In this document: positions 1-64,000 of the stretch, in pieces
How positions within the stretch are numbered: position 1 is the stretch's first letter
How the letters are laid out: every line of letters starts with the position of its first letter
Assembly (NCBI GenBank): GCA_964501355.1
Contig: CAZCSM010000003.1
Span: 1,660 to 65,659, forward strand
DNA length: 64,000 nt
Direction: 5' to 3'
DNA from: an uncultured Candidatus Saccharibacteria bacterium
Lineage (GTDB): Bacteria > Patescibacteriota > Dojkabacteria > CAZCSM01
The notes under the pieces: generated by a model
The model's input: the letters and a program-made list of their open reading frames with translations, nothing else
The model's database searches: none
Told to the model about the DNA's origin: nothing
Position numbers and translations under genes: made by a program

Positions 1-1
1 T

Positions 2-3000
2 CCTAGAAATACCGGCAAAGTGATTGACTCATCAGGTAATGGCAACCACGGAACAATTAATGGAGGTGCTAAATACACAGCAGGCAAAGTTCCTGCTTCA
101 AGTTATGCATCACATCAAGGTGTATTTATTGAAGAAGGAACAACTAACCTTGTCGATAATCCAAGTTTTGAAAATAATATAACTGATTTCTGGAGTGGAA
201 AAAGTGCAGTCACTGCTTATACTTCAGGAGCAACGGATGCAGATGGTAATGCCTATCTTGGAAACAACAATGTCAATGATGTTTACTTTTACGACACTGC
301 AAATGATTCCGATGCAGCGACTCAAGTAACACTTGGCGTAGATCCGAATTGGAGAAAGGGAGTTGTACTCAAAACAGGTACACTTAGTACTACTAACAAC
401 GGATCGTTGATTGAAGTAACAGGAACAAATGCAAATGGAAAAGGAATAGAGATTACAGTTACCTCAACTACAACATTTACCTGGAAAGAAGATGGCGGTG
501 CAGATTCAGCATCAACAGCAATGAGCAAGGGTAACTGGGTACAACTGGAAACTGGAGATAACGATATCTGGGTTAGATTTTCAAGCACGGGAACATTTAC
601 AACAAACGATGTATTTAGAATAAACAGTTGGGTAATAGAACCATTCTCAGCAACAAGAGGATATAGACGAGATTTTCCTGAGCAAAGTTATCTAGTCGCA
701 ACCGATTCAACGCTCGATATTATTGATGCGGTAGAGGATAAGTTGTGGATGAGGTTTATTCAATCGGGGTCGTTGAAAATGATTGCAGCCTTTGGTGGTA
801 CAATGCCTAACTCTACTTTTTCCCTAAATGGAATGCTGTATCTGGGAACCAAAGCTCCAATACCCACGACATTTGGATATTTACATAATGTTGATTTAGT
901 AAATGATTATGGTAAGCATACATGCAGTAGTACTGATGGAGGGCAAAGACTTTTTAAAGGAAATGTTGCTACACGTAATCAGGATTTAGATGCGACAATT
1001 ATAAATGTTTATCATCTTGTAGATAGAAGAGTTAATGATGTCCACGCTGTTGTGATCAACAGTAAGCAATATGTGGCGGTGGCAACGGATGGTGGGGTGA
1101 GTGTAATTAATGAGACGGATGGAAGTGTGGCGCATTTTTATGATTCAGACTGGAATGCACCCCGAACACACTATGTCTGGCTAACCTCTGGAGGAGAACT
1201 CTATTTTACAAGTGGTTCTTATGCAGTTACATATACTGATGCAAGGTATTTGCTTAGAATTGACGATATAAACACTAAAAGTACGAATACTGATCTCTTT
1301 GGAACATATTCTGGAATTTATAATGCTACATATGAGAATGGCGTACGTTATGATCCCGACAAATTTCCAGATATAGATGCAATTTACAGTGCAGTATACC
1401 CATCATATTCAACTTATAGAGGTGAGCTTTATTTAAACAATTTCCCGATTTTGGATATATTTGTCACCGAGGGGACTTCCTCCGTTGATAATTCTTCAAA
1501 CTCAATCTATGTTGCAGGAACAAGATCCTTAACGATTGCAAATGAAAAACAAGGCGATGAATCTAATGGTTCTGTTAAATACTACACCAAAGACGAAATT
1601 ACCGAAGAACTTATCGGCGATATCCGCGGAGCGTGGGGATTTAATACTAATGCCACTCTAGCCAATGGAGATACGGTGGCGGATGTGAGTGTGCGAGGGG
1701 CGGATATGACCGCGGTTGCAGATGCAGGCGGAATCGGAGTGATGAATGGCGTTCGAGGCAAGGCTTTTCAATTTGACGGAACGAATGATTATCTGACACA
1801 GAAAGTTTATGAAGATCAAACCGGTGCTAGCTGGGGACCGGCTAACCATGGACTGAGTTTGGCTAATGGACAAGCTTTCGCGAGAGTGCAGGGAGTAACG
1901 CTAGCGCCTTTTGCAGAAGCGGCCAATCCATATATGTTAGTTGTCAAAGACCCCGAGGGTGATGTCGCTTGGGGGTATATTGATACTGCTGGAGGTGGAG
2001 AGACATTGGGGAATGAGTTGGTTATTGATGGAACCTTTGATTCATGGACTGATAATGAGCTGAATAATTGGGTAGAAGCAGTATCTGTTGATGCTGATCC
2101 AGAAACGATCTCACCATACGGAGGAACCGGAACGTCTGTTAAGTTAGTTCTCTCTGGTAATAATCAATCGCTTAGTCAAAACTTAAGTGTTTCCGCAGGA
2201 AAGCTATACAAAATTACTTTCGCATATAAAGGAAATTATGTTAAATATCATGTAAAAGATCTTACAAACAATGTTTTTATCAAGAGTTGGACTGAAAATA
2301 ACCCCTCGAATTCTATTGACTGGTCTTTATATTCAGCATATTTTACAGTACCCTCAACCTGTACAAGTATTTCAATAGGTGTTTGGGGAACCTATTTAGG
2401 CGATACCGTTTATTTTGACAATGTGTCTGTCAAAGAAGTAACTGATACTGCTACTGATGGCGTCAAAATAATGTCTACCAAAGGTGGTTCAACCCAATCT
2501 TGGGCGGGGATTTCTGCATCTTTCAACTACAACGCCTCGTCATATACATTTGAAGTAAGGAAAACAGATTTTCAGATAACGGGAGATTTGACGGTGGGAG
2601 CATGGGTAAAAAATAATCAATCCAATACAGTTGAAAAGGGCGTTATTTCAAGAGGCACAGGAGGGACTGGTCCCTTTATACTTTTTGGAGGAACCGGAAG
2701 TAATAGTGCCTATCTTAGAATTCATACCGTTGGTGGTAGAGCTGATTCCCCCAAAACATTTTTACCTGTAAATGAGTGGGCATATCTGGTTGGAACCTAT
2801 GATGGAAATACCGTACGTCTATATTTGAATGGTACTGAACAAGGCACAGGTACAATAAAAGCAAGTGCCATTTTAGATTTAAATGATAACTTACTTATTG
2901 GAGCTTATGGCGTTGGAAGTGATAAGATTTCCGGCACCATCGATGAGCCCTTTATCACAGCCGAAGCCTTAACAGCAGATCAGATCAAAAACATGTTTGA

Positions 3001-6000
3001 CCAAGGCTGCCGAGCGATGGGAGGAACTCCGGGAACGGGAACTTGTACAGGAATTAATGAAGCTAGCACCACGAACTACATCGGCGGATCGACAAATATT
3101 ACAAATGCAGTATCAGTAAATTCTGCAGGAACCAGAGCTTTAATCGGCACAGATGGTGCCACCGGAGCGATTTCACTTCTGGATCTCACAGGAGATAAGA
3201 TAATCAAATCCTTCACCACCGCAACCACGCCGGCACTAGTAAATAACGACACCACAGCACTGGCAGTAGTCAGATGGGATGATACAAACCCACAATTTAT
3301 CGCAGGAAGCGAAACTGCAGGAGTGAGTGTAATTAATAATGATTTGACAGTTGAAACTCAAAATACAAGCACGGCGTATTCTAGATTTGGGACCGATTCA
3401 CTTAAGATTGACAATAGCGTTTCCGCTACAAACACATTATACAAATTTACAAAAACACTCACCGCTGCAAGCTACACCTTTAGCTTTTATGCATATACCG
3501 ACGGAAACCAAGTAACAAGTGCAGATTTAGTTCCATATTTAAATAGCGGAGAAATTTTAACCAATGTAACTTACGAAGACGCCGGCGGAGGTTTTACCAG
3601 AGTTTACGGAACATTCAGAGGCTTTGCATCAGCAAATATTTTCGGAGTAAAAGTGAAAGCCGGAAAAACGGTCTACATCGACGGAATACAACTTGAAGCT
3701 AAAGCCTATGCAACAACATATGCGGATGGAAGTTTGGGGACGGGGTATAGTTGGAGTGGGACGGAGAATAATAGTAATAGTGTGAGAACAAATTCGGATT
3801 TGTCCTATCTAAACAGCTTAAACATAGATTCCCAAAAAGGTTCTATGTCGTTTTGGTACAAACCAGATTTCAGTGCAGCTAATCCAAAGGCCGATTATAA
3901 TGCTGTTCCTATTATTACCGTCCAGAACACTGATGGACAAGTACTTTTACATGTATCTTTCAGGGGAGCAAACTTTGTATTTCAAAGGTATTCACAAGAA
4001 GGCTATAAACATACATCAAGTGCTGTTCAAACTTTTGACAAAAACGATTGGTTGCACCTCGTTATAAACTGGGGACCAGGGAATCAAACATTATATGTTT
4101 CGAATGCATCGTTTTTGGGTTATCCTTCAGAAACTTGGACTGTATCTGACATTTCTAATAAAAATATAATGATTGGTACCAGTCATTATTTTGGTTCAAC
4201 CAGAGCAAAAGCTGCCATCTCCGACTTTAGAATCTATGATCAACCTTTAACCCCAGCCGAAGTATCAGACATCTACTACCAAGGCCTGCAAAGCCACGGA
4301 ATCACAGAAACAAAAGGAAGATTTGACGGGATCACAGATGCTTCATACTACTCAGGACGAATAGATTTAAACGCAGTTTCAGCTTGGAGTGAGACAGATG
4401 ATCTAACCATAGCCTCAGCACTAAACGGAGGAACAATTAACTACTACACCTGCACAAAGAATCTAATCACAGGAGTATGTGCAGAAGAAGATTTCTTACC
4501 AATAGTAGGAAATGAAATACAATCCGATCCCGCAAGATACATGTTCGTCAAAGGAGTATTCAACTCAGCAGATAGCTACACAACTCCAACACTAACAGGA
4601 ATCACATTTAACTACGCACCGGATAACGATGCACCAACAAATCCAACAGAGATACACGCATACTCAACAAGTACAAAAGAGACAGAATACAACGAGGTAG
4701 ACTATGCTAACTCAAACAGACCATACTTCGAGTGGCCACAAGCGGAAGAAGTAGGAGGAGCAAGTGATACGGGAGAAGGATCAAGTGGAGTAAACGGATA
4801 CTATGTATACTTCGGAGAAGATGATACAGCTACTCCACAAACAGCAGGAACATACCAAATCGAGTCTGAAGAAGGAAACAACCACTACCAATTACCGGTA
4901 GACGATGCTCTAACAACAAAAGGAAACTACTACCTACGAATCCAATCAATGGATAACGCAGGAAGTATACAGTCTACAGTATGGGAGGCCTACACATACC
5001 AATATGATAATGAAGAACCAAACAACCCATCAGGAGTAAGTGTAACCCCAGCAGGATGGAGTAAGGTAAACTCATATGAATTCTACTGGCCGACAGGAGC
5101 AGATGATGACTCACAGCTTTGGGGATACTGCTACAAGACAGGAGACCCAGAAGTAGAAGAAGTATGTATAGAAGATAACTCAGTACAAAACATACAAGCA
5201 TATCAAGCAGGAGAGAATATCTTCTACTTAAGAAGTATGGATAATGCAGGAAACAAGAATACTAACTTTATCCAGACAACATACTACTACAATGCAGATG
5301 CACCAAGTTCTCCTAACAACCTAGATGTAACACCAGATACAAGTGATGAGAATGAATTCACTTTTACATGGGATGCACCATCTGACTTTAACGGAGAGAT
5401 AAAGGGATACTACTACAGTATCAATACAGAACCAACAATAGACAACAGTATCTTCACAACAGAAACACAAGTAGGTCCAGGTCCATATGCAACCAGACAA
5501 GGAGAGAACAAATTCTACGTACTCGCTGAAGATACAGCCGGAAACAAGAACTTCGATATTTACTCAGAAGTATCCTTCTATGCAAATACAACCGCTCCCG
5601 GGATTCCAACAAATTTAACAGTAAACGATTCATCAGATAGAAATACAAATACATATTCTTTAACATTAAACTGGAAAGCACCAACAGATACAACTCCGGA
5701 TCATTACAACATATATAGATCTTCAGATAACGAAACATTTACAGCAATTTCAACAACAACTTCGTTAGGACTTTTAGACCTTGGACTTTCGACGGATTTA
5801 ACGTACTACTACTACATCACAGCCGAAGATAGTGCAGGAGCAGAGTCAGGACACAGCCAGACAGTAAGCAAGAAACCATCAGGTAAGTTCACAACACCAC
5901 CAACAATTACAGTCAATCCTACCGCTACAGCAGGAAGAACAAGTTCAGTAATCACATGGGAAACAGATAGGGAGTCAAACAGCTTCGTACAAATAGGGAC

Positions 6001-7132
6001 ACAAGATGTATACACAAGAACACAGGGACAATGGATAACGTCTAAACAACATAGCGTAGAACTCAAAGGACTAAACCCTGCAACAGTTTATCACTACAGA
6101 GTACAAAGTATAGATGATCCTGAACTAATCGATTACGATTCAAACGAAGCATTCAGTCAAGATTATACATTTACAACAGGAGAAATACCGAAGATTAAAG
6201 ACCTTGAAGTAAAAGAAGTAAGACACTCATCAGCCATAGTAACATGGGGAACAGATGTAACATCTACCTCAGTAGTATACCTAACAGGAGGAGAAGAAAG
6301 AACAATAGAAGATCAATCATCAGGAGGAACAACAACACATACCATACTAGTAGATAACCTAAGTGCAGGAACAAGCTACAACGTGAGAGTATCAGGAACA
6401 GATGAAGAGGGTAATACACTAATAGGAGAGGAACACTCATTTACAACCCCTGCATATCCTAAAGTTAGCGAAGTTCGACTAGAACAACAGAAGGAAGAAG
6501 CAGAAGGAACAGTAAAGGTAACATGGATAACAAATGTGCCAACAACAAGTGTAGTTAAGTACAACAAGAAGGGAGAGACAGAAACGGTAGAAACAAGTAA
6601 TTCAGAACTAGTAACAGAACATGAAATGATAGCAAGTGGATTGCAAGACAATAGCGAATATGAAATACTAGTAGAAGGAAGAGATGGATATGGAAACTTA
6701 GCACAGTCAGAAGTAAATACATTCCTAACAGATGTAGACACAAGACCACCGAAGATAGAGAACGTACTGATTGAGACAGGACTGATAGGAAGTGGAACGA
6801 AAGCAAAAGCACAGATCATAGTGAGCTGGGAGACAGATGAGTTATCATCAAGCCAGGTAGAATATGATATAGGGATAGGTGAGACAGACGGTACAGTAAC
6901 GTATGCACAAAAGACGAAGGAAGATAACGGACTGGTAAACAAACATGTAGTAGTAATCTCAGAGCTATCACCAAGTCAGGTGTATAGAGTAAGACTACTA
7001 TCAAAAGATAAGAGTGGAAACGAGACATATTCAGATAACAACATCGTAGTAACAGACGAAGCCACAGAGAATGCACTGGAACTTGTAATGAACTCTCTGC
7101 TTGAAACCTTCGGATGGTTGTTCGGTGAATAG
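2..7132 (+). CDS. Giant secreted/surface protein, 5'-truncated at the window edge. It is a repeat-rich beta-domain protein whose regions look like LamG/concanavalin-like lectin and fibronectin-III modules.
   Basis: A single 7.1-kb ORF (2370 aa called from GTG at 20) remains open in frame back to nt 2. The composition is Thr/Ser/Gly/Asn-rich. Repeated ~90-aa modules carry the pattern 'W..P....Y.Y...A.D.AGN', typical of FN3-like repeats in large adhesins. LamG-like blocks ('FDGTNDYL', 'SFWYKPD', 'LYLNGTEQG') are present. Confidence 0.7.
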   Translation, partial: PRNTGKVIDSSGNGNHGTINGGAKYTAGKVPASSYASHQGVFIEEGTTNLVDNPSFENNITDFWSGKSAVTAYTSGATDADGNAYLGNNNVNDVYFYDTANDSDAATQVTLGVDPNWRKGVVLKTGTLSTTNNGSLIEVTGTNANGKGIEITVTSTTTFTWKEDGGADSASTAMSKGNWVQLETGDNDIWVRFSSTGTFTTNDVFRINSWVIEPFSATRGYRRDFPEQSYLVATDSTLDIIDAVEDKLWMRFIQSGSLKMIAAFGGTMPNSTFSLNGMLYLGTKAPIPTTFGYLHNVDLVNDYGKHTCSSTDGGQRLFKGNVATRNQDLDATIINVYHLVDRRVNDVHAVVINSKQYVAVATDGGVSVINETDGSVAHFYDSDWNAPRTHYVWLTSGGELYFTSGSYAVTYTDARYLLRIDDINTKSTNTDLFGTYSGIYNATYENGVRYDPDKFPDIDAIYSAVYPSYSTYRGELYLNNFPILDIFVTEGTSSVDNSSNSIYVAGTRSLTIANEKQGDESNGSVKYYTKDEITEELIGDIRGAWGFNTNATLANGDTVADVSVRGADMTAVADAGGIGVMNGVRGKAFQFDGTNDYLTQKVYEDQTGASWGPANHGLSLANGQAFARVQGVTLAPFAEAANPYMLVVKDPEGDVAWGYIDTAGGGETLGNELVIDGTFDSWTDNELNNWVEAVSVDADPETISPYGGTGTSVKLVLSGNNQSLSQNLSVSAGKLYKITFAYKGNYVKYHVKDLTNNVFIKSWTENNPSNSIDWSLYSAYFTVPSTCTSISIGVWGTYLGDTVYFDNVSVKEVTDTATDGVKIMSTKGGSTQSWAGISASFNYNASSYTFEVRKTDFQITGDLTVGAWVKNNQSNTVEKGVISRGTGGTGPFILFGGTGSNSAYLRIHTVGGRADSPKTFLPVNEWAYLVGTYDGNTVRLYLNGTEQGTGTIKASAILDLNDNLLIGAYGVGSDKISGTIDEPFITAEALTADQIKNMFDQGCRAMGGTPGTGTCTGINEASTTNYIGGSTNITNAVSVNSAGTRALIGTDGATGAISLLDLTGDKIIKSFTTATTPALVNNDTTALAVVRWDDTNPQFIAGSETAGVSVINNDLTVETQNTSTAYSRFGTDSLKIDNSVSATNTLYKFTKTLTAASYTFSFYAYTDGNQVTSADLVPYLNSGEILTNVTYEDAGGGFTRVYGTFRGFASANIFGVKVKAGKTVYIDGIQLEAKAYATTYADGSLGTGYSWSGTENNSNSVRTNSDLSYLNSLNIDSQKGSMSFWYKPDFSAANPKADYNAVPIITVQNTDGQVLLHVSFRGANFVFQRYSQEGYKHTSSAVQTFDKNDWLHLVINWGPGNQTLYVSNASFLGYPSETWTVSDISNKNIMIGTSHYFGSTRAKAAISDFRIYDQPLTPAEVSDIYYQGLQSHGITETKGRFDGITDASYYSGRIDLNAVSAWSETDDLTIASALNGGTINYYTCTKNLITGVCAEEDFLPIVGNEIQSDPARYMFVKGVFNSADSYTTPTLTGITFNYAPDNDAPTNPTEIHAYSTSTKETEYNEVDYANSNRPYFEWPQAEEVGGASDTGEGSSGVNGYYVYFGEDDTATPQTAGTYQIESEEGNNHYQLPVDDALTTKGNYYLRIQSMDNAGSIQSTVWEAYTYQYDNEEPNNPSGVSVTPAGWSKVNSYEFYWPTGADDDSQLWGYCYKTGDPEVEEVCIEDNSVQNIQAYQAGENIFYLRSMDNAGNKNTNFIQTTYYYNADAPSSPNNLDVTPDTSDENEFTFTWDAPSDFNGEIKGYYYSINTEPTIDNSIFTTETQVGPGPYATRQGENKFYVLAEDTAGNKNFDIYSEVSFYANTTAPGIPTNLTVNDSSDRNTNTYSLTLNWKAPTDTTPDHYNIYRSSDNETFTAISTTTSLGLLDLGLSTDLTYYYYITAEDSAGAESGHSQTVSKKPSGKFTTPPTITVNPTATAGRTSSVITWETDRESNSFVQIGTQDVYTRTQGQWITSKQHSVELKGLNPATVYHYRVQSIDDPELIDYDSNEAFSQDYTFTTGEIPKIKDLEVKEVRHSSAIVTWGTDVTSTSVVYLTGGEERTIEDQSSGGTTTHTILVDNLSAGTSYNVRVSGTDEEGNTLIGEEHSFTTPAYPKVSEVRLEQQKEEAEGTVKVTWITNVPTTSVVKYNKKGETETVETSNSELVTEHEMIASGLQDNSEYEILVEGRDGYGNLAQSEVNTFLTDVDTRPPKIENVLIETGLIGSGTKAKAQIIVSWETDELSSSQVEYDIGIGETDGTVTYAQKTKEDNGLVNKHVVVISELSPSQVYRVRLLSKDKSGNETYSDNNIVVTDEATENALELVMNSLLETFGWLFGE

Positions 7133-7237
7133 AAGACAGTTTCTAGGTACTAGGTTTTAGTTTCTAGAAAATAGATGAATATTAAATTCTAACATTTACA
7201 GTCATAGCAACTAAAAGATTTTAAGAAAGAAATAAAG

Positions 7238-8002
7238 ATGTCTAACGATTCTGATAATTCAATAGTAATTAAACTTCGAAATATTCATAAGTCATATGAC
7301 ACCGGTTTTCGAAAGGTTCATGCGGTAAGGGGTGTTGACTTTGATATTAATAGTCAGGATTTTGTCATTATTTTTGGTCCATCCGGTTGTGGGAAATCAA
7401 CGTTACTAAACGTTATTCTTGGTCTCGATGCTCCTGATGAAGGAAAGGTTTTCGTTCGCGGGGAAGATATCTATACGATGAACGATGATGAGCGCGCTTA
7501 TTTTCGTTCCAACCGAATGGGTGTAGTTTACCAACAACCAACTTGGATTAAAAGCCTTTCTGTTATAGATAACGTTGCATTTCCTCTTTTTTTGAAGGGG
7601 ATAAGCACCTCTGCTGCACACAAACTTGCTATGAGGCAACTTGAGGAAGTCGGTATGGAGCAGTATAAAGATCATCGTCCTGTTGAGCTTTCTGGTGGTC
7701 AACAGCAGAAAGTCAGTCTTGCCAGAGCTTTAGTGAATAATCCTTGGACACTTTTACTTGATGAGCCAACCGGTAATTTAGACAGTAAGTCCGGAGATGA
7801 TGTAATTCACTCTTTGAAAAAGATTAATAAAGAGGGAAAGCGAACGATAATTATGGTTACGCATAATTATTCTTATCTTCTCTATGCCAATAAGGTCATT
7901 CATATGATGGATGGAAAGATAGAAGGCCTTTATGATACGACGGTACAAGTCCAATCATTTATTAAAAATGTTATATTAAATATTAATCAACCCCAATCGT
8001 GA
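7238..8002 (+). CDS. ABC transporter ATP-binding protein (MacB/LolD/FtsE-like)
   Basis: Walker A 'GPSGCGKST', ABC signature 'LSGGQQQKVSLARAL' and Walker B 'LLLDEPTGNLD'. It overlaps the next gene by 4 bp (GTGA). Confidence 0.9.
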   Translation: MSNDSDNSIVIKLRNIHKSYDTGFRKVHAVRGVDFDINSQDFVIIFGPSGCGKSTLLNVILGLDAPDEGKVFVRGEDIYTMNDDERAYFRSNRMGVVYQQPTWIKSLSVIDNVAFPLFLKGISTSAAHKLAMRQLEEVGMEQYKDHRPVELSGGQQQKVSLARALVNNPWTLLLDEPTGNLDSKSGDDVIHSLKKINKEGKRTIIMVTHNYSYLLYANKVIHMMDGKIEGLYDTTVQVQSFIKNVILNINQPQS

Positions 8003-9216
8003 AAATCGGACAGGTAATCAGGATATCCCTACATAATTTACTGAGTAAGAAATCTAGAACTCTATTTACGATTTCTGCAATAGCGGTAAGTTTTGCTGCT
8101 ATTCTCATCCTTCTTTCTTTAGGATATGGACTTCAGAGACTCGTAGAGCAACAAACCGTAGGATTGGAAGCATTGAGATTGATTGATGTTGATGCCGAGA
8201 ATTCAAGCATTGTTAGTCTTAATAGCGAAAGTGTGAACCGCATAAAGTCAATTGCTGGTGTTGAGAATGTTATCCCTCAAATTAGTGCGGCGGGGAAGCT
8301 GCATATAGATGGTTCAATAATCGATGCTACTGTATTTTTAACGGAAGGAGATTATCTTGAACTCTCATATAAAAGCACGCTTTGGGGCAATACAGACGAT
8401 GCTCTCGGAGAACGATCTTTATTTCTCAATGATGTCGTTCCCGGATTGTTAAGTATTGAAGCTAGTGAACAAATCATTGACAGGGAGGTCGGTATTGATC
8501 TGGTTTTCTCCCCATCTGTATTAGAAATAAATGAGGATTCCCAGACGACATACTCTGGTTTATTAAGGACCGTACAGGGTGTAGTAGTGGATAGAAAGGT
8601 CGAGAATAGAGTTCCCATTGTCTATCTTTCCATTAATCAATTTCCGGATTTGTATTCAAATGCAAACTTCTCCCGCGTGAAAGTTCTGCTGAATGATCCA
8701 GAAAGCCTTGAGTCTGTCAGGGCGCAGATAGAGAACTTGGGATATCGCACGTCTTCTGCGGCAGATACCGTAGAGCAGATCGATTCAGTCTTCACGACAT
8801 TTCGGATTGTATTATTCGTAATAGGATTAGTTGGTGTAACGATAGCAATTCTAGGCATGTTCAACACTCTTACAATCTCCCTTATGGATAGAATGAGAGA
8901 AATTGGGATAATGAAGGCCCTTGGCATGCAGGGAAAATATGTTTTGGGCTTATTCTTAACAGAGTCTGTGATGATTAGTATTTCAGGTGGTATTGCCGGG
9001 CTCATAATTAGCGTTCTTGGTGGAAATATTTTAGAAAAAACGATGCAGTTCGCCGCTGAAGTTCAAGATCGCCCAAGTGTGGACTTCTATTATACACCTC
9101 TTAGCATAGCAGGATTAATGCTCTTGTTCTCTGCTTTAACAGGACTTATCACCGGAATATATCCTGCTGTGAAGGCGATGAGGATGAAACCTCTTGATGC
9201 TTTACGTTACGAATAA
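7999..9216 (+). CDS. ABC transporter permease, FtsX/MacB-type
   Basis: GTG start overlapping the upstream stop. It has an N-terminal TM helix, a large extracytoplasmic domain and three C-terminal TM helices, the FtsX-like architecture. It is translationally coupled to the ATPase. Confidence 0.8.
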   Translation: MKIGQVIRISLHNLLSKKSRTLFTISAIAVSFAAILILLSLGYGLQRLVEQQTVGLEALRLIDVDAENSSIVSLNSESVNRIKSIAGVENVIPQISAAGKLHIDGSIIDATVFLTEGDYLELSYKSTLWGNTDDALGERSLFLNDVVPGLLSIEASEQIIDREVGIDLVFSPSVLEINEDSQTTYSGLLRTVQGVVVDRKVENRVPIVYLSINQFPDLYSNANFSRVKVLLNDPESLESVRAQIENLGYRTSSAADTVEQIDSVFTTFRIVLFVIGLVGVTIAILGMFNTLTISLMDRMREIGIMKALGMQGKYVLGLFLTESVMISISGGIAGLIISVLGGNILEKTMQFAAEVQDRPSVDFYYTPLSIAGLMLLFSALTGLITGIYPAVKAMRMKPLDALRYE

Positions 9217-9222
9217 TTTCTC

Positions 9223-9249
9223 TTGACACTCATTCCTCTCAAGTGCTAA
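9223..9249 (+). promoter_or_regulatory. CIRCE-like HrcA operator overlapping a TTGACA -35 hexamer
   Basis: TTGACACTC-N9-AAGTGCTAA versus the CIRCE consensus TTAGCACTC-N9-GAGTGCTAA. An exact right half-site GAGTGCTAA recurs at 9275-9283. It lies immediately upstream of hrcA-grpE-dnaK. Confidence 0.65.
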
Positions 9250-9287
9250 ACTTGCTGTAGCAGTTCGCTGCCACGAGTGCTAATTTT

Positions 9288-10025
9288 ATGATTAACAAAA
9301 TGACACCAAGACAAAAGAAAATTCTCGCTGCAATTATTAACGAATTCATGAATTCCGCTGAAGCTGTGGGTTCTTTGGCAATTTCTGAGAAATATAATCT
9401 TGGTGTAAGTCCAGCCACAATTCGAAATGAAATGGCAGATCTTGTTCATCAAGGATACATTACGATGTCTCATTCATCTTCCGGTCGTGTTCCTACCAGC
9501 ACGGGATACAGATTCTATATTAATGAAATAATGGATGATGAGGAACCCTCCTATATTGAAGAACTAGAAGTTAATAGAAGAATTTTTGAATCAAGATTTG
9601 CGAAGGAACGGTTGGTTAAACAATCTGTTGATGTTGCCGCAGAGGTTTCCAGGTGTATGGCAATAGCACTTTTGGACAATGTTAATTTTTATGCTGGGGT
9701 TTCGGATTTGATTCGTTATCCGGAATTCCAGGATGTAGAACAATTGAAGAATTTACTTACGATTTTAGAAAATTATCAGATAATGTCGAATATGTTCGGC
9801 AGAATCCGTGGGCAAAATGAAAAAGGCGTGAAGATTCTTATTGGCGATGAAACCGAGATTGAATCAATGTCAGATTGTGGAGTTGTTTTCAACAATTTTA
9901 AAGTTCATGGCGGAGAACAAGGCGTTTTTGCTATAATTGGCCCTGCTCGAATGAATTATGCGAAAATAGTACCTTTGGTCAATTTGATAACGAATAAACT
10001 TGACCAGGCCGTCTTTGGCTGGTAA
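9288..10025 (+). CDS. hrcA: Heat-inducible transcription repressor HrcA (short form)
   Basis: N-terminal winged-helix 'TPRQKKILAAIINEF' and HrcA-like C-terminal region. It has the conserved position before grpE-dnaK and a CIRCE-like site upstream. Confidence 0.8.
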   Translation: MINKMTPRQKKILAAIINEFMNSAEAVGSLAISEKYNLGVSPATIRNEMADLVHQGYITMSHSSSGRVPTSTGYRFYINEIMDDEEPSYIEELEVNRRIFESRFAKERLVKQSVDVAAEVSRCMAIALLDNVNFYAGVSDLIRYPEFQDVEQLKNLLTILENYQIMSNMFGRIRGQNEKGVKILIGDETEIESMSDCGVVFNNFKVHGGEQGVFAIIGPARMNYAKIVPLVNLITNKLDQAVFGW

Positions 10026-10080
10026 TAATATTCCTGCCCGCAAAGTTAGATAGTAGATTTACTTTTTGTAGATTAGGATA

Positions 10081-10623
10081 ATGTTTGAAAAAAAGAAGAA
10101 GGAAAATTGCGAATGCAAAGATTGCAACTGTAGTACAGATGAATGCAGGAATGTCTGTGAAAACTGTAAAAGGCTAGAGCAAGAAGTTTCTGATTTAAAC
10201 GATAAATTAAAAAGAGTTCTTGCAGATTATCAGAATTTGAAGAGAAGAACTGCAGAGGAAAAATCTGAACTTTCATTCTATTCAAACCTTGCCGTGCTGG
10301 GAAGCCTTCTTGATGTCTCAGATGACTTCGATTTAGCAATTGAGAAATATACGAAGACAGAAGCTGATGAAGCAGATTGGTTAACCGGAATAAAAATGGT
10401 TAGAAATAAGATGAGTAACTTACTTGAAAATCAGCAGGTTACAGAAGTTGTTTGCCAGATTGATGACGAATTTAATCCAGATTTTCATGAAGCATTAAGC
10501 ACGATGAAAGTTGACGATGAGAAGATGGATGGAATCATTATGGGGATAATTAGAAAAGGGTATATGTTAGGCGATCGTGTTTTGAGACCGGCAAGAGTAG
10601 TTGTTGGTAAATTTGAGAAATAA
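10081..10623 (+). CDS. grpE: Nucleotide exchange factor GrpE with an unusual N-terminal Cys-rich extension
   Basis: Coiled-coil plus C-terminal GrpE beta domain ('KGYMLGDRVLRPARVVVGK'). The N-terminal 30 aa contain CxC-x2-C-x-C-x5-C-x3-C-x2-C. Confidence 0.85.
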   Translation: MFEKKKKENCECKDCNCSTDECRNVCENCKRLEQEVSDLNDKLKRVLADYQNLKRRTAEEKSELSFYSNLAVLGSLLDVSDDFDLAIEKYTKTEADEADWLTGIKMVRNKMSNLLENQQVTEVVCQIDDEFNPDFHEALSTMKVDDEKMDGIIMGIIRKGYMLGDRVLRPARVVVGKFEK

Positions 10624-10705
10624 GGTTTTACTCTTCGAGCGAACAAAGTGAGTCGAGAAGTTCTCGACAAGCTCGAACAATATTATTATTTAAGTTATTT
10701 TTATT

Positions 10706-12607
10706 ATGTCAAAGGTTGTAGGTATCGACTTGGGTACAACAAACTCATGTATGGCAATAATGGAAGGTGGAAATCCTGTTGTTATTGCTAACTCACAGGG
10801 AGGAAGATTAACTCCTTCAGTTGTCGCTATTACCAAAGATGGAGAAAGAATCGTTGGTACACCAGCAAGAAATCAAATGGTCACGAATGCAAAGAATACA
10901 GTTTATTCAGTAAAAAGACTTATTGGTCGAAGATGGGAAGATAAGGAAACTCAGCAGGATATCAAATTGCTCCCTTTTGATACTCGCAAGGGAAAGGGTG
11001 GTGGAATTGAAATTAAAATGGGTGATAAATGGCACTCGCCACAGGAAATTTCTGCAATGGTTCTTGCAAAAATGAAGGCTGATGCAGAGGCATATCTTGG
11101 TGAGGAAATTAAAGATGCAGTAATTACAGTTCCTGCATATTTTGATGATGCTCAAAGAAAAGCAACAAAAGATGCCGGAAAGATCGCTGGGTTCAATGTT
11201 CTTCGTGTGTTCAACGAACCAACTGCAGCTGCTCTTGCTTATGGTATGGACAAAGAGAAGAACGAGAAGATTGCCGTATACGACTTAGGAGGAGGAACAT
11301 TTGATATCTCCATTCTTGATATCGGAGATGGTGTTTTCGAAGTTCTTTCAACTAATGGTGATACTCATCTTGGTGGTGATAACATTGATCAGGAAATTAT
11401 TAATTACCTTGCCGAAGATTTCAAAAAGGCAGAAGGAATTGATCTTCGCGAAGATTCTGTTGCTCTTCAGAGACTTAAGGAAGCAGCCGAAAAGGCAAAA
11501 ATTGAACTCTCAACATCTGAGCAAACTTCTATTAATCTTCCATTCATCACTGCGGATGCATCCGGTCCAAAGCATTTGAACAGAGAATTTAAGAGATCTG
11601 AACTGGAAAACCTTATTGGTGATTTGATAGAGAGTTCTATTGAACCATGCAAGAAAGCTCTTAAGGATGCAAAATTAACCATTAACGATATTGATCAAGT
11701 TCTTCTTGTTGGAGGTATGACAAGAATGCCACTTGTTCAAAAAACTGTAAAAGACTTTTTCAAGAAAGAACCTCACAAAGGAGTTAATCCTGATGAGGTA
11801 GTTGGCGTAGGAGCCGGAATTCAAGGTGGCGTTCTAGCGGGAGACGTAAAAGACATTACTCTTCTCGATGTAACTCCATTATCTTTAGGAATTGAGGTTA
11901 ATCAGGGCCAAATGCATGTGATGATTCCTAGAAATACTACAATCCCAACCGAGAAGAAAGATGACAGGTTTACGACAGGTGCTGATAATCAACCTGCAAT
12001 TGATGTAAAGGTTTTCCAGGGAGAAAGACCAATGTGTGCCGATAACAAGCTTCTTGGAGAATTCACATTAGAGGGAATACCACCTGCACCACGAGGAGTT
12101 CCTAGATTTGAAGTCATCTTTGATATTGATGCAAACGGAATCTTACACGTAAGTGCAAAGGATCTTGGTACCGGTAAAGAGAAGAAGATTCCTATCAAAG
12201 CAACAACATCTCTTTCTGATGATGAGGTCAGTAAGATGGTTGAAGATGCTGCAAAGCATGCATCGGAAGATAAGAAGAAAAAAGAAATTGCCGAAGCCAG
12301 AAACGAAGCAGATTCATTATGCTTTACTGTGGAAAAAACAATCAAGGATCTTGGTGATAAGATGTCTGATGAAGAAAAGAAAGATCTCGAGGAAATGATT
12401 AAGTCTCTTCGAGAGGAATCTGCAAAAGAAGAGATAGATACTGACGAGGTAAAGAAGAAGATGGAAGAATTAATGAAGAAGATTCAAGATATTTCAGCGA
12501 AGCTTTATGAGGCACAGGCCGCAGAGCAACCTGAATCAATGGAAGATTCTTCGGGTGAGGAAAAGAAAGATGATAAGACTGTGGAAGAAGGGGAGATAGT
12601 GGAGTAG
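10706..12607 (+). CDS. dnaK: Chaperone DnaK (Hsp70)
   Basis: '[10 protein letters not shown]', 'DLGGGTFD' and '[11 protein letters not shown]' motifs. Full-length at 633 aa with an acidic C-terminal tail. Confidence 0.97.
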
Positions 12608-12625
12608 TTTTTAGGTGTTAGTTTG

Positions 12626-12667
12626 TAGTAGGGACAGGCCTTGTGCCTGTCCTTCGTTTTTTCTTAG
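12626..12667 (+). terminator. Rho-independent terminator of dnaK; a member of the GTAGGGACAGG hairpin repeat family
   Basis: GTAGGGACAGGCC-TTGT-GCCTGTCC hairpin followed by TTCGTTTTTTC. Confidence 0.75.
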
Positions 12668-12711
12668 GTATGATATGATAAAATGTATCAGATAATTTTA
12701 ACTACATACGG

Positions 12712-13494
12712 ATGATGAGTGAATTAATTGATCTTGCAAAAGAAGTCGCTGTACAAGCCGGAGATCTTCTTTTGGAGATGTTTGATGATCGACTGAATGT
12801 TGGCTCAAGTGAGAAAGGCGTGAAGGATATTGTCACTGATGCTGATGTAAAAGCTGAAGAACTTATTAAACAAAAGCTTTTAGCGAAGTATCCTAATATT
12901 CCAGTAATCAGTGAGGAGTCTGATATGGAAAAAGAACATTCTCATTTTAGAAATGGTGATTTCTGGGTAATTGATCCTCTTGATGGTACGAGAAACTTTT
13001 CGATTGGTAATCCAAACTTTGTTGTTTCGATTGGCTACGTTGACTCCGATATGAAATTACACGGTGTTGTCTGTTACCCGATTTTGAAACAACTATTTTA
13101 TACAGAAGATGGTAAATCTTATCTTAACGGTAAATTAATTGCGGTAAGAGATGAGGACGACCTAGATGATGCAATCGTCGCATATTGGGATAAAAGAGAA
13201 AAGGACCCACAATGGGATAAACCTGACGTTTTAAATTCCCTACGAGGTAAGGTAAAAGTTTTGCGAATGTTCGGTGCAAGCGCATTGGAAAAGTCATGGG
13301 TTGCGAATGATCAAGTTGATTTATATATAGGGAATTCTTCTTCAATATTTGGTGCTGTTGCAGGTGTTGGTTTAGTTCGCAATGCAGGTGGTGTTGTTTT
13401 GAATTTTGAAGGAAATGAATGGCAGTTAGGGGATATAGGGATAATTTGTGGAAAGGAGAAATTAGTTAAAAAGGCTTTACCGTATTTGAAATAG
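12712..13494 (+). CDS. Inositol monophosphatase family protein (SuhB/IMPase-like)
   Basis: The 'FWVIDPLDGTRNF' metal-binding motif and overall IMPase length (260 aa). Confidence 0.85.
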   Translation: MMSELIDLAKEVAVQAGDLLLEMFDDRLNVGSSEKGVKDIVTDADVKAEELIKQKLLAKYPNIPVISEESDMEKEHSHFRNGDFWVIDPLDGTRNFSIGNPNFVVSIGYVDSDMKLHGVVCYPILKQLFYTEDGKSYLNGKLIAVRDEDDLDDAIVAYWDKREKDPQWDKPDVLNSLRGKVKVLRMFGASALEKSWVANDQVDLYIGNSSSIFGAVAGVGLVRNAGGVVLNFEGNEWQLGDIGIICGKEKLVKKALPYLK

Positions 13495-13595
13495 CCGAAT
13501 AACCTTCAATTAGTGGTATATATTGCAATGTTTCCATACATTTGCGATAATTCAAATATCTCTATTCCTTTTTCTATTTTATCTTTTCTATTCCT

Positions 13596-13937
13596 ATGAA
13601 CAAGAATGAAAAAGCTTTCGAGTCCTCGAAAGAAAAGAATTTTTTCTCCGGTGCACTTAAATTCTCATCGGATTATGTTTCTAAAGCAGAGCTATTTGAT
13701 GCAGCTTCTAGATGGACAGCAGCAGATAAAAATGTATTAAGGGTCTCCATTCGTCAAGGTGGTACAGATCAACACGCGTTAGATTTTATGTATGATCTTT
13801 CCGGCCTTTCGAATAGCCAATGTCCCAAAGGTTCTTCTGTTTTAGGTATGGTTTTTAAACCAGCATTTAAAGAATACCTAGGTGGAGACTATATGATTGG
13901 TTGGGACTGCGGGCAACCAACTTACATTGTAAAATAA
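13596..13937 (+). CDS. Hypothetical protein
   Basis: 113-aa ORF in coding-like context with no recognisable motif. Confidence 0.4.
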   Translation: MNKNEKAFESSKEKNFFSGALKFSSDYVSKAELFDAASRWTAADKNVLRVSIRQGGTDQHALDFMYDLSGLSNSQCPKGSSVLGMVFKPAFKEYLGGDYMIGWDCGQPTYIVK

Positions 13938-13991
13938 TTTCATAATCTGGAATAGGATAAATAAAGAACCTCCTTCGAGGTTCTTTTGCTA

Positions 13992-14050
13992 TGTAGGGAC
14001 AGGTCTTGTGCCTGTCCTAAAAGGACAACCACGAGGGTTGTCCCTACGAG
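13992..14050. repeat. Compound GTAGGGACAGG/CCTGTCCCTAC palindromic hairpin element (nested hairpins)
   Basis: TGTAGGGACAGGTCTTGTGCCTGTCC...AGGACAACCACGAGGGTTGTCCCTAC. The same family occurs at 12626, 47608 and 51275. It probably acts as a bidirectional terminator between convergent genes. Confidence 0.7.
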
Positions 14051-14055
14051 AACAA

Positions 14056-14619
14056 TTACATCTCTACTATCTGGAACAGTACTTGCCCCTTTACTGTTTC
14101 TGTATCAAGTACATCAGCTGTTACAGAAAGTTTGATATCTTCTGCCTGGTATGGATCAAGACTGATTGCGAAATAGTCTTGATTAGGTTTCTTCGAGAAG
14201 CTATACAACTCAAATGTTCCACCGTCGACGAGCATCCTGACTTCCAATTCGTTCATATTCGGATTAGTAACGGTCTTTGGTGTTATTCGTAAAGAAATTC
14301 GATCGTTCGTCTTATTTGTTAATTTGAAAAGATCATAGGTTACAGTTGCCTCCGAATATGCCGTGAATTCAATTTCCTGCTGGTCAAGATATCTTCCATC
14401 AAAAGTTCCTGATTGATCCCTAACAACAAGATCCATTCCATAATTTATTAATGGAGTTTTTGAATATGTTTCATTTTGTGTTGTTGCACCTTTAACTTCA
14501 ACCGTTTGTTCCTTTGGTGTCGGTGCAATCAATCCTACATAAATTAGTGTCCCAAAACTGACCACAGCTACAATTACTGCTAAGCTGTACGGGTGGAATA
14601 GGTTAAACTTTTTCTCCAT
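14056..14619 (-). CDS. Small membrane-anchored extracellular beta-rich protein, the last gene of the surface cluster
   Basis: N-terminal TM helix 'LAVIVAVVSFGTLIYVGLI' followed by a Thr/Val-rich domain. It overlaps the upstream gene by 17 nt. Confidence 0.6.
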   Translation of the reverse strand: MEKKFNLFHPYSLAVIVAVVSFGTLIYVGLIAPTPKEQTVEVKGATTQNETYSKTPLINYGMDLVVRDQSGTFDGRYLDQQEIEFTAYSEATVTYDLFKLTNKTNDRISLRITPKTVTNPNMNELEVRMLVDGGTFELYSFSKKPNQDYFAISLDPYQAEDIKLSVTADVLDTETVKGQVLFQIVEM

Positions 14620-15637
14620 TTGTTTCTTCTGTATCTAATTTATTTATGTTTGGCAGTTTTGATTTTACTTCTGGCTCTTTCTCGATCTTTACCTTTTTAA
14701 GCTCTGTTTTTTTCTTATCTTTATTATATCCGACAATTATTAACAGAATCACAACCACTAGTACTGCGATAACGACTTTCCAAGGAATTACCCAGAAATA
14801 GACTTCTGAACTTAGAGGTAAATCGTCAACACCATAAGCAAGTTCAACTTCTGCCTTATAGATGCCAAATCTCCAAGTTCCTTTCCATTCTGTTTCCCAA
14901 AGTCTAACTGCGGTAGGAAAGATGTTTGCCGGTTTTATAATCCATTCTGCGACTTCATTTCCCAAAGTGTTTTTTATTGTTACCGTTCCGCTTACTGGAA
15001 TATGGGTATTCCCATCATTTAGTATTTTCAATGTAAGAGGAATTGGGCCATATTCTGAAAAGAATGGTGCGGAGAACTCAGTAATTTCTGCAGACTCTTT
15101 AATATCACCTGATACAGTTAGTTTAACATAGGTTCCAAGCTTGTGTTCTACAAGAGGACCTACAACTTCTTCCTCGACTATTACCGGTGTAAATAGAATG
15201 CTTGTATAATGTCCTCCTGGTGTAGCGTCTTGTGGAATATCAATTGTAAAAGGAACATCTTTTGATTCGTTTGGTTCCAATAAAAATTCTTGGTACTCTT
15301 CTGCGACACCAATCCATTTGCTCATTGACCAAATGGATGAACCGGATTCAACAAATGTAGGAACACCGCTCTCAGACTCAACAATGAAGTCGAATAATTC
15401 GGTTTTAATTTTTAGTGTTTCTTCACTTAAGTTTGTAACTTTTGTCGTGCTATTCAGTGTGTCACCAGGATTACCATATAGATCAACACTCAAGTTGCCG
15501 GTTTCATCCGCTGAGCCACTCACAACGATTTTGCTCTCTTCGGTCCCACCTGTTTGTGCATAGGCTGGAATTGCAAATCCAAGAAGTAAAGTGGAAGCAA
15601 CTAATATTTTTGGCAGTGTTTTGTTCATTGTTTTCAT
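14603..15637 (-). CDS. Cell-surface protein with an N-terminal signal peptide and a C-terminal TM anchor plus Lys-rich tail (DUF916/DUF3324-like architecture)
   Basis: Signal peptide 'LLLGFAIPAYAQ', C-terminal 'VIAVLVVVILLIIVGYNKDKKK'. It is paralogous to the C-terminal half of the 16815-18140 product (block 'GTVTIKN.LGNEV' versus 'GTIKIRDRKGDIV'). Confidence 0.6.
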   Translation of the reverse strand: MKTMNKTLPKILVASTLLLGFAIPAYAQTGGTEESKIVVSGSADETGNLSVDLYGNPGDTLNSTTKVTNLSEETLKIKTELFDFIVESESGVPTFVESGSSIWSMSKWIGVAEEYQEFLLEPNESKDVPFTIDIPQDATPGGHYTSILFTPVIVEEEVVGPLVEHKLGTYVKLTVSGDIKESAEITEFSAPFFSEYGPIPLTLKILNDGNTHIPVSGTVTIKNTLGNEVAEWIIKPANIFPTAVRLWETEWKGTWRFGIYKAEVELAYGVDDLPLSSEVYFWVIPWKVVIAVLVVVILLIIVGYNKDKKKTELKKVKIEKEPEVKSKLPNINKLDTEETNGEKV

Positions 15638-15651
15638 TAATTATGCAATAT

Positions 15652-16752
15652 CTAGAAAATTGGTGTTGACACGTAAGTAATAGTTGTTCCAGAATAGTTT
15701 CCTGTTGGTTGTGAGGTATTTACTTCAATTTGATAAGTGATTGTTGTTGCCTCTGCTGTAACTGGTCCGTTATTATATGCGACTTCATAAGCCGTGCTTG
15801 TGCTCCAAGCTGCATATGTATCTGCTAATGAAAACCTCGTAGTTGTTCCTGTTCCAAGAACTCCGTCATTCGTATGATAACCCAGATATCCAGTGTTTGT
15901 ATTTGGTGTTATGCTTACCGGTGCTGCCCAAGCTGTTGGCGCTGCATTAGTTCCTGTAAACCAGTCAATATCATTTGCCCCTGAAGTTAACTGTGCATCT
16001 GCGATGGTTGTAGTTGTATATCCACCAGTTGCATTGGTTGAAATGGTTAGTGTTTGTGTGCAAGTCTCTGCTGTACCTGGAATTATTGACGCAAAATCAA
16101 CACTTGTTGCAGTTACTGTTCCGCTATCACAGGAACCTCCAGCAATTGCAAAAGATAGGGTTGTATCGATTTGAGCTGTAATTGTAACTCCAGAGACAAT
16201 TCCGACTCTCATGTTAATTGAATCATATACCGGTGAACCTCCTCCATCTGTTGTAGTTACTGCAACTGTACAGATATTCGAATCATTTCCTGCTCCGCAA
16301 ACTGCACCGGAAGGATTTTCAACTTTGTTTGTATCTCCGATGGTTACTCTTATCCATGTTGTTGCAGCAATATCTGTAGCTCCAAGAGGGATTGTTACAT
16401 TAGGTGATGAAACTACAATCGTTCCTGCCGTGTAAGAGGCCCAACTTGGAGTACCTCCAGTTCCGCCAGTTTCTACCGTAACATCTGTATTTGCAAGGGA
16501 ATTAAAAGTGAAATCGGCTTCGAATGCGAATCGGATCTCATCGTTACCTCCACCACCGGTTCCAGATAATGCTGTTGGGTTTCTGAAGACAAATGTGTGA
16601 ATTGCATCTGTTGACGGAAGAGATGTTTCCAATGTATCGCTTGCGCTCGTCAACGAATCAGATAACACTCTTTGTGGTAGAGAAACAAGTAGCAATAATG
16701 CTATTGTAACAATCACTAAACTCGTTCTGATATTTTTATTAAAAACTTTCAC
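15652..16752 (-). CDS. Secreted Thr/Gly-rich beta-protein with a WxL-like/pilin-like C-terminal strand
   Basis: Signal peptide, then a Thr/Gly/Ala-rich low-complexity beta region. It ends '...PTGNYSGTTITYVSTPIF', a motif shared with the 245-aa protein. Confidence 0.55.
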   Translation of the reverse strand: MKVFNKNIRTSLVIVTIALLLLVSLPQRVLSDSLTSASDTLETSLPSTDAIHTFVFRNPTALSGTGGGGNDEIRFAFEADFTFNSLANTDVTVETGGTGGTPSWASYTAGTIVVSSPNVTIPLGATDIAATTWIRVTIGDTNKVENPSGAVCGAGNDSNICTVAVTTTDGGGSPVYDSINMRVGIVSGVTITAQIDTTLSFAIAGGSCDSGTVTATSVDFASIIPGTAETCTQTLTISTNATGGYTTTTIADAQLTSGANDIDWFTGTNAAPTAWAAPVSITPNTNTGYLGYHTNDGVLGTGTTTRFSLADTYAAWSTSTAYEVAYNNGPVTAEATTITYQIEVNTSQPTGNYSGTTITYVSTPIF

Positions 16753-16814
16753 GATGATTATTCGTCAATATATATAAATTCTTATACTCATTAAATTGTC
16801 TTTTGCCAATCTTG

Positions 16815-18140
16815 TCAAGTCCCTTGCGATCTTTTTGTCCTCCGAATCGCAATAATAGTTATAGAACAAAGACAAACTAGAACTACAAGAGAGTTTATTA
16901 TCAATTTAATAGGAATGACATAAAATGATATTGAACTATTTAAGCCAACGGTGCCATCTTCACTTTTTACTTCTATCTCTGCATTATATTTCCCAAACAG
17001 ATACTTAAATTCCCATGAAGGAGAATCTTCTTGACTCTCCAATCGCCTTATTGTTCCGGGAAGAACAGTTGTTTTATCAAGAACAATCGTATCAACAATA
17101 TCACCTTTTCGATCTCTAATTTTTATCGTCCCATAAGCATTGTAGTGTAGTGTTCCTGTATTATTCACTCTTGCTGTAAACTCAACCGGGGAAATAAAGT
17201 TCCAGTCGTTCTTTACAGAAAATTCAACAATTTGACCGCTCTTCACAAGTTCTCCAAGGATTTCTCCTGAGTGAACAAAGTTGATATAACTTAGTATTCC
17301 GATTTTTCCGGTAACAAAAGACCCTGAACCGACTGTTGTTGATGCGGTGGGTATTGGTTCAATAAAAATTACATAATAGTATTCACCTTGTGGCAAAGTC
17401 TTTTCACCGTAAAAGTTGGCCGTAATAATTTTTGATGAATTGGCTGGGATTTTGACGGTGGATTCACTGAAGATAATTTCAATTTCTTTCTTTTCTTTTT
17501 CAAGAAAGTTTAATTTTCCATATTCTCCCACGATCTCAAATTTTTCGTAATAAACAAGATATTCTTGATCCAGGTTATTTAAGTTATAAACTTTAATTTC
17601 TTCATTCTTCGTTTCTTCTGCAACCAAATCCATTTCAAATTTAATTGGGTCTACGCCAAGAGAAGTTTTATCTTGAGCGTGAATTGGATGAGGGAAGAGT
17701 ATAGATGCTAGAGATAATATGGACATGAATGGAATTAGAGTAGCTAGTAGTTGGTAGCTAGTAGTTGTGGACTTTCTGATGCTTGAGATAAGCGCATTTA
17801 TTAACTTGGCAATCTCAATGCTTGTATTGGCTAATTCTTTAAAGACGTCTCGTTTCATGTAATCCAAATCTTTTGCAATTATTAATTGGTTTTGAACTTC
17901 CGTTAATGAACTAACGGAGACTTGATAGAATTGGATCTTTTCCTTTCTCGACCTTCTCGAAAATCCTTCTGCCAAATTACTGGTTATTGAAACGGCGGCT
18001 CGTCGTATTTGTGAGGAAAGTCCATATAATTCTTCCTTTGGAAATTTGTTTGTAATGCTGTAAATATCTAAAACAAAAACATGTCCTTTTTGCCAGGCTA
18101 TTAAATCGGTAAAGTTTTTAATCTTCTTGTTGTCGTCCAT
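16815..18140 (-). CDS. Fusion ORF: an N-terminal Avd-like four-helix-bundle domain (TIGR02436 / 23S-rRNA-IVS protein family) joined in frame to a signal-peptide surface protein with a C-terminal TM anchor
   Basis: Residues 1-~120 'IAWQKGHVFVLDIYSITNKFPKEELYGLSSQIRRAAVSITSNLAEGF...' are a classic four-helix-bundle protein with a strong RBS (AGGAG N6 ATG at 18140). The remainder starts at an internal Met (~17736) with signal peptide 'MSILSLASILFPHPIHAQ' and ends with a TM plus 'RRTKRSQGT'. Imperfect direct repeats GTAGCTAGCAACTAG / CTAGCTACCAACTACTAGCTAC flank the bundle module. Confidence 0.6.
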   Translation of the reverse strand: MDDNKKIKNFTDLIAWQKGHVFVLDIYSITNKFPKEELYGLSSQIRRAAVSITSNLAEGFSRRSRKEKIQFYQVSVSSLTEVQNQLIIAKDLDYMKRDVFKELANTSIEIAKLINALISSIRKSTTTSYQLLATLIPFMSILSLASILFPHPIHAQDKTSLGVDPIKFEMDLVAEETKNEEIKVYNLNNLDQEYLVYYEKFEIVGEYGKLNFLEKEKKEIEIIFSESTVKIPANSSKIITANFYGEKTLPQGEYYYVIFIEPIPTASTTVGSGSFVTGKIGILSYINFVHSGEILGELVKSGQIVEFSVKNDWNFISPVEFTARVNNTGTLHYNAYGTIKIRDRKGDIVDTIVLDKTTVLPGTIRRLESQEDSPSWEFKYLFGKYNAEIEVKSEDGTVGLNSSISFYVIPIKLIINSLVVLVCLCSITIIAIRRTKRSQGT

Positions 18141-18177
18141 ATATTTCTCCTAGTTGCTAGCTACGAATTCCCATCTA

Positions 18178-18915
18178 CTAAAAAGTTGCTGTCAGAATGT
18201 AAACTATCGTATTTTCATATGTTCCTGCCGGCTGAATATCGTCAACATTTACCTGATAAGTTACTCTAGTTGAAGCCCCTGTTTCTGGTGTACTTCCATT
18301 TTTGCTCATAATCTCTTGTGGAATTTCAGAGAAACTATAGTCTGCAAATTCCCTGTAACCTGAGGTAAGTGTTGCGTCTGTTCCTGTCAGATTTTCAACA
18401 GTAAATCCGAAACCGAACTCTGTATCATAATCTGTCCAAGAACCTTCGGTACTTTCTGTAATTGAATTGAATGGCAGGTCATCACCATTTGCTGCTCCGT
18501 ACGGAACCTTTTGCGTTCCGGTGACGTTCTTCAATTTGAAAGGTGTCGTTTCATATGTAGTTACTTTGTATCCTTCGGGACTATTTGTAATGACGGTAAT
18601 GTCAGAGCTTCCTGTTGCGGGTGTTCTCGGTGTCAGTGTTCCGAAGTCGACGACAGTATTTGAGATCGTGAAAGATAGGGGAATAAGGTCATAATACATG
18701 ACTCCTGACTGTATTATGAAATTATCACTTACAATTTCTCCTGAGGTTGTTTGACCCAATGCATCATTAACTTTGTAGTTATCTGATTCTTTTTCTTGCC
18801 CCATTTGATCAATTGTGTCGTTTTCGACATCAAGGCTTTGCGCAAATGTAAATACGGGGAACATGATTATTCCTGCGAATATGGTGAAGATGATGAATTT
18901 GCGAAAAGCTCTCAC
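18178..18915 (-). CDS. Secreted beta-protein with a WxL-like/pilin-like C-terminal strand, the first gene of the surface cluster
   Basis: Signal peptide 'IIFTIFAGIIMFPVFTFAQ', C-terminal 'PAGTYENTIVYILTATF'. Confidence 0.55.
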   Translation of the reverse strand: MRAFRKFIIFTIFAGIIMFPVFTFAQSLDVENDTIDQMGQEKESDNYKVNDALGQTTSGEIVSDNFIIQSGVMYYDLIPLSFTISNTVVDFGTLTPRTPATGSSDITVITNSPEGYKVTTYETTPFKLKNVTGTQKVPYGAANGDDLPFNSITESTEGSWTDYDTEFGFGFTVENLTGTDATLTSGYREFADYSFSEIPQEIMSKNGSTPETGASTRVTYQVNVDDIQPAGTYENTIVYILTATF

Positions 18916-19180
18916 GTGTTTGTTGTTAGATTTATCTAACTTTATATTAGCACGAGAGAATGGAATATGGAATCTGGAATTTTGAATCTGGCGAATTCAG
19001 TTGTTTCTTAATTCCTGTAACTGATACTGTGACTGTAACTATAACCGATTGTTGCGTAAGTCATACTCTAGATCCCGGATCACGCTTTGCCCCGCAAGCG
19101 GGACAAGCTGTCCGGGATGACACCTTCTTTTGAGTATTTGTTAATTGGTAATTGGAAATTGGTAATTTGGAATTCTTTGT

Positions 19181-21025
19181 CTATCCTCTCTTCATTATTG
19201 TCAAAAAGGCATCGGAAGGAATTTCTACATTTCCGAATTTCTTCAGTTTCAACTTTCCTTTCTTTTGTCTATCCAAAACTTTCATCTTTCGAGTAATATC
19301 TCCACCGTAAAGTTTTGCAGTAACATCTTTTCGCATTGCGGAAATGTCTGCTCTTGCAATAATGTCAGCTCCGATTGCGGCTTGAATTGGAATTTTAAAT
19401 TGTTGTTTTGGAATAATATCTTTCAATTTTTCGACAACTGTCATCCCTTCTTCTCGAGCGTGTGATTTGTGTGTAAGGAAAGACATCGGTTCAATAATTT
19501 TATTATTAACCAAAATATCGACCTTCTGAACTTCTCCTGCTCTAAAATCTTTCAGCTTATAATCCATTGAAGCATAGCCTTGGCTTAAACTTTTCATTTT
19601 GTCGAAAAAGTCAGTAATTAGTTCTGCCATCGGAACTTCATATCGCAAGATTGCTCTCGCTAAATCTTGATCTACACTATTCTTATCCAAGTATTCTGTA
19701 TCTTTGTAGTTTCCTCTTTTGTCCTGACAAAGCTGCATAATTGAACCTAAATATCTTGCTGGTACAATTATTTCAACGTTTGCCCAAGGCTCTCGAATTT
19801 CATCAATATATGAAGGATCCGGCATATCTTGAGGAGTCTCAATTACTTCCACATTTCCTTTTGTTAATAAAACCTCGTATCGAACACTTGGAACTGTTAA
19901 TAATGTTTCTACATCAAATTCTCGTTCAAGTCGTTCTTTCACAATTTCCATATGCAAAAGTCCCAAGAACCCGCATCTGTAACCCGGGCCAAGCGCAGAA
20001 GAAACTTGTGGTGTATAACTTAATGCGGCATCGTTTAGTGCTAATTTTTCCAGAGCTTCACGAAATCCTTTGTAATTATCATTGCTCATTGGGAACATAC
20101 TCGCGTAAACCATTGGTAGCGGTTGTCGATAACCTGCTAACGGTTCATAATTTTCGTCGTACTCGTCATTAATCGCAAGAGTGTCTCCAACTCTAATATC
20201 TCGGATTTCTTTTAACCCTGTTGCAATATATCCGACTTCGCCGGTTAAAATTTGATTTGCTGGATTCATATGAGGCGTTAGAAATCCAAATTCAATGGGC
20301 TCGAAAACGGTTTTTGTTCTAACGCATCTTAGCTTAGGATATAACCCTTTTTTCTCGATAGCACCTTCAAATATTCGAACGAGAGCAACTGCTCCTTTAT
20401 GTTCATCATAAAATGAATCGAAAATAAGAGCTTTTGTTTTCGCACTTGTATCTCCACGCGGGTGAGGGATAATTTCTACGACTTTGTTTAATAATTCAAC
20501 AACACCAATTCCGGTTTTTCCAGAAGTCATTAATATCTCGTCTTCTTTAAAACCAAACATTTCAACCAATTCTCTTTTTGTTTTTTCAATTTCTGCATTT
20601 GGTAAATCGACCTTATTAATAACCGGTATTATTTCCAAGTCATTTTCAAGCGCTTGAAAAATAGTGCTTACAGTTTGTGCTTCGATTCCTTGTGTAGCGT
20701 CAACTAGAAGTAGTGCTCCTTCACAAGCGGCGAGAGATCTGGAAACTTCATAAGCGAAATCAACATGTCCCGGTGTATCAATTAGATTCAGAATATATTC
20801 CTCGTCATTTACAACCCAACGCATTTTTACCGCTTGAAGTTTTATGGTAATGCCTTTTTCTTGCTCCAGTTCAAGCGTATCCATCATGCGATCTTTTACT
20901 TTTCTCTGTTCAATCGTTCCTGTTGTTTCTAATAGTCTATCGGCAAGAGTAGATTTCCCATGATCAATATGGGCTATTATGCTGAAATTTCGTATGTGGT
21001 TTTGTTTATCTTGATTACTTTGCAT
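19181..21025 (-). CDS. lepA: Elongation factor 4 (LepA)
   Basis: 'IRNFSIIAHIDHGKSTLADRLL' G1 motif and the LepA-specific C-terminal domain. Length 614 aa. Confidence 0.97.
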   Translation of the reverse strand: MQSNQDKQNHIRNFSIIAHIDHGKSTLADRLLETTGTIEQRKVKDRMMDTLELEQEKGITIKLQAVKMRWVVNDEEYILNLIDTPGHVDFAYEVSRSLAACEGALLLVDATQGIEAQTVSTIFQALENDLEIIPVINKVDLPNAEIEKTKRELVEMFGFKEDEILMTSGKTGIGVVELLNKVVEIIPHPRGDTSAKTKALIFDSFYDEHKGAVALVRIFEGAIEKKGLYPKLRCVRTKTVFEPIEFGFLTPHMNPANQILTGEVGYIATGLKEIRDIRVGDTLAINDEYDENYEPLAGYRQPLPMVYASMFPMSNDNYKGFREALEKLALNDAALSYTPQVSSALGPGYRCGFLGLLHMEIVKERLEREFDVETLLTVPSVRYEVLLTKGNVEVIETPQDMPDPSYIDEIREPWANVEIIVPARYLGSIMQLCQDKRGNYKDTEYLDKNSVDQDLARAILRYEVPMAELITDFFDKMKSLSQGYASMDYKLKDFRAGEVQKVDILVNNKIIEPMSFLTHKSHAREEGMTVVEKLKDIIPKQQFKIPIQAAIGADIIARADISAMRKDVTAKLYGGDITRKMKVLDRQKKGKLKLKKFGNVEIPSDAFLTIMKRG

Positions 21026-21274
21026 ATCGTATGGATTGTACTATAAAAGGGTAATAGAATAAAGAATAAAGAATAAAGAAGAAAGAATGAGGAATCTAGC
21101 GAAGCGGGAAACGAATCTAGAATTTGGAATCTAGAATCTAGCAAGAAACGGGTCAATATTTGAATGGATAAATAAAGGTGTTCTCTCTCATTTAAGTAGA
21201 GAGGACCAACATTGTCCCAGGATTGTAACGATTTTGTTCAAATTGGCACAATGTGGCTCTACGTAGTACAATTT

Positions 21275-21898
21275 TTATTTCGCGAAAATATCGGCCCTTA
21301 TACTGAAATATGAAGGCTCTTGCAAGTCTTTGCTAATGAATACTCCAATTGTTAGCCATTCGTTTGGCTGTAAAGTTATAGCGGGTTCAAATCCCGATTT
21401 TTTTACAATATCCGAAAGGGTAAATGCTGTATCGTCAATTTTTAACTTGAGATTTTCTAATTGTTCATCTTTAAAATAATCGGTAACATGTATGACAATT
21501 GTTTCGCTTCTATCGGAAGTGTTAACGATTCGAAGTAAATCTTCATTTCTATCTTGAGTTGAATCTTTGTAAGCTCTAATGGTCATTTCATAAGAATCAT
21601 TTTCTTTTTTTGCTTCTTCAATGACTATACTTTCCAAGGTTGTTGGGAGAAGTTCGGTTTTGTAAGAAATGACTTCATCATCAACTGTCGTTTGAACACC
21701 GAGAACATCCTTTTTCGCAAGGGATAACGTTTTCACAGAAGGTGTTCTGGTAGTTGGACTAAATCCTCCAAATACGAGAACTGGAATAGCTAGAAGTGCG
21801 ACGAAAGATGCTACTAGTAATGTTTCTGCGATTGTGTTGGCAATGTTTTTCATTAAAATCTTTTGCAAATTAATTTTGCTTTTTTCCAGTATAGTCAA
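21275..21898 (-). CDS. Hypothetical membrane-anchored protein
   Basis: N-terminal TM helix. It overlaps the upstream ORF at 21870-21898. Confidence 0.5.
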   Translation of the reverse strand: MTILEKSKINLQKILMKNIANTIAETLLVASFVALLAIPVLVFGGFSPTTRTPSVKTLSLAKKDVLGVQTTVDDEVISYKTELLPTTLESIVIEEAKKENDSYEMTIRAYKDSTQDRNEDLLRIVNTSDRSETIVIHVTDYFKDEQLENLKLKIDDTAFTLSDIVKKSGFEPAITLQPNEWLTIGVFISKDLQEPSYFSIRADIFAK

Positions 21899-22406
21899 TT
21901 TCTAGATTCTTCACCAGTACAAGTGTAGAAATTATTCCAAACCCGACTGCAATTATCGCCGTCCAAATATGTGATTCTGCTTTCGCGGCATTTACAGTTG
22001 TTAGAATAATAGCTAACCAGAGAAATGCGAGCCATACGATTGCTTTTGTGTAAATTGATAAAGAAGATTCAATCGAAGATAATCTGTCTTTATCAGCAAT
22101 TTGAATTAACTTTTGTGGCGTAATTCTCGAATCCTGAAAATGATTTAATTTATATAAAACATAATTAAAACCAATAACTGGAACAATTAGCATTAATAAA
22201 TTTGAAAAAGTGTTTACCGTTAGCAAATCATTTAATGATTGAAATGTTATTTCATAAGGAATTATCTTTCCATTTTCGACTTGGTTTATTTCATATTTCA
22301 GTCCAAATAGGATTACCGCAAGAACCATACCACCAACTTTCGAAAGTACCAAAGCAAGAGACGGTATTATTGATTCATCAACAAGTTTTATTAATGTTTT
22401 CGACAT
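21870..22406 (-). CDS. Hypothetical integral membrane protein
   Basis: Four or five predicted TM helices. Confidence 0.5.
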   Translation of the reverse strand: MSKTLIKLVDESIIPSLALVLSKVGGMVLAVILFGLKYEINQVENGKIIPYEITFQSLNDLLTVNTFSNLLMLIVPVIGFNYVLYKLNHFQDSRITPQKLIQIADKDRLSSIESSLSIYTKAIVWLAFLWLAIILTTVNAAKAESHIWTAIIAVGFGIISTLVLVKNLEIDYTGKKQN

Positions 22407-22461
22407 GAGACTTGGCAGATTTATTACATCTTTAGAATAGAGAATAATTGGGGAAGAGTAA

Positions 22462-22624
22462 AGGGGAATTCAAAATGCAAATATTTCGATAAACTCAGCA
22501 CAAGTCTCAAAAATCAAATCAAAAATAAAAATATAATTCAGTATAAAGGATGTATCAAAGTAGTTGCAAAATAGATAAAAATGGTTACAAAGTTGTTAAA
22601 ACATTGTTCAAACGTAGATAAAAC
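22462..22624 (+). repeat. Direct repeat copy A (~160 bp), upstream boundary of the DGR island
   Basis: AGGGGAATTCAAAATGCAAA...AAAAATAAAAATATAATTCAGTATAAAG..TCAAAGTAGTTGCAAAATAGATA.AAATGGTTACAAAGTTGTTAAAACATTGTTCAAACGT.GATAAAA is nearly identical to 27046-27194. Confidence 0.85.
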
Positions 22625-22927
22625 GCCCTGTTTCTCCTCCTTTTTTACCCACGCCTTGGCGGGGCAAGCAAGGAGGGGTGATTCCGAAGGAATCGGGGTG
22701 GTTGAGGGAAGTGCAATAGGGTTCCAAAACCTTTCTGCGAAAAGATAGTTTGATAAACTCATCACAGGTTTAGGAACCATCGGTAGTTTTTAATTTGGAA
22801 TTTTGGTAATTGTAATTTGTTTGGAAATTGAGATTTGGAAATTGGTGCTTAAATGTTGTGCCAGTCACTCACTTTCGGGTGACGGTTTACAATCAGAACG
22901 CTAAATGAACATAAGTTGTCATTGCGA

Positions 22928-23016
22928 GGAGTGTAACGACGAAGCAATCTCTTGAAAATGGGATTGCCACGCTCGCCCCGCCTTGGCGGGACAAGCTCGC
23001 AATGACAAAACACACT
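22928..23016. mobile_element. MITE-like palindromic element with 11-bp terminal inverted repeats GTCATTGCGAG / CTCGCAATGAC
   Basis: Perfect 11-bp TIRs enclose GC-rich hairpins. The internal sequence recurs at 46286-46310 (ATTGCGAGGAtTGTgACGAtGAAG) and 19081-19110 (CACGCT.GCCCCGC..GCGGGACAAGCT). Confidence 0.6.
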
Positions 23017-23101
23017 CATTGAACAGCCCTACTTCTTCTTGACTTCACTCCACACTTTACGTATTCTGAATATGTAGAATTCTATATTACACAAATCCAT
23101 C

Positions 23102-24031
23102 ATGAAAATTCAGAAACGTGATATTTTAATCTTTTCTATCGGTGTGCTCATTACCTTAGCATTTTCTCCATTCTTCAAATCTCTCGTTTCCGCGGAGCAA
23201 TCCGGCACTACTCCAAATAGCGGAGCAACATCATACATCAAACAACTTTACGATTCGCTGGTATCACTAGGCAATGGTTCTGATTCATCGGGATCATGGG
23301 GAGATTGGGGAGGGATGTGGAATAGGATTCGCTCATCTTCGGAATGGGTGCCAAGCGGAGATGCAACTGCGGGAGATGTGGTGGCGGGGAAGATGTTTTA
23401 TGGCAATTCAAGAACGCAGATGATTGGGACTGGTCCAGAACCGATAGATTTTTCACTTTTTCAGTACAGTGCCAGAGACGATTACGCAGGTGCATACTAT
23501 ACAGGACTTGGACCTGAAGACTATCAGGGCGAGGAAGCGGAATGGACAGATCATAGTGTTGATGCTGATGTGGTCTGGAAAGATGAACGGGCAGGTATGT
23601 ACTGGACCGCTGACAGAGGAATTCTGACTGCGAATAATTTCACAATGGCAACCTGTCAATTTTTCACATCAGAGCCTAGATCGAGTTATGACGGGAGCGA
23701 CTTGACATGTGGGGGGACAGCAGAAGAACCTCATGCGATAAACTACTGTGCTACACTAGATTATGGAGGAAGAACCGACTGGTATCTACCATCTCAGAAG
23801 GAGCTAATGATGGCATACATAGATGGTATGTACAATCAGGCAGGAGCTACACCAGCAGAAGCAGCAGCATTTACGTATGGCACTTCAGGAGGTGGTGGTT
23901 ATCGGTTCTGGTCGTCTTCCGAGGTGTCTAACAATCCAACAAACGCTTGGACCGTAAACATGAGCATCGGCAACACGAACTACACCATTAAGACGAATGC
24001 GCTCGCCGTTAGGTGTGTAGCGAGGGACTGA
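23102..24031 (+). CDS. DGR target protein: a secreted/membrane-anchored DUF1566 (Lcl-like C-type-lectin fold) protein with a C-terminal variable region
   Basis: N-terminal signal/TM segment. 'CATLDYGGRTDWYLPSQKEL' is the DUF1566 hallmark. The C-terminus '...YRFWSSSEVSNNPTNAWTVNMSIGNTNYTIKTNALAVRCVARD' is the VR, matched by the TR at 24361-24483. Confidence 0.85.
   Translation: MKIQKRDILIFSIGVLITLAFSPFFKSLVSAEQSGTTPNSGATSYIKQLYDSLVSLGNGSDSSGSWGDWGGMWNRIRSSSEWVPSGDATAGDVVAGKMFYGNSRTQMIGTGPEPIDFSLFQYSARDDYAGAYYTGLGPEDYQGEEAEWTDHSVDADVVWKDERAGMYWTADRGILTANNFTMATCQFFTSEPRSSYDGSDLTCGGTAEEPHAINYCATLDYGGRTDWYLPSQKELMMAYIDGMYNQAGATPAEAAAFTYGTSGGGGYRFWSSSEVSNNPTNAWTVNMSIGNTNYTIKTNALAVRCVARD
23906..24028 (+). 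other. DGR variable region (VR)
   Basis: 123 bp aligning with the TR. The 5' 45 bp are identical. The 3' part shows 11 substitutions, 10 of them at TR adenines (AAC->ACC/AGC/ATC/TAC/CTC, AAT->ATT, ACA->ACG, GCA->GCG). It ends GTTAGGTGTGTAGCGAGGGAC. Confidence 0.85.
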
Positions 24032-24065
24032 TGATTAGAATTTAATAATTTCTTATTTAAAATTT

Positions 24066-24091
24066 ATCATCCGATCTTTAGATCGGATGAT
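24066..24091 (+). promoter_or_regulatory. Perfect stem-loop 38 bp downstream of the VR (ATCATCCGATC-TTTA-GATCGGATGAT)
   Basis: 11-bp perfect stem with a 4-nt loop. Its position matches the DNA hairpin/cruciform that enhances homing in characterised DGRs. Confidence 0.6.
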
Positions 24092-24360
24092 TTGCGACAA
24101 AAAACTACTATATTGAAAAAACTAGTAAAGTGGTGTAGATTATTGTCGCGTGGATTCTATAGTTACAACTTCATCGTAAGCTCTGAGCTATAGGGAAGGC
24201 CCGATTTTCAGTCCGTTCCACTGCACCTGATTTTTTCAGGTATTATTATTCAGTGAGACTTTTTCGCTGAAATGCGAATCAGTCTTATGGTGGATTCTGT
24301 GTTAGACAAGATTCTAATGTCTTGTCTTGCAGAATAAAGTCAGTGGGAAATAGCGTTGTG

Positions 24361-24483
24361 TTCTGGTCGTCTTCCGAGGTGTCTAACAATCCAACAAACG
24401 CTTGGAACGTAAACTTGAACAACGGCAACACGAACAACAACAATAAGACAAATGCAAACGCCGTTAGGTGTGTAGCGAGGGAC
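24361..24483 (+). other. DGR template repeat (TR), adenine-rich (AAC-codon rich)
   Basis: TTCTGGTCGTCTTCCGAGGTGTCTAACAATCCAACAAACGCTTGGAACGTAAACTTGAACAACGGCAACACGAACAACAACAATAAGACAAATGCAAACGCCGTTAGGTGTGTAGCGAGGGAC, in the same orientation as the VR (plus strand). Confidence 0.85.
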
Positions 24484-24497
24484 TTATCATCGGGCTT

Positions 24498-24857
24498 TTA
24501 CGCAGTCTGGTTCTCCGACCACTTGATCCATCCGTTAAGCATTTTAGCGATTTCCTCATTTTGGGATATTATGTAAGCATACTGTTGGGAAGCGATAAGT
24601 TTCAACTCATGTGCCATACGCAGTCGTGATTTCAACCTGTCAAACGAAGCAGAAGCTTGACGAATAATTCCAGCCTTTTGAGTGTTTTGGCGAGTATTCG
24701 TAGCAATTATTTTATCAAGAGTTTCCCATGCACAGTCAATTATTGATTGACCAAGCGTGTACTTATATTCTTTTTTGAAATTCCTGACAAGTAGATACAA
24801 ATATTTCAAAAGTTTGTATGTGGCTACATACAGAGGAAGTTCGTCTAATTTGCTCAT
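24498..24857 (-). CDS. avd: DGR accessory variability determinant (Avd)
   Basis: 119-aa basic helical protein immediately downstream of and 4-bp overlapping the RT. Size and position are typical of Avd. Its 3' end abuts the TR. Confidence 0.75.
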   Translation of the reverse strand: MSKLDELPLYVATYKLLKYLYLLVRNFKKEYKYTLGQSIIDCAWETLDKIIATNTRQNTQKAGIIRQASASFDRLKSRLRMAHELKLIASQQYAYIISQNEEIAKMLNGWIKWSENQTA

Positions 24858-26056
24858 TTTTGTTTTGCAACTAAAGTAAAATATGAATAATTGTCATCAA
24901 TTGGCACTAAGTACTCTTTCAAAGTTCCAAAATGATTTTCATACAGATCTCTACGAAGATTGAAGCAGTTCGCATGTTTAAAATGTCCGTAGTACGAATT
25001 AACCATAGCTAGCATCTTTCTTAACTCTTGCTTTGTTGGGGGTGTAGACAACGGTAATACCATCTGTTTTTGATTTTGCGAAACAAGCAGTTTCCCCTGA
25101 TTGAAGTAATGAAGCTTCGTTTTGAGATTTTGCACCACACGTTTTCTTGCCAGAGTATATTTAGGCTTAACTATATAACCAATAAAATCTATTCCTGAAT
25201 AAACTGAATTGTATTTATCCTTATTTGGGTGAAGTATCAATTGTAAATTTTTCTGTAGAAAAGTGTTTATCTTTTTCCTCCACTGTTTTATCTTATTCAT
25301 ATCATTTGAAATAACGACAAAATCATCAACATACCGTATGTAGTGCTTGATTTTCAACTCACGTTTTACGTACTGATCAAGCTCATTCAAGTATACGTTA
25401 GCAAAAAATTGTGATGTTAAATTTCCTATTGGAAGTCCTTTGTCTTTCCCAGCTTTAAAAAGCGTTTTGTGAGGCGGTATCTGTTTTAGAAGAGATCTAT
25501 CACCTTTGAAGAAAAAATTATCGGTAGGATTATGGTTAAGAATAATTTCTGTGAGCCAGATCAGGTCATCCTTTCTATGTTTTGGAAAATGATTTTCTAT
25601 CTCACTGATGATGATTTCTTTTAGAATATTTTTATCAATCGAAGTAAAAAAGCTTCTGACATCAAACTGCCCATAAAACGCTTTTTTGCTGTAATTTCCT
25701 GTTACGGATCGAATAGCTTTCTTGAGACAGGTTATGGCAGTCAGAAGCCCTTTGTTTTTCCTGCATGCAAAAGAAGAATAGATGAACCGTTTTTCAAAAT
25801 GAGGCTCAAGGTGTGATACAAGCAGATGATGGATAATCCTATCTCTAAAATCGGCGGCAAACACCTCTCTGATCTTCGGATATGTAACCACAAAACAGAT
25901 AGACTTGCCAGGTCTGTACGTTCTGTTTTTCAGTTCTTCAAAAAGCTTCAGGATACTGGATTCAAAATTCATCTCAAACTTAAGAGAGTTAATGGTATTT
26001 CGTTTGTTCTTTCTGCAGGAAAGGTAAGCTTTTAATAAATCTTTTAGTGTAAACAT
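24854..26056 (-). CDS. DGR reverse transcriptase
   Basis: RT motifs 'PKIREVFAADFRDRIIHHLL' and 'YVDDFVV' (YxDD). The DGR-specific 'LPIGNLTSQFFANVYLNELD' (I/LGxxxSQ) replaces the QGxxxSP of other RTs. Confidence 0.9.
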   Translation of the reverse strand: MFTLKDLLKAYLSCRKNKRNTINSLKFEMNFESSILKLFEELKNRTYRPGKSICFVVTYPKIREVFAADFRDRIIHHLLVSHLEPHFEKRFIYSSFACRKNKGLLTAITCLKKAIRSVTGNYSKKAFYGQFDVRSFFTSIDKNILKEIIISEIENHFPKHRKDDLIWLTEIILNHNPTDNFFFKGDRSLLKQIPPHKTLFKAGKDKGLPIGNLTSQFFANVYLNELDQYVKRELKIKHYIRYVDDFVVISNDMNKIKQWRKKINTFLQKNLQLILHPNKDKYNSVYSGIDFIGYIVKPKYTLARKRVVQNLKTKLHYFNQGKLLVSQNQKQMVLPLSTPPTKQELRKMLAMVNSYYGHFKHANCFNLRRDLYENHFGTLKEYLVPIDDNYSYFTLVAKQK

Positions 26057-26122
26057 ATGAAAAGATAAGAAAGATGTTTAAAAATCTCTTCAATTATTGT
26101 ACTATGGTATTATAATAATTAA

Positions 26123-27001
26123 TTGATTATGAAAAACATGCTCAAAATACGAATTATTGTAACCCTTCTTCCTCTTTTGTTAGCGACATTTATAGTTCCA
26201 AGTGCAACTTTTGCTGCTTCGGTTTCTCTCAAAGGTACAGCTGAAGTTGTGAATACTGGCAATTCACTATTATTCGAATCGAATAACAGTGCTGTTACTG
26301 TTGATACTGAAACTGGTAATTTATCAGGATTTGTTTGGTCGGAAGATTTGGGTTGGATTGATTTTGATAATAATAGCGGTGCTAATTCTGCAAAGATTAA
26401 TCTGGAAACAGGTGTAGTTTCAGGCCTTGCTTATGTAGTTAACACTGCTTCCATTGTTGATTTTACAAATTTCAATAGCAATGTCATTGTTAATTTAGAA
26501 ACTGGTGTTTTCACTGGCTTTGCATGGTCAGTCGAGCTTGGGTGGATTGATTTTTCAACTGTAAATACAGGTGGAGTGAAATTGGTGCTTGATGAAAACT
26601 TTGTAAATATAACAACGATCGATTCTGAAACTGCACCGGTAGATGGTGTGTGGAAAGTGACTAATAAAAAACCAGTACTTTCAGGAATAACTGCACCAAA
26701 TGCTGTAGTGACTATAACTTTAACGAGAGACGGAACATCAGTTGATGTAGAGGTTATTGCTGATGCTGAAGGTAAATGGAGTTGGACTCCAACAAGTGAT
26801 TTGGTGCTTGGCGCTTATACTGTGAGAATCGTGTCAGAAAATGCAGATGGCGTAATTTCCGAGACTACATTTACTTTAAATATAATGATTTCTGATTTAG
26901 CAAGCTCTGGACTTAGTAATCCGTATGTGATGATTGTTCTAACGATTGTTGGAGTCTTGGTTGTGGTTTTTTCGGCTAAGAAGAAGGTCGTAACAATGTA
27001 G
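26123..27001 (+). CDS. Secreted surface protein with a signal peptide and a C-terminal TM anchor, inside the DGR island
   Basis: Signal peptide 'LLPLLLATFIVPSATFAAS'. It has repeated 'TG..SG..WSE.LGWIDF' motifs and C-terminal 'VMIVLTIVGVLVVVFSAKKK'. Confidence 0.6.
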   Translation: MIMKNMLKIRIIVTLLPLLLATFIVPSATFAASVSLKGTAEVVNTGNSLLFESNNSAVTVDTETGNLSGFVWSEDLGWIDFDNNSGANSAKINLETGVVSGLAYVVNTASIVDFTNFNSNVIVNLETGVFTGFAWSVELGWIDFSTVNTGGVKLVLDENFVNITTIDSETAPVDGVWKVTNKKPVLSGITAPNAVVTITLTRDGTSVDVEVIADAEGKWSWTPTSDLVLGAYTVRIVSENADGVISETTFTLNIMISDLASSGLSNPYVMIVLTIVGVLVVVFSAKKKVVTM

Positions 27002-27045
27002 ATGCAATGTTGAATCAATGTGGTAGCAATGTTGAAGAATCGTAG

Positions 27046-27194
27046 AGGGGAATTCAAAATGCAAAAATCAAAAATCAAAATAACAAATCAAAAATAAAAA
27101 TATAATTCAGTATAAAGAACGTTTCAAAGTAGTTGCAAAATAGATACAAAATGGTTACAAAGTTGTTAAAACATTGTTCAAACGTGGATAAAAG
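27046..27194 (+). repeat. Direct repeat copy B, downstream boundary of the DGR island
   Basis: See copy A. It is followed by a dense array of GC-rich hairpins at 27200-27410 (CCTTCC-TAATAA-GGAAGG, CCCCTTCTTTTTAGAGGGG, GTCAC-TTC-GTGAC, CCTTCC-TTTTTA-GGAAGG). Confidence 0.85.
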
Positions 27195-27379
27195 GTAGAA
27201 TAATCCTTCCTAATAAGGAAGGTGGGCTTTGCGAAGCAAAGGTCGGAAGGTGTAAACAATTAAACACACCCCGGCTTCACTTTGTTCAGTCCCCCTTCTT
27301 TTTAGAGGGGATCTGACGGAAGGCGTTGTAGAGGATACCTTCTGTCACTTCGTGACACCTTCCTTTTTAGGAAGGAAGA

Positions 27380-27407
27380 ACAAAAAAGGTCCAGACATGT
27401 CTGGACC
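27380..27407 (-). terminator. rpsT terminator: a perfect 20-bp palindrome GGTCCAGACATGTCTGGACC followed by a U-run on the minus strand
   Basis: On the minus strand the hairpin is followed by TTTTTTGTTCTTCC, 24 nt after the rpsT stop. Confidence 0.75.
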
Positions 27408-27430
27408 CTACGAGTTCTGAAAATTCCTAC

Positions 27431-27694
27431 TTATTTTGCAATAGAGTTTACTTTCTTTGCCATTCTAGATTTTAGTCTAGCGGCTGTGTTTGGGTGCATA
27501 AATCTTCTTGCTGCTTTATCAAGAGCTTTTGTTGCTTCTTGAAGTTTGGTTGTAGCTGTTTTTGCATCTTTTTCTACAACGGCTTTATTCGTTTCTTTAA
27601 CCAATCTCTTCGTTTTTACTCGAATCTTTTTGTTAATTTCAGCTTTTCTTCCTTGTACTCTGATTGCTTTTTTTGCGTTTGCTAAATTTGCCAC
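27431..27694 (-). CDS. rpsT: 30S ribosomal protein S20
   Basis: 'ANLANAKKAIRVQGRKAEINKKIRVKTK...ARRFMHPNTAARLKSRMAKKVN' matches S20 ('ANIKSAKKR...HKNKAAR'). The likely GTG start is at 27694. The longer 137-aa ORF call carries a non-S20 N-terminal extension. Confidence 0.8.
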   Translation of the reverse strand: MANLANAKKAIRVQGRKAEINKKIRVKTKRLVKETNKAVVEKDAKTATTKLQEATKALDKAARRFMHPNTAARLKSRMAKKVNSIAK

Positions 27695-28089
27695 GTTCTT
27701 AAAATTTTTAATAATTATTGTATATTTACCTTTGCGTTTTGATTGGGTCTGAGCTTCCAATCGATATGAATAGTACCAATAAATAGGTGGTAAGTCAATT
27801 ATTAATTGGGCAATATAGTAAATCATTTTAAGTAGTTTTTCCATAAATTTGTGAAAATCTCAAATTTAAAATTACAAATTTCAAATAAATTACAAATTCA
27901 AAAAATAAAATCACAAGCTATTATATATTTGTTATTTTTGTAAAAAACGTCACTTGATATAGTTTTAAATTTGAGTTTTTGGTAATTGAGGGTTGTTTGG
28001 AAATTGGTGCTTGGGATTTGGAAATTAAAGGCTGTTTCTACAGCCGCATCTGTAGTATAATTTCGATACTTCAATTTAGATTTGTAATA

Positions 28090-28497
28090 ATGTTAATTAC
28101 ACACAGTTTATATACAGATGGCGGTTCTCGTGGAAATCCGGGTCCTGCAGCTTATGGTTGTGCACTTTACGATGAGGCTGGAATTTTAGTTGATATTGAT
28201 GCGGCGTTTTTGGGAAATAAGACAAATAATTATGCGGAATATCAAGGACTTATTTGTGGATTGAAACTTGCACAGAGATCCGGTGTAACTGATATTGTCT
28301 GTTATTTAGATAGTGAACTGATTGTTAAACAGGTTAATGGTGAGTACAAAGTTAAACATGAAAATATTAAGCCTTTGTACAAGGAGTTAATGGAACTTGT
28401 TGAAACATTTGATTCTTTTTCTTTCTCTCATGTTTATAGAGAAAAGAATAAAGTTGCGGATAAATTGGTGAATTTGATTTTAGATGCGGTGAAATGA
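28090..28497 (+). CDS. rnhA: Ribonuclease H (RNase HI-like)
   Basis: 'YTDGGSRGNPGPAAYG', 'NNYAEYQGLI', 'DSELIVKQVNGEY' and 'REKNKVADKLVN' give the RNase H catalytic DEDD arrangement. The start is taken at the internal ATG 28090; the ORF-track start at 27979 lies in repeat DNA. Confidence 0.8.
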   Translation: MLITHSLYTDGGSRGNPGPAAYGCALYDEAGILVDIDAAFLGNKTNNYAEYQGLICGLKLAQRSGVTDIVCYLDSELIVKQVNGEYKVKHENIKPLYKELMELVETFDSFSFSHVYREKNKVADKLVNLILDAVK

Positions 28498-28626
28498 TTA
28501 AAATCAAAATTCAAAAATCAAATCTCAAAATGACAAATCAAAATGTAAAATGACTTTACACGAGATATGATTTTTTGTCTGAGATTTGTTAAGGAAATTG
28601 CGTTGATTTTATTGAAAATGAAGCAC

Positions 28627-28676
28627 GGAAAAGTGAAATCCTGAAACAACTCAGGACTTTCGCTAGTGTCTTTTTT
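28627..28676 (+). repeat. Mini-copy (R5) of the CTGAAACAAC structured element family, lacking the internal domain
   Basis: GGAAAAGTGAAATCCTGAAACAAC-TCAGGACTTTCGCTAGTGTCTTTTTT compared with the full-copy core CCAAAAGTGCTGAAACAAC...GTTGTTTCAGACTTCGACGACTG. Confidence 0.5.
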
Positions 28677-28715
28677 AATTTTTAACTTTTAATTTTTATT
28701 TTTTAACTTATTTTT

Positions 28716-29372
28716 ATGGAACTAAAAGAATTTCTCGAAGTTTTGAAAAAGAACTGGATGTTAATTTCCGCGGTTACAGTTTTTTGCGTTATTGCAACAG
28801 CTGTTATTACAAATGTTATTCCTTCTAAATATATTTCATCAATTGATGTTTATGTTTCTAGAAAATCAGAAAAGGAGACTGATCAATATTATTCATACGA
28901 TGGTTATTATTCTACTCAATCAAGCGTTCAGTATGCAAATACAGTTTCTGGTCTTTTCCAAAGTCTACAGATAGTAAGAGATGCTGCGGTTGAAGTTCAA
29001 AAAAGTAATTTATATGAAAAATTGGAGAATGAGCCAAATGTGTTATCGGAAGATGTTGACTTTCTGCGAGGTGTTTCAAAGAAAATTACGGTTGAAGATA
29101 TTGCTCCGCAAGTCATCACGGTTAGTTTTAAACATGAGGATATGGTTAAATCAGAACTTTGGGTTACAAGTTTAGGGAAAGTTGTTCAGGATAAAGTAAC
29201 CGAGCTTAACTTAGATTCCGATGGAAAGTTTCAAGTTGATATTTCAGCCAATCCTTTGGTTGAAGAGGTCACACCTAGCCTTGTTATTAATATTGTAGTA
29301 AGCTTGATGGCGGGTCTTTTAATCGGGACTCTGTGGGCTTTTGCAAGGGTATATTTTAAAAATGAGAAGTAG
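28716..29372 (+). CDS. Polysaccharide chain-length determinant (Wzz/CpsC-like) protein
   Basis: N-terminal TM, extracytoplasmic domain and C-terminal TM 'LVINIVVSLMAGLLIGTLWAF'. It sits next to an LCP gene. Confidence 0.55.
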   Translation: MELKEFLEVLKKNWMLISAVTVFCVIATAVITNVIPSKYISSIDVYVSRKSEKETDQYYSYDGYYSTQSSVQYANTVSGLFQSLQIVRDAAVEVQKSNLYEKLENEPNVLSEDVDFLRGVSKKITVEDIAPQVITVSFKHEDMVKSELWVTSLGKVVQDKVTELNLDSDGKFQVDISANPLVEEVTPSLVINIVVSLMAGLLIGTLWAFARVYFKNEK

Positions 29373-29375
29373 GTC

Positions 29376-30812
29376 TTGAAAGAAGTAAAACTCGGCACTT
29401 ATAATAATAGACAAAGAGCGAGAGATCAGGAATTCTCGCAAAAAATCGAAAAAACAAAAGGACAATCAAAAAAGAAGTTTGCCCTTTTGTTTGTGTTTGG
29501 TTTAGCTTTTATCCTTGGTTCGCTGTACTTTCTATATGCGAGTTTCTTCAAAGACTTTCTTTACGGAAACGAATGTGTGGACGGCATTTGTACACAAGGT
29601 GGCGGATTATTCGGTTCTTTGGTTGAAGAACCAGAGCTTAGGAAAACCGGTAATCTTACAAACGCTTTACTGATAGGAATTGATACAAGAAAAGATCAAC
29701 CCGGACTTCTCAACACGGATACTATTATGGTCATTACGTATGATCATTCAAACGGTAATGTGTTTATGACATCTTTGCCACGTGATTTATACGTCAAGAT
29801 TCCTGCTATTCGTCCATATTCATCCAGGATTAATGCTGTTTATGCGCAAGGTGTGAATGATGCCGACCATGATACCGGTGTCGATTATCTTGTTCAGGTC
29901 GTAGAAGAGATAACAGGACTTAATATCCATTATCATGCCATGATTAATTACGACGGATTTCTGGAAGTAATTAATGAAGTTGGTGGTGTTGAGGTCTGTG
30001 TAGAAAATGAATTTTACGGTCAGTATCCAAAGGGAGAAGGGTGGGAGAATATTCATTTCGCAGAGGGATGTCAGGAAATGGATGGAGAAACTGCTCTAAA
30101 ATATGCGAGAACAAGATATTCTACAAATCCACTAGAGGCGTCTGATTTTGCTCGTGCAAGAAGACAGCAAAAGGTCATTATTGCAACGAAAGATAAGGTA
30201 ATGAAACTCGAAAATTTATTAAATCCACTGAAACTTTCCGAATTTATTCAAATTGCTGGGGATAATATTAAACTTTCTGAATATAATCAGGAAGATGTTC
30301 GCGCAGGAATTAAGGCTCTTCAATCCTTCGATAATTCAAAAATTACAAGTCTTGTTCTAGATCCGAGCATTGCCGGAGGAAATTTAATTCACGTCATCCC
30401 AAATAGCGATGCGTACCTTCTTGGTCCGACAACAGGAAGTTGGACGCAGGTTCATGACTTTGTTCAAACTGTTGTGAAATCGCCGGCATTGCTTCAAGAG
30501 AATGCAAAGATTTATGTTTACAATGGCGGTGCTTCGGTTGGCGCTGCCGGTGAATTGGTTGAGGATATCAAAGAGAATGTATTGCTTAGCGCTTGGGTTG
30601 GAGGGAATACGACAGCAAGAGATCATGTTGGTTTAAAGATTTATGACTTTTCCGGCGGCCAAGCTTCTGGTACAATTGCCGCTTTACAAACCTTGCTAGA
30701 TGATGAGCAGGTTATCACAGAAATTCCTGAAGGAATTGAAAACTGGTATGATGAAGATATTGTGATAATTGTCGGCGGAGAAGAGGTTGAGGAAGAGATT
30801 TTAGCTCCGTAA
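29376..30812 (+). CDS. LytR-CpsA-Psr (LCP) family cell-envelope polymer transferase
   Basis: 'LLIGIDTR....LLNTDTIMVITYDHSNGNVFMTSLPRDLYVKIP' and 'INYDGFLEVINEVGGVEV' LCP core, plus a C-terminal LytR_C-like domain. TTG start. Confidence 0.85.
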   Translation: MKEVKLGTYNNRQRARDQEFSQKIEKTKGQSKKKFALLFVFGLAFILGSLYFLYASFFKDFLYGNECVDGICTQGGGLFGSLVEEPELRKTGNLTNALLIGIDTRKDQPGLLNTDTIMVITYDHSNGNVFMTSLPRDLYVKIPAIRPYSSRINAVYAQGVNDADHDTGVDYLVQVVEEITGLNIHYHAMINYDGFLEVINEVGGVEVCVENEFYGQYPKGEGWENIHFAEGCQEMDGETALKYARTRYSTNPLEASDFARARRQQKVIIATKDKVMKLENLLNPLKLSEFIQIAGDNIKLSEYNQEDVRAGIKALQSFDNSKITSLVLDPSIAGGNLIHVIPNSDAYLLGPTTGSWTQVHDFVQTVVKSPALLQENAKIYVYNGGASVGAAGELVEDIKENVLLSAWVGGNTTARDHVGLKIYDFSGGQASGTIAALQTLLDDEQVITEIPEGIENWYDEDIVIIVGGEEVEEEILAP

Positions 30813-30822
30813 ATCAATTGTA

Positions 30823-31338
30823 TTGAAAATAATGCTTACGTCTGACGAGGAAAAATATCTTTTAAAAATTCCCGAAGATAAGATTGCACATATCTATCCT
30901 TACGATTCAAAGGTTAAAACCGTTGTTGCATTTTTGAAATCAAAGTTAAAAGCTGCCGGGATAGAAAATGATTTTCTTTGGATTGGAGCTTCCGCTCTTG
31001 GAATCGCGGGTCAAAATGATATTGATTTTCATATTCTTTCAAGGTCTGATGAATGGCAATCTTTAGCACAAAAAGTTTCTTCCGTTTTTGGCGAGCGTGT
31101 AAAAGGAATATCAATCTTTAAGTGGGATTTGAAAATAGATGGCTTTGAGGTTGAACTTTATTTATCAGATCCGGAAAGTCGTGGGATGTCAGTTCAAATA
31201 GAAGTTTACAATATTTTGAAAAATAATAGGAAACTTTTGGAAGGGTATGAAAAATTGAAAATCGAATCTGATGGAATTTTGTTCCGTGAGTATATGAGAA
31301 AGAAATACGAATTCTTTCACAGGATACTAAAACGTTGA
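30823..31338 (+). CDS. Hypothetical protein, possibly a GrpB-like nucleotidyltransferase fold
   Basis: 'FLWIGASALGIAGQNDIDFHIL' resembles the GrpB/UPF0157 'HIGSTAVPGLAAKPIIDI' core. Confidence 0.35.
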   Translation: MKIMLTSDEEKYLLKIPEDKIAHIYPYDSKVKTVVAFLKSKLKAAGIENDFLWIGASALGIAGQNDIDFHILSRSDEWQSLAQKVSSVFGERVKGISIFKWDLKIDGFEVELYLSDPESRGMSVQIEVYNILKNNRKLLEGYEKLKIESDGILFREYMRKKYEFFHRILKR

Positions 31339-31595
31339 AGTTGGGGGAAAAACAAAAAGTGGCATTCAAGAAATCGGCGGGTGCATTAATCATTTCCTTA
31401 CGAATCTGATTCTGCATTAGTCTTTAAAACCCACGGACTAACATTTAATTTCTAGAATACCAATATCAATATAACAGTGCATTGTTAACAAATTCTAAGC
31501 TTTTTACCAAACAATTGTTTTTCAGTATTTCTCTTCGTGCGAAATCTTCATTTGGGTGTTAATATGATTGAATAAGCAATTATCTCATATTACCT

Positions 31596-34124
31596 ATGAA
31601 CTACTGGAATACAAAATTATCTGAGCTAATAAAAGATTTTAACCATTTTGAAACGGGACTTGACCGAAAGGAATATAAGTCTCGTCTTGAGCAGTTCGGC
31701 TACAATGAAATTCGCGATATGGATTCTGCGAATGCTTTCAAAATTCTTCTTGCACAATTCTCCAATCCTTTGGTAATTATTCTCATTGGTGTAATTTTCA
31801 TTTCATTTATTGCAGAGGATCACACGAATGCGATTGTTATTCTCGTTATGCTTCTTGTTAATACAACAATTGGTTTTGTTCAAGAGTATCGTGCCCACAA
31901 GTCTCTAGAGAAACTTAAGAAATTAATCGTAATAAATGCCAAGGTTTATCGTGATGGAAAAATTGAAATTGTTAATAGTAGGGACATCGTTCCGGGAGAT
32001 GTTGTAATTTTGAATAAAGGAGACGTGGTTCCGGCAGATATTCGTCTAATTGAGACGAAGGGATTACTTGCCAATGAATCCGTTCTAACTGGTGAGTCGG
32101 CTGATGTTGAGAAAGATGAGAATGCACTTTTCGAAAATGCCAAACTTCCACAGGATATTAAGAATGGTGTTTTTCAGGGAACTTCTATTTCCTCCGGTTA
32201 TGGTAAAGGAATAGTCGTTGCAACTGCAACTTATACTTTTCTTGGTAAATCCGTTCGGCTTGGAGAAAAAGAACAGAAAAGTCATTTCTCACAAAAAATG
32301 GAATCTTTCACAAAGGTACTTTTTATGTTCGTGCTTGGGATTACGACTTTCTCCACTATTGTAAATGTGTATTTCGGCAGGAGTATTTTAGAATCATTGA
32401 TAATCGGAATTCTTCTTGCACTTGGAATAACACCGGAAACTATGCCGGTTATTGTTTCAATTTCGCTTTCTTATGCAGCATCTCGACTTTCGAAAAAGAA
32501 GGTATTAATTAAAAAACTTTCTGCATTTGAAGACCTGGGGAATATGGATATTTTGTGCTCTGATAAAACCGGAACGCTGACTTCTGCGAAGTTGGTTGTG
32601 CACAATTTTGTGGATACTTCATTCAAGAGAGATTCTGACATTTTGAGATATTCTTTAATTTGTAATGCATCAAATCCTTCTACAAACGGTTTAATCTTAC
32701 AAAATTCTATTGATGAAACCATTTGGGAAGATGATCATTCACAATCTCTGAAAAATGATTTGGATAAAATCACAGTCACAAAGGCTTGGGATTTCAGCTT
32801 CGAAAACAGAATGATGGGGGTTTTAATTAATCATGCTGTGGAGAAGACCCTTGTTATCAAAGGTGCACCGGATCAAGTTATGCAAAGATGTTCCGCTTGT
32901 GAAAATAAAGATATGGTTTTAGAAAATATTCAAAAATACGAGCAGCGCGGATATCGGATTATTGCCATTGCGACGAAACATGTTGAGCGCGAACTTCATC
33001 GTGATGATTTGACTACAATTAATGACTTAACACTAGCAGGCTTCGTTCTTCTCGAAGATCCTCCTCGCTCTAATGTTATCGCTCAAGTGAAGAAACTTTC
33101 TAACCTTGGGGTGCAACTGAAAATAATTACCGGAGATAGTCTTGCTGTTACGAAAGAGCTTTGTGAAAAAGTGAATCTCGGAGTTACTGACGAACAGATA
33201 ATCTCCGGAGAAGATCTGGAAACTTTAGAGCATTCGGATAAATCTGCTTATGAAGAAAAAGTTAAAACAGGAATAATTTTTGCTCGAGTTTCTCCTGAGC
33301 AGAAGAAACAAATTATTGAATTTCTTCGAGAATCCGGTCATGTGGTTGGTTACATGGGGGATGGGATTAATGATGTCGGAGCCTTGCGATCTGCGGACAT
33401 TGGAATTGCAGTTGATACCGCGACTGATGTTGCGAAGGATAGCTCCGATATTATTCTTATGGCTCGAAATCTGGATGCTGTTGCAACTGCTATTACCGAA
33501 GGTCGAAAGGTTTTTGTAAACACAATGAAATTCATTTTCAGTACAATGAGTTCGAGTTTCGGGAATGTAATTACTATTACATTTGCCTCGCTATTTCTCC
33601 CATTTCTCCCGCTTCTTCCTGTTCAACTTTTGCTTTTGGATTTCTTAAGCGATTTTCAACACTTGGCGATTTCAACGGATAATGTAGATAATGTTTTATT
33701 ACGAAAACCGAAGAGTTGGGATATGAGAATTTTCGTGAAGTATTCAATTCTTTGGGGAATTGTAAGTACTTTTTTTGATGTTTTTCACATTCTCGTTATT
33801 TTAGCAATTACTGATTCTCCTGCACTCTTTCGAACCACATGGATTTTCGAATCGATTTCAACGGAAATATTGGCAACGATGGCGCTTCGTACTCCAAAAC
33901 TTCTCATCAAGAGCAAGCCAAGCCGTTTGCTTTTAATATTCTCTGCGGTTCCAGTTATTATCTTTATCGTTCTATCGTACACTTCTTACTTCGATAAATG
34001 GTTTGAAGTTGTGCCGATGAATGCATTAATCATGCTGGTTATTTCCGGAATCGTGGCGATTTATGTAGTTGGACTGGAACTTGTGAAGAAATCGTATTAT
34101 CGAGAGTTTTGGGGAGTGGGGTAA
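31596..34124 (+). CDS. Cation-transporting P-type ATPase (type II, Mg2+/Ca2+-like)
   Basis: 'CSDKTGTLT' phosphorylation motif, 'MGDGINDVGAL' hinge and ten TM segments. Length 842 aa. Confidence 0.92.
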   Translation: MNYWNTKLSELIKDFNHFETGLDRKEYKSRLEQFGYNEIRDMDSANAFKILLAQFSNPLVIILIGVIFISFIAEDHTNAIVILVMLLVNTTIGFVQEYRAHKSLEKLKKLIVINAKVYRDGKIEIVNSRDIVPGDVVILNKGDVVPADIRLIETKGLLANESVLTGESADVEKDENALFENAKLPQDIKNGVFQGTSISSGYGKGIVVATATYTFLGKSVRLGEKEQKSHFSQKMESFTKVLFMFVLGITTFSTIVNVYFGRSILESLIIGILLALGITPETMPVIVSISLSYAASRLSKKKVLIKKLSAFEDLGNMDILCSDKTGTLTSAKLVVHNFVDTSFKRDSDILRYSLICNASNPSTNGLILQNSIDETIWEDDHSQSLKNDLDKITVTKAWDFSFENRMMGVLINHAVEKTLVIKGAPDQVMQRCSACENKDMVLENIQKYEQRGYRIIAIATKHVERELHRDDLTTINDLTLAGFVLLEDPPRSNVIAQVKKLSNLGVQLKIITGDSLAVTKELCEKVNLGVTDEQIISGEDLETLEHSDKSAYEEKVKTGIIFARVSPEQKKQIIEFLRESGHVVGYMGDGINDVGALRSADIGIAVDTATDVAKDSSDIILMARNLDAVATAITEGRKVFVNTMKFIFSTMSSSFGNVITITFASLFLPFLPLLPVQLLLLDFLSDFQHLAISTDNVDNVLLRKPKSWDMRIFVKYSILWGIVSTFFDVFHILVILAITDSPALFRTTWIFESISTEILATMALRTPKLLIKSKPSRLLLIFSAVPVIIFIVLSYTSYFDKWFEVVPMNALIMLVISGIVAIYVVGLELVKKSYYREFWGVG

Positions 34125-34606
34125 AGAAAGTTTTCCCATTCCGCCCTCAACTTCTTTGGTAATCTTTCACTTTGCCAATCATACCACTTTTCCTTAAGAC
34201 TTTTGGGAATCGTTTGGTTCTGCCATTTGAATTCATTTGCAATCTTTTCCTCAGGATTTTCTAAATTAGATTCTGCGATTTTTAACGAATAATATGCTGC
34301 ACCGAATGCGTGTTCGGGTACGTGTGCTGTGGCAACGGCTTGGCCCGCTGCTCGTGCTGCAAAACAAGCATTATCATTTCCATCTTCTTTCGCTTTTCGT
34401 GCTGCTGCATGGGAATCCAGAGATGCACTTCGAATAACAGGCATTTTGAATTCACCTGTTTTAGTCCACTTGCCCAGGGTTTCTAGAGCAATTCCCGGTC
34501 GATCATCTTCCGGATACTTTTCCTCAAAAATTGGAAGAATTCGACTCGCACATTTTAGTGCCCAAACTGCTAATAACTTTTGTTCCTGCCTATCAAATTT
34601 CGTCAT
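34097..34606 (-). CDS. Hypothetical protein
   Basis: 169-aa helical ORF. Its 3' end overlaps the convergent ATPase gene by 28 nt. Confidence 0.45.
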   Translation of the reverse strand: MTKFDRQEQKLLAVWALKCASRILPIFEEKYPEDDRPGIALETLGKWTKTGEFKMPVIRSASLDSHAAARKAKEDGNDNACFAARAAGQAVATAHVPEHAFGAAYYSLKIAESNLENPEEKIANEFKWQNQTIPKSLKEKWYDWQSERLPKKLRAEWENFLYPTPQNSR

Positions 34607-35008
34607 TTGAGGTTCAGTGTTAGTATGAGAAAATAAATGTATAAGTTGTGATACATATTACTAATTTTATAAACATTTTTGTTCATATTTTGAACGAGTT
34701 TTAAAGTTAGTTTGTTGTATAAATATTCTTCCCATACTTTTGTGACCAAAAGTATGCAAAAGTCTTGGGGTGAATAAGTGCCCTCCAAGCACGAACTAAT
34801 TACAAATAGCAACCGGCATCATTCACCCCAAACCCCAGGTTAAAACAATCATTATTTACTACCAACCAGAAAATACACAAATGTAGACCTGTATTTTAAT
34901 GTGCTTACTTTCGTAACATGTATACAATCAGAACAATATATTTCAAATCAATCAACAGATATAGTATAATTCGATTGGTGTCAGAATGTCAGTTATTAAT
35001 TTAGTCAG

Positions 35009-35383
35009 ATGTCAGTTATGTCAGATCAAGGCACGTATTCCGCGCACTTCGTTTCAGGAGTGCTCAAGTTCGACTTCAAGGTCGCCGGTTTTCCGGATCT
35101 CCTCAAAGTTGCTCAGGACTGGGCAAAGGATGAAAATTTCTACGAATTACAAGTACGTTCTGTTTCCGATAAAAATTTCGGATTGCAGTTCAACTATTAT
35201 GCCGAAGGAACAAAGATTGGATGGTTTGGTGATAATTATATCAAGCCATTACTGAAGAAATTTCCTTCTTATGCAGTTGATGTTGCTTACGAAGGTAGAA
35301 CCGGTGAACATGCAAAAGGAGAAGTTTTGGAAGGGGTTATAGTTAGCAAGGCTCTTCCGATTAAAAATAACTTCAAGCATTAG
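35009..35383 (+). CDS. Hypothetical protein
   Basis: 124-aa ORF preceded by TATAAT (34964-34969) and a TGTCAG repeat array. Confidence 0.45.
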   Translation: MSVMSDQGTYSAHFVSGVLKFDFKVAGFPDLLKVAQDWAKDENFYELQVRSVSDKNFGLQFNYYAEGTKIGWFGDNYIKPLLKKFPSYAVDVAYEGRTGEHAKGEVLEGVIVSKALPIKNNFKH

Positions 35384-35447
35384 GAAAAAATAAAATACAT
35401 ATGGTGATTCTGACACCCACCATATGCATTAGTTTTGACTTTTTGTT

Positions 35448-35840
35448 TTATTCTTCTTTATGGAGCCACTTCAATGCTTCTTCACGTGTTTCGAAAAGTT
35501 CTACCGCCCAGTTTTCTTCCGCTGCAACATCTTTATAAAAAATAACTTTCTCCTGAGCCTGAGGATCCATTTGTTTCGGGAGAATGACCGCGATTCGCGA
35601 AACTTGGCGATATTGCGGTTCCTGTTTATATGATGCTGTCTGACGAAAAGCATCTGCGAATGAGGCTTGCAGGTTGCAGTTACTTAGGTCAACAAGGAAT
35701 TTGAAGCAGTTATTCTTTAATGATAACTCTGTGGATTTGTCCGAGGTGGAAGATAATGTTTCTGTTGTTACAGTTCCTCTGCATATGGTCTCTATTATGT
35801 TGAGGTCTTTATCATAAGATACTACGTATTCCTCTTGCAT
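35448..35840 (-). CDS. Hypothetical protein
   Basis: 130-aa ORF. Confidence 0.45.
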   Translation of the reverse strand: MQEEYVVSYDKDLNIIETICRGTVTTETLSSTSDKSTELSLKNNCFKFLVDLSNCNLQASFADAFRQTASYKQEPQYRQVSRIAVILPKQMDPQAQEKVIFYKDVAAEENWAVELFETREEALKWLHKEE

Positions 35841-35925
35841 AGATTCTTTATTAAAGTAGTTATTAATATTTATACTAGAGAAATGTGAGATTGTTGTAAA
35901 GTTGGGGCTTTAGATGAAAATCAAA

Positions 35926-36015
35926 TGGCGGAGAGGACAGGATTTGAACCTGCGGTAGCGGTTATGCTACACAGTCTTTCCAGGACTGCCAATTAAGCCA
36001 CTCTTGCACCTCTCC
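35926..36015 (-). tRNA. tRNA-Ser (anticodon GGA), type II with a long variable arm and encoded CCA
   Basis: Reverse complement GGAGAGGTGCAAGAGTGGCTTAATTGGCAGTCCTGGAAAGACTGTGTAGCATAACCGCTACCGCAGGTTCAAATCCTGTCCTCTCCGCCA. The anticodon loop is CTGGAAA, the T-arm is GGTTCAAATCC, and the acceptor stem is 7 bp. Confidence 0.85.
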
Positions 36016-36062
36016 ATTTTGAAGCGAACCAATTATAGCGTATTTATTAAGGATTCGAAAGA

Positions 36063-36611
36063 TTATTCCTCTACAGGCACAAACTTGAATTCGTCCATGA
36101 CATAGGCAGCATATGTACCTTCATCCTTCGTGAAGGATATTTGATTAGATCCTTCATTTAGTGGGATATCGCCAATCTTATACCATTTCCATCCCTTTGT
36201 GTCTTCCGAGATGTGATTGTACTTTTTCGTATTCGAATTATTTGTCACAATAGTAACACTTCTTGCGCCGTTTTCATGCACACCGTCGTCACTTAGCTTA
36301 ACCCACAATGTATATGTTCCCATTGTTGGAGAGCTGAACTCATATACCGCAGAAGCACTCTCATCTCCAAGATATGCTTCCAATCCCCGTGCTGATTCCG
36401 CAATGTAGGAATACGTTCCACCATTTACCAAAGTTCCTTCTCCGCCTTCAACGTAAATCGTTCCGGCAGGATCAGTCGTTTCTTGCGTTGTCTCATCTTG
36501 AGAACTTTCGCCATTTTCATTCGTTCTTCTCTGATTCATTAAAATGATAGCAATAGAAACACCAACGACGACCATAATAATCGGAATAAAGAACCATAAC
36601 TTCATTTTCAT
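36063..36611 (-). CDS. Secreted/membrane-anchored hypothetical protein
   Basis: N-terminal TM helix 'LWFFIPIIMVVVGVSIAIILM'. Confidence 0.5.
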   Translation of the reverse strand: MKMKLWFFIPIIMVVVGVSIAIILMNQRRTNENGESSQDETTQETTDPAGTIYVEGGEGTLVNGGTYSYIAESARGLEAYLGDESASAVYEFSSPTMGTYTLWVKLSDDGVHENGARSVTIVTNNSNTKKYNHISEDTKGWKWYKIGDIPLNEGSNQISFTKDEGTYAAYVMDEFKFVPVEE

Positions 36612-36818
36612 CTTTTACAAAAACTTAACTATTTATAATAAATAGTTGCAAATATGTTTGGTATAGTCAATAGCTGTTATTCGCAGCTTCTTGTTACTGC
36701 TATTACAATCTTTTCTTCCAATAGCGAGAGAGTCAATCACAAGGATATTATCCTTTGAAAACGTAATAACTAATTGATAATATCGTTTTAGTTAGTAGCT
36801 TAATTTATTCATAAATAA

Positions 36819-37445
36819 ATGAAAAAGAATTCGATACTTTTAGTCGCAATGGGAATCCTTGCTTTTGTTGCTGTTGCAATTGTGGCAGCACGAGTTCTGA
36901 CTCCTGAAGATACATGGCTTTGTGACAATGGTGCTTGGGTAAAGCATGGAAACCCTTCTGATCCTGCTCCAACAACTGGGTGTGGTGATGATGCTGTTGA
37001 GTCCGAGGTCTCGAATTTTGAAGAATGTGTGGCAGCGGGCAATCCTGTGATGGAGAGTTATCCGAGACAGTGTGCAAGTAATGGTGAAACATACGTTGAA
37101 AATATCGGAAATGAACTTGCAATGATTGATCAAATCATCGTTAATTATCCTCGTCCTAATAACGAAGTTGAAGAGAGTTTCCTTTTATCCGGTGAGGCTA
37201 GGGGAACCTGGTTTTTTGAAGCAGAGTTTCCTGTTAAGCTTCTGGATGAAGATGGGAATGTATTATTCTCAGGTCCTGTTATGACGGATATGGATTGGAT
37301 GACGGAAAGCTTCGTTCCTTTTCAAACTGAAATTGTTTTCAATAGACCGGCTTCAGAAAAGGGAACTTTGATTTTAGAGAAGGCGAATCCTTCCGGTCTT
37401 GAGGAAAATGCGGCACAATTGGAAGTTCCAGTGGTGTTTAAGTAA
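36819..37445 (+). CDS. Secreted hypothetical protein
   Basis: Signal peptide 'LLVAMGILAFVAVAIVAA' with Cys pairs in the mature part. Confidence 0.5.
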   Translation: MKKNSILLVAMGILAFVAVAIVAARVLTPEDTWLCDNGAWVKHGNPSDPAPTTGCGDDAVESEVSNFEECVAAGNPVMESYPRQCASNGETYVENIGNELAMIDQIIVNYPRPNNEVEESFLLSGEARGTWFFEAEFPVKLLDEDGNVLFSGPVMTDMDWMTESFVPFQTEIVFNRPASEKGTLILEKANPSGLEENAAQLEVPVVFK

Positions 37446-37639
37446 GTTCAAAAATCAAATACTTCGACAGGCTCAGTACAGGTGGAGGATCAGACACATT
37501 ATAGTCACTAACTATAAATGAAGTCGGTAGATATGTTTTTAGTGTTGTGTTTTGTTAACAAAAGTTTTTAATTTGAGGCTAGTAAATAGTTATGTTCCTT
37601 TTGACACCAAATAACCCCCTTTGTTGCTTCGCAACATTT

Positions 37640-37780
37640 CCCCCTTATCAGGGGGAATCTACCAAAAGTGCCGAAACAACAGAACGTCCTCCAATCACGA
37701 CCTAAAAACAGGTTGCAACCGACATCTGTCGTTTCGGACTTCAACGAGTAACCGACCATCTACAGATAACAAAGGGGTAA
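37640..37780 (+). repeat. Structured intergenic element copy R1 of the CTGAAACAAC family (divergent)
   Basis: CCCCCTTATCAGGGGG hairpin, CCAAAAGTGCCGAAACAAC...GTCGTTTCGGACTTCAACGAGTAACCGACCATCTACAGATAACAAAGGGG. Confidence 0.6.
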
Positions 37781-37842
37781 ACAAAATAGTTCAGAACAAA
37801 AAGCTTTCTTTCATCAGATTCTATATTCTTGATAGTAAAGAA

Positions 37843-37882
37843 GTCTCGTGTCTGATTCTCCCTCCGGAGAATGACACGAGAC
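37843..37882. terminator. Bidirectional terminator hairpin between convergent genes (GTCTCGTGTC...GACACGAGAC)
   Basis: 10-bp stem enclosing a TTCTCC-CTCC-GGAGAA palindrome, followed by TTTTGATCTTTC. The inner palindrome is the reverse complement of the 46343-46370 element. Confidence 0.65.
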
Positions 37883-37901
37883 TTTTGATCTTTCAACCTG
37901 T

Positions 37902-38660
37902 TTACTCCGGCCTCAATGTTCCTGCAAATACCTGCCATGCAAGGGCTGATTTTGCAAGTAAACTTAGCAGAATATACATGAATTCTCCGAATAGATAATT
38001 CTTCCACTTTCCTTTCTTTTTGTACTGCATATACATATTCAGTGAGAAAGTATTAAAGAATAGGAATATTGAGAAGAATATCCAATAAACGAAATCGGGT
38101 GCTTTATATTCCCCTTCGCCTGACCCAAAAAGATGGAGTGCAATTACAACCCATGGAACCGCTCCGGCAAAACAACCTACTGCATAAGAAATCCAGTTCG
38201 TTTTCATTTTGCCCTGATTCCAAACTTCCATCATCAATCCGCAAAGAATCATAATTGCATTTATTGAGAACATTAAGACAATGGTTGAAAGGTCATAAAC
38301 GCCAGTCAGCATAGCAATAAGAACAATCATAATTGATGAGCTAAATGCATATTCGTACCATCTTGCTAAATTCATTCCTTTCTTCAAATTCTTTTCATAC
38401 CAATTGAATGCCGGCCCTGCAATTATCAAATGTGCGAATGCGGAAATTAATAAGAAAGATGCAACAAAAGGTCCGAATTTTAAATCAAACACGGTTTCAG
38501 TTTGCGGCACTAATTTCTGTGTTGCGACATCAAATTGTAAATAGTTTGTATTTACTGGAAGTGAGAAATCATTACTTAGGAAAAACATTAATATACCTTG
38601 CACTGCGTGGAAAAGGCCCATGACGAGATTGTAAATCCTGAGCTTTTTGAAATCGTTCAT
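37902..38660 (-). CDS. Integral membrane protein (hypothetical)
   Basis: Six to seven predicted TM helices. Confidence 0.5.
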   Translation of the reverse strand: MNDFKKLRIYNLVMGLFHAVQGILMFFLSNDFSLPVNTNYLQFDVATQKLVPQTETVFDLKFGPFVASFLLISAFAHLIIAGPAFNWYEKNLKKGMNLARWYEYAFSSSIMIVLIAMLTGVYDLSTIVLMFSINAIMILCGLMMEVWNQGKMKTNWISYAVGCFAGAVPWVVIALHLFGSGEGEYKAPDFVYWIFFSIFLFFNTFSLNMYMQYKKKGKWKNYLFGEFMYILLSLLAKSALAWQVFAGTLRPE

Positions 38661-38741
38661 TTTGATTTACTATAAAATAATTCTAATATTATTCAATATA
38701 TACTATCATGAAGAAAAGTTGAATAGTTTAATGAAACAGAA

Positions 38742-39548
38742 ATGAGCCATAACCAAAAGGTTTCAATAATAATTATTACATATAATCAGAAAGCATTTCT
38801 GGAAAAAAGCCTCCCGATTGTTTTTTCTCAAGATTATTCTGATTATGAAGTCGTCGTCGTCGATTCTGGTTCAACAGATGGAAGTTTCGAACTTTATAAA
38901 AAATATCCGATTAAGGTTGTTAAATATATTGGTTCTGTGGGGAGAAATTTCAATTATGCAACAGCCTTCAACCTGGCGGTTGGTAATTCTACGGGTGATA
39001 TCTATGTTCGATTAAGTGGTGATGTGATTCCCGTAGGTGATAATTGGCTGGAAGAACTTATTACTCCATTTCAGGATTCCGGTGTTGCAGGAGTTTATTC
39101 TCATCAAGTCCACAATAAGGATTCTGACCTACATCATAAACTTTTATCTTTCTTCATTTTTTCTCCTTACCGTGAGCATTTTGCAAAGCTTGCCCCTGGT
39201 TTAATGTTTTGGGGAGCATCTGCAGCAATCCGTAAATCTTGTTATGAGGAAGTCCCTTTTTCCGAAAAGCAAAGACGTGGTGAAGATTCCTTGTGGAGTA
39301 TAGAAATGGCTAAGCGTGGCTACAAAACATTTTACGCGTCGAAATCCCAAGTCATACATAATCATCATAAGGAGGATTCTGAAACGGTTGTCGCAATAGC
39401 AGGCTCTTTAAAACGTTTTTTGCAAATGTATCCTTCCTATGCGGTCGGGATGTTATTCAAGAATTTGGCAAAAGAGGCAATTGATTTCAAGAGAGGTTAT
39501 CTTAATGCTTTTAATGAAAACTTTATAGTGAAGAAAAATGAAAACTAA
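38742..39548 (+). CDS. Family 2 glycosyltransferase
   Basis: 'SIIIITYNQKAFLEKSLPIVFSQDYSDYEVVVVDSGSTDGS' is a GT2 N-terminal signature. Confidence 0.8.
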   Translation: MSHNQKVSIIIITYNQKAFLEKSLPIVFSQDYSDYEVVVVDSGSTDGSFELYKKYPIKVVKYIGSVGRNFNYATAFNLAVGNSTGDIYVRLSGDVIPVGDNWLEELITPFQDSGVAGVYSHQVHNKDSDLHHKLLSFFIFSPYREHFAKLAPGLMFWGASAAIRKSCYEEVPFSEKQRRGEDSLWSIEMAKRGYKTFYASKSQVIHNHHKEDSETVVAIAGSLKRFLQMYPSYAVGMLFKNLAKEAIDFKRGYLNAFNENFIVKKNEN

Positions 39549-39951
39549 ACTTATCGCACCATGTGGAATTAATTGCGCATTATGTATGGCGTTACGACGA
39601 GAAAAGAATCCTTGCCGAGGATGTTTGATAGACACAGGTGAAAAGCTGACGCACATTCGAACTTGCAGAATAAAGTTTTGCGAAAATATGAATAAATCCG
39701 GTCGTAAGTTCTGTTCCAAATGCTCAAAATTTCCCTGTGCGAGAATTAGGCATCTGGATAAAAGATACCGTTCAAAATATCATTTAAGTGTTATTGAAAA
39801 TTTACAAAATATTGAAAAATTAGGTTTACGGGAATTTGTGAAGCAACAAGAAAAAGAATGGACCTGTCCTAAGTGCAGGAAAGATTTAATTTGCTGTCAT
39901 CATGGGGATTGTTTTGGTTGTGGATTTGTTAAATATGGAAAAAAAGAATAA
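39538..39951 (+). CDS. Cysteine-rich protein (DUF3795-like)
   Basis: 16 Cys in 137 aa, in CGINCALC...CRGC...CSKCSKFPC...CPKC...CCHHGDCFGCG patterns. Confidence 0.5.
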   Translation: MKTKLIAPCGINCALCMALRREKNPCRGCLIDTGEKLTHIRTCRIKFCENMNKSGRKFCSKCSKFPCARIRHLDKRYRSKYHLSVIENLQNIEKLGLREFVKQQEKEWTCPKCRKDLICCHHGDCFGCGFVKYGKKE

Positions 39952-39978
39952 ATAATATTTAATTTTAAGAATAATCTC

Positions 39979-40878
39979 ATGGATAGAACTCTTGTTGTGA
40001 TGGCTGCTGGTTTTGGAAGTCGGTATGGCGGAATTAAGCAAATGGATGGAGTTGGCCCTTCCGGTGAAACGCTTTTAGAATATGCTGTTTATGACGCAAT
40101 TGCTTCCGGATTTAATAAGGTAGTATTTATCGTTCGGCCTGATATTGATGCCGATTTCAAAGAACGAGTTTCTTCGAAATTTGAAGATAAAATAGAGGTT
40201 GTGCACGCTCATCAAACTCTGCAAAATATTCCAAAAGGCTTTGAAATTAATCCTGAAAGAACAAAACCTCTTGGAACCGGACATGCAGTTTGGTGTGCGC
40301 GAAAAGTTGTTAGCGAGCCTTTCGTTGTTATAAATGCTGATGATTTTTATGGGAGATCATCTTTTAAGAAAGTATTTGAGTATTATGAAAATCCAGAGAA
40401 TTCGAAACGTGGCTCATATTGTATGGTTGCATATAAATTGAAGAATACTCTTTCGGATCATGGTTACGTGAATCGAGGTGAATGCTTCGTAGGTGAAGAT
40501 GTCTTATTAAGTCATGTGGAGGAGCGTATTGGAATTCAAAAACATGATGACAATTTTGCGATTTATCCCGAAGACCAGAAAATTTCGTTAGAAGCTCCGG
40601 TTTCCATGAACTTCTGGGGTTTTACTTCAGACTTTTTCGAGATTGTTGAAAATCAACTAATTGATTTTTTGAATAAAAATGCAAGGGAATTAACCGCCGA
40701 ACTTTACGTTCCAGCGATTGTTTCGTCTTCTATTCAAGATAACTTGTGCTCTGTCAAAGTATTGGAAACAGATAGTAAGTGGTATGGCATGACTTATCCT
40801 GATGATCGTCCTGTTGTTGTCAATGCAATAAAAGAAATGGTTGAAAAGGGAATTTATCCTGAAAATCTTTGGAGATAA
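39979..40878 (+). CDS. Sugar-phosphate nucleotidyltransferase family protein
   Basis: The N-terminal 'VVMAAGFGSRYGG' matches the G-x-G-[ST]-R NTP-transferase signature. Confidence 0.65.
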   Translation: MDRTLVVMAAGFGSRYGGIKQMDGVGPSGETLLEYAVYDAIASGFNKVVFIVRPDIDADFKERVSSKFEDKIEVVHAHQTLQNIPKGFEINPERTKPLGTGHAVWCARKVVSEPFVVINADDFYGRSSFKKVFEYYENPENSKRGSYCMVAYKLKNTLSDHGYVNRGECFVGEDVLLSHVEERIGIQKHDDNFAIYPEDQKISLEAPVSMNFWGFTSDFFEIVENQLIDFLNKNARELTAELYVPAIVSSSIQDNLCSVKVLETDSKWYGMTYPDDRPVVVNAIKEMVEKGIYPENLWR

Positions 40879-41240
40879 AAAGAATCGAAATCGTAAGACT
40901 GTTGCTTTTAATTAACGCCTCGTTCTGGCTAATCTTCAGTCTGCTTCGAGTCTTTGTCTACTTTGATCGATTACAAACACAAGTTGTAATACAGTCTGTC
41001 GTTTTAATTATGATGTTTGGGAACGGAGCCGGATTTTTAATTCTAGCTTGGGGGCTAAAGAAATGGGCCAAACTATTTCTTAAGCTTAGCTTTATTTATG
41101 TATTAATAAACTTCGTTCTGACAATAACAGATCAAGTTGGGATTTTGGATTACATAGTTTTGATGTTAAATGCGCTGACTTTATTCTTCATTATTAAAAA
41201 TATTTCAAAAAAGGATTCTGCCAATGAACCAAAAAGTTGA
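40869..41240 (+). CDS. Small membrane protein (hypothetical)
   Basis: Three or four TM helices. It overlaps its neighbours. Confidence 0.45.
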   Translation: MEIKRIEIVRLLLLINASFWLIFSLLRVFVYFDRLQTQVVIQSVVLIMMFGNGAGFLILAWGLKKWAKLFLKLSFIYVLINFVLTITDQVGILDYIVLMLNALTLFFIIKNISKKDSANEPKS

Positions 41241-41565
41241 TTTATATCTTTCAAAATTATCTTCTCCGCAAAAAGAAATTTGTGAATATTTAAGAAAGCT
41301 GATATTCAGAATCTTCCCGAAAGTTGAAGAGTCATATAAAAACGGGGTTCCTTGGTATGAAGACAAATTTTACATCGTAGGATTACGTGACTCTGTTAAT
41401 CTTGGATTTTCTGTTTACAAATTACCGAAATCTGATTTAGAAAAGTTTTCCGGCAAAGGGAAGTATATGAGGCATTTGAAATTCAAATCTCTTGATGAGA
41501 TCGATGAAGAAAAAGTAATTAAGTTGCTGGAATTGGTTGAGGGGAAGTTTATGCCTTGTCATTAA
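41224..41565 (+). CDS. Hypothetical protein
   Basis: 113-aa ORF. Confidence 0.45.
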   Translation: MNQKVDLYLSKLSSPQKEICEYLRKLIFRIFPKVEESYKNGVPWYEDKFYIVGLRDSVNLGFSVYKLPKSDLEKFSGKGKYMRHLKFKSLDEIDEEKVIKLLELVEGKFMPCH

Positions 41566-41579
41566 AGTTTTTCATTGTA

Positions 41580-41737
41580 CTACTTTTGCAAACAAAAGTA
41601 GCCAAAATTTCTGGGACAACCTAGTTTCGACAAATAGCAATCAGATACAGATAACTACCGGAATAGGTTGGCCCAGACCCCAACGACTAACAGTCCAATA
41701 CCAAATTACAAAGGGAAGGCGGACTGTTACTTCTTTA
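41580..41737 (+). repeat. Structured intergenic element copy R2
   Basis: CTACTTTTG-CAAAC-CAAAAGTAG hairpin, CCAAAATTTCTGGGACAACC...GGTTGGCCCAGACCCCAACGACTAACAGTCC...CAAATTACAAAGGGAAGGCGGACTGTTACTTCTTTA. Confidence 0.65.
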
Positions 41738-42131
41738 AATCATATGATTCTTTTATCCATTCCGTTAATTCCTCATCTATTTCTCCTGCACTTGCAATAA
41801 ATAATTGATGTTTATAATTTGTTGCAGATAATGGTACGGTTTGCACTATTCGTGGACTTTTCAAAATTCTATCAAGGGCAAATCGTATTTCTAATTTGTC
41901 TTTCTTTGGCAACAGTGCGATAAAGTCGTAGTTTCCAAATAAGTGTATGCAGCAAGGTAATGAAATTTCTTTCACTTTTCCAATTTCGGATTCTATTATT
42001 TTTAGCAATTGTTTATAGAGGTTTGCCGCAAGCTCTTTATTTTCAAAGTGCGATTCTATTGGAACCTTTTTGCAACTATGCATCTGGTTAGCTTTATCAA
42101 AAATTCTGCCACAAGATTTACAGGTCCACAT
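41727..42131 (-). CDS. Hypothetical protein (N-terminal CxxC...HxC zinc-ribbon-like)
   Basis: 134-aa ORF starting 'MWTCKSCGRIFDKANQMHSCKK'. Confidence 0.45.
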   Translation of the reverse strand: MWTCKSCGRIFDKANQMHSCKKVPIESHFENKELAANLYKQLLKIIESEIGKVKEISLPCCIHLFGNYDFIALLPKKDKLEIRFALDRILKSPRIVQTVPLSATNYKHQLFIASAGEIDEELTEWIKESYDLKK

Positions 42132-42211
42132 GTTTTATATTCATAAAATAATTCATACATTCTTCACAAATTCAGTATAATATATATAAGTTAAAATAAT
42201 AGAAAAATCTT

Positions 42212-43204
42212 ATGTTTTTGAAAACGATACTTTCATTACTCATCATTCCTGCTTTTGCGGCAGAATCTTTTACGGTTGATGATGTTGCTCGGCACAATAC
42301 AACAAGTGATTGCTATATGATTTACGATGGGAAAGTTTACGATTTCACAACATATCTTCGTGAGCATGATGATTATTACTACGACATCGACGCATGGTGT
42401 GGTTCCGATATGACCGAAGCTTTTGAAACGAAAGATGGAAGAGGTGTTGATCATAAATCTCGAACATATTTAATGTTAGACTCATATTACGTCGGTGATT
42501 TAGTTGCTGTTGAGCCCATTATCGAAGAACCAGTTGTTAATGATTCCGAAGTTACTGAATTAACGGAAGATCACGAAGAAGAATATTCAATTGAAATCAG
42601 TGGAGAGGAACTTAAAACTTACACAATTCAAGAAATTGCGGATATGTGGGGAATTGATGCAGAAGAACTCCTTGCGGGAATTATTCAGGAATTTAGTTTG
42701 AAGTCCGATTATACCGTTAATAATGTTTTAGATTCACTTCGTGCAGAGTACAAATTCTCTCCTGCTTTGGTTAAAGATATTGCTGAAGAAATAAAGCTTG
42801 GTACGTCTGATTCCGAAGATGTTGAAGAATCTGTTGTTACAGAAGAAAAAACTACAAAAACCCAAAGTCCATACAATTTTGCAATTCCATTTTTCGGAAC
42901 ATTGTTTACCTATTTCGTGTCTGAAGTTTTAGTCCGTATCGGTAAAGATAAAAAGGATTGGAGATTTAACAAAACAACGGAGAGGTTTTTCTGGAATACG
43001 GTTTTAATTATCAGTCTTGTTCCGTCTGCTATCTTCGGTTTTTATCTGGTTCTCAGATACAGTATTCCTGTACTTAGTGATATTAATTTTGATTTCCTTT
43101 ATTGGCACGTTGAAGGATCTATTGTCTTTGGTACAGTTTGTGTAATTCATTTTATCGAGCGATTGAAAATGTATTTTGCACAATTCCGAACGTTAAAAAG
43201 GTAG
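42212..43204 (+). CDS. Membrane protein with an N-terminal cytochrome b5-like domain
   Basis: Signal peptide, then 'VARHNTTSDCYMIYDGKVYDFTTYLREH', resembling the cytochrome b5 heme/steroid-binding fold. This is followed by an acidic linker and C-terminal TM helices. Confidence 0.5.
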   Translation: MFLKTILSLLIIPAFAAESFTVDDVARHNTTSDCYMIYDGKVYDFTTYLREHDDYYYDIDAWCGSDMTEAFETKDGRGVDHKSRTYLMLDSYYVGDLVAVEPIIEEPVVNDSEVTELTEDHEEEYSIEISGEELKTYTIQEIADMWGIDAEELLAGIIQEFSLKSDYTVNNVLDSLRAEYKFSPALVKDIAEEIKLGTSDSEDVEESVVTEEKTTKTQSPYNFAIPFFGTLFTYFVSEVLVRIGKDKKDWRFNKTTERFFWNTVLIISLVPSAIFGFYLVLRYSIPVLSDINFDFLYWHVEGSIVFGTVCVIHFIERLKMYFAQFRTLKR

Positions 43205-43285
43205 CGTTATCCGGATACTTCCACTTTTACGAATAGTTCATATCTTCTTTGTAAACTGTTTCTGTAGTATTTAATCATCATTGTT

Positions 43286-44356
43286 ATGAAACTGCAGAAA
43301 TTTACAGCACTTCTCTCAACTCTCTTTCTGCTTAGTATCTTCTCGCTCTCCGTCTCTGCACAGGAATCTCCTCGAGTTGTTCGTGTTGGTATTTACGATA
43401 ATAAACCTAAGGTATATCAGGACCAAGATGGCACGGTAAAGGGATTCTTTGCTGATATTGTTAACTATGTTGCGGAACAAGAAAACTGGAACGTTGAATA
43501 TGTTTATGGTACCTGGGCTGAGGGATTATCAAGATTGGAGAATGGAGAAATTGACACTATGGTTGATGTTGCCCTTTCTGAGGAGCAGAGAGAAAAGTAT
43601 GATTTTAATAATGAAACGGTTTTGATAAATTGGGCAACTGTGTATACAAGAGAAGGTTTTGAAATTCAATCTCTCCAGGATCTGGAGGGAAAGGATATTG
43701 CGGTGATGAAGGGCGGAATTCATTATGACGGTCCCATGGGTATCAAAGTTTTGTTGGAGTCGTTTGGGATTAATGCAAATTTTATTGAGGTTGATCTTTA
43801 TGCAGATGTCTTTGAATTACTTGATAAAAAGGAGGCTGATGCGGGGGTGGTAAATAGGGTTTTTGGAGTTGCCAATGAACCGGATTACGATGTCATACGA
43901 TCAAATGTTGTCTTTAATCCAATTGAGCTTCGATTTGCTTTTACTAAGGATGATTCGGATAATAGTTTGCTTATCTCCGCTTTCGATAAGCAATTGAGGG
44001 AAATGAAGTCTGATCCTGATAGCGTTTATTATGAAAGTATTAGGACATATCTTCCAGGTTTTACCGTTAGAGTTCAGCAAGAGACACCTCTTTGGATTAT
44101 TATTACAATGATCTCACTCGCTTTCGTTTTGGCATGCCTTATTATCATTGTGATCCTCAATCAGTTTTATCAGAGAAGATTGGAAATAAGAGTTAAGGAT
44201 CGTACGGAAGAGCTAAATAAATCTACAGAAAAATATCAGAGACTTTACGAAAAGTCTCAACAGGAAATTCAGGAAATGGAAATATTGATGAAGGCCGCGG
44301 TTAATAGGGAATTGAAGATAAAGGAGCTCAAGAAGCGTTTATCTGATTTTGAATAA
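43286..44356 (+). CDS. Periplasmic-binding-protein-like (PhnD/SsuA-type) domain protein with a TM anchor and a C-terminal coiled coil
   Basis: Signal peptide. 'VVRVGIYDNKPKVYQDQDGTVKGFFADIV...GEIDTMVDVALSEEQREKYDF' resembles type-2 solute-binding folds. It has the TM segment 'WIIITMISLAFVLACLIIIVIL'. Confidence 0.5.
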   Translation: MKLQKFTALLSTLFLLSIFSLSVSAQESPRVVRVGIYDNKPKVYQDQDGTVKGFFADIVNYVAEQENWNVEYVYGTWAEGLSRLENGEIDTMVDVALSEEQREKYDFNNETVLINWATVYTREGFEIQSLQDLEGKDIAVMKGGIHYDGPMGIKVLLESFGINANFIEVDLYADVFELLDKKEADAGVVNRVFGVANEPDYDVIRSNVVFNPIELRFAFTKDDSDNSLLISAFDKQLREMKSDPDSVYYESIRTYLPGFTVRVQQETPLWIIITMISLAFVLACLIIIVILNQFYQRRLEIRVKDRTEELNKSTEKYQRLYEKSQQEIQEMEILMKAAVNRELKIKELKKRLSDFE

Positions 44357-44377
44357 TTATAGTTAAGTAGAAGTTTT

Positions 44378-44806
44378 ATGAAAGAATTTCAAAGGAAAAC
44401 ACTTATTTGGATTGTTGGAGGACAACTCATTTCTACGATTATAATTATTGCATGGGTAGTGGGTAGCGATTCTCTTCGCGAGTTTATGGGAAACATTCCT
44501 TTCTTCGGCTCTGGAATTGCTTTGGTTTTTCTTGGGGTAATAGTTGCGGTGTTGATCAAAAAATATAATGTTGCAAAACCGTTGATAATTTATCTCTCGA
44601 TGTCTGGTTATTCTGCAATTTATTTTTTACCTGCAACCGTTGCGCACAATTTTCTGGAAGTTGGCGGGGAACAACTCGGCGGGATTTTGGGAGGAATAAT
44701 GAGCTTCTTGGGAGCAACCTTTTTTCTAACTTCCGTAATAGGCGTCCCAATAGCATTGTTGGTTGGAATTATCGGCAGCCTAGTTCTGCTTTTGAGGAAG
44801 ACTTAA
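44378..44806 (+). CDS. Small integral membrane protein
   Basis: Four TM helices. Confidence 0.45.
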   Translation: MKEFQRKTLIWIVGGQLISTIIIIAWVVGSDSLREFMGNIPFFGSGIALVFLGVIVAVLIKKYNVAKPLIIYLSMSGYSAIYFLPATVAHNFLEVGGEQLGGILGGIMSFLGATFFLTSVIGVPIALLVGIIGSLVLLLRKT

Positions 44807-45141
44807 TTCGTTGTTGAAATCGACATTCCGAATTCGCAATCTGAATCTTCACATGTTATCGTAACTTCTTGTCCGATTTGCAGTGTCGCAAAGTTTACTT
44901 TTCCTCCATTCGTGTTATCAACTTCGTTCCCTAAACTGATCCAATCTGAGGTTCCTTCGACGTTTGTTAATTGGACCGAAAAGTCATGGTCTCTCTTGTT
45001 TGCAATGCTTCCTGAAATTGTTAATTGATCTGTAAGTCCTGGAAGATTCCTGGCTTCTTGAACATTTTCTTTCTCACTTGTACAAGCTGTGAGAAATACT
45101 ATGCAAAAGACAATTGTTATTATTAGCGTTAGTCTCCTCAT
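44803..45141 (-). CDS. Lipoprotein (hypothetical)
   Basis: 'IVFLTAC' lipobox-like signal. Confidence 0.5.
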   Translation of the reverse strand: MRRLTLIITIVFCIVFLTACTSEKENVQEARNLPGLTDQLTISGSIANKRDHDFSVQLTNVEGTSDWISLGNEVDNTNGGKVNFATLQIGQEVTITCEDSDCEFGMSISTTN

Positions 45142-45252
45142 ATCCTTAAATTTTAATTAATTACATATAGGATAATTCAAAAAATATCGAACTTCAACTT
45201 GACTTAATTAACACACAGTGGAATACTGTTTTTAGTAAATACTTCAAACTGC

Positions 45253-45606
45253 TTGAACCTCGTGGAAGAATTTTGGATGATTATTGGTCTAATATTGACC
45301 GGATGTGTGGTGCTTTTAACGTACTATTTTGCAGTTGTGTTAAAGGAACTCGCAGAGCGGTTGAAAGAATCGAAGTCTGTTGTTGCAAATGTTGATGAAA
45401 TTACAGTTAATGTTTTAGAAAGTCAGAGAAAAATTTCAGGTGCAGTTGAATCAATTGAAAATATTGCAACGGGAATCGAAGAATCTTTTACCGCAATTCG
45501 CGAACAATTCCTGATCCCATTCTCATACATAATGAGGATTGTTCAACAAGTTCAGGAGTATTTCGGGAATAAAAAAGAAGAATCAAAAATATCAGAAGAA
45601 GAATAA
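45253..45606 (+). CDS. DUF948-like membrane-anchored protein
   Basis: N-terminal TM plus coiled coil. It lies adjacent to YtxH-like genes, as in Firmicutes. Confidence 0.45.
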   Translation: MNLVEEFWMIIGLILTGCVVLLTYYFAVVLKELAERLKESKSVVANVDEITVNVLESQRKISGAVESIENIATGIEESFTAIREQFLIPFSYIMRIVQQVQEYFGNKKEESKISEEE

Positions 45607-45631
45607 CTTTTTAAATTTATTAAATTTCAAA

Positions 45632-45880
45632 ATGGACAGAAAAGAAGGAAAAGGTTTAATGTTAGGAGCTCTACTTGGAGGTCTTGCCGGTGCTGCTGCA
45701 GGAATTCTCTTTGCTCCAAAATCTGGAAAGAAAACAAGAGAAGATCTTAAATTAAAAGCTGAGGAATTAGCAAATAATGTTAGAACTGGTGCAAAGAAAT
45801 TCAACAAAGATAAAGTTGAACCAGTTGTAGAAAAGTTGGGTGAGAAGGTAGAAGAAGTAGGAAAGAAGATGCAAGCATAG
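45632..45880 (+). CDS. YtxH-like protein
   Basis: 'GALLGGLAGAAAGILFAPKSGKKTREDLKLKAEE' YtxH motif. The start is taken at the internal ATG. Confidence 0.6.
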   Translation: MDRKEGKGLMLGALLGGLAGAAAGILFAPKSGKKTREDLKLKAEELANNVRTGAKKFNKDKVEPVVEKLGEKVEEVGKKMQA

Positions 45881-46074
45881 GTTAAAATTTTATAACCTTG
45901 TAAATTAAGAGTTAGAGAAATCTAACTCTTTTTGTATATTCTTCTCATCAGTGGTTGAGAATTATAAACGTTGTGAGTGAGGAGTTAGACTCACAAGTCA
46001 GTACCGTCTCAAAAAGAGAATGGTTAATGGCTCCTGTGTGTTCTCAACCACAATTATTTTATTCTGAAAAGGAA

Positions 46075-46260
46075 ATGGATCAAGTTACGACAGCTCCGAG
46101 AACGGCAAGTAAGTTTTTAATTGGTGCTTTGATAGGTAGCGCGGTTGGTGCAACTGCGGGGATTCTTTTTGCACCGAGATCCGGACAAAGGACACGAGCG
46201 ATGCTTCAGGAGAAGGGGACTGAATTTACTGAAAATTTGAAGAAGAAATTTAAGAAATAG
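46075..46260 (+). CDS. YtxH-like protein (second paralog)
   Basis: 'IGALIGSAVGATAGILFAPRSGQRTRAMLQEKG'. Confidence 0.55.
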   Translation: MDQVTTAPRTASKFLIGALIGSAVGATAGILFAPRSGQRTRAMLQEKGTEFTENLKKKFKK

Positions 46261-46463
46261 AAATGGTTAACAGTTTGCTGAAATTGCGAGGATTGTGACG
46301 ATGAAGAAGATGAAAATATAATTTTGCGGAACCCTATTTTATGTCATTCTCCGGAGGGAGAATCTGACATAAAATATTCATCGTATACATTCAATTGTGT
46401 CTTATCCTCCACCTGTGGTGAGCCTGTCGAATCCATTCGGAGGATGACACAAAAGAGGATTTA

Positions 46464-47531
46464 CTATTTCCAGTAACTTTGCACCAGATCCTGATAGTGG
46501 GTAAGATTGTGAATAGTGCACAAATGTTTTCCGAGTGGCTCGTCGACATTCAGCAAGTGGCGTAAATATGCTTTTGTAAATCCGCCTTTGCATGCGTAAC
46601 AATTGCAGTTCGGATCGAGTGGCGTGAAGTCCTCTTTGTATTGTTCATTCTTCAGTCTTACAATTCCCTCCGATGTGAAGATAAAACCATGGCGTGCATT
46701 TCTTGTTGGTAGCACGCTGTCGAACACATCAATCCCTCGCTTAATCGATTCCCGAATATTCTCTGGCGTTCCAATTCCCATTAAATATCTTGGCTTATCT
46801 TCCGGCAAAATAGGATTCAAAACTTCAAGAATTCGATACATTTCTTCCGCACTTTCTCCAACTGCAAGTCCTCCAATTGCATATCCGTCAAATCCAATCG
46901 ACATAATCTGCTCAGCACTTTGCAATCGCAAATCATCATAAGTAGATCCTTGAACAATCCCCCAAAGATGTGGAGGATTTTCATCGTATTTCGTCAATTC
47001 CTCAAATTTCGATTTTGATCTTTTTGCCCACTCGTAAGTTCTTTGCATTGCTTTTTCTGCATATTTCCGCTCACATGGATTGGGTACGCATTCATCCAGA
47101 ACCATCAAAATATCGGAACCTAGTTTATACTGTATCTCAATTGATTTCTCCGGCGTCAGCAAATATTTATTTCCGTCAATGTGTGATTGAAACTCAACGC
47201 CTTCGTCTGTGATTTTCCCAAGTTTGCTTCTATGTACTAGGCTGAATGCTTGAAACCCTCCGGAATCGGTAAGCATTGGCCCTTCATGTCCTACAAACAT
47301 TTGAACACCTCCAGCCTTGTTCACGATGTCTTCTCCAGGACGAAGCATTAGGTGGTATGTATTTGAAAGGATTAATTCCAGCCCAATATCTTTGAAATCT
47401 CTTGGCGTTAAATGTTTAATTGTTGCGCGCGTTGCATCCGGTGCAAAACAAGGTGTGTGAAAATCACCTCTTCGTGTGTGGTAGATTCCGAATCTATGCG
47501 GTTGGGTTTGTTGTAATTCAAAGTTTGACAA
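46464..47531 (-). CDS. tgt: Queuine tRNA-ribosyltransferase
   Basis: 'TPCFAPDATRATIKHLTP', 'LILSNTYHLMLRPG', 'LTDSGGFQAFSL' and the zinc site 'CNCYACKGGFTKAYLRHL'. Confidence 0.95.
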   Translation of the reverse strand: MSNFELQQTQPHRFGIYHTRRGDFHTPCFAPDATRATIKHLTPRDFKDIGLELILSNTYHLMLRPGEDIVNKAGGVQMFVGHEGPMLTDSGGFQAFSLVHRSKLGKITDEGVEFQSHIDGNKYLLTPEKSIEIQYKLGSDILMVLDECVPNPCERKYAEKAMQRTYEWAKRSKSKFEELTKYDENPPHLWGIVQGSTYDDLRLQSAEQIMSIGFDGYAIGGLAVGESAEEMYRILEVLNPILPEDKPRYLMGIGTPENIRESIKRGIDVFDSVLPTRNARHGFIFTSEGIVRLKNEQYKEDFTPLDPNCNCYACKGGFTKAYLRHLLNVDEPLGKHLCTIHNLTHYQDLVQSYWK

Positions 47532-47607
47532 CTGTTTATGTATCTTATCTAAAACGTTACGATTATAGCAAAAATAGTGAGTAGTAAGTAGTGAATAGCG
47601 AGTAGTG

Positions 47608-47683
47608 TAGGGACAGGTTTGAAACCTGTCCCTACGTAAGGTGTCATTCCGGACAGCGATTTTAGGAGCGTGATCCGGAATTT
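47608..47683. repeat. Tandem palindromic repeats: a GTAGGGACAGG hairpin followed by a GTGTCATTCCGGA...TCCGGAAT element
   Basis: GTAGGGACAGGTTTGAAACCTGTCCCTAC, then GTGTCATTCCGGACAGCGATTTTAGGAGCGTGATCCGGAAT. The latter matches the reverse complement of 19081-19135. Confidence 0.7.
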
Positions 47684-47962
47684 ATTTGGAATCAGCAAGG
47701 TAAAAGGAAAAAAGATTTGCTATAATTATTAACTAAACTTTAATAATATGATAAAAGATTTTCTCCATATACGATCTAATATTGAGGAGCATTGGAATGT
47801 AATTCCCCTGACTGCGTTTGTTTGTTATATGGGTTGGATTACTGATAATCCATATATTGCGGAATGGACTCATCAAATGATCCGTTATGGAATTGAGACT
47901 TTTGGAGAAAGCGGGCCATATGGGTCATTGGAGGGTAGATGGATTGGGGATAGGGTTGAGAT

Positions 47963-48994
47963 TTAAATAATTAACATACTGTCACCATAACTTAAAAACT
48001 TGTAATTCTTCTCTTTTGCCTCTTCATACGCTTTGAACAATAAATCCTTTCCACAGAAGGCCGCTGTTAGCATTAGCACAGTAGTTTTTGGTGCGTGAAA
48101 ATTCGTTAAAAGCATATCAACAGCTTTGAATTTGTATCCCGGGTATATGAAAATCCTCGAATCTCCGGTAAATGCATTCACAGTTCCATCTTCATTTGCA
48201 ACTGTTTCAATAACTCTTGTTGCTGTTGTTCCTACAGTAAGCAGTCTTCCTCCGGCTTTTTTCACTTCATTAATTACTTCAGCATCTTGTTCTTCAATCG
48301 AGAACCACTCTGAATGAATATCGTGTTCTTCGACTTCATCTTCGGTAACCGGTGCAAATGTATCCCATCCAACGTGCAGTGTTACATAAACAATTTTCAC
48401 ACCTTTGTTTAATAATTTTTCAATTAACTCATCCGTAAAATTTAACGATGCAGTTGGAGCCGCTACGGCACCTTTTTCTCTTGCAAAAACGGTTTGATAT
48501 CTCTCGACATCTTCCGGAGTATCTTCTCTTTTTATGTATGGAGGAAGAGGCGTATGGCCAACTTGTTCAATTACTTTATCCGCTTGATCGGGAAACTTTA
48601 CAAGTCGTGGTTTGCCGTGCTCATTTTGTATTATCTCTACTTCTGTTTTTCCATCTTCGAGTACTAAATGGTGCTCATCTTGTACACGTTTTCCTCGACC
48701 AATCATTACTTCCCAAATGTGCTCGGTCGGATTGATGTTTTTGAGTAAGAAAAGTTCTACTCGTTTCTTATTATCCTTTCCGTATGCAAACAATCGTGCA
48801 GGAATAACTTTCGTATCATTGAGAACAACACAATCTCCAGGATTTAAAAATTCATCTAGATTGTAATATTTTGAATGTTCAAACTTTCCAGTTTCTCGAT
48901 TTACGACAAACAGATTTGTCGTGCCTCGAATTTCCGGAGGGTACTGTGCTATGTATTTGTCGGGCAGGTTGTAGTCGAAATCGGATACTTTCAC
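47963..48994 (-). CDS. queA: S-adenosylmethionine:tRNA ribosyltransferase-isomerase
   Basis: 'DFDYNLPDKYIAQYP', 'GDCVVLNDTKVIPARL' and the overall QueA length. Confidence 0.93.
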   Translation of the reverse strand: MKVSDFDYNLPDKYIAQYPPEIRGTTNLFVVNRETGKFEHSKYYNLDEFLNPGDCVVLNDTKVIPARLFAYGKDNKKRVELFLLKNINPTEHIWEVMIGRGKRVQDEHHLVLEDGKTEVEIIQNEHGKPRLVKFPDQADKVIEQVGHTPLPPYIKREDTPEDVERYQTVFAREKGAVAAPTASLNFTDELIEKLLNKGVKIVYVTLHVGWDTFAPVTEDEVEEHDIHSEWFSIEEQDAEVINEVKKAGGRLLTVGTTATRVIETVANEDGTVNAFTGDSRIFIYPGYKFKAVDMLLTNFHAPKTTVLMLTAAFCGKDLLFKAYEEAKEKNYKFLSYGDSMLII

Positions 48995-49093
48995 GATAAT
49001 AATTTTTTACTGTAATGATTATTCAGCTTGGATTATAACATTTTATTATCATTGCGAGGAGGGGAATCTTTTTTTAATAAATATTGAGACTAT

Positions 49094-49246
49094 GTTACTT
49101 TTTACACAAAAAGTAACCAAAAGTGCTGAAACAACATAGCGCCTCAGATAGCAACCTTGAAACAAATAACTACCGGCATACGTTGTTTCAGACTTCGACG
49201 ACTGGACAACCCAATACAAATAACAAGGGGGCTGTTACTTCTTTAC
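49094..49246 (+). repeat. Structured intergenic element copy R3, in the fmt 5' region
   Basis: GTTACTTTTT-ACAC-AAAAAGTAAC hairpin, CCAAAAGTGCTGAAACAAC...GTTGTTTCAGACTTCGACGACTGGACAACCCAATACAAATAACAAGGGGGCTGTTACTTCTTTA. Confidence 0.65.
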
Positions 49247-49293
49247 TTTTAAACTGGTATAATTCGGGCAAGTACATAACACGTATTAATAAA

Positions 49294-50265
49294 ATGAATA
49301 ATAAAAAGTATAGTGTTGTTTTTATGGGTACTCCGGAGATTGGAATCCCGAGTCTGGAAAAGTTGATTAATGATCAGCGATTTGATGTAGTGGGTGTATT
49401 CACCAATCCCGATCGGCCGACTGGTCGAAAGATGATAATGACGCCTCCTCCTGTTAAAGAATTTGCGATAGAACATAATATTCCTATTTTCCAACCGGAA
49501 AGATTTAAAGATGGGGCAATTTCTGATTTAGAATCTCTAAATCCAGATGTCGTTGTTGTGATTGCTTATGGTCAAATAATTCCACAAAAGGCGTTGGATA
49601 TTCCTAAATTCGGGTTTGTAAATGTACATTATTCATTACTTCCGAAATATCGTGGTGCGGTTCCTGTGCAAATGGCGATAAAGAATGGTGAGAAGTTTAC
49701 GGGGATTACAATTCAGCGAATGGTTTATGACTTGGATGCAGGAGATATTATTTCTCAAAAGGAATATGAAATTGGAGAAAACGACACGACCGGAGATTTA
49801 TGGGAAAAATATTCTAAACTTGGTGCCAACCAATTGTTAGAATCTTTGCCTCAATATTTGGCCGGTGAAATTTCTCCGGTTCCTCAAAATCATGATGATG
49901 CAACTTTTTGCAAACAATCTGATGTTGCAAAAGAAAAGGCAGAAATCAATTGGGATAATCCTGCTCAGGAAATTCATAACCTTGTTCGAGCGTTCAATCC
50001 TTGGCCAATTGCCTGGACGACATTTGATGACAAACGGGTGAAGATAATTTCAACTCAAGTTGCTGATAAATGTTTAATCGCTCCCGAAAAGCCAGGGACT
50101 ATTTTGATAATTCAGGAAAGATTATTTGCCGTTTGTGCACATGGAATTTTAGAGATTCTTGAGCTTCAAGTGGAAGGTAAACAGAAATCTACTGGGGTAG
50201 AATTTGTAAAGGGTATGATGGGGAGGAAGGATGTTGATTTTAAGAAAATTAGGTTGGGGGAGTAA
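49294..50265 (+). CDS. fmt: Methionyl-tRNA formyltransferase
   Basis: 'VVFMGTPEIGIPSLEKL', 'NVHYSLLPKYRGAVPVQMAI' and 'NPWPIAWT'. The start is taken at ATG 49294. The ORF-track extension to 49123 reads through the R3 element. Confidence 0.93.
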   Translation: MNNKKYSVVFMGTPEIGIPSLEKLINDQRFDVVGVFTNPDRPTGRKMIMTPPPVKEFAIEHNIPIFQPERFKDGAISDLESLNPDVVVVIAYGQIIPQKALDIPKFGFVNVHYSLLPKYRGAVPVQMAIKNGEKFTGITIQRMVYDLDAGDIISQKEYEIGENDTTGDLWEKYSKLGANQLLESLPQYLAGEISPVPQNHDDATFCKQSDVAKEKAEINWDNPAQEIHNLVRAFNPWPIAWTTFDDKRVKIISTQVADKCLIAPEKPGTILIIQERLFAVCAHGILEILELQVEGKQKSTGVEFVKGMMGRKDVDFKKIRLGE

Positions 50266-50273
50266 GGCCTTTA

Positions 50274-50681
50274 TTATTCTGTGTACATTGATTCTTCTAT
50301 CGTTTCAGTTGTACGAACATAGCCGATTTGCCTTAATTCTGGTAGATCAGAACCTTCAGGTGCTTTACTAACCTGTACTCCTATTCTCCAAATAAATCCA
50401 TCTGCACCATGTGTTTTAGGACTGTCTTCACAGACGTATATTTCATGTTTCCCGCCTTCTCTCTCGTCGGCGCTATGGGTTATTTGTCGGTCTAGGTCTT
50501 CTCTTCTTGTTGGCGGAAGATCCTTGAGTATTCGTTCTGTAATTGCTATACGTATAGCTTTAGAGGGTTCCGTACTACCTTCACTTTTATGGAACGGAAG
50601 AAAAGGACGGTGTTCGATAAAAGGAAAATCAGCATTTGCCATTTCATTTTGTTTTTTAGCTCTCCTTTTGATTCGATCCAA
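50274..50681 (-). CDS. Hypothetical protein
   Basis: 135-aa ORF. Confidence 0.45.
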   Translation of the reverse strand: MDRIKRRAKKQNEMANADFPFIEHRPFLPFHKSEGSTEPSKAIRIAITERILKDLPPTRREDLDRQITHSADEREGGKHEIYVCEDSPKTHGADGFIWRIGVQVSKAPEGSDLPELRQIGYVRTTETIEESMYTE

Positions 50682-50873
50682 CTCTTCTTGAAGTACTGCG
50701 GGAGTGTATGATTCATCTTGAATTGCCGCCTGTGCTAGGATTTATTTTGGTGTAATTTGTAGAAGAATGGATTCTATCGTTCTATAGTGTTCCGGTTCCA
50801 TATGATTCGCCATCATTATGATTAGTCAATTAATCCTTTTTAATATAGCACATTTGAATAGGTATCGAAAGGC

Positions 50874-50909
50874 GAGGGCCTCGTTGTACGAGGCCCTCTA
50901 CTGATTTTT
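50874..50909. terminator. Strong GC stem-loop (GAGGGCCTCG-TTGTA-CGAGGCCCTC) with a T-run on the plus side, a possible bidirectional terminator
   Basis: 10-bp perfect stem. TACTGATTTTT follows on the plus strand. It lies 50 nt beyond the rnpB 3' end on the minus strand. Confidence 0.6.
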
Positions 50910-50954
50910 AACCGAAGTTATTCGATAAGCCGAATTTTGTATTCATCAACAAAG

Positions 50955-51247
50955 ATGAACGATGATCATCTATCTAAGCTGCCTACTCTTTGGCATTGCT
51001 CTAGATGGGGGTTACAATGCGTACGTCATTACTGACAATACCGGTGGTCTCTTACACCGCCTTTTCACCCTTACTTATCTTTCGATAAGCGGTATATTTT
51101 CTGTGGCCCTTTTCTCCGTGAGATTGCTCCCACCCAACTTTCGTTGGCATCACGACCTTCGATTTTGCTGGAGGACTTGTCCTGAGCTTGTCGAAGGAGA
51201 GTCCGGACTTTCCTCAGTGCTTGCGCACCGCGATCATCTGAATAACT
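50955..51247 (-). ncRNA. rnpB: RNase P RNA (bacterial type, reduced)
   Basis: The minus strand reads ...CAGATGATCGCGGTGCGCAAGCACTGAGGAAAGTCCGGACTCTCC... (P4 5' strand GGAAAGUCCGG) and ...AGTAAGGGTGAAAAGGCGGTGTAAGAGACCACC... (consensus GGGUGAAAnGGUGcGGUAAGAGCGCACC). It ends with GGCAGCTTAGATAGATGATCATC, closing P1 with the 5' GATGATC. TATAAT lies at 51255-51260 on the minus strand. Confidence 0.8.
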
Positions 51248-51302
51248 TACGGTGCTATTATAGCATTTTTTGTGATGTAGGGACAGAGTATTACTCTGTC
51301 CC

Positions 51303-51337
51303 TACAGAAAAAGAAAAGTCACCCGATGGCGGGTGAC
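51303..51337 (-). terminator. Rho-independent terminator of the 51361-51780 gene
   Basis: Minus strand AAGTCACCCGCCATCGGGTGACTT followed by TTCTTTTTCTG. Confidence 0.7.
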
Positions 51338-51360
51338 TTGCAAAAAATTATATAAGTAAG

Positions 51361-51780
51361 TTATTGAATTTTCGCAAGTTCTGGTTCTAATAAATCGGCT
51401 GTCGCTTTCCAGTATTGTGATGCATGGTCAAAAGTAGCCACTGTCCCCGGATTTCCAAATTGTGGATCTAATTGTATCTCTTTAATACTAAGATATATTC
51501 CTGCTCTGTGAATTGCATATGCCCAAAGTCCGAAAGGGTGTCCTTGTGAAGCTAATGCTGTAATGTCTCTTTCAAGTATTTGGTATGGTTCTAAGGCTTC
51601 ATCTCCTTTCCCCTCTTTTTTTAAACGTTGTTCTCTTGCATCATCTATTCCTTTGCTCCAATTTGCTTTTGCATAAGTAACAGCTTTCGCAATTTCTGAT
51701 GTTGGTGGAAATTCTCCATCTTGGTTCATATATTGGGAAGCTTCTTGGGGAAAGGGAATCACAATTGGTTCATTGTCCAT
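51361..51780 (-). CDS. Hypothetical protein
   Basis: 139-aa ORF with its own terminator. Confidence 0.5.
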   Translation of the reverse strand: MDNEPIVIPFPQEASQYMNQDGEFPPTSEIAKAVTYAKANWSKGIDDAREQRLKKEGKGDEALEPYQILERDITALASQGHPFGLWAYAIHRAGIYLSIKEIQLDPQFGNPGTVATFDHASQYWKATADLLEPELAKIQ

Positions 51781-51849
51781 TTAAATTACGTTGATAATTA
51801 ATTACTTATATTTTACTTACTTACTTACTTGTCAACTATCGGCTATTTT

Positions 51850-52110
51850 GCTATGATTTCTTCAAGCCTTTAGGCAAGTTCGGGTAGCTGTGAGCCGAAT
51901 AGGGTTTAAGAAAAGAGTAAAAACTAATATATTGCTAAGAGTGGTTTTCTGCTTATGCGTGAGACCAAATGGGTGGCACCGTGTTAATAAGTAAAAAGGC
52001 AAAAGGAAAAAGTAATAAAAAGAAGGACTTTTGCTAATTTGTTTTATCACCCTTGAATTATTGTTATTATGGTAATAGTAATTTGAGGGTGATTTTTTAT
52101 TTTATAAATA
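51850..52110 (+). promoter_or_regulatory. T-box-like leader upstream of argS (putative tRNA-Arg-sensing antitermination element)
   Basis: T-box sequence AAATGGGTGGCACCGTG (51981-51997) versus the consensus AAnnnGGGTGGnACCGCG. Terminator ATCACCCTTGAATT...AATTTGAGGGTGAT plus TTTTTTATTTT (52057-52110), whose 5' strand can pair with the T-box GGGTG. Stem-I-like GTGA and AGAGTA elements are present. A candidate specifier AGG (Arg) sits in GAATAGGGTT. Confidence 0.55.
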
Positions 52111-52116
52111 ATATTG

Positions 52117-54840
52117 ATGAAATTTACAGTTAATCAAAAAATATTTGAAAAGTACCCAAATGTAATTCTTGGTATTATTCATGTTTCAGATTTGCAGAAT
52201 AAGAAAGAATTTGAAAAAGAGGATGCGATGGAATTTCTACAAGGTCATGAAGCAAATGTGCGGGAATTCTTGAAAGAGAATGAAATAACAGATTTGTCTG
52301 TTGTTCAAAACTGGCGTGAGATATTCCAATCTTTTGGTTCAAAACCAAGTAAGTTCAAATCGTCAATTGAAGCACTCCTTCGTCGTGAGAAAAAAGGAGA
52401 GGCTTTGCCTGATATTAATCCGTTGGTTAATTTTTACAATGCTCTTTCATTACATTACAAAATCCCATTTGGAGCAGAGGATTTAACAAAAATTGTTGGC
52501 AATGTTGAACTTACATTTTCTGATGGAACGGTTGCTTGTCAGTTGATTGGTGATAATGAACCTAAACTTGCAGATGAGGGTGAAGTTGTTTACAAGGATG
52601 ATGTTGGCGCAATTTGCCGCAAGTGGTGCTGGCGAGAATCGGATCGTACAAAGATTACAGAGGAAACAACTGATGCCTTCTTCGTTATAGAATTTAATGA
52701 CGGTGATTTAGAAAATGCAAAGCAGGTTGTTGCAGAAACAATCGATGCAATGAATCACTTCTTCGATGTGAAAACACAAAGCTGGATTGTAAATAAAGAT
52801 AATAATGAAATTGAAATTCCGTTTGGAACGAAGCAAGAAGGAGAAAAACTGGTTGTGCAGGAACGAAAAGAATCCGCCTTCGCCAAGGCTTCGGCGGACA
52901 AGAGAGAAAATAAGGTATATCAGCCGAAGACGAATATTGAAGCGAAGGTTTTTCAAGTCTTATCGTTAGTTGTCAAAGAAAAGTTTGGAGAAGAATTTGT
53001 TTCAGATATTGAGCTTGAGCATCCGGCAGATGAATCGCATGGTGACCTCGCGACTAATATCGCAATGAAATTAGCCGGAAGGTTGAAACGAAATCCAAGA
53101 GAAATTGCGCAGGAAATTTTTGAAGAGTTGGATCCAATGGTTCGCGGTATGTTGAAAAAAGGTGATAGAGTAACACGGGTAACCTATTTTGATTTTCCTA
53201 ATGGTTTGATAGGCGATGTTAAGATTGCAGGATCGGGATTTATCAACTTCTTTATTCATAAAGAGAGTTTGGTCTCTGAGATTAAAGACATGAACGAATC
53301 ATATGGTAAATCTTCAAAATATTCCGGTCAAAAAGTTTTACTTGAGCACACTAGTGCCAATCCCAATAAAGCTATGCACATTGGGCATGTTAGAAATAAT
53401 ATTCTTGGTAACTCATTAATAAAACTTCTCGAAGCGGTGGGATATGAAGTTACTGCGGATTACATTGTAAATGATCGCGGGGCTTCAATCTCGAAGGTAA
53501 TGTGGGGTTACCTGAACTTTGCGCAAAAGCAAAATAATCAGGTTTTGAGTACGTGGGAGGATATTAAAGTAAATCTCGCAGGAACAAACTTCGATGAACT
53601 ATTATCAACATGGAATAATTCTCCTGAGCAATGGTTAACACCGGAAGATTTTGAAAATCTGAAATCAGACGAGATGATGGAAAAAGTTTATGTTCTTGCG
53701 TCTCATGCATCGAAAGAACTTGATTGGGTAGATGCTCAGGTCTCGAAGATTCTTGTTGATTGGGAATCAGAAATTCCTGAGAATCGAAAACTTTGGAAGC
53801 AAATATTAGATTGGGTTTTTTCCGGACAGAAGAAAACGATGGCAAGAATGGGAAGTCGGACAGATCATTTCTGGTTTGAGAGCGATTTCTATAAGGAAGG
53901 AAAAGAAATTGTAACAGAAGGATTGGAAAAAGGAGTTTTTCGAAAAGATGGAACGGCAATTATTACCAACTTTGAGGAACATGGTTTGCCGGATACAATT
54001 GTTATCAAATCTGATGGAACGGCGCTTTACATCACGCAGGATTTGAAACTTACTGAATTAAAAACTCAGAAATTCCCATCCAATAAATATATCTGGGTAG
54101 TCGGTGCGGAACAAAAATTAACGCTTCAACAAGCTTTCCTCGCAGATCATCTATTAGGTATTGTCGACAAAGAAAAACTTTATCACTTTGCCTATGGACT
54201 ATTTACAACTGCATCCGGAGAGAAAATTGGATCTCGAAAAGGAAATGTTGTTTCTGCAGATAATCTTCTGGATTTAGTTACAGATAGCGCAAAGAGCGTA
54301 ATTGAAGAGAAGGGGTTGGAATATTCAGAAGACGAGAAACGAAATATTGCAGAGAAAGTAGGGATTGGGGCTTTGAAATATTTCATTTTGAAATCTAACC
54401 CGTTAAGTTCTCTGAAGTTTGACGCTATAGAAGCAACCTCGTTTGATGGTAATACCGGCCCATATTTGCAGTACACTTATGCGAGGGCAAAAAGTATATT
54501 ACGTGATTCGGACTCCCACCACCCCGATTCCTTCGGAATCACCCCTCCTCGGGCAGAAGGGGAAAATTTGTTTGTTGCGGATTCAGAAATGGCGCTCCTT
54601 CGAACTCTGTACAGGTTTCCTGAATCTGTAATCAATGCAGCAGAAAACTATGCACCGAATTATGTCGCCGATTACATTTTTGATCTTGCGCAGAAATTCA
54701 ATGCGTTCTATCGCGAATGTCCTGTTCTTAGCGCAGAAGACTCCGTAAAGAACTCAAGATTGTTATTAACCGCTTCGGTTGCACAGGTATTGAAGAACGG
54801 ATTAAACCTACTGGGGATCGAAACGTTGGAACGAATGTAA
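52117..54840 (+). CDS. argS: Arginine--tRNA ligase with an N-terminal B3/4 (tRNA-binding) domain fusion
   Basis: Residues ~300-908 carry the Arg_tRNA_synt_N domain ('IELEHPADESHGDLATNIAMKLA'), the class I 'HIGH' motif ('PNKAMHIGHVRNNILGN') and the anticodon-binding C-terminus. Residues 1-~240 resemble stand-alone B3/4-domain proteins. An in-frame palindromic repeat lies near codon 800. Confidence 0.88.
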   Translation: MKFTVNQKIFEKYPNVILGIIHVSDLQNKKEFEKEDAMEFLQGHEANVREFLKENEITDLSVVQNWREIFQSFGSKPSKFKSSIEALLRREKKGEALPDINPLVNFYNALSLHYKIPFGAEDLTKIVGNVELTFSDGTVACQLIGDNEPKLADEGEVVYKDDVGAICRKWCWRESDRTKITEETTDAFFVIEFNDGDLENAKQVVAETIDAMNHFFDVKTQSWIVNKDNNEIEIPFGTKQEGEKLVVQERKESAFAKASADKRENKVYQPKTNIEAKVFQVLSLVVKEKFGEEFVSDIELEHPADESHGDLATNIAMKLAGRLKRNPREIAQEIFEELDPMVRGMLKKGDRVTRVTYFDFPNGLIGDVKIAGSGFINFFIHKESLVSEIKDMNESYGKSSKYSGQKVLLEHTSANPNKAMHIGHVRNNILGNSLIKLLEAVGYEVTADYIVNDRGASISKVMWGYLNFAQKQNNQVLSTWEDIKVNLAGTNFDELLSTWNNSPEQWLTPEDFENLKSDEMMEKVYVLASHASKELDWVDAQVSKILVDWESEIPENRKLWKQILDWVFSGQKKTMARMGSRTDHFWFESDFYKEGKEIVTEGLEKGVFRKDGTAIITNFEEHGLPDTIVIKSDGTALYITQDLKLTELKTQKFPSNKYIWVVGAEQKLTLQQAFLADHLLGIVDKEKLYHFAYGLFTTASGEKIGSRKGNVVSADNLLDLVTDSAKSVIEEKGLEYSEDEKRNIAEKVGIGALKYFILKSNPLSSLKFDAIEATSFDGNTGPYLQYTYARAKSILRDSDSHHPDSFGITPPRAEGENLFVADSEMALLRTLYRFPESVINAAENYAPNYVADYIFDLAQKFNAFYRECPVLSAEDSVKNSRLLLTASVAQVLKNGLNLLGIETLERM
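54508..54565. repeat. Palindromic GC-rich element inserted in frame within argS
   Basis: GGACTCCCACCACCCCGATTCCTTCGGAATCACCCCTCCTCGG. Its reverse complement, GAGGAGGGGTGATTCCGAAGGAATCGGGGTGGT, matches the intergenic sequence at 22671-22702 over 30 of 30 core nt. It encodes '...SDSHHPDSFGITPPRAEGE...'. Confidence 0.75.
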
Positions 54841-54905
54841 TTCTTCTGTAATTTACACTCGAAACAAGGTATTCTGAGTATGTAAATTATATTAATTACA
54901 GTTTC

Positions 54906-56402
54906 TTGCACAAGAAGATTTTTGACAAAGAGTTGTTCGTATCAGTGTCGCTTTTGTCGTTGCTGCTTTGTGCTACCATCGGATTCTTCCTGCTTGCAGA
55001 AATATTCTACTCCAAATCGGCTAAATCAGAAGATATCGATACACGTGTTGTCGTGTATTTGTGCGGGAATAATGTTCTTGAATCTGTAGAAGTTTGTGAT
55101 GGAACGGCTCTTGGTGGAGAGTTCTGTCAATCTTTAGGATATGACTTCGGAACGCTGGCTTGCAAGAGTGATTGTTCAGGATATGATACGACTTCCTGTT
55201 ACACATATGACATGTGCGGAAATGAACTTCAGGAAGAAGGTGAGTTTTGTGATGGAAGTGATTTGGCAGGAAGAACCTGTCTATCGTTTGGTTACGATGG
55301 TGGAGATTTGGCCTGTTCCCCAGATTGCGGTAGTTATGATTATGACGATTGTACAATTGAGATTGTTCCAACATCCGTCTGCGGAAATAATACTCAGGAA
55401 TTGGGAGAGCTTTGTGATGGGCCGGATTTAGGAGGTAAGATATGTACAAGTTTCGGATTTAACTATGGATCTCTAAATTGTGCAAGTTCGTGCGATGCGT
55501 TTGATACTTCCGGATGCAAGACGTACCCGGTATCACCTGTTGTGCAGTTATGCGGAAACAATCAACTCGATGGCAACGAACCATGCGATGGAAACCTTCT
55601 CAACGATGAGACTTGTGAATCTCTCGGTTTTGATGCCGGATACTTAGATTGTAGTGCAGACTGTCGAACCTTCGATACTTCGGGCTGTTATACCGCACTC
55701 GAGGTGTGTGATAATGAAAAAGATGACGACGACAATGGATTCGCGGACTGTTTTGATCTTGGTTGTATGGCAACTGATGAGTGTTTATCCGGGGTCAAAG
55801 AACTTTGTTATAATGGAATTGATGATGATCAGGATTCATACGTCGATTGTTTTGATGCTGATTGTCTTGGCTACGAATACTGTTTGAATAAGCTGGGTGA
55901 GAATTGTGGAAATGAGGTTGACGATAATGGAAATGCACAAATTGATTGTGAGGATGATGCGTGTTTGACGCACCAGCTTTGTTATGAAAAGGAGCCTACA
56001 GAAGAACCTGAGAAAGAAGAACCAATTGATATTCTTCCTGAAACCGGAGAGAAAGCAGAAACGAGTAAGTTCTTAATAATTGGATTAGTTGTTGGTCTAC
56101 TTCTTTTAGTCGCTTTGATAATATTCTTTATAGTTTGGAAGCGGAAGAAAAAAGAACAAGATGAAGGTGAGGATAAAGATGATGTCGAAGATGATACTCC
56201 CGGTTCACTAGATGACTCAAACAAAGGGAGTGGGGATGAACTCATGAATGAGGTTCCAATTGTAATTGAGCCGCCGATTGCACCGGTTCCAATGCAAGAG
56301 GTTCCTGTTGTAGATGACGATGATGAATCGCCCGAGTGGACATTTGAAGTTGAGCTGCTACCTGATGGTGAGACGTTGGAGATTCCGGAAGATGAGAATT
56401 AA
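54906..56402 (+). CDS. Membrane-anchored extracellular Cys-rich repeat protein (Myxococcales-type CGN-x-EC-D-G repeats plus Asp-rich calcium-binding-like repeats)
   Basis: Five ~45-aa repeats of 'CGNN..E..E.CDG..L....C.S.G[YF]D.G.L.C...C..[FY]D.S.C', then repeats of the form 'C.D..DDD.DG..DC.D..C'. These are followed by the TM helix 'FLIIGLVVGLLLLVALIIFFIVW' and an acidic tail. Confidence 0.65.
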   Translation: MHKKIFDKELFVSVSLLSLLLCATIGFFLLAEIFYSKSAKSEDIDTRVVVYLCGNNVLESVEVCDGTALGGEFCQSLGYDFGTLACKSDCSGYDTTSCYTYDMCGNELQEEGEFCDGSDLAGRTCLSFGYDGGDLACSPDCGSYDYDDCTIEIVPTSVCGNNTQELGELCDGPDLGGKICTSFGFNYGSLNCASSCDAFDTSGCKTYPVSPVVQLCGNNQLDGNEPCDGNLLNDETCESLGFDAGYLDCSADCRTFDTSGCYTALEVCDNEKDDDDNGFADCFDLGCMATDECLSGVKELCYNGIDDDQDSYVDCFDADCLGYEYCLNKLGENCGNEVDDNGNAQIDCEDDACLTHQLCYEKEPTEEPEKEEPIDILPETGEKAETSKFLIIGLVVGLLLLVALIIFFIVWKRKKKEQDEGEDKDDVEDDTPGSLDDSNKGSGDELMNEVPIVIEPPIAPVPMQEVPVVDDDDESPEWTFEVELLPDGETLEIPEDEN

Positions 56403-56457
56403 AGATTACATAAACAGTGTTTGGTTAAGGTCAGAAAAATAACAATAATTTGATAAT

Positions 56458-56597
56458 GTTACTTTTGTCACCAAAAGTAACCAAAAGTGCTGAAACAAAC
56501 CAGTTCCAACAAATAGCAATCAAATACAAATAGCTATCGGAATGGCTTGTTTCAGACTTCGTCGACTGTCCGACCTGATTCAGATAACAGAAGGAAC
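56458..56597 (+). repeat. Structured intergenic element copy R4
   Basis: GTTACTTTT-GTCACC-AAAAGTAAC hairpin, CCAAAAGTGCTGAAACAAACC...GGCTTGTTTCAGACTTCGTCGACTGTCCGACCTGATTCAGATAACAGAAGGAAC. Confidence 0.65.
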
Positions 56598-56682
56598 TTT
56601 CACAAACAACTTTCTCCTTGAGTTTACCTCGCCTTAATAATTCCCTGATTTAATGTTAATGCCTAATTTATGATTTGGATAA

Positions 56683-58197
56683 ATGCTTGCGAAGGTAAAA
56701 ACTGCCACCGTTTTGGGTTTGGATGGTATAGGGATTGATGTTGAGGTTGATGTGAGGAAAGGCGGTTGTTCACTAACAGTTGTTGGTTTACCTGATAAAG
56801 CGGTTCAAGAATCTCGAGATCGTGTCATTACAGCAATCAAGAATTCAGAAGCTGATTTTCCGGTAATTCGAGTTACTGTAAATCTTGCTCCTGCAGATAT
56901 TCCAAAAGAAGGACCTTCGTATGATCTCCCGATTGCGATTGGCATTTTAGCAGCATCTGGACAAGTTCAGGTAGATCCTGAAAAGCAACTATTCGTCGGT
57001 GAACTGGCACTCGATGGGAAACTTCGTTTTATTAACGGCATTTTGCCAATTGCAGATTTTTGTCGAAATAAGAAAGTTCCTGAGTTATTCGTTCCCTACG
57101 ATAATGCTTACGAGGCTTCATTAATCCCCGGGATTACAGTTTATCCTGTTGAAAACCTTCAGCAGTTGATTTCACATTTGAATAAAGAACGATTGATTGA
57201 GCCATTTTCAGCAGATCAAATTATAACAGAGGAAGATGATATTCTTGATGTTGTAGATTTCAAATATGTCCGAGGACAGCAGCAGGCAAGGCGAGCGGTG
57301 GAGATTGCCTCCGCCGGTTGTCACAATTTGTTGATGAATGGAACTCCGGGATCCGGCAAAACAATGATTGCCAGGTGTATACCTTCAATTTTGCCAAAAA
57401 TGAGTATTGATGAAAGTTTAGAAGTTTCAAGAATTTACAGTGTTGCTGGACTTTTAGCTAAAGACACTCCTCTTGTTCGCAGGCGTCCTTTTCGAAAACC
57501 ACATCATACGATTTCTGACGCTGCTCTTGTAGGCGGCGGGCGGATTCCGAAACCTGGTGAAATTAGTTTGTCTCATCGGGGAGTTTTGTTCTTGGACGAA
57601 TTTCCGGAATTTCCATCAAAAGTTCTTGAAACTCTTCGCCAGCCACTTGAAGATAAAATTGTCACCATTTCCAGAGCTTCCGGCACATTAACTTATCCAA
57701 CTAACTTTATGTTAGTTGCCGCAATGAATCCATGCAAATGCGGTTGGAAAGGTGATCCTGAAAGAGAATGCACTTGTTCACAAAATGATATTCAAAGGTA
57801 TTCTCAAAAAATCTCTGGGCCGATTCTCGATAGAATAGATCTAAAAATCTTTGTTCCCCGGGTTGAGTATGAAAAACTTCAAAAGGATGAGTTAGGGGAG
57901 TCGTCAGAAGATATTTTGAAAAGAGTAGAAAATGCGAGAATTTTGCAGCGGGAACGATTTACAAACACGAAATTTGTTACAAATAGCGAAATGGGGACGA
58001 AGGAAATTAACAACTACTGTAAACTTTCAGATTCCTGCAAAGAGCTTCTCAAGAAAGCTTCAGAAAGATTTTTACTTTCGGCTCGTTCATATTTCAGAAT
58101 TATTAAGGTGGCAAGAACGATTGCAGATTTGGAAAACTCCGGTGATATTATGGAATCTCATATTGCTGAGGCACTTCAGTACAGGATGGGGGAGTAG
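56683..58197 (+). CDS. comM: YifB/ComM-family Mg-chelatase-like AAA+ ATPase
   Basis: N-terminal Lon-like domain, 'LLMNGTPGSGKTM' Walker A, 'VLFLDEFPEF' Walker B and a C-terminal ComM domain. Length 504 aa. Confidence 0.9.
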   Translation: MLAKVKTATVLGLDGIGIDVEVDVRKGGCSLTVVGLPDKAVQESRDRVITAIKNSEADFPVIRVTVNLAPADIPKEGPSYDLPIAIGILAASGQVQVDPEKQLFVGELALDGKLRFINGILPIADFCRNKKVPELFVPYDNAYEASLIPGITVYPVENLQQLISHLNKERLIEPFSADQIITEEDDILDVVDFKYVRGQQQARRAVEIASAGCHNLLMNGTPGSGKTMIARCIPSILPKMSIDESLEVSRIYSVAGLLAKDTPLVRRRPFRKPHHTISDAALVGGGRIPKPGEISLSHRGVLFLDEFPEFPSKVLETLRQPLEDKIVTISRASGTLTYPTNFMLVAAMNPCKCGWKGDPERECTCSQNDIQRYSQKISGPILDRIDLKIFVPRVEYEKLQKDELGESSEDILKRVENARILQRERFTNTKFVTNSEMGTKEINNYCKLSDSCKELLKKASERFLLSARSYFRIIKVARTIADLENSGDIMESHIAEALQYRMGE

Positions 58198-58216
58198 TGC
58201 TGTAGAATTTTGAAGA

Positions 58217-59236
58217 TTAGTCTTCAATTGTCTGTATTGGATTGGTAGCTGGATATATTATTGTTGCCGATACATCTTCACTTTGATTTGTAACTACATC
58301 TCCGGTCATAACAAATACAGGAACAAGAAGTGTTCCGGTTTCAGTTTCTTTTATCTGATATACTAAATTAAGATTAGTTATCTTCGTATATGTAATATTC
58401 CCCACAATTTCCGTTGGGTGGGAATGAAGTTCTTCTTGGCTAGTTGGTGATATTTCTAATGCGAGAATAGTGATTCGACCAAGTTCATTTATCTGTTTTA
58501 TTGACAAGCTTGAGAGTTCCTTTTTTGATAAGATATTAACGGAATCTATCTTATCTACATTTAAAATATCAAGATTCGAGACTTGGACAAAATACACCTG
58601 TAATTCACTATTAATGTCTACGCTGATTGGAATCGATAAACTTAGATCCTTGAATACTTCGTAATCATCTAATTTTCGATGACAAGTAAACTGGAAATAT
58701 GTTGTTTTTGATTCCGTTTTACATGTCAATTGTAGGTTGTCTACATCCAGTGCAAAAGTTTGTAGTAGAAAACTTTTGGCAATTTCGTTTGCTGAAGACT
58801 CTAGATTCATGTCCGCGCCTTGCTCTGCTTTATATTTCTTGCTGCCAAGTGTGTATTTTTTCACATCTTTTTCCTTTACAAATATCCAGTCATCGTTTTC
58901 CAATTCTTCATAATTTATATTTTGAACCTTTGGCGTTAGCATCAATGTTTTCTCTAGGTCCGTAAAATCGAATGGATTAGTTTGATAAATGCCCATTACT
59001 TGTGGTATTACCAAAGAGTCCGCATCATTAAATTCAATATTTCCCTTGAGATTTTCTTTTACGAGGTTATCACTTTTTTCTGAGATGTTAATATAATCCT
59101 CAATCTCGGATTGTTGTCTTAACTCTAAACCGTTATTTTTACGAGATTGAAGAAGCGTTATTGCAAGAATAAGCACCAATATACAATAACTAGAAATTAT
59201 TAGAATTTTTTGTTTTTGTGTTAAGTTTTTTAACAT
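58217..59236 (-). CDS. Membrane-anchored hypothetical protein
   Basis: N-terminal TM 'ILIISSYCILVLILAITLL'. Its start abuts the stop of the upstream giant ORF at 59236. Confidence 0.5.
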   Translation of the reverse strand: MLKNLTQKQKILIISSYCILVLILAITLLQSRKNNGLELRQQSEIEDYINISEKSDNLVKENLKGNIEFNDADSLVIPQVMGIYQTNPFDFTDLEKTLMLTPKVQNINYEELENDDWIFVKEKDVKKYTLGSKKYKAEQGADMNLESSANEIAKSFLLQTFALDVDNLQLTCKTESKTTYFQFTCHRKLDDYEVFKDLSLSIPISVDINSELQVYFVQVSNLDILNVDKIDSVNILSKKELSSLSIKQINELGRITILALEISPTSQEELHSHPTEIVGNITYTKITNLNLVYQIKETETGTLLVPVFVMTGDVVTNQSEDVSATIIYPATNPIQTIED

Positions 59237-62200
59237 TAGTAATTATAGCTATGATCCCAATTATTTTTTGCTGCTTGGCAATTTTGATCAATAAAGTCTA
59301 TTATTGCTTTGCATGGTGGCGTGCCTGTGTAAATTCCAAAGTGTAGATGCGGACCTGTCCACCAGGTTCCTTGCGCAACGCCATTCTTGGGATATAAACC
59401 AGTTCTTCCACCTGGGTTCTGATAACAAGTGTCGATAGTTGGATCTCCCATCGCACCGTCCCAAAGCCAACCAATGAGCTGTCCTTCTACAACGGTATCT
59501 CCAACTTTCAATTCCTTACCATTTACATAAAAATGATCAAATGAGTTAGTGTCAAATCCCAAGTGCCAATATGCATAATTTACACCACTATTATCAACGA
59601 TATCAACCACAAATCCACCATCAAAACAACCTCCTTCGCTTAATCTCCCCTCGTCCGTTAAATCCTTTGGACTTCGCAGCCTAGCAATTCTGCCATTGAC
59701 CGATGAATAGACTTCAGAATTTGCTGCTGCTGCAAAATCTATTGCACTCGTTGGGTGACAAGCTGCACTAGGTACACTATATGGTACATTTATCGGACAT
59801 TTTCCTCCTGGACCTGTTATGTTTCCATCTTTATCTATACAGACTGTATCTGAGTATGATAGTGTATCTCCACCATCAATTTGTCCAATTATCTTGCCCG
59901 TATTACACATCTTTTCACTAGGCATGGAGGATATCCAATCGGGAAAAGTTTTGCTGCTTGTATTAAATTTTATTTCAAGGTTGTTTTCTTCTCCGACGGC
60001 GAGGGTCTTCTCCTGTTGGGTGAGTGTTATAATGCTTTCGGCACGATTATCCGAGACTGTTTCTCCGTTAAGAATTTCGTAGGTTATATCATTTTGCATC
60101 GCGTTATCTTTGACTGAAAGCACATCTTCAAAGTGTATTGTCATATTTCTATTTTCGTCATCACTATTGCTGACATGTATTTTGTAAGTTATAGATTTTT
60201 TATCTGAGGAAAAGCCTGTTGTCGACTTGGAAAAATCTTTTATAGATGTTGGTATGTTTATTGTTCCTCCAGGACCCTCTGCATGTTCTCCGCTTCCTCC
60301 GCTTGCCATATACGTTGCTGATGCTAGTGATGAGTTCTGTACTGTTGAAAAAGTGAATACTCCTGCGAGGGCTAACATGAAAGCACCTGTTGCCACATCA
60401 GCAAGATCTCTGCTGAAAAGAAACTTAATTGCCTGGATAATATTCATTGCATTTCCGAGTATGTTCATTCCTGCGGCTATATTGGAGCTGATATTTTTAA
60501 ACATGTTGAGATTCTTCTCCATCCAGTTGCCGATCCAGCCACCAATTAACCCTCCGGGTATTGCGCCGACAATAGCTCCAATTATTGCACCGATTGCAGT
60601 TCCTAGAACTGGAAAGAGAGTGGTTCCAATGAAAGAACCTAGCAATACACCACCCGCAATTCCTCCAAGCGCACCACCAACCATTCCTCCTGCGATTCCT
60701 CCGATTGTTCCAAAGGCGAGCATTCCAACAATAGCTCCAACAATCATACCTATTTTGGCATAAGTTCCTATTGCTCCTCCAAAGACCGAATTTGCAAATC
60801 TTTTTGAAACGAAGTCAAGTAAGAACTTCCCTCCAGAAACCGCCGTATTGTAAATAGTGATTGCACCCTGTACCGCTCCGATAAGTGTAAATGCCGTACT
60901 TGCAAATGGTATTGCTCCTCCGAAATGTGCTTCCTTCCATTCATCCCATTCTTTCCCTCCTGCTTGAAATGCTTCAATACCGCTTTTAATTAAACCCATT
61001 CCAACTGCGACATTCACTCCTCCCATAAACATCGTGCCTGCGCCTTTCGCAACGCCTGATATCGCATTCATGGTTCCTTGCCATTTTGCCATACTGTGTT
61101 CAACCCAAGATGCTAAGTGTTCGTATCCAACAGAAACAACCATAGTTCCTCCGGCGGCAAGGGCTGCTGTAAATATATTTCCTGTTAACATATATACCAG
61201 ACCGAATACATTTGTCGCTCGTCCGAATCCTTTGAGCACACCTCGGATGTTTGCATGGTTAGAGAGGAATTTGGCAAGATTCCCACTTCGCATTTTATAT
61301 CCCATCTTCTCAACAGAGCCCACTTTTTCTATTACAGTAGCCTTTGTCTCATAGATAAGTCTTTCTAACCCAAAAGGTAATTTAGGAACTTTCGCCATAT
61401 TAGCACTCCCAAATATCTGTGCTGAATCAATGTGGCTTTTGTAAAGCAGCTTGCCTAGCGTATCTAACCCTTCAAACTTTGATGCAAAAAAATCATTGCT
61501 TGCAGCCAGTGAAGCGAAGTTCATTAGTCCATTAGGTACAGCTACCGCTGCTGCCGCAATTCCCATCATCCATGGACTATTAAAAGCTAGACCCACAATT
61601 GCTGCTGGTACTATGGATTGTCCTAACGTTTTGACAAGTGTTCCGCCAATTCCCCAACCGGTTTTTATCCAATTACCTAGGTTTCTTAATCCTTGTTGAG
61701 ATAGAACACCCCCTGTTTCAGGTAAGATTTTTGAATAAATGTTTTGTGGAATTTGAGCAAATCTTCGGACTTGTGTCGCAATTTGTGTAAATTGCTTTAC
61801 TCTTCCTACGACAAGGTCTCCAACCAGGTTGACCATAACACCCGTAGCCATACGAATAGCAATCTCGAAGATTCCCATTCGTTTCTTCTGTCGTTCGGAC
61901 TGAAAAATGCCTTTGAACACTCTTGGCTCCCAGATCTTCTTTTCATACTTTCCCGTCGCAGAATCGTACTTCCAAACTCTTATGTTTCTATTTCGCAAGA
62001 ATCTATCCAGTATTCCGGGCATTTGCTCGTTCCCGACAAGAAACTCAAATCCTGTTTCAACTGATTGTCCCAAGATGTACGCAGTTCTTGGAATCATCAT
62101 ATTTGTCATTGGATCATAGACAAACAGCGGTGCAAGCAAATTCTTCTTCATGAAGGTTTTTGCCATCTCCGCCAGTTGTTTAGGATCCAATTGTTTGAAT

Positions 62201-63810
62201 TTTGGCAATAGACTGTTTCTTTGATGTAGGATGCCATTAGTAACATCAAATGCTTGTCTCGCTCCGGGAATCATATTTAGCATCATGTTTCCGACAGAGT
62301 TGTAGTACCAGGTAACGGGGTAGGTCAGTGGGTCATTTGCAAACTGCTGAATTTGATTTCGAATAGCGATTGCCTGAGCCATATTCCCAGTTCGAACCTG
62401 GTATTCATAGGCGTCTTCAGCATCGAGGTAAACTGTACGGACGGTATTGCCCGGAGCTGCCATTTGAATTTTTATCCTAATGCCGTTAGGACCCCGGATT
62501 ATCTCCGCCTGATTGTTCGGAGCGTCGGAGAAACCGTCCTGCTTAAGGAACTTGCCGGCAAGGAATGCTCCCACATCTTCTGCGACACCATCAACGGCAT
62601 CTCGTATCTCTATCAGTTCTTGTGCTTTTGCTGCACCGTCTGCGCCGGAGGCTCTTAAATTTGCTATTTCAGTATCAAAATCTTCTTGGGTCATTGTTCC
62701 CCAATATTCCGGTGCAAAACCCCTGTCCTCATACGCTCTCCATCCTTTATAATACGCGTTGAATTCTTTTTCTCCCTCTTTTCCTTTGTAGGGCATTTCT
62801 ACTGCATGGAATCCATACTGAACGTACATGTTTCCGATTCCTCCTAAAACCATTCTTCTTGCATCTTCGACTGTGATTAGAGGCTTCTTATCATCATCTG
62901 CTAATTGTGCATTATTTGCTATTATTCGTGCATTTGTCGCTTCAAATGTAGCATAAATCAATCCCTTTAGGGCATCAAATTTTTGATTTCCTGTTTTCGG
63001 ATCAGTTGAATAACAGCCTGCAATTTGATCATCTGTAGCACCGAGGGCTCTCAGCATACTTACTTCATTGACGGCTGTTCCTAAATGTTTTCTAAAATAT
63101 TTCTCAAGTGTAGATGAATACTTCGCTGCCCAGTCTTTTGCTAAATCGCTTGCGAAAGAACTTCTTCTGGATTCTCCTTCTTTGTCTGCATAGAAGGCTT
63201 CATAGAGGCGGGCTTTTTTACGAACATCCTGCGATAGTTTGTTTCTAGCTCCTCCGACACTTTGGCCTTCTAACTCAAGTACTCCTCCAAGTTTTTTCCC
63301 TAGTCCGTAAATATCATTGAATATCATATTTCCTCGTACGGCTGCGGCAAAAGCTTCCCTTGCCAATTCCGCATTCTCTCTGTCTAACGCCGCAATGGTT
63401 CCTCCTCCCTTTGTTTTTGTATCAACTAAACCACTCATGTCTTTGTGGGTAGTTCGTGCGAATATTTTATCTTCTGATATCCTCCCATCGCCATCAAGAA
63501 GAGTTGTTCCGCTTACTTCAACGGTTTCCTTTTTTCCGGTAATTGGATCAATTATGTATTGAGGTATTGTTGAATATTGTAGTACTAGGAATTGACCCTC
63601 TATGGTCATATTCCAGGGTTTTCTTTCTGCGCCCTTTGAACCGGCAGATCGAAACTTTTGACTACAGTTGCGAGCCATCGTTGGCTTAGTTTCAAGCCTT
63701 GTAATAAAGTCAACCTCTTCTGGTGTTGGTTCTTTTGGAAGAGGGGTTGTAGGTCCTTTCTTTGATCCGGCAGGAAGTACGGGTGCTGCTGGCAATACAG
63801 GAATAAACAC
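59236..63810 (-). CDS. Giant (1524 aa) multi-pass Gly-zipper membrane protein with a C-terminal M23 (LytM-type) metallopeptidase domain; tape-measure-like or secretion-apparatus-like
   Basis: C-terminal 'YAYWHLGFD...GDTVVEGQLIGW...GPHLHFGIYTG' carries the M23 HxH / HLH motifs. The central ~400 aa consist of GxxxG/AxxxG glycine-zipper TM segments ('GGIAGGMVGGALGGIAGGVLLGSFIG...'). The N-terminal ~700 aa are helical and soluble. Confidence 0.7.
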   Translation of the reverse strand: MFIPVLPAAPVLPAGSKKGPTTPLPKEPTPEEVDFITRLETKPTMARNCSQKFRSAGSKGAERKPWNMTIEGQFLVLQYSTIPQYIIDPITGKKETVEVSGTTLLDGDGRISEDKIFARTTHKDMSGLVDTKTKGGGTIAALDRENAELAREAFAAAVRGNMIFNDIYGLGKKLGGVLELEGQSVGGARNKLSQDVRKKARLYEAFYADKEGESRRSSFASDLAKDWAAKYSSTLEKYFRKHLGTAVNEVSMLRALGATDDQIAGCYSTDPKTGNQKFDALKGLIYATFEATNARIIANNAQLADDDKKPLITVEDARRMVLGGIGNMYVQYGFHAVEMPYKGKEGEKEFNAYYKGWRAYEDRGFAPEYWGTMTQEDFDTEIANLRASGADGAAKAQELIEIRDAVDGVAEDVGAFLAGKFLKQDGFSDAPNNQAEIIRGPNGIRIKIQMAAPGNTVRTVYLDAEDAYEYQVRTGNMAQAIAIRNQIQQFANDPLTYPVTWYYNSVGNMMLNMIPGARQAFDVTNGILHQRNSLLPKFKQLDPKQLAEMAKTFMKKNLLAPLFVYDPMTNMMIPRTAYILGQSVETGFEFLVGNEQMPGILDRFLRNRNIRVWKYDSATGKYEKKIWEPRVFKGIFQSERQKKRMGIFEIAIRMATGVMVNLVGDLVVGRVKQFTQIATQVRRFAQIPQNIYSKILPETGGVLSQQGLRNLGNWIKTGWGIGGTLVKTLGQSIVPAAIVGLAFNSPWMMGIAAAAVAVPNGLMNFASLAASNDFFASKFEGLDTLGKLLYKSHIDSAQIFGSANMAKVPKLPFGLERLIYETKATVIEKVGSVEKMGYKMRSGNLAKFLSNHANIRGVLKGFGRATNVFGLVYMLTGNIFTAALAAGGTMVVSVGYEHLASWVEHSMAKWQGTMNAISGVAKGAGTMFMGGVNVAVGMGLIKSGIEAFQAGGKEWDEWKEAHFGGAIPFASTAFTLIGAVQGAITIYNTAVSGGKFLLDFVSKRFANSVFGGAIGTYAKIGMIVGAIVGMLAFGTIGGIAGGMVGGALGGIAGGVLLGSFIGTTLFPVLGTAIGAIIGAIVGAIPGGLIGGWIGNWMEKNLNMFKNISSNIAAGMNILGNAMNIIQAIKFLFSRDLADVATGAFMLALAGVFTFSTVQNSSLASATYMASGGSGEHAEGPGGTINIPTSIKDFSKSTTGFSSDKKSITYKIHVSNSDDENRNMTIHFEDVLSVKDNAMQNDITYEILNGETVSDNRAESIITLTQQEKTLAVGEENNLEIKFNTSSKTFPDWISSMPSEKMCNTGKIIGQIDGGDTLSYSDTVCIDKDGNITGPGGKCPINVPYSVPSAACHPTSAIDFAAAANSEVYSSVNGRIARLRSPKDLTDEGRLSEGGCFDGGFVVDIVDNSGVNYAYWHLGFDTNSFDHFYVNGKELKVGDTVVEGQLIGWLWDGAMGDPTIDTCYQNPGGRTGLYPKNGVAQGTWWTGPHLHFGIYTGTPPCKAIIDFIDQNCQAAKNNWDHSYNY

Positions 63811-64000
63811 TCTCTCTTCTTTCCAGGTTTCCTCTTTAAGTTTTTGCTGGAAAGATGCCCTAATTAGGTCAATATTTCTTTTTGTATATTTTGACTGTAC
63901 AAGATTTTCTGCATGTTCCTGTACGAATCGCCCTCCGCTTGTTCTTGGATTTTCTCTCCAGATAGAGTCGAGGACATCGACGATCTTTTTATTATTCGGG

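Follow-up and report, generated by a model that had tools for sequence, protein, structure and literature searches.

The window, that is, the whole stretch of 64,000 nucleotides analysed here, comes from an ultra-small (CPR) bacterium and carries on its minus strand an operon in which two protein parts are joined within one gene. This open reading frame (16815..18140, minus strand) is a single 441-aa frame with zero internal stops, and the first-pass annotation had correctly described it as running from a helical bundle into a second protein without interruption. Its first part is a four-helix-bundle (4HB) domain (residues 12-121; 17778..18107), followed by the host's own signal peptide, which has been kept and now lies inside the protein (residues 135-155, LIPFMSILSLASILFPHPIHA; 17676..17738), and by a mature PapD-like chaperone with a C-terminal membrane helix, a basic tail and the stop codon (16815..17675). 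A cassette leader with its own ribosome binding site (18141..18156) precedes the start codon. Two arms of short repeat units enclose the bundle gene: a 5′ arm, AGTAGATGGGAATTCGTAGCTAG (18157..18179), and a 3′ arm region of two 14-nt units, CAACTACTAGCTAC, followed by TCTAATTCCATTC (17727..17767). All of these features lie on the minus strand.

The neighbouring genes are encoded on the same strand. Immediately upstream is a candidate PamT-like tip-pilin gene (18178..18915), which matches two NCBIfam models, CPR_pilus_PamT with E 7e-13 and CPR_Pam_pilin_C with E 5e-11, without reaching the curated cutoff of either. Its TAG stop codon (18180..18178) abuts the 5′ arm, and the gene is syntenic in the related loci L001, L003, L004, L016 and L020. 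The remaining operon (14056..16752), delineated by profile searches and tblastn, comprises a pilin-like gene (15652..16752; CPR_Pam_pilin_C, E 9e-6, sub-threshold), a second chaperone paralog (14603..15637; WxLIP_PGBD, E 1e-4; tblastn paralogy, E 8e-13) and a gene for a 187-aa product (14056..14619). In terms of bit scores, the operon neighbours reach 48.5 against a cutoff of 240 for CPR_pilus_PamT, and 42.9 and 25.8 against 55 for CPR_Pam_pilin_C. A promoter and terminator scan of the cassette region gave nothing exceeding chance.

Profile searches confirm the earlier assignment of the first ~120 codons to the TIGR02436 family of intervening sequence (IVS) proteins. The N-terminal part matches PF05635 over model positions 2-106 of 106 (124.7 bits, cutoff 33.8; E 2e-36) and TIGR02436 over positions 2-108 of 109 (118.8 bits, cutoff 24; E 1e-34), and the structure PDB 2GSC matches it with an E value of 3e-17. 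In the AF2 model, helices are predicted at residues 14-30, 35-61, 65-91 and 97-135, with pLDDT values of 94-98. An alignment of 50 sequences identifies E37, S51 and N55 as invariant in the family, with R47, E58 and G59 nearly so. Moreover, the bundle does have its own ribosome binding site, as had been proposed: a GGAG motif (18150..18147) lies 6 nt ahead of the ATG at 18140. A PADLOC search found no meaningful defence-system match for this domain.

The 4HB was also considered as the accessory variability determinant (Avd) of a diversity-generating retroelement (DGR), a protein that shares its fold and is distantly related in sequence. This assignment was rejected, as its scores fall short of the cutoffs of both curated models (PF22296, 28.8 vs 40; NF033474, 26.3 vs 80), and no reverse transcriptase lies beside the gene. 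The nearest one (24854..26056) is 6.4 kb away and belongs to a genuine DGR, with its own bAvd gene directly adjoining (24498..24857) and an Lcl_C-type target (23102..24031). The latter bAvd scores 68 bits on the bAvd model and has no similarity to the 4HB detectable by tblastn. Thus, the first-pass view that this genome carries a second protein of the Avd fold about 6 kb from a bona fide DGR Avd was borne out.

According to structure modelling, the host part is a PamC/PamD-like, membrane-anchored chaperone of the PapD fold in a putative Pam-type pilus operon. In the AF2 model (mean pLDDT 91.4), residues 161-262 and 280-408 each fold into a beta-sandwich domain and residues 411-439 form a C-terminal membrane helix, and Foldseek retrieves from the PDB the WxL-interacting protein WxLIP (9i1y), CsuC (6fqa), CfaA (4y2o), FimC, Caf1M and PapD, with E values from 1e-9 to 4e-12. 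PamC and PamD have the same architecture, in which two PapD/FimC-like beta domains lie between a signal peptide and a C-terminal membrane helix (bioRxiv 10.64898/2026.03.03.709456). The chaperone gene of the window lies in an operon with candidate PamT-like and pilin-like genes. PamC and PamD, together with the WxL-interacting proteins of Firmicutes (PDB 9i1y), represent the closest systems. Unlike the window, the described Pam system has no N-terminal 4HB (bioRxiv 10.64898/2026.03.03.709456). None of the NCBIfam Pam chaperone models is matched by the window protein.

The internal signal peptide is indicated by its hydrophobicity, by its -3/-1 residues and by low pLDDT across residues 135-160, with a signal-peptidase site predicted between IHA and QD. 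It contains Met139 (17726..17724). The first-pass annotation had rightly noticed an internal methionine before a signal-peptide-like stretch, although it placed this codon at ~17736. The same annotation argued that the fusion would block export, and this is not supported, as fusion has not weakened the hydrophobic core, the -3/-1 motif or the alanine at -1 relative to the unfused orthologs. A cytoplasmic N-terminal domain followed by a hydrophobic signal-anchor represents an ordinary N-in membrane topology.

Comparison with orthologs indicates that the 4HB module was inserted into the chaperone gene. Five close orthologs (P0003, P0005, P0006, P0127 and P0276) lack it, and among the 150 best-scoring of ~2,500 chaperone relatives the match starts at residue 6-86, with a single exception, a protein of 802 aa. 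The proposal of an insertion relative to the host gene therefore stands. A module present uniformly in the orthologs would speak against it, and the distribution is a mixed one, with four lineages fused and five unfused. Scans of genome and metagenome contig collections found no further orthologs.

The unfused loci also suggest what the junction looked like. In four of the five, the chaperone ATG follows the upstream stop codon after 2-3 nt, as in L003 (TGA AAA ATG AAG ATA CGT) and L011 (TAA GA ATG GGA TTC), while L016 has a 26-nt spacer. A TAG TAG AT(G/A) sequence is kept at the old start position in the window, L004 and L001, and the window's TAG TAG ATG GGA shares ATG GGA with L011. Judging from the unfused orthologs, the segment ATG GGA ATT CGT AGC TAG (18157..18174, minus strand; MGIRS and a stop) is probably a relic of the original start of the chaperone gene. 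It does not share the frame of the present ORF, and a TAG belonging to the arm terminates it. Because the relic codons share sequence with the 5′ arm, the exact insertion point is ambiguous.

The flanking repeats described in the first-pass annotation are present and exceed chance; TAGCTAsCAACTAs occurs twice against 0.04 expected. The coordinates given for them were 3-17 nt off, and the corrected positions are 18164..18150 for GTAGCTAGCAACTAG and 17761..17740 for CTAGCTACCAACTACTAGCTAC. Units of 7/14 nt with a CTAG core, or GTAG/CTAG cores in the 5′ arm, make up the arms, and a census of TAG by frame finds this codon in all three frames of the 5′ arm region. Because the units are quasi-palindromic (GTAGCTAG/CTAGCTAC), they can be read both as direct and as inverted repeats. 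The segments 18179..18157 and 17761..17739 form a closing stem in both the MFE and the centroid folds of the whole cassette. The inverted-repeat signal of the window is modest, with 78% complementarity over 23 nt and 2.7% of 2,489 control placements reaching that score (p 0.027). This test compares local-alignment scores with those of 2,489 real control placements, and 10 of 10 scored cassettes fall in the top 3%, eight of them above every control; the eleventh, L020, has 18 contiguous closing pairs. RNA duplex energies of the flanks relative to shuffles, tried previously, did not discriminate for the window and L008, since large internal loops were allowed, and were replaced by the alignment score.

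The same units recur at an unrelated locus of another organism, L005, in which GTAGCTAG…ACTACTAGCTAC units surround a stand-alone 4HB gene that has lexA and dinB as its neighbours. The ORF of L005 ends in …RTTSY-TAG where the window reads …TTTSY-CAA and continues, so that the window's 3′ arm reads in frame and stop-free as ...TTSYQLLATLIPF (…TTSYQLLAT). This recurrence indicates that the units belong to the element, and sequence comparison leads to the conclusion that the flanking repeats are the element's own inverted arms. The idea that they represent a duplicated insertion site is not borne out, given the units at L005 and the closing stem in the folds. No target-site duplication is shown, and orthologous sites with and without the cassette have diverged so far that a short one would escape notice. 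A duplicated target had at first seemed plausible to us as well, as the relic ATG comes into frame once the 403 bp that separate the two 14-nt repeats are deleted, yielding MGIRSYQLLATLIP…, which is similar to MKIRLSKVLLLALIP of L003. This reading was dropped because the QLLAT-coding unit is element sequence, found in L005 and in the tail of P0126, and because the frame relation differs in L004 and L001. Three-frame TAG stops were also considered as a universal feature of the arms, and they hold for GTAG-type arms and the outer arm of L001 but, on inspection, not for the TCAGGAG heptads of Nostoc. Rfam at gathering thresholds detects no intron family that would suggest a self-splicing intron, and the 441-aa protein, compared with Pfam and NCBIfam at E up to 0.1, matches only four-helix-bundle families and neither an intein nor a Hint domain.

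The fusion is found in four lineages, namely the window, P0002 (in two samples), P0004 and P0275, which display three arm types. Their chaperone parts share 42-69% identity, and all of them carry the cassette in frame, which argues against the first-pass suggestion of a recent event. At each of the four junctions the fusion frame alone is open, the other frames containing 1-6 stops. These patterns of sequence conservation indicate that the in-frame fusion is kept by selection. Among the fused lineages, the 4HB parts share 52-64% identity, and they resemble unrelated stand-alone 4HBs at least as closely (63-66%). Since the family is so conserved, with unrelated members ~60% identical, the 4HB tree has little power to separate single from multiple insertions. 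At the same time, a 4HB tree that does not follow the host tree, together with differing arm types, points to repeated gain or replacement.

Cassettes of this kind are not restricted to pilus operons. A 4HB search returned 1,779 close relatives. Among the top 120 of CPR type, identity is 57-66% and no protein exceeds 160 aa; stand-alone TIGR02436 genes of this sort are found in CPR bacteria, cyanobacteria and Bacteroidota. In all 11 cassettes examined across these three groups, each chosen for its resemblance to the window's 4HB, so that generality rests on these 11, the arms pair and the cassette lies behind a co-oriented gene, usually at an operon junction such as def-fmt, atpD-atpC, lexA-dinB or cmr2-cmr3. 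The stand-alone genes have arms of the window's kind, identical in their GTAGCTAG/ACTACTAGCTAC units in the case of L005. They differ from the window in ending with a stop of their own, located within the 3′ arm or shortly ahead of it, and in leaving the next gene its ATG, whereas in the window the start of the host gene has been left behind on the upstream side and the bundle ORF runs on into the host ORF.

The closest described counterpart is the IVS of 23S rRNA in Coxiella burnetii and Leptospira, which contains an ORF of the same protein family (PF05635, 'S23p'; PMC4990558). In Coxiella, this element has 428-444 nt, a 28-bp terminal stem and an ORF in the loop (PMC4990558), and the window cassette measures 441 nt from arm to arm (~440). 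In both, terminal inverted repeats close a stem with the ORF in its loop, and the window cassette, like the rRNA element, is presumably transcribed within a host transcript. The rRNA elements reside in helix 9, 25 or 45 of 23S rRNA, while the window cassette lies in a protein-coding operon, and Rfam finds no rRNA in the window. Moreover, the window ORF, unlike that of the rRNA element, has no stop and runs into the host gene. RNase III cuts such stems in rRNA (PMC4990558); fragmentation is harmless there, but in the window's mRNA it would part the host gene from its only start. A further comparison may be drawn with miniature elements. The Correia elements of Neisseria are miniature inverted-repeat elements that are co-transcribed with genes and cut by RNase III. 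They and the window cassette are both small, bear terminal inverted repeats, have no recognisable transposase and reside inside transcription units. The cassette differs in having a conserved protein gene, in arms of tandem 7/14-nt units instead of unique terminal repeats, and in that no target-site duplication is shown.

We consider it probable that a selfish, IVS-type cassette of ~440 nt entered the first few codons of the chaperone gene, and that the chaperone is made as a read-through fusion which signal peptidase probably cleaves. Such a cassette would consist of inverted arms of short repeat units, its own ribosome binding site and a TIGR02436/PF05635 ORF. It would normally occupy the short spacer between co-oriented operon genes and presumably be transcribed from the host promoter. 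As the spacer in the pilus operon is only 2-3 nt, the cassette would have severed the chaperone gene from its start codon. The persisting copies are in frame and without a stop after the 4HB ORF, which suggests translation from the ATG at 18140 through the 3′ arm into the signal peptide and chaperone. Read-through from the cassette protein seems to be the only way in which the chaperone is now produced. The internal signal sequence (residues 135-155) could act as an N-in signal-anchor, and signal peptidase would probably cut after IHA, so that a normal mature chaperone is freed outside while the 4HB stays behind on the cytoplasmic face. This reading assumes that a signal sequence can be cleaved behind a folded domain of ~130 residues, and the weak stem of the window (78% over 23 nt; control p about 0.03) also counts against it. 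Additionally, cutting of the arms by RNase III, if it occurs as in rRNA, would sever the fusion mRNA, and the strong stems kept in L001 (22 nt, 95%) and L020 (18 perfect bp) fit poorly with read-through.

It is possible, though unlikely, that two products are made instead. The 4HB would then come from its own start, and the chaperone either from Met139 or from ribosomes that terminate on the PamT-like gene and re-initiate across the hairpin foot. RNase III, which cleaves stems of this type in rRNA (PMC4990558), might first excise the 4HB mRNA. In the window, and in none of the other three lineages, an in-frame ATG (Met139) sits at the 3′ foot of the stem, directly after the last paired base of the 3′ arm. 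Stand-alone cassettes are arranged in a comparable way: the downstream ATG follows the 3′ arm after 0-10 nt, the upstream stop falls within the 5′ arm or immediately ahead of it, and the stem thus brings stop and start together. However, the loci L001, L004 and L020 of the other three lineages have no in-frame ATG, GTG or TTG between the 4HB and the signal-peptidase site, and separate synthesis from an internal methionine, as proposed in the first-pass annotation, therefore fails as a general solution. Met139 itself is not preceded by a Shine–Dalgarno sequence, and a start at this codon would give a 17-residue signal peptide with no charged n-region. Nor would the frame be under selection in this case, and yet 4 of 4 junctions are in frame and stop-free. 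With three of four lineages devoid of an internal start, the read-through fusion is the likely route.

We regard as rather improbable the view that the 4HB is an adaptive acquisition, a functional cytoplasmic domain that remains joined to the chaperone and serves, for instance, in regulation or in oligomerisation at the inner membrane face, with the signal sequence as a permanent first transmembrane helix. In favour of this view, the fused state is maintained in four diverged lineages, the 4HB is still a full-length, high-scoring family member, and its helix 4 reaches residue 135 in the AF2 model, toward the hydrophobic segment. Against this, close orthologs dispense with the 4HB, twice inside a subclade that also has fused members (P0003 with the window and P0002, and P0005 and P0006 with P0275), the arms and the cassette's ribosome binding site are retained, and the AXA-type cleavage motif is conserved. 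The discordance of the 4HB tree with the host tree, the different arm types and the stump of another cassette carried by L001 likewise argue against recruitment. Finally, it is highly improbable that the chaperone is a pseudogene covered by the paralog at 14603..15637 within the same operon, or that the continuous frame is an assembly error, as might be suspected from a contig look-up that did not find the exact 441-aa product, since the same architecture recurs in independent assemblies from five samples of different projects, the chaperone part (pLDDT 91) is intact over 286 residues with family-invariant residues kept, and the frame is open in 4 of 4 lineages with the alternatives closed.

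The cassette account bears on a family of proteins that has been difficult to place. To our knowledge, the very large 4HB "IVS protein" family has no known function and has been read in differing ways. Copies located between cas genes, for instance, were taken to have a CRISPR-associated function (PMC3936711). The present comparison points to 4HB genes travelling as hairpin-bounded cassettes that ride on host operons. In the literature searched, the coverage of which is incomplete, neither heptad-armed 4HB cassettes nor 4HB-chaperone fusions were described, and, as far as we could find, a mobile class of this kind has no prior description as such.

More tentatively, and with some doubt on our part, the rRNA IVS may be just one landing site of widespread mobile 4HB cassettes with heptad-repeat inverted arms, which would home to stop-start junctions between co-transcribed genes in CPR bacteria, cyanobacteria and Bacteroidota. 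Their arms would often contain a TAG every 7 nt, so that all three frames are stopped. At very short junctions, such as the one in the pilus operon, such homing could have led to repeated in-frame capture of the cassette protein as a leader that signal peptidase then removes. If true, this removal would be the protein-level counterpart of splicing out a selfish insert.

The cassette account would explain the scattered, multi-copy distribution of 4HB genes and would tie the rRNA IVS to general mobile-element biology. For annotation, it would mean that a protein fused to a 4HB should not be counted as a novel domain architecture, and that 4HB genes embedded in operons should not inherit the function of their neighbours. 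The pilus chaperone would represent a natural experiment, in which an essential secreted protein has survived the loss of its start codon to a selfish insert, and the prediction that follows is a precursor of ~50 kDa, cleaved by signal peptidase to the normal chaperone.

The fusion ORF (16815..18140, minus strand) is a single, stop-free frame of 441 codons, as the first-pass annotation had proposed. Its N-terminal module belongs, as was also claimed, to the 23S-rRNA-IVS family of four-helix-bundle (4HB) proteins: PF05635 matches residues 12-121 and is itself matched end to end (E 2e-36, 124.7 bits against a cutoff of 33.8), TIGR02436 matches the same domain in a profile search (E 1e-34), and sequence similarity reaches the solved structure 2GSC. 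The ribosome binding site suggested for the 4HB gene was located as GGAG, 6 nt ahead of its ATG. In profile searches, DGR Avd models gave only matches below model cutoffs with this domain. The bona fide DGR reported nearby is indeed found 6.4 kb from the ORF (23102..26056) and is complete-looking, as judged from its genes for an Lcl_C-domain target protein (23102..24031, plus), bAvd (24498..24857, minus; PF22296, 68 bits) and reverse transcriptase (24854..26056, minus). Rfam searches of the 64-kb window at gathering thresholds returned only a bacterial class A RNase P RNA (50910..51249, 167 bits) and one tRNA (35929..36015), and no rRNA. Two very long ORFs lie at 20..7132 (plus, 2,370 aa) and 59236..63810 (minus, 1,524 aa).

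The gene that received this module appears to encode a pilus chaperone. An AlphaFold model of the whole fusion protein, computed from a 90-sequence alignment (mean pLDDT 91.4), runs from a helix bundle (residues 14-135) through a stretch of low confidence (135-160) and two beta sandwiches (161-262 and 280-408) to a C-terminal helix (411-439). In the PDB, the beta part matches the WxL-interacting protein as well as the chaperone-usher pilus chaperones CsuC, CfaA, FimC, Caf1M and PapD (E 1e-9 to 4e-12). The upstream neighbour matches the NCBIfam models of the CPR pilus tip protein PamT and the Pam pilin C-domain, and the downstream neighbour matches the latter, in each case below the curated cutoff. 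In a recent preprint (10.64898/2026.03.03.709456), PamC and PamD are PapD-like chaperones that carry a signal peptide and, at the C-terminus, a membrane helix. On the basis of the beta fold, the neighbours and this description, the most fitting name for the host gene is, provisionally, PamC/PamD-like chaperone of a Pam-type operon. This CPR pilus operon (14056..18915) comprises the PamT-like gene, the fusion and three more genes. One is pilin-like (sub-threshold match to Pam_pilin_C), one is a second chaperone paralog (weak match to WxLIP_PGBD) and one encodes 187 aa without any match; at the unfused locus L003, shorter genes seem to stand in for the pilin-like gene.

The view of the 4HB module as an insertion is borne out by chaperone relatives. 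Among about 2,500 relatives of the mature chaperone part found by profile search, the best 150 are mostly 300-350 aa long, and their match begins at residue 6-86, with the exception of one 802-aa protein; none of these 150 shows the shift of ~155 residues that a fused 4HB would produce. Five close orthologs lack the 4HB (P0003, P0005, P0006, P0127 and P0276), so the module is not universal, but it is carried by three orthologs besides the window protein: P0002 (two samples), P0004 and P0275. At the five unfused loci, the upstream stop and the chaperone ATG are separated by 2-3 nt, except at L016, where the spacer measures 26 nt. Three fused loci (window, L004 and L001) have kept TAG TAG AT(G/A) at the position of the chaperone start, and in the window the retained ATG opens a relic ORF of six codons (ATG GGA ATT CGT AGC TAG; 18174..18157, minus).

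The flanking repeats noticed in the first pass are present and above chance (TAGCTAsCAACTAs occurs twice against 0.04 expected), but their coordinates were a few bases off and are corrected to 18164..18150 and 17761..17740. They read as direct and inverted alike because the units are quasi-palindromic (GTAGCTAG / CTAGCTAC). A repeat search finds the inverted pair 18179..18157 with 17761..17739 (23 nt, 78% complementary), and both MFE and centroid folds close the 461-nt cassette by GGAAUU.CGUAGCUAG / CUAGCUAC…AAUUCC. The arms of the other fused loci are stronger: 22 nt at 95% plus 38 nt at 82% in L001, 9/9 plus 21 nt at 76% in L004, and 18 contiguous pairs plus 8 more in L020. The decisive case is L005, where a stand-alone 4HB gene of a marine contig (source name Peribacteraceae) lies between lexA and dinB and is flanked by window-type units (GTAGCTAGGGGTTAGTAGCTAG … AACTACTAGCTAC). 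Its ORF ends in …RTTSY-TAG, versus …TTTSY-CAA-CTA-CTA-GCT in the window, and the tail "TTSYQLLAT" of the window protein is therefore a translated arm. A target-site duplication, as previously suggested, is thus not supported: the repeats are inverted arms of the element, whose units recur at this unrelated locus.

A recent event, which had also been considered, does not fit the four fused lineages. The mature chaperone parts of the window protein, P0002 and the unfused P0003 form a group at 66-69% identity, those of P0275 and the unfused P0005 and P0006 another at 60-64%, and that of P0004 stands separate (46-50%). The 4HB parts depart from this grouping. The window 4HB shares 62-64% identity with its counterparts in L004 and L020. 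With that of the close relative L001 it shares only 53-56%, and the L001 4HB ranks last among the 122 family members compared with that of the window; unrelated stand-alone 4HBs come as close as those of L004 and L020 (63-66%). Moreover, three arm types occur among the fused loci, and GC content is even (0.356 in the cassette versus 0.341 in the host gene, taken as equal). In L001, a second-cassette stump (910..1000), 96 nt upstream of the intact cassette, consists of a 5' arm copy, a leader and the opening 14 codons of a further 4HB gene, ATGACTTTTACAGATCTC… (MTFTDLELQKSFEL*), which points to a tandem or nested cassette with a later deletion. Two histories are conceivable, namely repeated invasion or re-supply of the site, and repeated replacement and loss of an old cassette; one of these must hold, and under either the insertion is not recent.

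Similar cassettes are found elsewhere, and seven further ones were examined, from CPR loci (hyp|LamininG protein, atpD|atpC and def|fmt), Nostoc punctiforme plasmid pNPUN01 (L017), a Riemerella plasmid and Picosynechococcus sp. PCC 7003 plasmid NZ_CP016476.1 (L018, 1192..1548). In all seven, a co-oriented gene precedes the 4HB gene, the downstream gene, where annotated, is likewise co-oriented with a short spacer, and the flanks pair in the whole-cassette fold. Units of 7 or 14 nt in tandem make up the arms. In Nostoc, eight TCAGGAG heptads stand opposite CTCCTGA heptads, and the arrays (~1115..1185, TCAGGAG/TCAGAAT x8, and ~1540..1580) are near-perfect; they are reminiscent of the short tandem heptanucleotide repeats that have long been described from heterocystous cyanobacteria. 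When local complementarity between 5' and 3' flanks was compared with 2,489 control placements of equal spacing, 8/10 scored cassettes exceeded every control, and the weakest arms, those of the window and L004, were equalled or exceeded by 2.7% and 1.7% of placements. In GTAG-type arms and the L001 outer arm, a recurring TAG closes all three frames ahead of the 4HB start, which is why the relic ORF ends as it does. Because TAG recurs every 7 nt (or 3+4 nt) in the GTAG-type 5' arms of L005, L013, L015, L008 and the window (18157..18180), any upstream frame is shut within about three units; the first TAG is often the upstream gene's own stop. Some 2 kb from the 4HB cassette in the Yanofskybacteria loci L008-L010 lies an IS200/IS605-type Y1 transposase gene (PF01797; 5064..5384).

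The L018 cassette, whose arms pair, has cas10/cmr2 on one side and cmr3 on the other, within a type III-B CRISPR operon. The corresponding position is occupied in Pleurocapsa, and copies inside cas operons were taken to indicate a cas-associated function (PMC3936711); the L018 gene may simply be one more operon-junction insertion. The 441-nt span of the window cassette matches in layout and length the Coxiella 23S rRNA IVS, an element of 428-444 nt with a 28-bp terminal stem cut by RNase III and an S23p ORF in the loop (PMC4990558). If the arms were RNase III substrates, as in rRNA, the fusion mRNA would be severed, which would be at odds with the strong stems of L001 and L020.

In all four fused lineages, only the fusion frame is open across the junction, the other two carrying 1-6 stops, and the hydrophobic core and -3/-1 residues (I-x-A, A-x-A, V-x-A, A-x-A) match those of unfused orthologs in quality. 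In the simplest reading, the chaperone would be translated as one pre-protein, from the cassette ATG through the arm and an internal signal sequence, and cleavage after IHA155 would set free an ordinary mature chaperone; we infer translation as a fusion, topology and cleavage alike. The first-pass annotation expected the N-terminal domain to block export. A hydrophobic segment preceded by a cytoplasmic N-terminal domain is, however, a normal N-in signal-anchor arrangement, and the basic residues R122 and K123 lie on the side read as cytoplasmic, so export of the C-terminal part should not be blocked. Separate synthesis, by initiation at Met139 or re-initiation across the stem foot, may apply in the window alone, where the ATG comes straight after the last paired base; the proposed internal start thus exists there, but the other three fused lineages have no in-frame ATG, GTG or TTG from the bundle to the predicted cleavage site, and it is not the shared solution. 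Recruitment of the 4HB as a functional domain of the chaperone is disfavoured by sister orthologs without the fusion, the retained arms and cassette turnover. A pseudogene or assembly error is disfavoured as well, as the architecture occurs in independent assemblies from five samples and the chaperone part is intact and confidently folded in the model.

Neither the 4HB protein family and its Avd-like fold nor rRNA IVS elements are new. In the searchable literature, whose coverage is incomplete, 4HB genes as repeat-armed operon-junction cassettes across phyla, their in-frame capture by a secreted protein and their presence in Pam pilus operons were not found. At other junctions the downstream ATG is intact, 0-10 nt past the 3' arm. 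With a spacer of 2-3 nt in the pilus operon, a junction-seeking cassette would end up behind the chaperone ATG, and only in-frame, stop-free copies would leave the chaperone expressed. The short spacer may thus be the reason for fusion here, which fits all four fused loci.

Follow-up and report, generated by a model that had tools for sequence, protein, structure and literature searches.

The ICE-borne DGRs of Bacteroides lie between direct repeats that result from site-specific integration into tRNA-Lys (bioRxiv 10.1101/2024.11.15.621889). Patescibacteria DGR clade 2 was described as almost entirely cellular (Roux et al. 2021, PMC8144416), and putative mobile promoters and promoter reuse were described by Nijveen et al. 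(2012, PMC3575422). We analysed a 64-kb stretch of DNA (the window) in which a DGR island lies between two direct copies of an AT-rich block (Table 1). As for the Bacteroides ICEs, a whole DGR cassette is inserted between direct repeats and the relatives show movement between genomes. Here, however, the repeats enclose no integrase, conjugation or phage genes, the insertion lies in the rpsT spacer and not in a tRNA gene, the repeats consist of ~150 bp of AT-rich spacer and the island measures only 4.4 kb. The arrangement also resembles Campbell-type integration, as one chromosomal segment is found in direct orientation on either side of the insert and recombination could reverse the event, whereas the copies are 94% and not 100% identical and neither a circular form nor a donor was seen. 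With moderate confidence we propose that the insertion of the DGR duplicated ~150-175 bp of a native AT-rich spacer, with a Campbell-type crossover as the likely route, and that the block belongs to the control region of the adjoining 178-aa gene.

Table 1. Features of the DGR island and its flanks, with positions counted from the first nucleotide of the window.
Feature	Position	Strand	Basis or remark
Conserved hypothetical gene, 178 aa, left chromosomal flank	21870-22406	-	ORF
Native spacer conserved with empty-site relatives	22407-22470	.	blastn, alignment
Direct repeat, left copy	22462-22624	+	weaker homology from 22448
~15 extra nt of the left copy, inside this stretch	22481-22508	+	related to dispersed motif TTCGACAGGCTCAGTACAGGT
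Promoter-like site TTGATA-17-TATATT (10/12)	22530-22558	-	toward 178-aa gene
Seven 11-nt units with phased A-tracts	22550-22626	.	highest phasing score in window
Left GC-rich patchwork of small palindromes	22625-22744	.	fold z -2.3 vs shuffles
32-nt hairpin unit	22671-22702	.	identical, inverted, at 54518-54549
Low-complexity TTTGGAAATTG stretch	22784-22859	+	75% identical to 27960-28035
MITE-like palindromic element	22860-23030	.	13-nt inverted ends 22916-22928, 22996-23008; z -4.6
DGR target gene, Lcl_C domain	23102-24031	+	Pfam
VR of target gene	23905-24035	+	at target gene 3' end
Perfect hairpin just after VR	24066-24091	.	100% conserved in L009
TR (DGR template repeat)	24360-24490	+	
avd accessory gene, bAvd domain	24498-24857	-	Pfam
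DGR reverse transcriptase (RT), RVT_1 domain	24854-26056	-	Pfam
Surface protein, Big_13 domain, hydrophobic C-terminal tail	26123/26129-27001	+	Pfam
11-nt unit CAATGTnGAnn, 4.8 copies	26994-27046	+	spans surface-protein stop codon, abuts right repeat
Direct repeat, right copy	27046-27194	+	weaker homology from 27032
Promoter-like site TTGAAA-17-TATATT (10/12)	27099-27127	-	antisense into surface-protein gene
Right GC-rich element, 173 nt, 21-nt inverted ends	27204-27376	.	flanks AGAATAA, AGAACAA; single copy in window
rpsT intrinsic terminator	27386-27409	-	
rpsT, ribosomal protein S20, right chromosomal flank	27431-27694	-	

Genes of the island and its relatives

The 4.4 kb between the repeats had been described as holding a DGR target, avd, the RT and a surface protein, and the Pfam domains agree with this. 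All parts of a DGR were found, namely an RT, an adenine-biased TR/VR pair and a target gene with a 3' VR. Of the 13 positions that distinguish VR from TR, 10 are TR adenines, and two variants of the target protein from other samples (P0130 and P0131) show differences in the VR alone. These VR variants show that the DGR is active.

The RTs of the nearest DGR relatives are 85% and 79% identical, and the DGR core (23192-26556) shows 70-73% nucleotide identity to contigs L009-L013, where it adjoins HTH_3, Phage_rep_O and Resolvase/Recombinase (large serine recombinase) genes. The N-terminal half of the surface protein is also common to the DGR relatives. For the HTH, RepO and serine recombinase genes of the relatives we found no tblastn homologue in the window, and a relaxed tblastn search of the junction DNA for their remnants gave chance-level matches alone. 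The RT homologues carry the names Patescibacteria or Microgenomates, a profile search of viral_contigs returned no RT relatives, and the host genome of the cassette appears Patescibacteria-like. The names of the RT homologues and the C-terminal VR of the target gene are in line with Patescibacteria DGR clade 2. Unlike in that clade, the nearest relatives adjoin RepO and a large serine recombinase, and therefore this subfamily at least also rides a small mobile element. A Patescibacteria DGR subfamily, in a group described as cellular, is thereby tied to a small serine-recombinase and RepO element.

Flanking direct repeats and an empty site in relatives, as for att-type insertion of a genomic island, ICE or prophage, are both present. 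The four ORFs of the island are the target gene, avd, the RT and the surface protein, and none of them is the recombinase of an integrase-mediated island. A transposon or IS was rejected, as the duplication of ~150-175 bp compares with 2-15 bp for such elements and the island has neither terminal inverted repeats nor a transposase domain.

Empty sites in related contigs

Five related contigs (L003, L004 and L006-L008) carry an empty site, in which rpsT adjoins the 178-aa gene across a spacer of 186-269 nt (recorded lengths: 231, 269, 186 and 246 nt). Homologues of the 178-aa protein (P0002-P0006) are 55-83% identical and their gene adjoins rpsT in the relatives; a profile search of genome_contigs returned no relatives of this gene. 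In the blastn comparison the homology to the window ends at 22463-22471 (left end, L003-L006) and resumes at 27428-27435. As the DGR lies between ~22470 and ~27431, where the homology of the relatives is interrupted, it is a lineage-specific insertion. The locus thus gives a clean before-and-after view of the gain of a DGR by a small-genome bacterium, with the site empty in the relatives and filled here. The suggestion that the cassette was acquired as a unit is supported by these five empty sites and by the closest DGR relatives, which lie in serine-recombinase elements.

Although the empty sites are present, the divergence of their spacers is too great for the block to be recognised. Past its first 10-20 nt a Smith-Waterman comparison with the spacers of the relatives detected no homologue of the block (z < 2.1), and phased A-tracts are absent from these spacers. 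The native origin of the block therefore depends on a short overlap, the first 10-20 nt, and on the length of the spacer, both of which fit. If the right-hand element is left out, the native part and the terminator add up with a single block copy to 267 nt, the size of a native spacer. The right copy starts with AGGGGAATTC, and in the left copy AGGGGAATTC runs on from DNA that is conserved in the empty-site relatives. Within the conserved native spacer we noted TTTACT-17-TATTCT on the minus strand (by eye, under the scan threshold) and TTGGCA-15-TAGAAT on the plus strand.

Extent and identity of the direct repeats

The claim that direct repeats of ~150 bp bracket the island was borne out. The copies at 22507-22623 and 27075-27193 are 94.1% identical over 119 nt (E 2e-45), and a gapped alignment lengthens the match to 22448-22623 and 27032-27193 at 83% identity. 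Perfect stretches of 36 nt and 27 nt within the repeat occur exactly twice each in the window (shuffles expect 0), and the window holds two copies and no more. The preliminary description had named a widespread repeat as the finding that would speak against a link to the DGR. The window contains no further copy, and exact-word scans, with two different words for metagenome_contigs, were negative in genome_contigs, metagenome_contigs and viral_contigs; this is a weak test, as these three public collections do not hold the source genome. Both junction regions were also compared with phage records by blastn and gave no match.

The divergence between the two copies is ~6% plus an indel, compared to 0.2-0.4% between strains. 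Judging from these figures, either the duplication would be old or the two copies may never have been identical. Because of at least 36 nt of perfect identity in direct orientation, excision of the cassette is possible in principle, and recombination between the copies could delete the cassette or free a circle. We found no single-copy (empty) allele within the same species. We also rejected a small protein encoded in the block: the left copy has a 55-aa ORF, of which a stop in the right copy leaves ~15 codons on reading the sequence.

Promoter-like sites and A-tracts

When A-tract phasing was scored over the 64 kb, the two block copies ranked first and second. Between the copies, the half of the block with the array has diverged less than the remaining half. 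The promoter-like sites that are common to both copies lie on the minus strand only and point leftward, away from the GC-rich stretches; the scan returned no plus-strand site common to both. We infer that the block is the upstream part of the control region of the 178-aa gene, with phased A-tract DNA followed by a leftward sigma-70-like promoter of predicted activity. The block DNA is probably curved. The left copy still faces the 178-aa gene, whereas the right copy faces nothing and is most likely a by-product. As in the case of mobile promoters, an upstream segment that bears a (predicted) promoter occurs twice in one genome. Unlike those, both copies lie at one locus and there is no gene downstream of the predicted promoter of the right copy; one segment does not serve different genes here, as the right copy faces the surface-protein gene in antisense. 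We rejected the two 11-nt arrays as members of one family, since their resemblance is weak.

GC-rich stretches

Families to which small GC-rich palindromes can be compared are REP/BIME sequences, MITEs and Rickettsia palindromic elements. The locus shares with them small GC-rich palindromes that are clustered in spacers beside terminators, one of which occurs in frame within a coding sequence (the copy of the 32-nt hairpin unit at 54518-54549), and it has palindromic units and terminal inverted repeats as found in REP/BIME sequences or MITEs. It differs in the low number of 1-4 copies per 64 kb (two for the 32-nt unit, one for the right-hand element), and no associated transposase was found.

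A distinct hairpin array had been claimed to follow each repeat. This holds for the right stretch, whose fold is much more stable than those of shuffles (z -7.5 to -8.2), whereas structure in the left stretch is no more than modest (z -2.3) and 27386-27409, counted to the right array, is the rpsT terminator. The fold of the right element is stronger on the plus strand (-81.8 compared to -72.7 kcal/mol, with 9 G-U pairs). The two stretches show no similarity and consist of different small palindromes. Their best explanation would be later, independent accretions of small REP- or MITE-like palindromic elements and not paralogous RNAs, with the right element resembling a MITE, that is, a small non-autonomous transposable element. 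Strain L002, which is 99.8% identical to the window, diverges at ~22676, about five bases into the 32-nt hairpin unit.

Origin of the repeats

In the ancestral locus rpsT, its terminator, an AT-rich spacer of ~250 nt and the 178-aa gene would have followed each other, all leftward. The 4.4-kb cassette (target, TR, avd, RT and surface protein) would then have entered this spacer in the present lineage. The family of this cassette is accompanied elsewhere by HTH, RepO and large serine recombinase genes. The insertion would have duplicated ~150-175 bp of the spacer with one copy on each side of the insert, so that the two repeats would be the same spacer segment. The most likely route for this step is a single crossover between the chromosome and a circular DNA with the same segment, and two direct copies flank the insert as in Campbell-type integration. 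Neither a circular donor nor a recombinase for the cassette was seen. The repeats are probably the scar of the DGR insertion, a fairly ordinary footprint of gene acquisition, and are therefore useful for annotation and for the study of DGR spread and would represent no new mechanism.

It is unlikely that both block copies were imported with the island as terminal direct repeats, for example as a tandem or circularly permuted remnant, and that the native spacer was replaced. The spacers of the relatives show no recognisable block or phased array and the copies diverge more from each other than strains do, as this reading would have it, but flanking direct repeats and the block are both absent from L009 and L012, the closest DGR elements. 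Furthermore an ancestral spacer that lacked the native block would measure ~120 nt, below that of every relative, and the first bases of the repeat are native DNA. An assembly artefact, with the contig misjoined through the repeat, we regard as very improbable. The right junction occurs in no independent assembly: no contig for it came from exact look-ups with the surface protein or with S20, for which two start choices were used, and look-ups with avd gave contigs of 1.2-1.4 kb alone. The left junction, however, recurs in two other samples, where two independent Logan assemblies (L001 and L002) agree, and the copies are different enough to be assembled separately. As L003 and L004 are collinear with the window in both flanks, an artefact would take two compensating errors.

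The preliminary description had offered a duplicated promoter or leader for two paralogous structured RNAs as an alternative, which found no backing in the comparison of the stretches. In our view it is quite improbable that the block serves as a reused promoter or leader and is maintained twice because either copy drives a structured RNA that lies to its right. The right element folds very well, in particular on the plus strand, and the repeat breaks off exactly at the start of the GC-rich DNA. On the other hand the GC-rich stretches have no sequence or architecture in common, neither has an Rfam match (all below the gathering scores), the scan found no plus-strand terminator after the right stretch and the common promoter-like sites run leftward. 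The left stretch is weakly structured and one of its units also lies inside a coding sequence. A similarly slim chance applies to the 11-nt array as a protein-binding platform (for a regulator, a nucleoid protein or a partition-type iteron binder), where selection would maintain both copies for control or insulation of the island. The strongest phasing in the window comes from the seven units, which recur every 11 nt, their half of the block is the better conserved one and the right copy adjoins a second 11-nt array. The island has no candidate binding protein, however, the units are degenerate, the second array is only weakly like the first, no relative has a comparable array and DnaA boxes are at chance level. 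Their number in the window is 19 compared to 19.4 expected, with one in a block, and a replication origin is therefore excluded; the GC skew tracks the gene strand.

In addition to the duplication of a native spacer we considered whether the repeat-bounded cassette may be an integrase-free mobile DGR unit. A circle with one ~150-bp copy could then integrate, through a single crossover, into any genome that has the same spacer, and this would explain the spread of 'cellular' Patescibacteria DGRs after the loss of the recombinase module. Taken jointly with the right 173-nt element as a new plus-strand structured RNA, this appears improbable.

Two minor repeats were also noted. The dispersed motif TTCGACAGGCTCAGTACAGGT has a second degenerate copy at 22745-22769. 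The counterpart of the low-complexity TTTGGAAATTG stretch (27960-28035) lies upstream of an RNase H gene, and the stretch is also found in the relative L004.

Insertion of the DGR cassette

Comparison with relatives that have an empty site showed that the cassette of the diversity-generating retroelement (DGR) was inserted between rpsT and the gene of a 178-aa protein, and thereby bore out the acquisition proposed in the preliminary description. The island is flanked by housekeeping genes on both sides. For the 178-aa protein we found five clusters of homologues with 55-83% identity. In the relatives L003 (83%) and L004 (61%) rpsT directly adjoins the 178-aa gene and the wider gene order is that of the window; the two genes are neighbours on the short contigs L006-L008 as well. 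The corresponding spacers measure 231, 269, 186 and 246 nt. The blastn homology of these relatives with the window ends at 22463-22471 and restarts at 27428-27435, at the rpsT stop codon. Between these limits both block copies (the direct repeats), both GC-rich stretches, the MITE-like element and the DGR are lineage-specific. The left junction was also found in L001 and L002, contigs of near-identical strains from other samples, with 99.6-99.8% identity, and independent support covers the left junction alone.

Coordinates of the junction features, the DGR, the flanking genes and the other repeats
Feature	Position	Strand	Remarks
Block, left copy	22462-22624		AT-rich
Block, right copy	27046-27194		AT-rich
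Left GC-rich stretch	~22625-22790
Right GC-rich stretch	~27195-27410
Right GC-rich element			single; 173 nt; 21-nt inverted ends; flanks AGAATAA / AGAACAA
Target gene	23102-24031	+
Variable repeat (VR)	23905-24035
Template repeat (TR)	24360-24490	+
avd and RT	24498-26056	-
Left flank		-	lepA, 207-aa ORF, 178-aa gene (Pfam)
Right flank		- (rpsT)	rpsT, then RNase H, Wzz (Pfam)
~150-nt family with long hairpin	37610-37790, 41575-41750, 49088-49255, 56452-56610	+	four copies
REP-like palindromes	12627, 13992, 47606, 51276		TGTAGGGACAGG...CCTGTCCCTACA; four copies in 64 kb
Dispersed motif	37463, 46411, 51175	+, -, -	TTCGACAGGCTCAGTACAGGT; degenerate copies at 22485 and 22749

Within the conserved DNA next to the left junction, TTGGCA-15/16-TAGAAT on the + strand (window 22413-22440, L003 9967-9994) is shared by L003, L004 and L006. 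A rightward RNA of ~150 nt up to the two-way rpsT terminator could start from it in L003; alternatively the region simply represents the 178-aa gene's 5' leader.

Direct repeats

The two direct repeats are real. In a self-comparison of the window 22507-22623 matched 27075-27193 with 94.1% identity over 119 nt (E 2e-45), and a longer, gapped alignment paired 22448-22623 with 27032-27193 at 83%. Perfect runs of 36 and 27 nt each occur exactly twice in the window, where none is expected by chance, and the left copy contains ~15 extra nt within 22481-22508. The search for further block copies in the same genome covered the 64-kb window; the source genome is not part of the scanned collections. The genes between the repeats were as previously described, with Pfam identifying an Lcl_C target gene, avd, the RT and a Big_13 surface protein. 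Across the stop codon of the latter, and abutting the right repeat, lie 4.8 copies of an 11-nt unit, CAATGTnGAnn (26994-27046), which bear a weak likeness to the 11-nt units of the block.

The right-hand half of the block consists of seven 11-nt units with phased A-tracts, and the two highest values for A-tract phasing in the whole window belong to the two copies. Promoter-like sites common to both copies were found on the - strand only (TTGATA-17-TATATT and TTGAAA-17-TATATT, each with 10 of 12 consensus positions). The phased array is located immediately upstream of both sites, so that the block read leftward resembles a stretch of curved DNA leading into a promoter, both predicted from sequence. 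The predicted promoter of the left copy points towards the 178-aa gene, and in front of that of the right copy there is only the antisense strand of the surface-protein gene.

As the most likely explanation of this insertion, we propose that the cassette belongs to a family of small elements with a recombinase and that its arrival in the spacer that separates rpsT from the 178-aa gene duplicated ~150-175 bp of this spacer. The duplication would most simply result from a single crossover with circular DNA carrying the same segment, a mechanism that we infer; small palindromic elements would later have accumulated at both junctions. The repeat begins with AGGGGAATTC, and in the left copy this sequence runs on without a break from DNA that is also conserved in relatives with an empty site. 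When the native part (22407-22461) is joined to a single block copy and the terminator region, leaving out the right-hand element, the length is 267 nt, which fits the spacer sizes of the relatives. Against a native origin count the lack of any detectable homologue of the remaining block in the spacers of the relatives and the lack of phased arrays there. Recombination between the two copies could in principle excise the cassette.

In Bacteroides, DGRs on mobile elements with flanking integration repeats have been documented (bioRxiv 10.1101/2024.11.15.621889), and those of Patescibacteria are, according to an earlier description, almost entirely cellular (PMC8144416). The locus in the window differs in that it is without a recombinase, has long AT-rich repeats and lies at a site other than a tRNA gene. 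It adds a further case to a known type of event and does not represent a new mechanism.

GC-rich stretches

The preliminary description had placed an array of GC-rich hairpins behind each repeat. This held for the right stretch, which folds far better than shuffled sequences (z -7.5 to -8.2), whereas the left stretch is modest in this respect (z -2.3); positions 27386-27409 turned out to be the rpsT terminator. The idea that the two stretches are paralogous structured RNAs was not supported, as they show no relationship to each other and neither has an Rfam match. The 173-nt element on the right folds somewhat better on the + strand, so a role as an RNA is possible for it; it has no homologues that would allow covariation to be examined.

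The left stretch is a patchwork. Its 32-nt hairpin unit (22671-22702) has an identical, inverted copy at 54518-54549 in an ArgRS-like coding sequence, and a 21-nt core recurs in the MITE-like element. Strain L002 departs from the window ~5 bases into the hairpin unit (~22676). In this strain, which is 99.8% identical to the window, ACCCATTATACTAAGTCAAGCGAA replaces the rest of the unit after 22675 (L002 1-24, reverse complement), a sequence absent from the window and from all fetched loci. The copy at 54518-54549 is in frame within ORF 52114-54840 and encodes ..SHHPDSFGITPP..; as a GC-rich hairpin in frame in an ArgRS-like gene it resembles the in-gene palindromic elements of Rickettsia.

Activity and relatives of the DGR

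Of the 13 positions at which TR and VR differ, 10 are adenines in TR. RT and avd also occur in two contigs from other samples (L014 and L015, 95%). We consider the DGR active because two variants of the target protein differ essentially in VR alone, with a small number of substitutions scattered elsewhere. In TR it is the + strand that bears the adenines, and avd and RT lie on the - strand, so that convergent transcription of the TR RNA and the RT mRNA is to be expected; the layout in L009 is identical. A perfect hairpin directly 3' of VR (24066-24091; L009 11956-11981) is 100% conserved between the two DGRs, compared to 73% for the surrounding DNA, and we take it to be, probably, the VR-proximal hairpin of DGR target recognition.

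The closest relatives of the RT showed 85% (L009, L010) and 79% identity (L011-L013), and the DGR core (23192-26556) has 70-73% nucleotide identity to these five contigs. In them the cassette adjoins an HTH_3 gene, a Phage_rep_O gene and a large serine recombinase. In the 64-kb window we detected no homologues of these three, not even when thresholds were relaxed for the junction DNA, and the relatives carry no flanking direct repeats besides TR and VR. The nearest relatives form a small element with all three genes (L009 13226-16184, L012 4494-7658), a layout which suggests a putative mobile carrier for a Patescibacteria DGR subfamily.

Other repeats in the window

In the ~150-nt family 9 of the 29 predicted pairs stay paired through changes on both sides; it had no Rfam match at gathering scores. 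One copy of the dispersed motif is located within the gene of the RNase P RNA (50910-51249). The motif's two degenerate copies lie on either side of a segment made up of most of the left block and the left GC-rich stretch.

Follow-up and report, generated by a model that had tools for sequence, protein, structure and literature searches.

A complete diversity-generating retroelement with a convergent template repeat and a covarying RNA leader directly upstream of the template

Diversity-generating retroelements (DGRs) are common in ultra-small (CPR/Patescibacteria-type) bacteria, and Paul and colleagues reportedly described those of CPR/Patescibacteria and DPANN in 2017. The locus described here lies in a window of 64,000 nt from contig CAZCSM010000003.1 of an uncultured Candidatus Saccharibacteria bacterium, and has its template repeat (TR) and its reverse transcriptase (RT) on opposite strands. 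The gene order is target and TR on the plus strand, then avd and the RT gene on the minus strand, with avd downstream of the RT. The element is a complete DGR with a DGR-type RT, Avd, an adenine-specific pair of TR and variable repeat (VR) and an Lcl_C/DUF1566 target (Table 1). This identity follows from the adenine-specific TR/VR differences, from the RT being closest to BPP-1 bRT and phage DGR RTs, and from the bAvd and Lcl_C matches. A first-pass annotation of the sequence had proposed a complete DGR with a DUF1566/C-type-lectin target and a TR on the strand opposite avd-RT, and every component was confirmed, as was the orientation.

Table 1. Positions of the element's genes, repeats and predicted RNA features in the window
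Feature	Position	Strand	Description
Target gene	23102-24031	+	309 aa; N-terminal signal/anchor, Lcl_C (formerly DUF1566) C-type-lectin-type domain; VR = last 41 codons
Variable repeat (VR)	23906-24028	+	123 nt, in frame, last 41 codons of target ORF
IMH-like G+C-rich VR 3' end	24005-24028	+	Identical to TR 24460-24483, divergence directly after
Inverted repeat, candidate DGR target-site hairpin/cruciform	24066-24091	+	11-bp stem, 4-nt loop, 37 nt past VR
Sigma-70-like promoter (predicted)	24113-24141	+	TTGAAA, 17 nt, TAGATT (promoter scan)
Structured 5' leader of TR RNA	24148-24360	+	~210 nt; covariation, directly 5' of TR
Helix A, 5' strand	24148-24151	+	Leader
P1	24155-24197	+	Leader
Helix B, 5' strand	24199-24204	+	Leader
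Invariant AGTCCG	24210-24215	+	Leader
P2, 5' strand	24216-24224	+	Leader
P3	24225-24241	+	Leader; conserved single strand after
P4	24253-24288	+	Leader; GNRA-type loop
P5 (variable)	24295-24334	+	Leader
P2, 3' strand	24339-24349	+	Leader
Template repeat (TR)	24361-24483	+	123 nt, 43 adenines, AAC-rich
3' tail of TR RNA	24484-24505	+	22 nt after TR
Helix B, 3' strand	24490-24495	+	Tail
Helix A, 3' strand	24500-24503	+	Tail; overlaps avd stop codon (24498-24500, other strand)
avd	24498-24857	-	119 aa; Pfam bAvd 1e-18
DGR reverse transcriptase	24854-26056	-	400 aa; RVT_1 7e-16; RT stop/avd start overlap 4 bp
Possible co-travelling gene	26123-27001	+	Secreted anchored protein, WSEDLGWIDF repeats, Big_13 domain (Pfam), divergent from RT

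Both 123-bp repeats were found at the limits first proposed for them. They differ at 11 of 123 positions, and 10 of the 11 mismatches fall at TR adenines, as had been counted before (P = 2.0e-4 for at least 10 of 11 with 43 A in 123 nt; P = 1.4e-3 for the 3' 77 nt alone). The identical 5' stretch covers the first 46 nt, not 45 bp as initially reported, and the match includes a further G just before it (23905 and 24360). The sole non-adenine mismatch is T24415 of the TR versus A23960 of the VR (TTG versus ATG codon). The common 3' end noted earlier is GTTAGGTGTGTAGCGAGGGAC in both repeats; this 21-mer and the 5' 21-mer of the repeat each occur twice in the 64-kb window, which therefore holds no further target, and a search of the window with both repeat ends at up to 3 mismatches also found none. 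An 84-aa ORF across the TR (24322-24576) was set aside as a repeat artefact, its counterparts in relatives being labelled Lcl_C fragments by gene callers.

Inverted repeats downstream of the VR are a feature of a minority of DGRs. The one found here (DNA fold z = -4.7) is conserved in the relatives L161 and L163, in the latter despite a base change that is compensated, and L002 and L083 carry hairpins at the same place built from other sequences. Flanking direct repeats were found in neither L161 nor L163. A DGR is expected to carry an IMH at the 3' end of the VR and an IMH* that differs from it at the 3' end of the TR. The 24-nt G+C-rich end of the TR and VR lies 3' of the last adenine-directed difference (24003/24458) and is the same in both copies; by analogy with BPP-1, it may have an IMH-like function (PMC5758913), and DGRs with identical IMH and IMH* have been remarked on by Wu et al. 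2018 (PMC5758913).

HMM searches, suggested in the first-pass annotation, matched RVT_1, bAvd and Lcl_C. In DGRs, the VR usually forms the C-terminus of a target with a C-type-lectin or Ig fold. The target ORF, which includes CATLDYGGRTDWYLPSQKEL, matched Pfam Lcl_C (PF07603) at 1.4e-16 over residues 160-306, and the VR, described before as its final ~40 codons, accounts for exactly 41. Judged from its sequence, the target is a secreted or anchored cellular Lcl_C/C-type-lectin protein. Avd scored 68.2 bits against Pfam bAvd (cut-off 40) and 72.2 bits against NCBIfam DivGenRetAVD, under the equivalog cut-off of 80. Sequence searches of the PDB returned zero matches for the target protein and for Avd. 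The 4-bp overlap of avd and the RT gene was verified from the ORF coordinates. Additionally, homologues of the gene at 26123-27001 occupy the same position in L161 and L163; whether this gene is part of the element is uncertain.

The RTs of the DGR clade are recognised by I/LGxxxSQ in motif 4 plus YxDD. The RT of the window has LPIGNLTSQFF and RYVDDF, and thus contains the IGNLTSQ and YVDD motifs pointed out at the outset. Its best PDB match by sequence search was BPP-1 bRT (8ub7; E = 3e-32), whereas retron and group II intron RTs matched at 8e-9 or weaker, placing it nearest to DGR RTs in this search. The phage proteins that matched it were DGR RTs only, at identities of up to 44%. A retron was rejected, with a score of 52 bits against the retron model NF038233 (cut-off 235) and a TR/VR pair and Avd present. 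A group II intron was likewise rejected; model TIGR04416 gave 103 bits (cut-off 300), and Rfam found no intron domains in 22000-27500.

Two other natural copies of the same element, L199 (SRR31966184) and L200 (SRR29243436), were available as public assemblies, and the natural VR variants considered here are assembled contigs. Across 1450 positions, L199 and L200 show 23 differences; the VR holds 22 of these, and 21 coincide with TR adenines (clustering in the VR, P = 6e-23). Outside the VR, their flanks are alike except for 1 base. When the three natural VRs were pooled, 44 of 46 differences from the TR were at adenines (P = 4e-18), and 29 of the 43 TR adenines vary among the natural VR copies. 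The VR is the sole hypervariable stretch among the three copies, and 24029-24447 (~420 nt), which spans the spacer and leader and as much of the TR as was assembled, is identical in all of them. Hypervariability at TR adenines, proposed earlier as a check, was found on two independent assemblies. Because nearly all L199/L200 differences sit in the VR at TR adenines, these sequences indicate that the element diversifies in nature and is apparently active. A further pair, L161 and L162, is identical over its shared length and hence uninformative on VR variation.

An inactive relic, whose TR/VR differences stem from past activity and whose genes are decaying, could also carry one non-adenine TR/VR difference, and the window genome is known here from an assembly rather than from reads. 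Such a relic is nevertheless hardly credible, given three intact ORFs, a catalytic YVDD, and three copies with three VRs that differ at TR adenines next to identical non-coding sequence. The non-adenine difference itself is confined to the window copy, which alone has A at 23960, the other two keeping T. Its first interpretation as ordinary drift is compatible with this distribution, and an occasional non-adenine error fits as well.

Wherever a TR could be located in a relative whose RT is at least 56% identical, it is convergent, and a convergent TR is also present in 36 of 118 related loci. In the RT clade of the window this arrangement is the rule rather than an exception, and the novelty implied for it at first was overstated, since Wu et al. 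2018 (PMC5758913) had earlier described TR and RT lying on different strands. Judged by the RT, the closest relatives carry names such as Patescibacteria, Saccharibacteria, Dojkabacteria and Microgenomates. In the CPR set of Wu et al. 2018 (PMC5758913), as in the window, there are single targets, occasional non-adenine substitutions, non-canonical gene orders and components on different strands; the dominant CPR architecture given there is TR-(avd)-RT (B3), whereas that of the window is TR-(avd)-(RT). In the co-oriented avd-TR-RT loci (n=63), the median gap between avd and TR is 156 nt, and that between TR and RT is 13 nt. Burkholderia and Pseudomonas phage DGRs, too, leave a gap of ~140 nt on the 5' side of the TR.

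A TR in this orientation had been expected to have its own plus-strand promoter in the 24100-24360 spacer, and a candidate was predicted there. The match in the window is 9/12 (shuffle P ~0.15), and the candidate is supported because its position is conserved among relatives. Specifically, TTGACA-17/18-TAnnnT recurs at the same position in L161, L163, L164, L165, L166, L137, L171, L170 and others, and the -10 box in relatives stops 1-2 nt before the start of the RNA model. The promoter stands at a fixed distance in most loci with an inverted or stand-alone TR unit, and is missing where avd lies directly upstream on the same strand. These sequence comparisons support a TR RNA made from its own plus-strand promoter, with a predicted start site and 3' end. 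The TR RNA might instead be the 3' part of read-through from the target gene, with the -35 and -10 boxes an incidental product of A+T-rich sequence. The window match is not significant alone, and the hairpin past the target stop codon, which has no T-run after it, would be a poor intrinsic terminator. We consider read-through improbable in view of the recurrence of the promoter just before the RNA start and its loss downstream of a co-oriented avd. Moreover, helix A joins nucleotides just past the predicted start to the tail, as expected of a defined 5' end, and in L164 the nearest target gene is ~1.7 kb from the TR with another gene between.

Between this promoter and the TR lies a leader with strong signs of a conserved RNA structure. 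RNAalifold on 8 leader sequences gave 43 pairs, 21 of them compensatory, and the resulting covariance model (R1) scored 196.9 bits in the window. Over 34 loci, 42 of the 43 pairs show changes in both partners, with a covariation score of 0.72 versus 0.08-0.16 with the partner slid; 93.9% of cells are paired, a percentage inflated by the fitting of the alignment to the model structure. All 34 model hits, spread across four architectures, place the leader directly 5' of the TR and on the TR strand. The 8-bp core of helix B recurs in 12 of 12 relatives, and 4 positions show compensatory changes; in the other architectures the sequences of helix B differ yet stay complementary. Since leader and tail pair through helices A and B, leader, TR and tail are taken to be on one plus-strand RNA of ~358 nt (24148 to ~24505). 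The TR ends ~14 nt from the avd stop codon on the other strand, and the earlier proposal that the TR RNA runs into the 3' end of avd is borne out by the covarying helix that uses 24500-24503 over this codon.

The MFE fold of the TR RNA (-117.5 kcal/mol, z = -5.2) reproduces helices A and B. In addition, it shows an AGUCC:GGACU pairing between the leader motif and the TR end (A24210-C24214 with G24480-T24484). This pairing rests mainly on invariant bases (TCC:GGA), with three compensatory cases only (L137, L003 and L072) and unpaired positions in several relatives. No consistent register was found for it in the co-oriented L037, L050 and L135, and the claim is therefore restricted to the clade of the window. 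P3 was flagged as terminator-like by a scan, yet it is an internal helix of the conserved RNA.

Rfam 15 gave no match in 22000-27500 at E up to 1. Of 27 matches to the leader pattern in IMG/VR, 0 were confirmed by the covariance model, and the phage collection had no DNA match to leader and TR. No description of the 5' leader RNA was found in Rfam or in the literature consulted; what is new here is the promoter with the covarying leader directly 5' of the TR, together with the leader-tail helices.

The leader might be a conserved RNA that acts outside reverse transcription, as a regulatory or terminator element or in antisense control of avd/RT through the convergent overlap. The convergent units do share sequence at the avd stop codon, a T-run comes after helix A in several relatives, and the protein binding and priming by the leader are themselves our inference. 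Nevertheless, every architecture has the leader directly 5' of the TR, even that of the co-oriented avd-leader-TR-RT loci, which lack a convergent overlap, and the co-oriented relatives leave no room for another accessory RNA in their short TR-RT gap. Its helices also reach over the TR to join the tail, and its invariant motif is predicted to pair with the 3' end of the TR. A role apart from reverse transcription is quite unlikely.

A role in reverse transcription is suggested by comparison with the BPP-1 DGR (mtd-avd-TR-brt), which shares with the window a DGR-type RT, Avd, adenine-specific TR/VR changes, a C-type-lectin-fold target with the VR at its 3' end, a common G+C-rich 3' end and a hairpin downstream of the VR. 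The spacer RNA of BPP-1 (bioRxiv 10.1101/2023.10.23.563531) and the leader of the window present the same order of primer-like strand, G, stop-helix strand, short hairpin, single strand and long interrupted stem, a correspondence in element order and size only, with no sequence or model match. By this analogy, the leader may be the BPP-1 spacer moved to the 5' side of the TR. The differences are considerable. In the window, avd is downstream of the RT and both are opposite to the TR, the TR has its own predicted promoter, and the 5' and 3' ends of the RNA pair. The accessory RNA of BPP-1 is a 140-nt spacer 3' of the TR, whereas the window has ~210 nt 5' of it and ~22 nt after it, and so departs from the BPP-1-type layout with the Avd-binding stem-loop, priming site and RT-binding stem 3' of the TR. 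Furthermore, the BPP-1 target is a phage tail fibre, unlike the cellular secreted or anchored Lcl_C protein found here.

The RT-10 RNA motif, presumably contained in Rfam, had no Rfam match in the window region at E up to 1. This motif, found in the BPP-1 TR-to-RT spacer (Weinberg et al. 2017, PMC5737381), is like the leader a conserved RNA structure in a DGR template RNA. Retron msr-msd RNAs resemble the window in layout alone: a structured domain for priming, a candidate one in the window, precedes the template in a single RNA, the RNA ends pair together (as the retron a1/a2 repeats do), and the RT is supplied separately. Unlike in retrons, the RT of the window is not retron-type, its template, a repeat that codes for protein, has a cognate VR, and Avd is present.

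Taken as a whole, the locus would be a functional DGR built from two convergent transcription units, to which we assign a probability of about 80%. The minus-strand unit encodes the RT followed by Avd, the stop codon of the first overlapping the start codon of the second. On the plus strand are the target gene, the conserved hairpin and then a separate unit of predicted promoter, leader, TR and tail, with the 3' end of the TR RNA antisense to the avd stop codon. RT and Avd would bind this RNA in trans. cDNA synthesis may start at the TR 3' end, at the candidate duplex of G24480-T24484 with A24210-C24214, copy the TR with misincorporation opposite adenines, and halt where it meets helix P2, a short way upstream of the TR. 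The cDNA is predicted to be joined to the RNA at C24214 or G24215, to have G24479 as its first templated base and to end just 3' of 24349. It would then replace the VR, guided by the common G+C-rich 3' end and the downstream hairpin. If its accessory RNA has shifted from 3' to 5' of the TR, the TR unit could work in either orientation relative to the RT.

At one level, this element is one more DGR among many in ultra-small bacteria, its inverted template a recognised variation, and its three natural VR variants show such an element at work in its environment. [quoted passage not shown] In a survey based on this phage model, the search around TRs reached no more than 40 nt upstream and 100 nt downstream. 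We tentatively propose, at slightly under even odds, a large DGR lineage with a rearranged template RNA, in which the domain for recruiting RT/Avd, priming and stopping precedes the TR instead of following it as in the Bordetella phage, pairing of the two ends closes the RNA, and promoter, leader, TR and tail form a self-contained module that works in trans with RT-Avd. The lineage meant comprises the clade of the window and its relatives down to ~40% RT identity, in Patescibacteria and several other phyla. If true, the self-contained module would explain why it occurs in both orientations and on both sides of the RT. If the leader is the counterpart of the phage spacer, it would show how the mechanism tolerates rearrangement, offer a search model for TRs and their strand in metagenomes, and provide a compact, separately promoted template cassette of possible use in engineered targeted mutagenesis.

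By its defining features, the element is a diversity-generating retroelement (DGR) and a member of the CPR-type group. Its reverse transcriptase (RT) matched Pfam RVT_1, and its best match of known structure was the DGR RT of the Bordetella phage (8ub7 and related entries; E = 3e-32); retron and group II intron RTs of solved structure matched at E = 8e-9 or weaker. A retron identity was ruled out by NCBIfam and PDB comparisons, and a group II intron identity by NCBIfam, Rfam and PDB comparisons. In the phage collection, the RT matched DGR-type RTs only (at most 44% identity). Avd scored above the Pfam bAvd cut-off and below the NCBIfam equivalog cut-off. The protein motifs quoted in the first-pass annotation, the 4-bp overlap of the avd and RT ORFs and the assignment of the target to Lcl_C (formerly DUF1566) were all recovered, and the target N-terminus is a signal or anchor sequence.

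Features of the DGR and its surroundings in the window
Feature	Position	Strand	Remarks
441-aa ORF	16815-18140	minus	6.4 kb from the DGR
Direct repeat, copy 1	22455-22625		
DnaA-box-like site	22613-22621		CGTAGATAA
Palindromic element, partial copy	22649-22669		327 nt from the full element
Palindromic G+C-rich element	22918-23006		just upstream of the target gene
Target ORF	23102-24031	plus	
Variable repeat (VR)	23906-24028	plus	123 nt
Hairpin	24066-24091		37 nt past the VR; 11-bp stem, 4-nt loop; fold z = -4.7
Predicted promoter	24113-24141	plus	
Helix A	24148-24151 with 24500-24503	plus	GCGT:ACGC
Helix B	24199-24204 with 24490-24495	plus	GCCCGA:TCGGGC
Primer-like pairing (predicted)	24210-24214 with 24480-24484	plus	AGTCC:GGACT
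P2 partner strand	24339-24349	plus	11 nt upstream of the TR
84-aa ORF	24322-24576	plus	rejected as a gene
Template repeat (TR)	24361-24483	plus	123 nt
avd	24498-24857	minus	ORF; stop codon 24498-24500
RT	24854-26056	minus	ORF
Surface-protein gene	26123-27001	plus	divergent from RT; secreted, membrane-anchored
Direct repeat, copy 2	27037-27195		
DnaA-box-like site	27183-27191		CGTGGATAA
rpsT	27431-27844		adjoins the RNase H gene
RNase H gene	27979-28497	plus	1.9 kb from the DGR RT

The TR and VR lie where they had first been placed, and their identical 5' stretch is 46 nt, one more than the 45 counted earlier. As reported, ten of their 11 mismatches fall at TR adenines (P = 2e-4 for at least 10 of 11, with 43 A among 123 nt), the exception being TR T24415 against VR A23960. 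Both repeats end in GTTAGGTGTGTAGCGAGGGAC, and a search allowing up to three mismatches found no further copies of either repeat end elsewhere in the window. In frame, the VR forms the final 41 codons of the target ORF, and the varied codons in the TR are for the most part AAC or AAT. The 84-aa ORF crosses the TR into antisense avd, and its counterparts in the comparison loci L161, L165 and L166 were annotated by gene callers as short Lcl_C proteins; we rejected it as an annotation artefact typical of TRs. The hairpin past the VR is kept in close relatives, with a compensatory change in L163, and is the counterpart of the phage element's homing-promoting inverted repeat, a type found in about one third of DGRs (Wu et al. 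2018, PMC5758913).

Clustering of the target protein at 90% identity brought in two further natural copies of the element, L199 (SRR31966184) and L200 (SRR29243436), from unrelated sequencing runs. Between these two, 23 of 1450 aligned positions differ; 22 of these fall within the 123-nt VR (P = 6e-23 for this clustering), 21 of them at TR adenines. When the three VRs were pooled, 44 of 46 departures from the TR were at adenines (P = 4e-18), and 29 of the 43 TR adenines, between 24385 and 24458, were variable. Beginning at the target stop codon and taking in the spacer, the leader and the assembled part of the TR, 420 nt showed no difference among the three copies. Thus, the check proposed in the first-pass annotation, VR hypervariability at TR adenines, was positive in assembled contigs rather than read pile-ups. 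The T-to-A difference at 23960 is private to the window among the three copies, and L199 carries one other non-adenine change; such changes are frequent in the CPR set (Wu et al. 2018, PMC5758913).

We compared 165 loci with RT relatives from GTDB genomes, JGI metagenomes and exact look-ups, bearing names such as Patescibacteria, Saccharibacteria, Dojkabacteria and Microgenomates; at each locus, TR/VR pairs were found via adenine bias and avd via a profile. A TR was detected in 118 of 166 regions (window counted), and in 36 of these 118 the TR and VR were opposite to the RT strand. The window's order, RT-avd-(TR)-(VR), with parentheses marking the opposite strand, recurred in L161/L162 (85% RT identity), L163 (79%), L165 (77%), L164 (67%), L083 (57%) and L082 (56%). 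The TR is also inverted in L002 (62%), where the profile search found no avd, and L166, L168 and L171 likewise run RT-avd, with the leader RNA encoded on the other strand. In close neighbours at 61-63% identity avd is inverted too, and a separate group of relatives has the order RT-(TR)-(avd)-(VR). The convergent TR had been overstated as unusual, since the inversion is shared by all relatives that have a detected TR and an RT at least 56% identical. A TR and RT on different strands have already been recorded (Wu et al. 2018, PMC5758913), and the window's TR orientation is known variation. In L164 (Ga0315273_10011820), a single TR has two VRs. The nearer one, at 7845-7984, is separated from the TR by an AAA-ATPase/DUF4143 gene; the farther one, at 10357-10484, lies some 4.2 kb away from the TR, and an ISL3 transposase gene separates it from the first.

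When the region spanning the VR to the 3' end of avd was aligned among the window, L161, L163 and L165, the 329-nt 'spacer' proved to hold conserved blocks rather than being loose sequence. Past the hairpin, the order is TTGACA/TTGAAA, 17 nt, TAnnnT, about 210 nt of blockwise-conserved leader and the TR. The plus-strand promoter anticipated for the spacer was predicted there, at a position conserved in relatives. The predicted -10 box ends 1-2 nt before the RNA model start in most loci with an inverted or stand-alone TR unit, and no promoter box was found in the compared loci where avd lies directly upstream on the same strand. RNAalifold on eight leader sequences gave 43 pairs, with compensatory changes in 21. 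A covariance model (R1) built from these sequences matched 34 loci, exactly once in each (E 1e-51 to 3e-5). Every match abuts the TR on its 5' side and shares its strand; such matches occur in the window type as well as in RT-(avd)-(TR), avd-leader-TR-RT and RT-TR-avd architectures. Across the 34 sequences, 93.9% of cells were paired and 42 of the 43 pairs varied on both sides; the covariation score was 0.72, compared with 0.08-0.16 when the 3' partner was slid, and was reached by none of 500 shuffles. Fitting to the model favours pairing in this alignment; the margin is nonetheless large.

The leader also pairs with the tail beyond the TR. Helix B joins the leader past hairpin P1 to the tail 6-12 nt past the TR, with a core of 8 bp in 12 window-type sequences and four compensated positions (GCCC:GGGC, GCTT:AAGC, GCTC:GAGC and GCCCAAA:TTTGGGC). 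At the same places, other architectures carry differing yet complementary sequences (for example, GGGCATAAAGTT:AACTTTATGCCC, GATCACT:AGTGATC, AAACACT:AGTGTTT and AACCACT:AGTGGTT). Helix A begins directly past the predicted start site, its 3' strand overlies the avd stop codon, and it varies as GCGC:GCGC, GAGT:ACTC, AGCG:CGCT, GAGC:GCTC and TGCAT:ATGCA. Because the leader pairs with the tail, the leader, TR and tail must share one plus-strand RNA of about 358 nt, whose single-sequence fold (-117.5 kcal/mol, z = -5.2) reproduced both helices. This comparative evidence supports the proposal of a separate plus-strand TR transcript running into the avd 3' end.

In the Bordetella phage prototype BPP-1, the RNA 3' of the TR first carries a stem-loop that binds Avd. 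A primer strand of four bases, which pairs with the TR 3' end, comes next, then a G and one strand of a 'stop' duplex whose other strand lies immediately 5' of the TR. These are followed by a short stem-loop and unpaired adenosines, a single strand of 13 nt surrounding the RT thumb and, last, a long interrupted stem bound by the RT (bioRxiv 10.1101/2023.10.23.563531). Within the window leader, an invariant AGTCC, predicted by folding to pair with the TR 3' end, is followed by G24215, the P2 5' strand, a short hairpin (P3), a conserved single strand (GGUAUUA...) and a long interrupted stem (P4) capped by U-GNAA-U. The order and sizes of these elements agree with the BPP-1 spacer RNA, whereas the whole block lies 5' rather than 3' of the TR; the BPP-1-type layout itself was not found in the window element. 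Helices A and B, instead of a hairpin, would bring the TR 3' end to the leader. The primer-like pairing has limited support: its TCC:GGA core hardly varies, compensatory changes were seen in three cases (TCT:AGA in L137, G-C to A-T in L003 and A-T to T-A in L072), and flanking positions are unpaired in several relatives. Among 63 co-oriented relatives, the median gap was 156 nt between avd and TR and 13 nt between TR and RT, which leaves no room for a phage-style spacer. Judging from these sequences, the 5'-side arrangement appears to hold family-wide. Promoter, leader, TR and tail might form a self-contained module, which would explain a TR in either orientation.

A direct repeat of about 165 nt (about 92% identical), present in two copies only in the window, brackets exactly the 4.58 kb that hold the target, TR RNA, avd, RT and divergent surface-protein gene. 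Within the repeat, the pattern AAA.T.GTT.C recurs with an 11-nt period, and there is a strong promoter-like site on the minus strand (TTGATA/TTGAAA, 17 nt, TATATT). The repeat may be the trace of a cassette insertion; no such flanking repeats were found in L161 or L163. The surface protein has two ETG.xSGxxWSEDLGWIDF repeats and a Big_13 domain, and is 53% identical to the same-position ORF in L161 (4375-4926). That ORF ends in LPKTG and its L163 counterpart (308-862) in LPETG, both sortase signals, and Big_6 or Big_13 proteins occupy the corresponding position in L166 and L170; the gene may travel with the DGR. The DGR of relatives adjoins HTH, Phage_rep_O and large serine recombinase genes (L161 8226-11184, L163 4542-5926, L167 713-2314), which suggests a mobile-element setting; in the vicinity of the window DGR, no recombinase was seen.

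Around the DGR (about 19000-28000), the GC skew, negative before, becomes positive, and the genes switch from the minus strand (14056-22406) to the plus strand (from 28716 on). The direct repeat contains DnaA-box-like sites; the region could be a replication origin or terminus. The RNase H gene (RVT_3/RNase_H, E = 3e-28) is probably housekeeping, and could be relevant to RNA-cDNA hybrid processing. The N-terminal ~120 residues of the 441-aa ORF gave a match (E = 2e-36) to the 23S rRNA intervening-sequence protein family, which shares the four-helix-bundle fold family of Avd, and a weak match to bAvd; the remaining ~320 residues had no Pfam match. The palindromic element reads GTCATTGCGAG ... 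CTCGCAATGAC, with CCCCGCCTTGGCGGGACAAGC inside.

The DGR finding is real and its interpretation supported. The 5' RNA domain had no match in Rfam and was absent from the DGR literature examined (BPP-1 studies, Wu et al. 2018 PMC5758913 and Weinberg et al. 2017 PMC5737381), so its novelty is probable, not established. Burkholderia- and Pseudomonas-type DGRs at about 40% RT identity (genome loci L071-L080 and phage records OR683404.1 and MT701587.1, including cultured phages such as Magia and Haboob) likewise show an avd-to-TR gap of about 140 nt, and in the genome loci only about 10-20 nt separate the TR from the RT; model R1 did not detect these DGRs. Given this spacing, an accessory RNA on the 5' side may also exist in phages amenable to experiment. 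The conserved 5' leader with its closing helices is the part of the finding worth pursuing.

Follow-up and report, generated by a model that had tools for sequence, protein, structure and literature searches.

A family of short structured repeats in a Patescibacteria genome, with a fold most likely selected as minus-strand RNA

What kind of element occupies positions 37640-37780 in this DNA of an uncultivated bacterium, and is its fold selected as RNA or as single-stranded DNA, and on which strand? The earlier note had placed it in a family of structured intergenic sequences with four full copies and one mini copy in 64 kb, the length of the whole stretch of DNA analysed here (the window). Proteins encoded in the window are nearest to those of Candidatus Dojkabacteria and other Patescibacteria, the best named matches having identities of 57-59% (ComM), up to 69% (heliorhodopsin) and 49-56% (a Gmad2 protein). 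By this measure the host would be an uncultivated Patescibacteria genome most similar to Candidatus Dojkabacteria. CPR bacteria have tiny genomes and, to our knowledge, almost nothing is known of their noncoding RNAs or small mobile elements.

The noncoding repeat, of about 150 bases, is real and uncatalogued, with five full copies and one probable remnant in 30 kb. Its length across the family is about 150-165 nt. The four full copies described earlier were confirmed by sequence, alignment and patterns at about the places given, in one orientation and between genes, and an unfiltered scan of the whole window with a covariance model of these four returned each of them. Building such a model had been proposed as a check, and the scan of the window found one more full copy (R0) that the earlier count had missed. 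R0 was recovered by a plus-strand model built without it with a score of 75.4 bits (E 1.3e-15, whole window, unfiltered), and it also reached 75.4 bits with a minus-strand model built from R2, R3 and R4, which scored R1 at 90 bits without having been built from it. Mean column identity in the alignment of the original four is 71%, and identity between copies is about 60-80%. Composite sequence patterns of the family match these copies only, with 0 matches in 100 shuffles. The copies, with the parts of R0, are as follows.

34731-34880 (model match 34731-34875), minus strand: copy R0, the most divergent full copy, not in the earlier note
34837-34880, minus strand: tail of R0
about 34758-34836, minus strand: long hairpin of R0
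34733-34756, minus strand: 3' hairpin H of R0
about 37636-37787, minus strand: copy R1, 3' of the heliorhodopsin gene and on its strand, with an ortholog in the closest relative
41577-41737, minus strand: copy R2, with a G-C rich outer stem and a 14-nt extension, CTGTTACTTCTTTA, at 41724-41737 (plus)
49092-49245, minus strand: copy R3, between the divergent queA and fmt genes, with a 14-nt extension at 49232-49245
about 56452-56605, minus strand: copy R4, our reference for the anatomy; Logan contig L001, of the same species, starts inside it
28627-28676, minus strand: mini copy, reading CGAAAGTCCTGA-GTTGTTTCAGG-ATTTCACTTTTCC, without tail and without H hairpin

Individual copies differ in instructive ways. 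The long stem of R0 has a different sequence that is fully compensated, forming the inverted repeat TTGGGGTGAAT/ATTCACCCCAA; a second inverted repeat, CATACTTTTG/CAAAAGTATG, is present as well, and both hairpins of this copy are intact. R1 has an H hairpin of different sequence (CCCCCT..AGGGGG) and a 10-bp inverted repeat of its own (37616-37625 / 37768-37777) that extends outside the element. The 14-nt extension CTGTTACTTCTTTA is common to R2 and R3 and absent from R0, R1 and R4. In R2 it provides the minus-strand DUF5655 gene (41727-42131) with its last three codons and its stop codon, and the gap between the two convergent genes is wholly occupied by this copy. In R3 an H arm recurs in the extension as an 11-nt terminal direct repeat, TGTTACTTTTT / TGTTACTTCTT, which we take as part of the element and not as a target duplication because its right-hand copy lies within the extension shared by R2 and R3. 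The extension of R3 can also pair with the other H arm. An alternative pairing of the hairpin arm with GTTACTTCTT, proposed earlier as giving mutually exclusive folds, is weakly supported: in R3 the match is 10 nt long at 90%, and R0, R1 and R4 lack the extension.

All copies lie between open reading frames and in one orientation, next to genes that, as had been noted, are unrelated: an Imm5-like gene, heliorhodopsin, DUF5655, queA/fmt, and a surface protein with ComM, with different functions at each copy. The gene pairs around them are convergent at R1 and R2, divergent at R0 and R3 and tandem at R4. On the minus strand, R1 and R2 directly follow the 3' ends of minus-strand genes, R0 and R3 precede such genes by 100-130 nt on their 5' side, and R4 is antisense to both of its neighbours. 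Part of the queA promoter region is conserved with the relative, and R3 lies upstream of this part. One weak match of the covariance model, at 27351-27454, consists of two ordinary terminator-like hairpins and is not a family member. The window also contains a separate palindrome family, GTAGGGACAGG..CCTGTCCCTAC, unrelated to the repeat.

The status of the mini copy is less firm. A 10-mer and a 7-mer of the family recur in it with their order and orientation preserved, for which 0 occurrences are expected by chance, and the composite pattern GTTGTTTCAG N0-8 CACTTTT matches the mini copy and R3 only (0 expected). Neither covariance model nor nhmmer detected it, and its fold is no better than that of shuffled sequences (z -1.4). 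It is probably a remnant that has degenerated or lost internal sequence.

On the minus strand, each element has a 5' tail (about 45 nt), a hairpin of about 31 bp that is interrupted by small bulges, a linker and a 3' hairpin H of 9-10 bp. The parts are listed here for R4.

56561-56605, minus strand: tail, unpaired
56484-56560, minus strand: long hairpin, its helices separated by bulges of 1-4 nt
56556-56560/56484-56488: helix P1a, 5 bp
56543-56555/56490-56502: helix P1b, 13 bp
56539-56542/56504-56507: helix P1c, 4 bp
56533-56538/56512-56517: helix P2, 6 bp
56529-56531/56519-56521: helix P3, 3-5 bp across the family
56458-56481, minus strand: hairpin H, 9-10 bp

The tail is single-stranded, reads CCCYUUGUUAUYUG...GUCGNCG, and is the best-conserved unpaired segment both among the copies and in the ortholog of the relative. 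The linker between the long hairpin and H is CACUUUUGG, and the H loops of three copies read GUGA, GUCA and GAUA on the minus strand. An element can contain the motif ACARATARC (plus strand; GYUAUYUGU on the RNA) up to three times, with two occurrences in the apical hairpin and one in the tail. Of its 11 matches in the whole window, where 2.7 would be expected, 8 belong to the five copies. P2 and P3 are built from a quasi-palindromic iterated motif.

Secondary structure, and not sequence alone, is under selection in this family. In the five-copy alignment with 41 pairs, 94.1% of the 205 stem cells pair and 23 of the 41 pairs have changed on both sides, with the reservation that these counts rest on five sequences from one genome in an alignment fitted to the structure. 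None of 500 shuffles reached any of the covariation measures, and sliding the partners by 1-3 columns reduced pairing to 40-54%. In addition, R1 and R0, both unseen by the minus-strand model, satisfy almost every one of its pairs. The earlier claim of selection on structure is therefore borne out, and the stem differences on which it was based, including the G-C pairs of R2 where the others have A-U, were correctly read.

The imperfect positions of the stems indicate which strand carries the selected fold. In the alignment derived from the model, the 41 pairs comprise 162 Watson-Crick, 31 G.U and 12 unpaired cells on the minus strand, whereas the identical pairs on the plus strand comprise 162 Watson-Crick, 2 G.U and 41 mismatched cells of the A.C type. 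A tally over helices segmented by hand gave 168 Watson-Crick, 39 G.U and 6 mismatched for the minus strand versus 168, 1 and 44 for the plus strand. Within P1b, each copy has one position that is not Watson-Crick, at a site that differs by copy; on the minus strand four of these five are G.U and the fifth is a C.U mismatch. Read on the minus strand the imperfect positions are G.U, and read on the plus strand they are A.C, so that a minus-strand transcript is the form in which the fold was most likely selected. The G.U excess is in part circular, because P2 and P3 were defined on the minus strand and consist of the iterated motif, but it persists in P1a, P1b, P1c and H, helices that the earlier note had defined on the plus strand.

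Folding energies agree with this. RNA minimum free energies range from -41 to -56 kcal/mol on the minus strand and from -32 to -41 kcal/mol on the plus strand, a difference of 6-17 kcal/mol in favour of the minus strand, and the RNA folds of both strands are significant against dinucleotide shuffles. The common structure is more stable on the minus strand in every copy, by 3-19 kcal/mol. With DNA energy parameters, both strands fold about equally and both significantly better than shuffles; the asymmetry is therefore what selection on RNA would produce. The layout described earlier was thus right in its long stem and short hairpin, but by the wobble pattern its strand was reversed: what had been called the 5' hairpin is the 3' hairpin of the minus-strand fold, and what had been called the 3' tail is its 5' tail. 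A second strand signal conflicts with the first. GC skew of the plus strand is positive across 0-60 kb, which marks this strand as the lagging-strand template, and all copies share one orientation on it. While the wobble pairs point to minus-strand RNA, orientation and skew would fit single-stranded DNA of the plus strand.

The earlier note had recognised no known RNA consensus in the element, and no Rfam family matches it. In a search of the whole window with the covariance models of Rfam 15, only RNase P and one tRNA reached the gathering score, and at E<=10 the regions of R1 and R3 gave chance fragments only or no match. Exact-pattern scans of 185,579 GTDB species genomes, of JGI metagenomes and of IMG/VR returned no family member, so that no autonomous parent was seen in them; a loose pattern gave nine matches in GTDB, all of them chance, each scoring below 13 bits with the family model. 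By blastn there was no match among phages and plasmids. A Pfam/NCBIfam scan of about 50 open reading frames in the window identified ordinary chromosomal genes (among them hrcA-grpE-dnaK, lepA, S20, queA, tgt, fmt, ArgRS, ComM and heliorhodopsin) and accessory genes, and within the window there was no gene for a transposase (Y1 TnpA, RAYT), TnpB/IscB, IS110, a recombinase, a nuclease or Cas. The 498-aa open reading frame upstream of R4 was considered as a nuclease or transposase and proved to be a Cys-rich repeat surface protein with a membrane anchor. The sole reverse transcriptase in the window is the enzyme of a DGR (24854-26056), more than 8.6 kb from any full copy, with a TR/VR pair at 24360-24490 / 23905-24035 that is unrelated to the repeat. 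A retron noncoding RNA or DGR template RNA was accordingly rejected, as no copy has an adjacent reverse transcriptase.

Signals shared by the copies were also sought. No terminal inverted repeats or target-site duplications common to them were found, and hence no transposition chemistry can be named. A promoter-like site at a fixed distance from the copies was found on neither strand, no copy has an intrinsic terminator after the 3' hairpin, and a U-tract follows neither hairpin. The terminators listed for the minus strand are only partial stems inside the long hairpins of R3 and R4, followed by the CACTTTTGG linker; none is listed for the plus strand. A promoter of the Bacteroidota kind, considered on account of low GC and TAnnTTTG-like hairpin motifs, was dropped since ComM, heliorhodopsin and Gmad2 are nearest to Dojkabacteria/Patescibacteria. 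Coding was discarded because the short reading frames (15-25 aa on the plus strand, 7-11 aa on the minus strand) encode peptides without conservation among the copies. A type I toxin-antitoxin repeat was likewise rejected: it would need a small hydrophobic reading frame conserved on one strand, but on neither strand are short reading frames conserved from copy to copy, and R0 has in-frame stops (sequence read by eye). Integron attC sites and CRISPR or TIGR arrays were rejected on spacing, since here 3-7 kb, housekeeping genes included, separate one copy from the next.

The distribution of the family is narrow. The same species is present in Logan run SRR8925812, where contigs start or end inside R4 and R1, as expected since repeats break assemblies. 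In the closest relative (93% identity in ComM, 88% in heliorhodopsin) there is no copy upstream of queA or ComM, and an ortholog of R1 is found 3' of heliorhodopsin (contigs L016/L017). Its tail and 19 nt of flank are conserved and its long hairpin appears to be replaced by GAAGUCU-GAAA-AGAUUCC; the contigs, from two samples, end 13 nt past this GAAA-capped stem. Such a replacement lends partial support to the earlier suggestion, drawn from the mini copy, that part of the element is an optional inserted domain. Relatives at 81% and 71% ComM identity have no copy in 16.8 kb and 15.6 kb, stretches that include the gene positions of R1, R2 and R4, and there is none at the equivalent gene position in relatives at 78-83% heliorhodopsin identity. 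A clean empty site was not found among these relatives, absence always being accompanied by differences in gene content. Taken together, these absences and the single ortholog confine the family to a narrow clade, within which copies appear, from these comparisons, to have been gained at several sites. It is nevertheless old enough for its copies to be only 60-80% identical while still pairing.

What, then, is the element? We see about an even chance that it is a young, lineage-restricted, non-autonomous interspersed repeat selected for its minus-strand RNA fold. Copies would have been gained within this lineage by some copying mechanism. Because each lacks a promoter, it would be transcribed within a neighbouring transcript. 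The RNA hairpin could be the feature that a mobilising machinery recognises, or it could act locally in the transcripts that carry it, for instance as a double-stranded processing or stability module, perhaps with an effect on neighbouring genes. An interspersed repeat is preferred to a conserved gene or cis-regulator because dispersal is blind to context, a gene end is overlapped, copy numbers differ between close relatives and both promoter and terminator are missing. It is improbable, in our judgement, that the copies are instead genes or modules of an undescribed class of functional RNA specific to this Patescibacteria lineage and made as a minus-strand transcript. In that case compensatory evolution would have kept the long, wobble-rich hairpin and the conserved tail in place, and ACARATARC (GYUAUYUGU) might be a protein-binding or self-pairing site. 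A more definite proposal, which we find somewhat unlikely, is that of trans-acting, multi-copy 'sibling' sRNA genes on the minus strand, in which the tail segment CCCCUUUGUUAUCUG would be the seed that pairs with G-rich ribosome-binding sites and the two hairpins would be modules for stability or protein binding. It accounts well for a fold selected on one strand with RNA-type wobble pairs, for the tail being the best-conserved unpaired segment also in the ortholog of the relative, and for the copy 3' of heliorhodopsin that is kept in two species. It is harder to reconcile with copies that have neither a promoter at a fixed distance nor an intrinsic terminator, with R2 overlapping coding sequence and providing a stop codon, with a long hairpin that is dispensable in the relative's ortholog, and with absence from the equivalent gene positions of relatives at 71-83% protein identity, which would be unusual for a family of regulatory RNAs. 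Recruitment of the element by its neighbours as a cis-regulatory RNA (a leader, attenuator, terminator or 3'-end stabiliser) is very unlikely. The positions of R1 and R2 directly 3' and of R0 and R3 5' of minus-strand genes would suit it, but these neighbours are functionally unrelated, the position is inconsistent, R4 is antisense on both sides, R3 lies upstream of the conserved part of the queA promoter, and no U-tract follows either hairpin. The leader or trailer suggested in the earlier note is unsupported for like reasons, since the copies are found between convergent, divergent and tandem gene pairs and have no common promoter or terminator.

The main alternative to a repeat selected for its RNA fold is an element that moves as single-stranded DNA by an HUH/Y1 enzyme, like a PATE of IS200/IS605 or a REPIN, with its hairpins recognised on the plus strand and its compensatory changes preserving the ability to transpose; we think this quite unlikely. 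C-to-T deamination of the exposed strand is the usual strand bias, and deamination of an exposed plus strand would act opposite to the asymmetry that we observe. Nor does the model predict that asymmetry, in which the plus-strand stems have 41 mismatches of the A.C type and only 2 G.T. The two hairpins are unrelated in sequence, unlike the left- and right-end hairpins that a single TnpA binds. Neither arm of the long hairpin is itself a REP palindrome, a 5' GTAG is lacking, and the 64-kb window contains no gene for a Y1 transposase, RAYT or TnpB. On the other hand, all six copies, remnant included, are in one orientation (two-sided p about 0.03) and the plus-strand GC skew is positive, which is of interest because in IS200/IS605 elements the active strand is found on the lagging-strand template (PMC5027513). 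The element has subterminal hairpins but neither terminal inverted repeats nor target duplications, as single-stranded DNA its two strands are both significantly better folded than shuffled sequences, and compensatory changes are also documented in the hairpins of REPINs (PMC3116915). The earlier proposal of an IS200/605-like right end or omega-RNA-like scaffold is unsupported: the hairpins are unrelated, TnpA, TnpB and IscB are missing from the window and Rfam gave no match. Stand-alone guide-RNA scaffolds of the omega-RNA or bridge-RNA kind, left by or serving a nuclease or recombinase encoded elsewhere, are most improbable. The elements are indeed structured, of about 150 nt, orientation-specific and adjacent to variable flanks. 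Against this, TnpB, IscB, IS110 and Cas genes are missing from the window and a match from Rfam, internal loops of 1-4 nt are far below the size of the target and donor loops of a bridge RNA, and the pattern scans of GTDB, JGI metagenomes and IMG/VR gave no autonomous parent. The tail is not a guide, since it is conserved between copies rather than variable.

Either form of the preferred reading, that of an interspersed repeat selected as minus-strand RNA, would be informative. A fold kept at each locus as an RNA feature would make the family an RNA module specific to the lineage; a fold required for mobility would point to a mode of short-element copying without inverted repeats or target duplications. 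Were the copies to belong to an undescribed RNA class, they would represent either an element that spreads by way of an RNA intermediate or a multi-copy family of regulatory RNAs, in that case the first described from a CPR bacterium. The family is compact and well delimited, and its compensatory evolution and strand signal are unusually clear, which makes the RNA hypothesis directly testable. A practical effect is that it fragments short-read assemblies of this organism.

Comparison with known systems helps to place the family. Similar to the REPINs and REP-BIMEs that are mobilised by RAYTs, it is short, noncoding, intergenic and multi-copy, with a long hairpin that carries compensatory changes (PMC3116915), it lacks classical terminal inverted repeats and target duplications, and it is inherited vertically within a lineage. 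It differs in that its hairpin arms are not REP palindromes with a 5' GTAG (we looked for the feature and it is absent), in its asymmetry (one side has a 45-nt tail, the other a second hairpin that is unrelated), in the lack of a RAYT in the window, and in a wobble pattern that points to RNA and to the strand opposite the lagging-strand template. With the PATEs and omega-RNA right ends of IS200/IS605 it shares subterminal hairpins, a strict orientation bias, the absence of inverted repeats and duplications, and a length of about 150 nt. In the family, however, H (GTTACTTTTG/CAAAAGTAAC) has no relation to the long stem (CTGAAACAAC../..GTTGTTTCAG), there is no conserved hairpin near the other end, no conserved 4-5-nt target motif was seen at a boundary, and TnpA and TnpB are missing from the window. 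As for the active strand of IS200/IS605, the copies have one orientation and a positive plus-strand GC skew, yet the strand that folds better and tolerates wobble is the minus strand. TnpB omega-RNAs differ further, as the conserved unpaired segment of the family is not a variable guide and Rfam gave no match.

Among RNA systems, sibling sRNAs such as Qrr, LhrC and csRNA resemble the family: one genome carries several paralogues of 100-150 nt, each structured and with a C/U-rich unpaired stretch that is conserved. Sibling sRNAs, however, each come with a promoter and an intrinsic terminator and persist throughout a genus or family, whereas the copies here have neither signal and are missing from the equivalent gene positions of relatives at 71-83% protein identity. 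Bridge and seek RNAs of IS110/IS1111 have two large guide loops and come with a DEDD/serine recombinase, unlike a family with loops of 1-4 nt and no recombinase in the window. Intrinsic terminators have a G+C-rich stem with a U-tract right behind it, a combination absent here, and two of the copies lie between divergent genes.

Correia elements of Neisseria, the enterobacterial ERIC/IRU and the pneumococcal RUP and BOX are repeats of 100-160 nt that are cotranscribed with their neighbours, form long RNA hairpins and can overlap gene ends upon insertion. Their hairpin consists of the terminal inverted repeats of a DDE-type MITE, with target duplications flanking it. In contrast to these hairpin MITEs, the family has an internal hairpin, its ends are not inverted repeats and no duplications are seen, so that both hallmarks of a classical DDE-derived MITE, shared terminal inverted repeats and target-site duplications, are lacking. 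While it matches none of the named families, we place the element in the broad class of bacterial interspersed structured repeats.

The full copies R0–R4 of the structured intergenic repeat are interspersed with the genes for RNase P RNA and an 87-nt tRNA; the region that carries them is thus part of the core chromosome rather than an island. The two RNA genes are:

50910-51249, minus strand, class A RNase P RNA (167 bits)
35929-36015, minus strand, tRNA of 87 nt with a long variable arm

A second repeat family in the window, unrelated to R0–R4, consists of REP-like perfect palindromes with a 5' GTAG, which are positioned after genes. A terminator-like hairpin and the repeats of a relative with 71% ComM identity (contig L014) are listed with them:

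12627-12656, 13992-14021, 47606-47635 and 51276-51305, REP-like palindromes TGTAGGGACAGG-loop-CCTGTCCCTAC
37838-37885, minus strand, terminator-like hairpin GTGTCATTCTCC..GGAGAATCAGACAC after the heliorhodopsin gene
L014 1-330, 1141-1413, 5690-5717 and 7342-7377, intergenic repeats, e.g., GACAACCCTAGGGTTGTCCCTACG and CTGGGGGACAAGTCG..GGATGA

The GTGTCATTCTCC..GGAGAATCAGACAC hairpin has a nearly identical counterpart in the closest relative (contig L011, about 100-135); there it stands upstream of queA, at the site that copy R3 holds in the window. It looks like a third hairpin-repeat family of the clade. The intergenic repeat families of L014 are its own and unrelated to those of the window. 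It seems that each lineage of the clade carries a private set of structured repeats.

Copy R2 includes a 14-nt extension (41724-41737) that it has in common with R3; the final three codons of a DUF5655 gene (41727-42131, minus strand) and its stop codon come from this extension. Both this gene and R2 are missing between DUF1801 and Cyt-b5 in one relative (contig L019, 6373-6426).

The window also holds a complete diversity-generating retroelement (DGR) at 23102-26056, with these components and surroundings:

24854-26056, minus strand, reverse transcriptase
24498-24857, minus strand, bAvd accessory protein
24360-24490, template repeat
23905-24035, variable repeat, inside the 3' end of a gene for an Lcl_C (C-type-lectin-like) domain protein
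22448-22860 and 27032-28035, direct-repeat blocks, about 4.6 kb apart
27115-27204, 11-nt periodic array

Template and variable repeats are 90% identical, with almost all mismatches at template adenines. The direct-repeat blocks, with units of 73-76 nt and 75-92% identity, lie on both sides of the cassette and suggest that it may be inside a duplicated or mobile segment.

Two further proteins encoded in the window are:

16815-18140, minus strand, 441-aa protein
52114-54840, arginyl-tRNA synthetase fused at its N-terminus to a B3_4 domain

The N-terminus of the former matches the 23S-rRNA-intervening-sequence/Avd-like four-helix bundle and is a second Avd-like domain, distant from the DGR. The synthetase fusion is also present in L014; the usual home of the B3_4 domain is the PheRS beta subunit.
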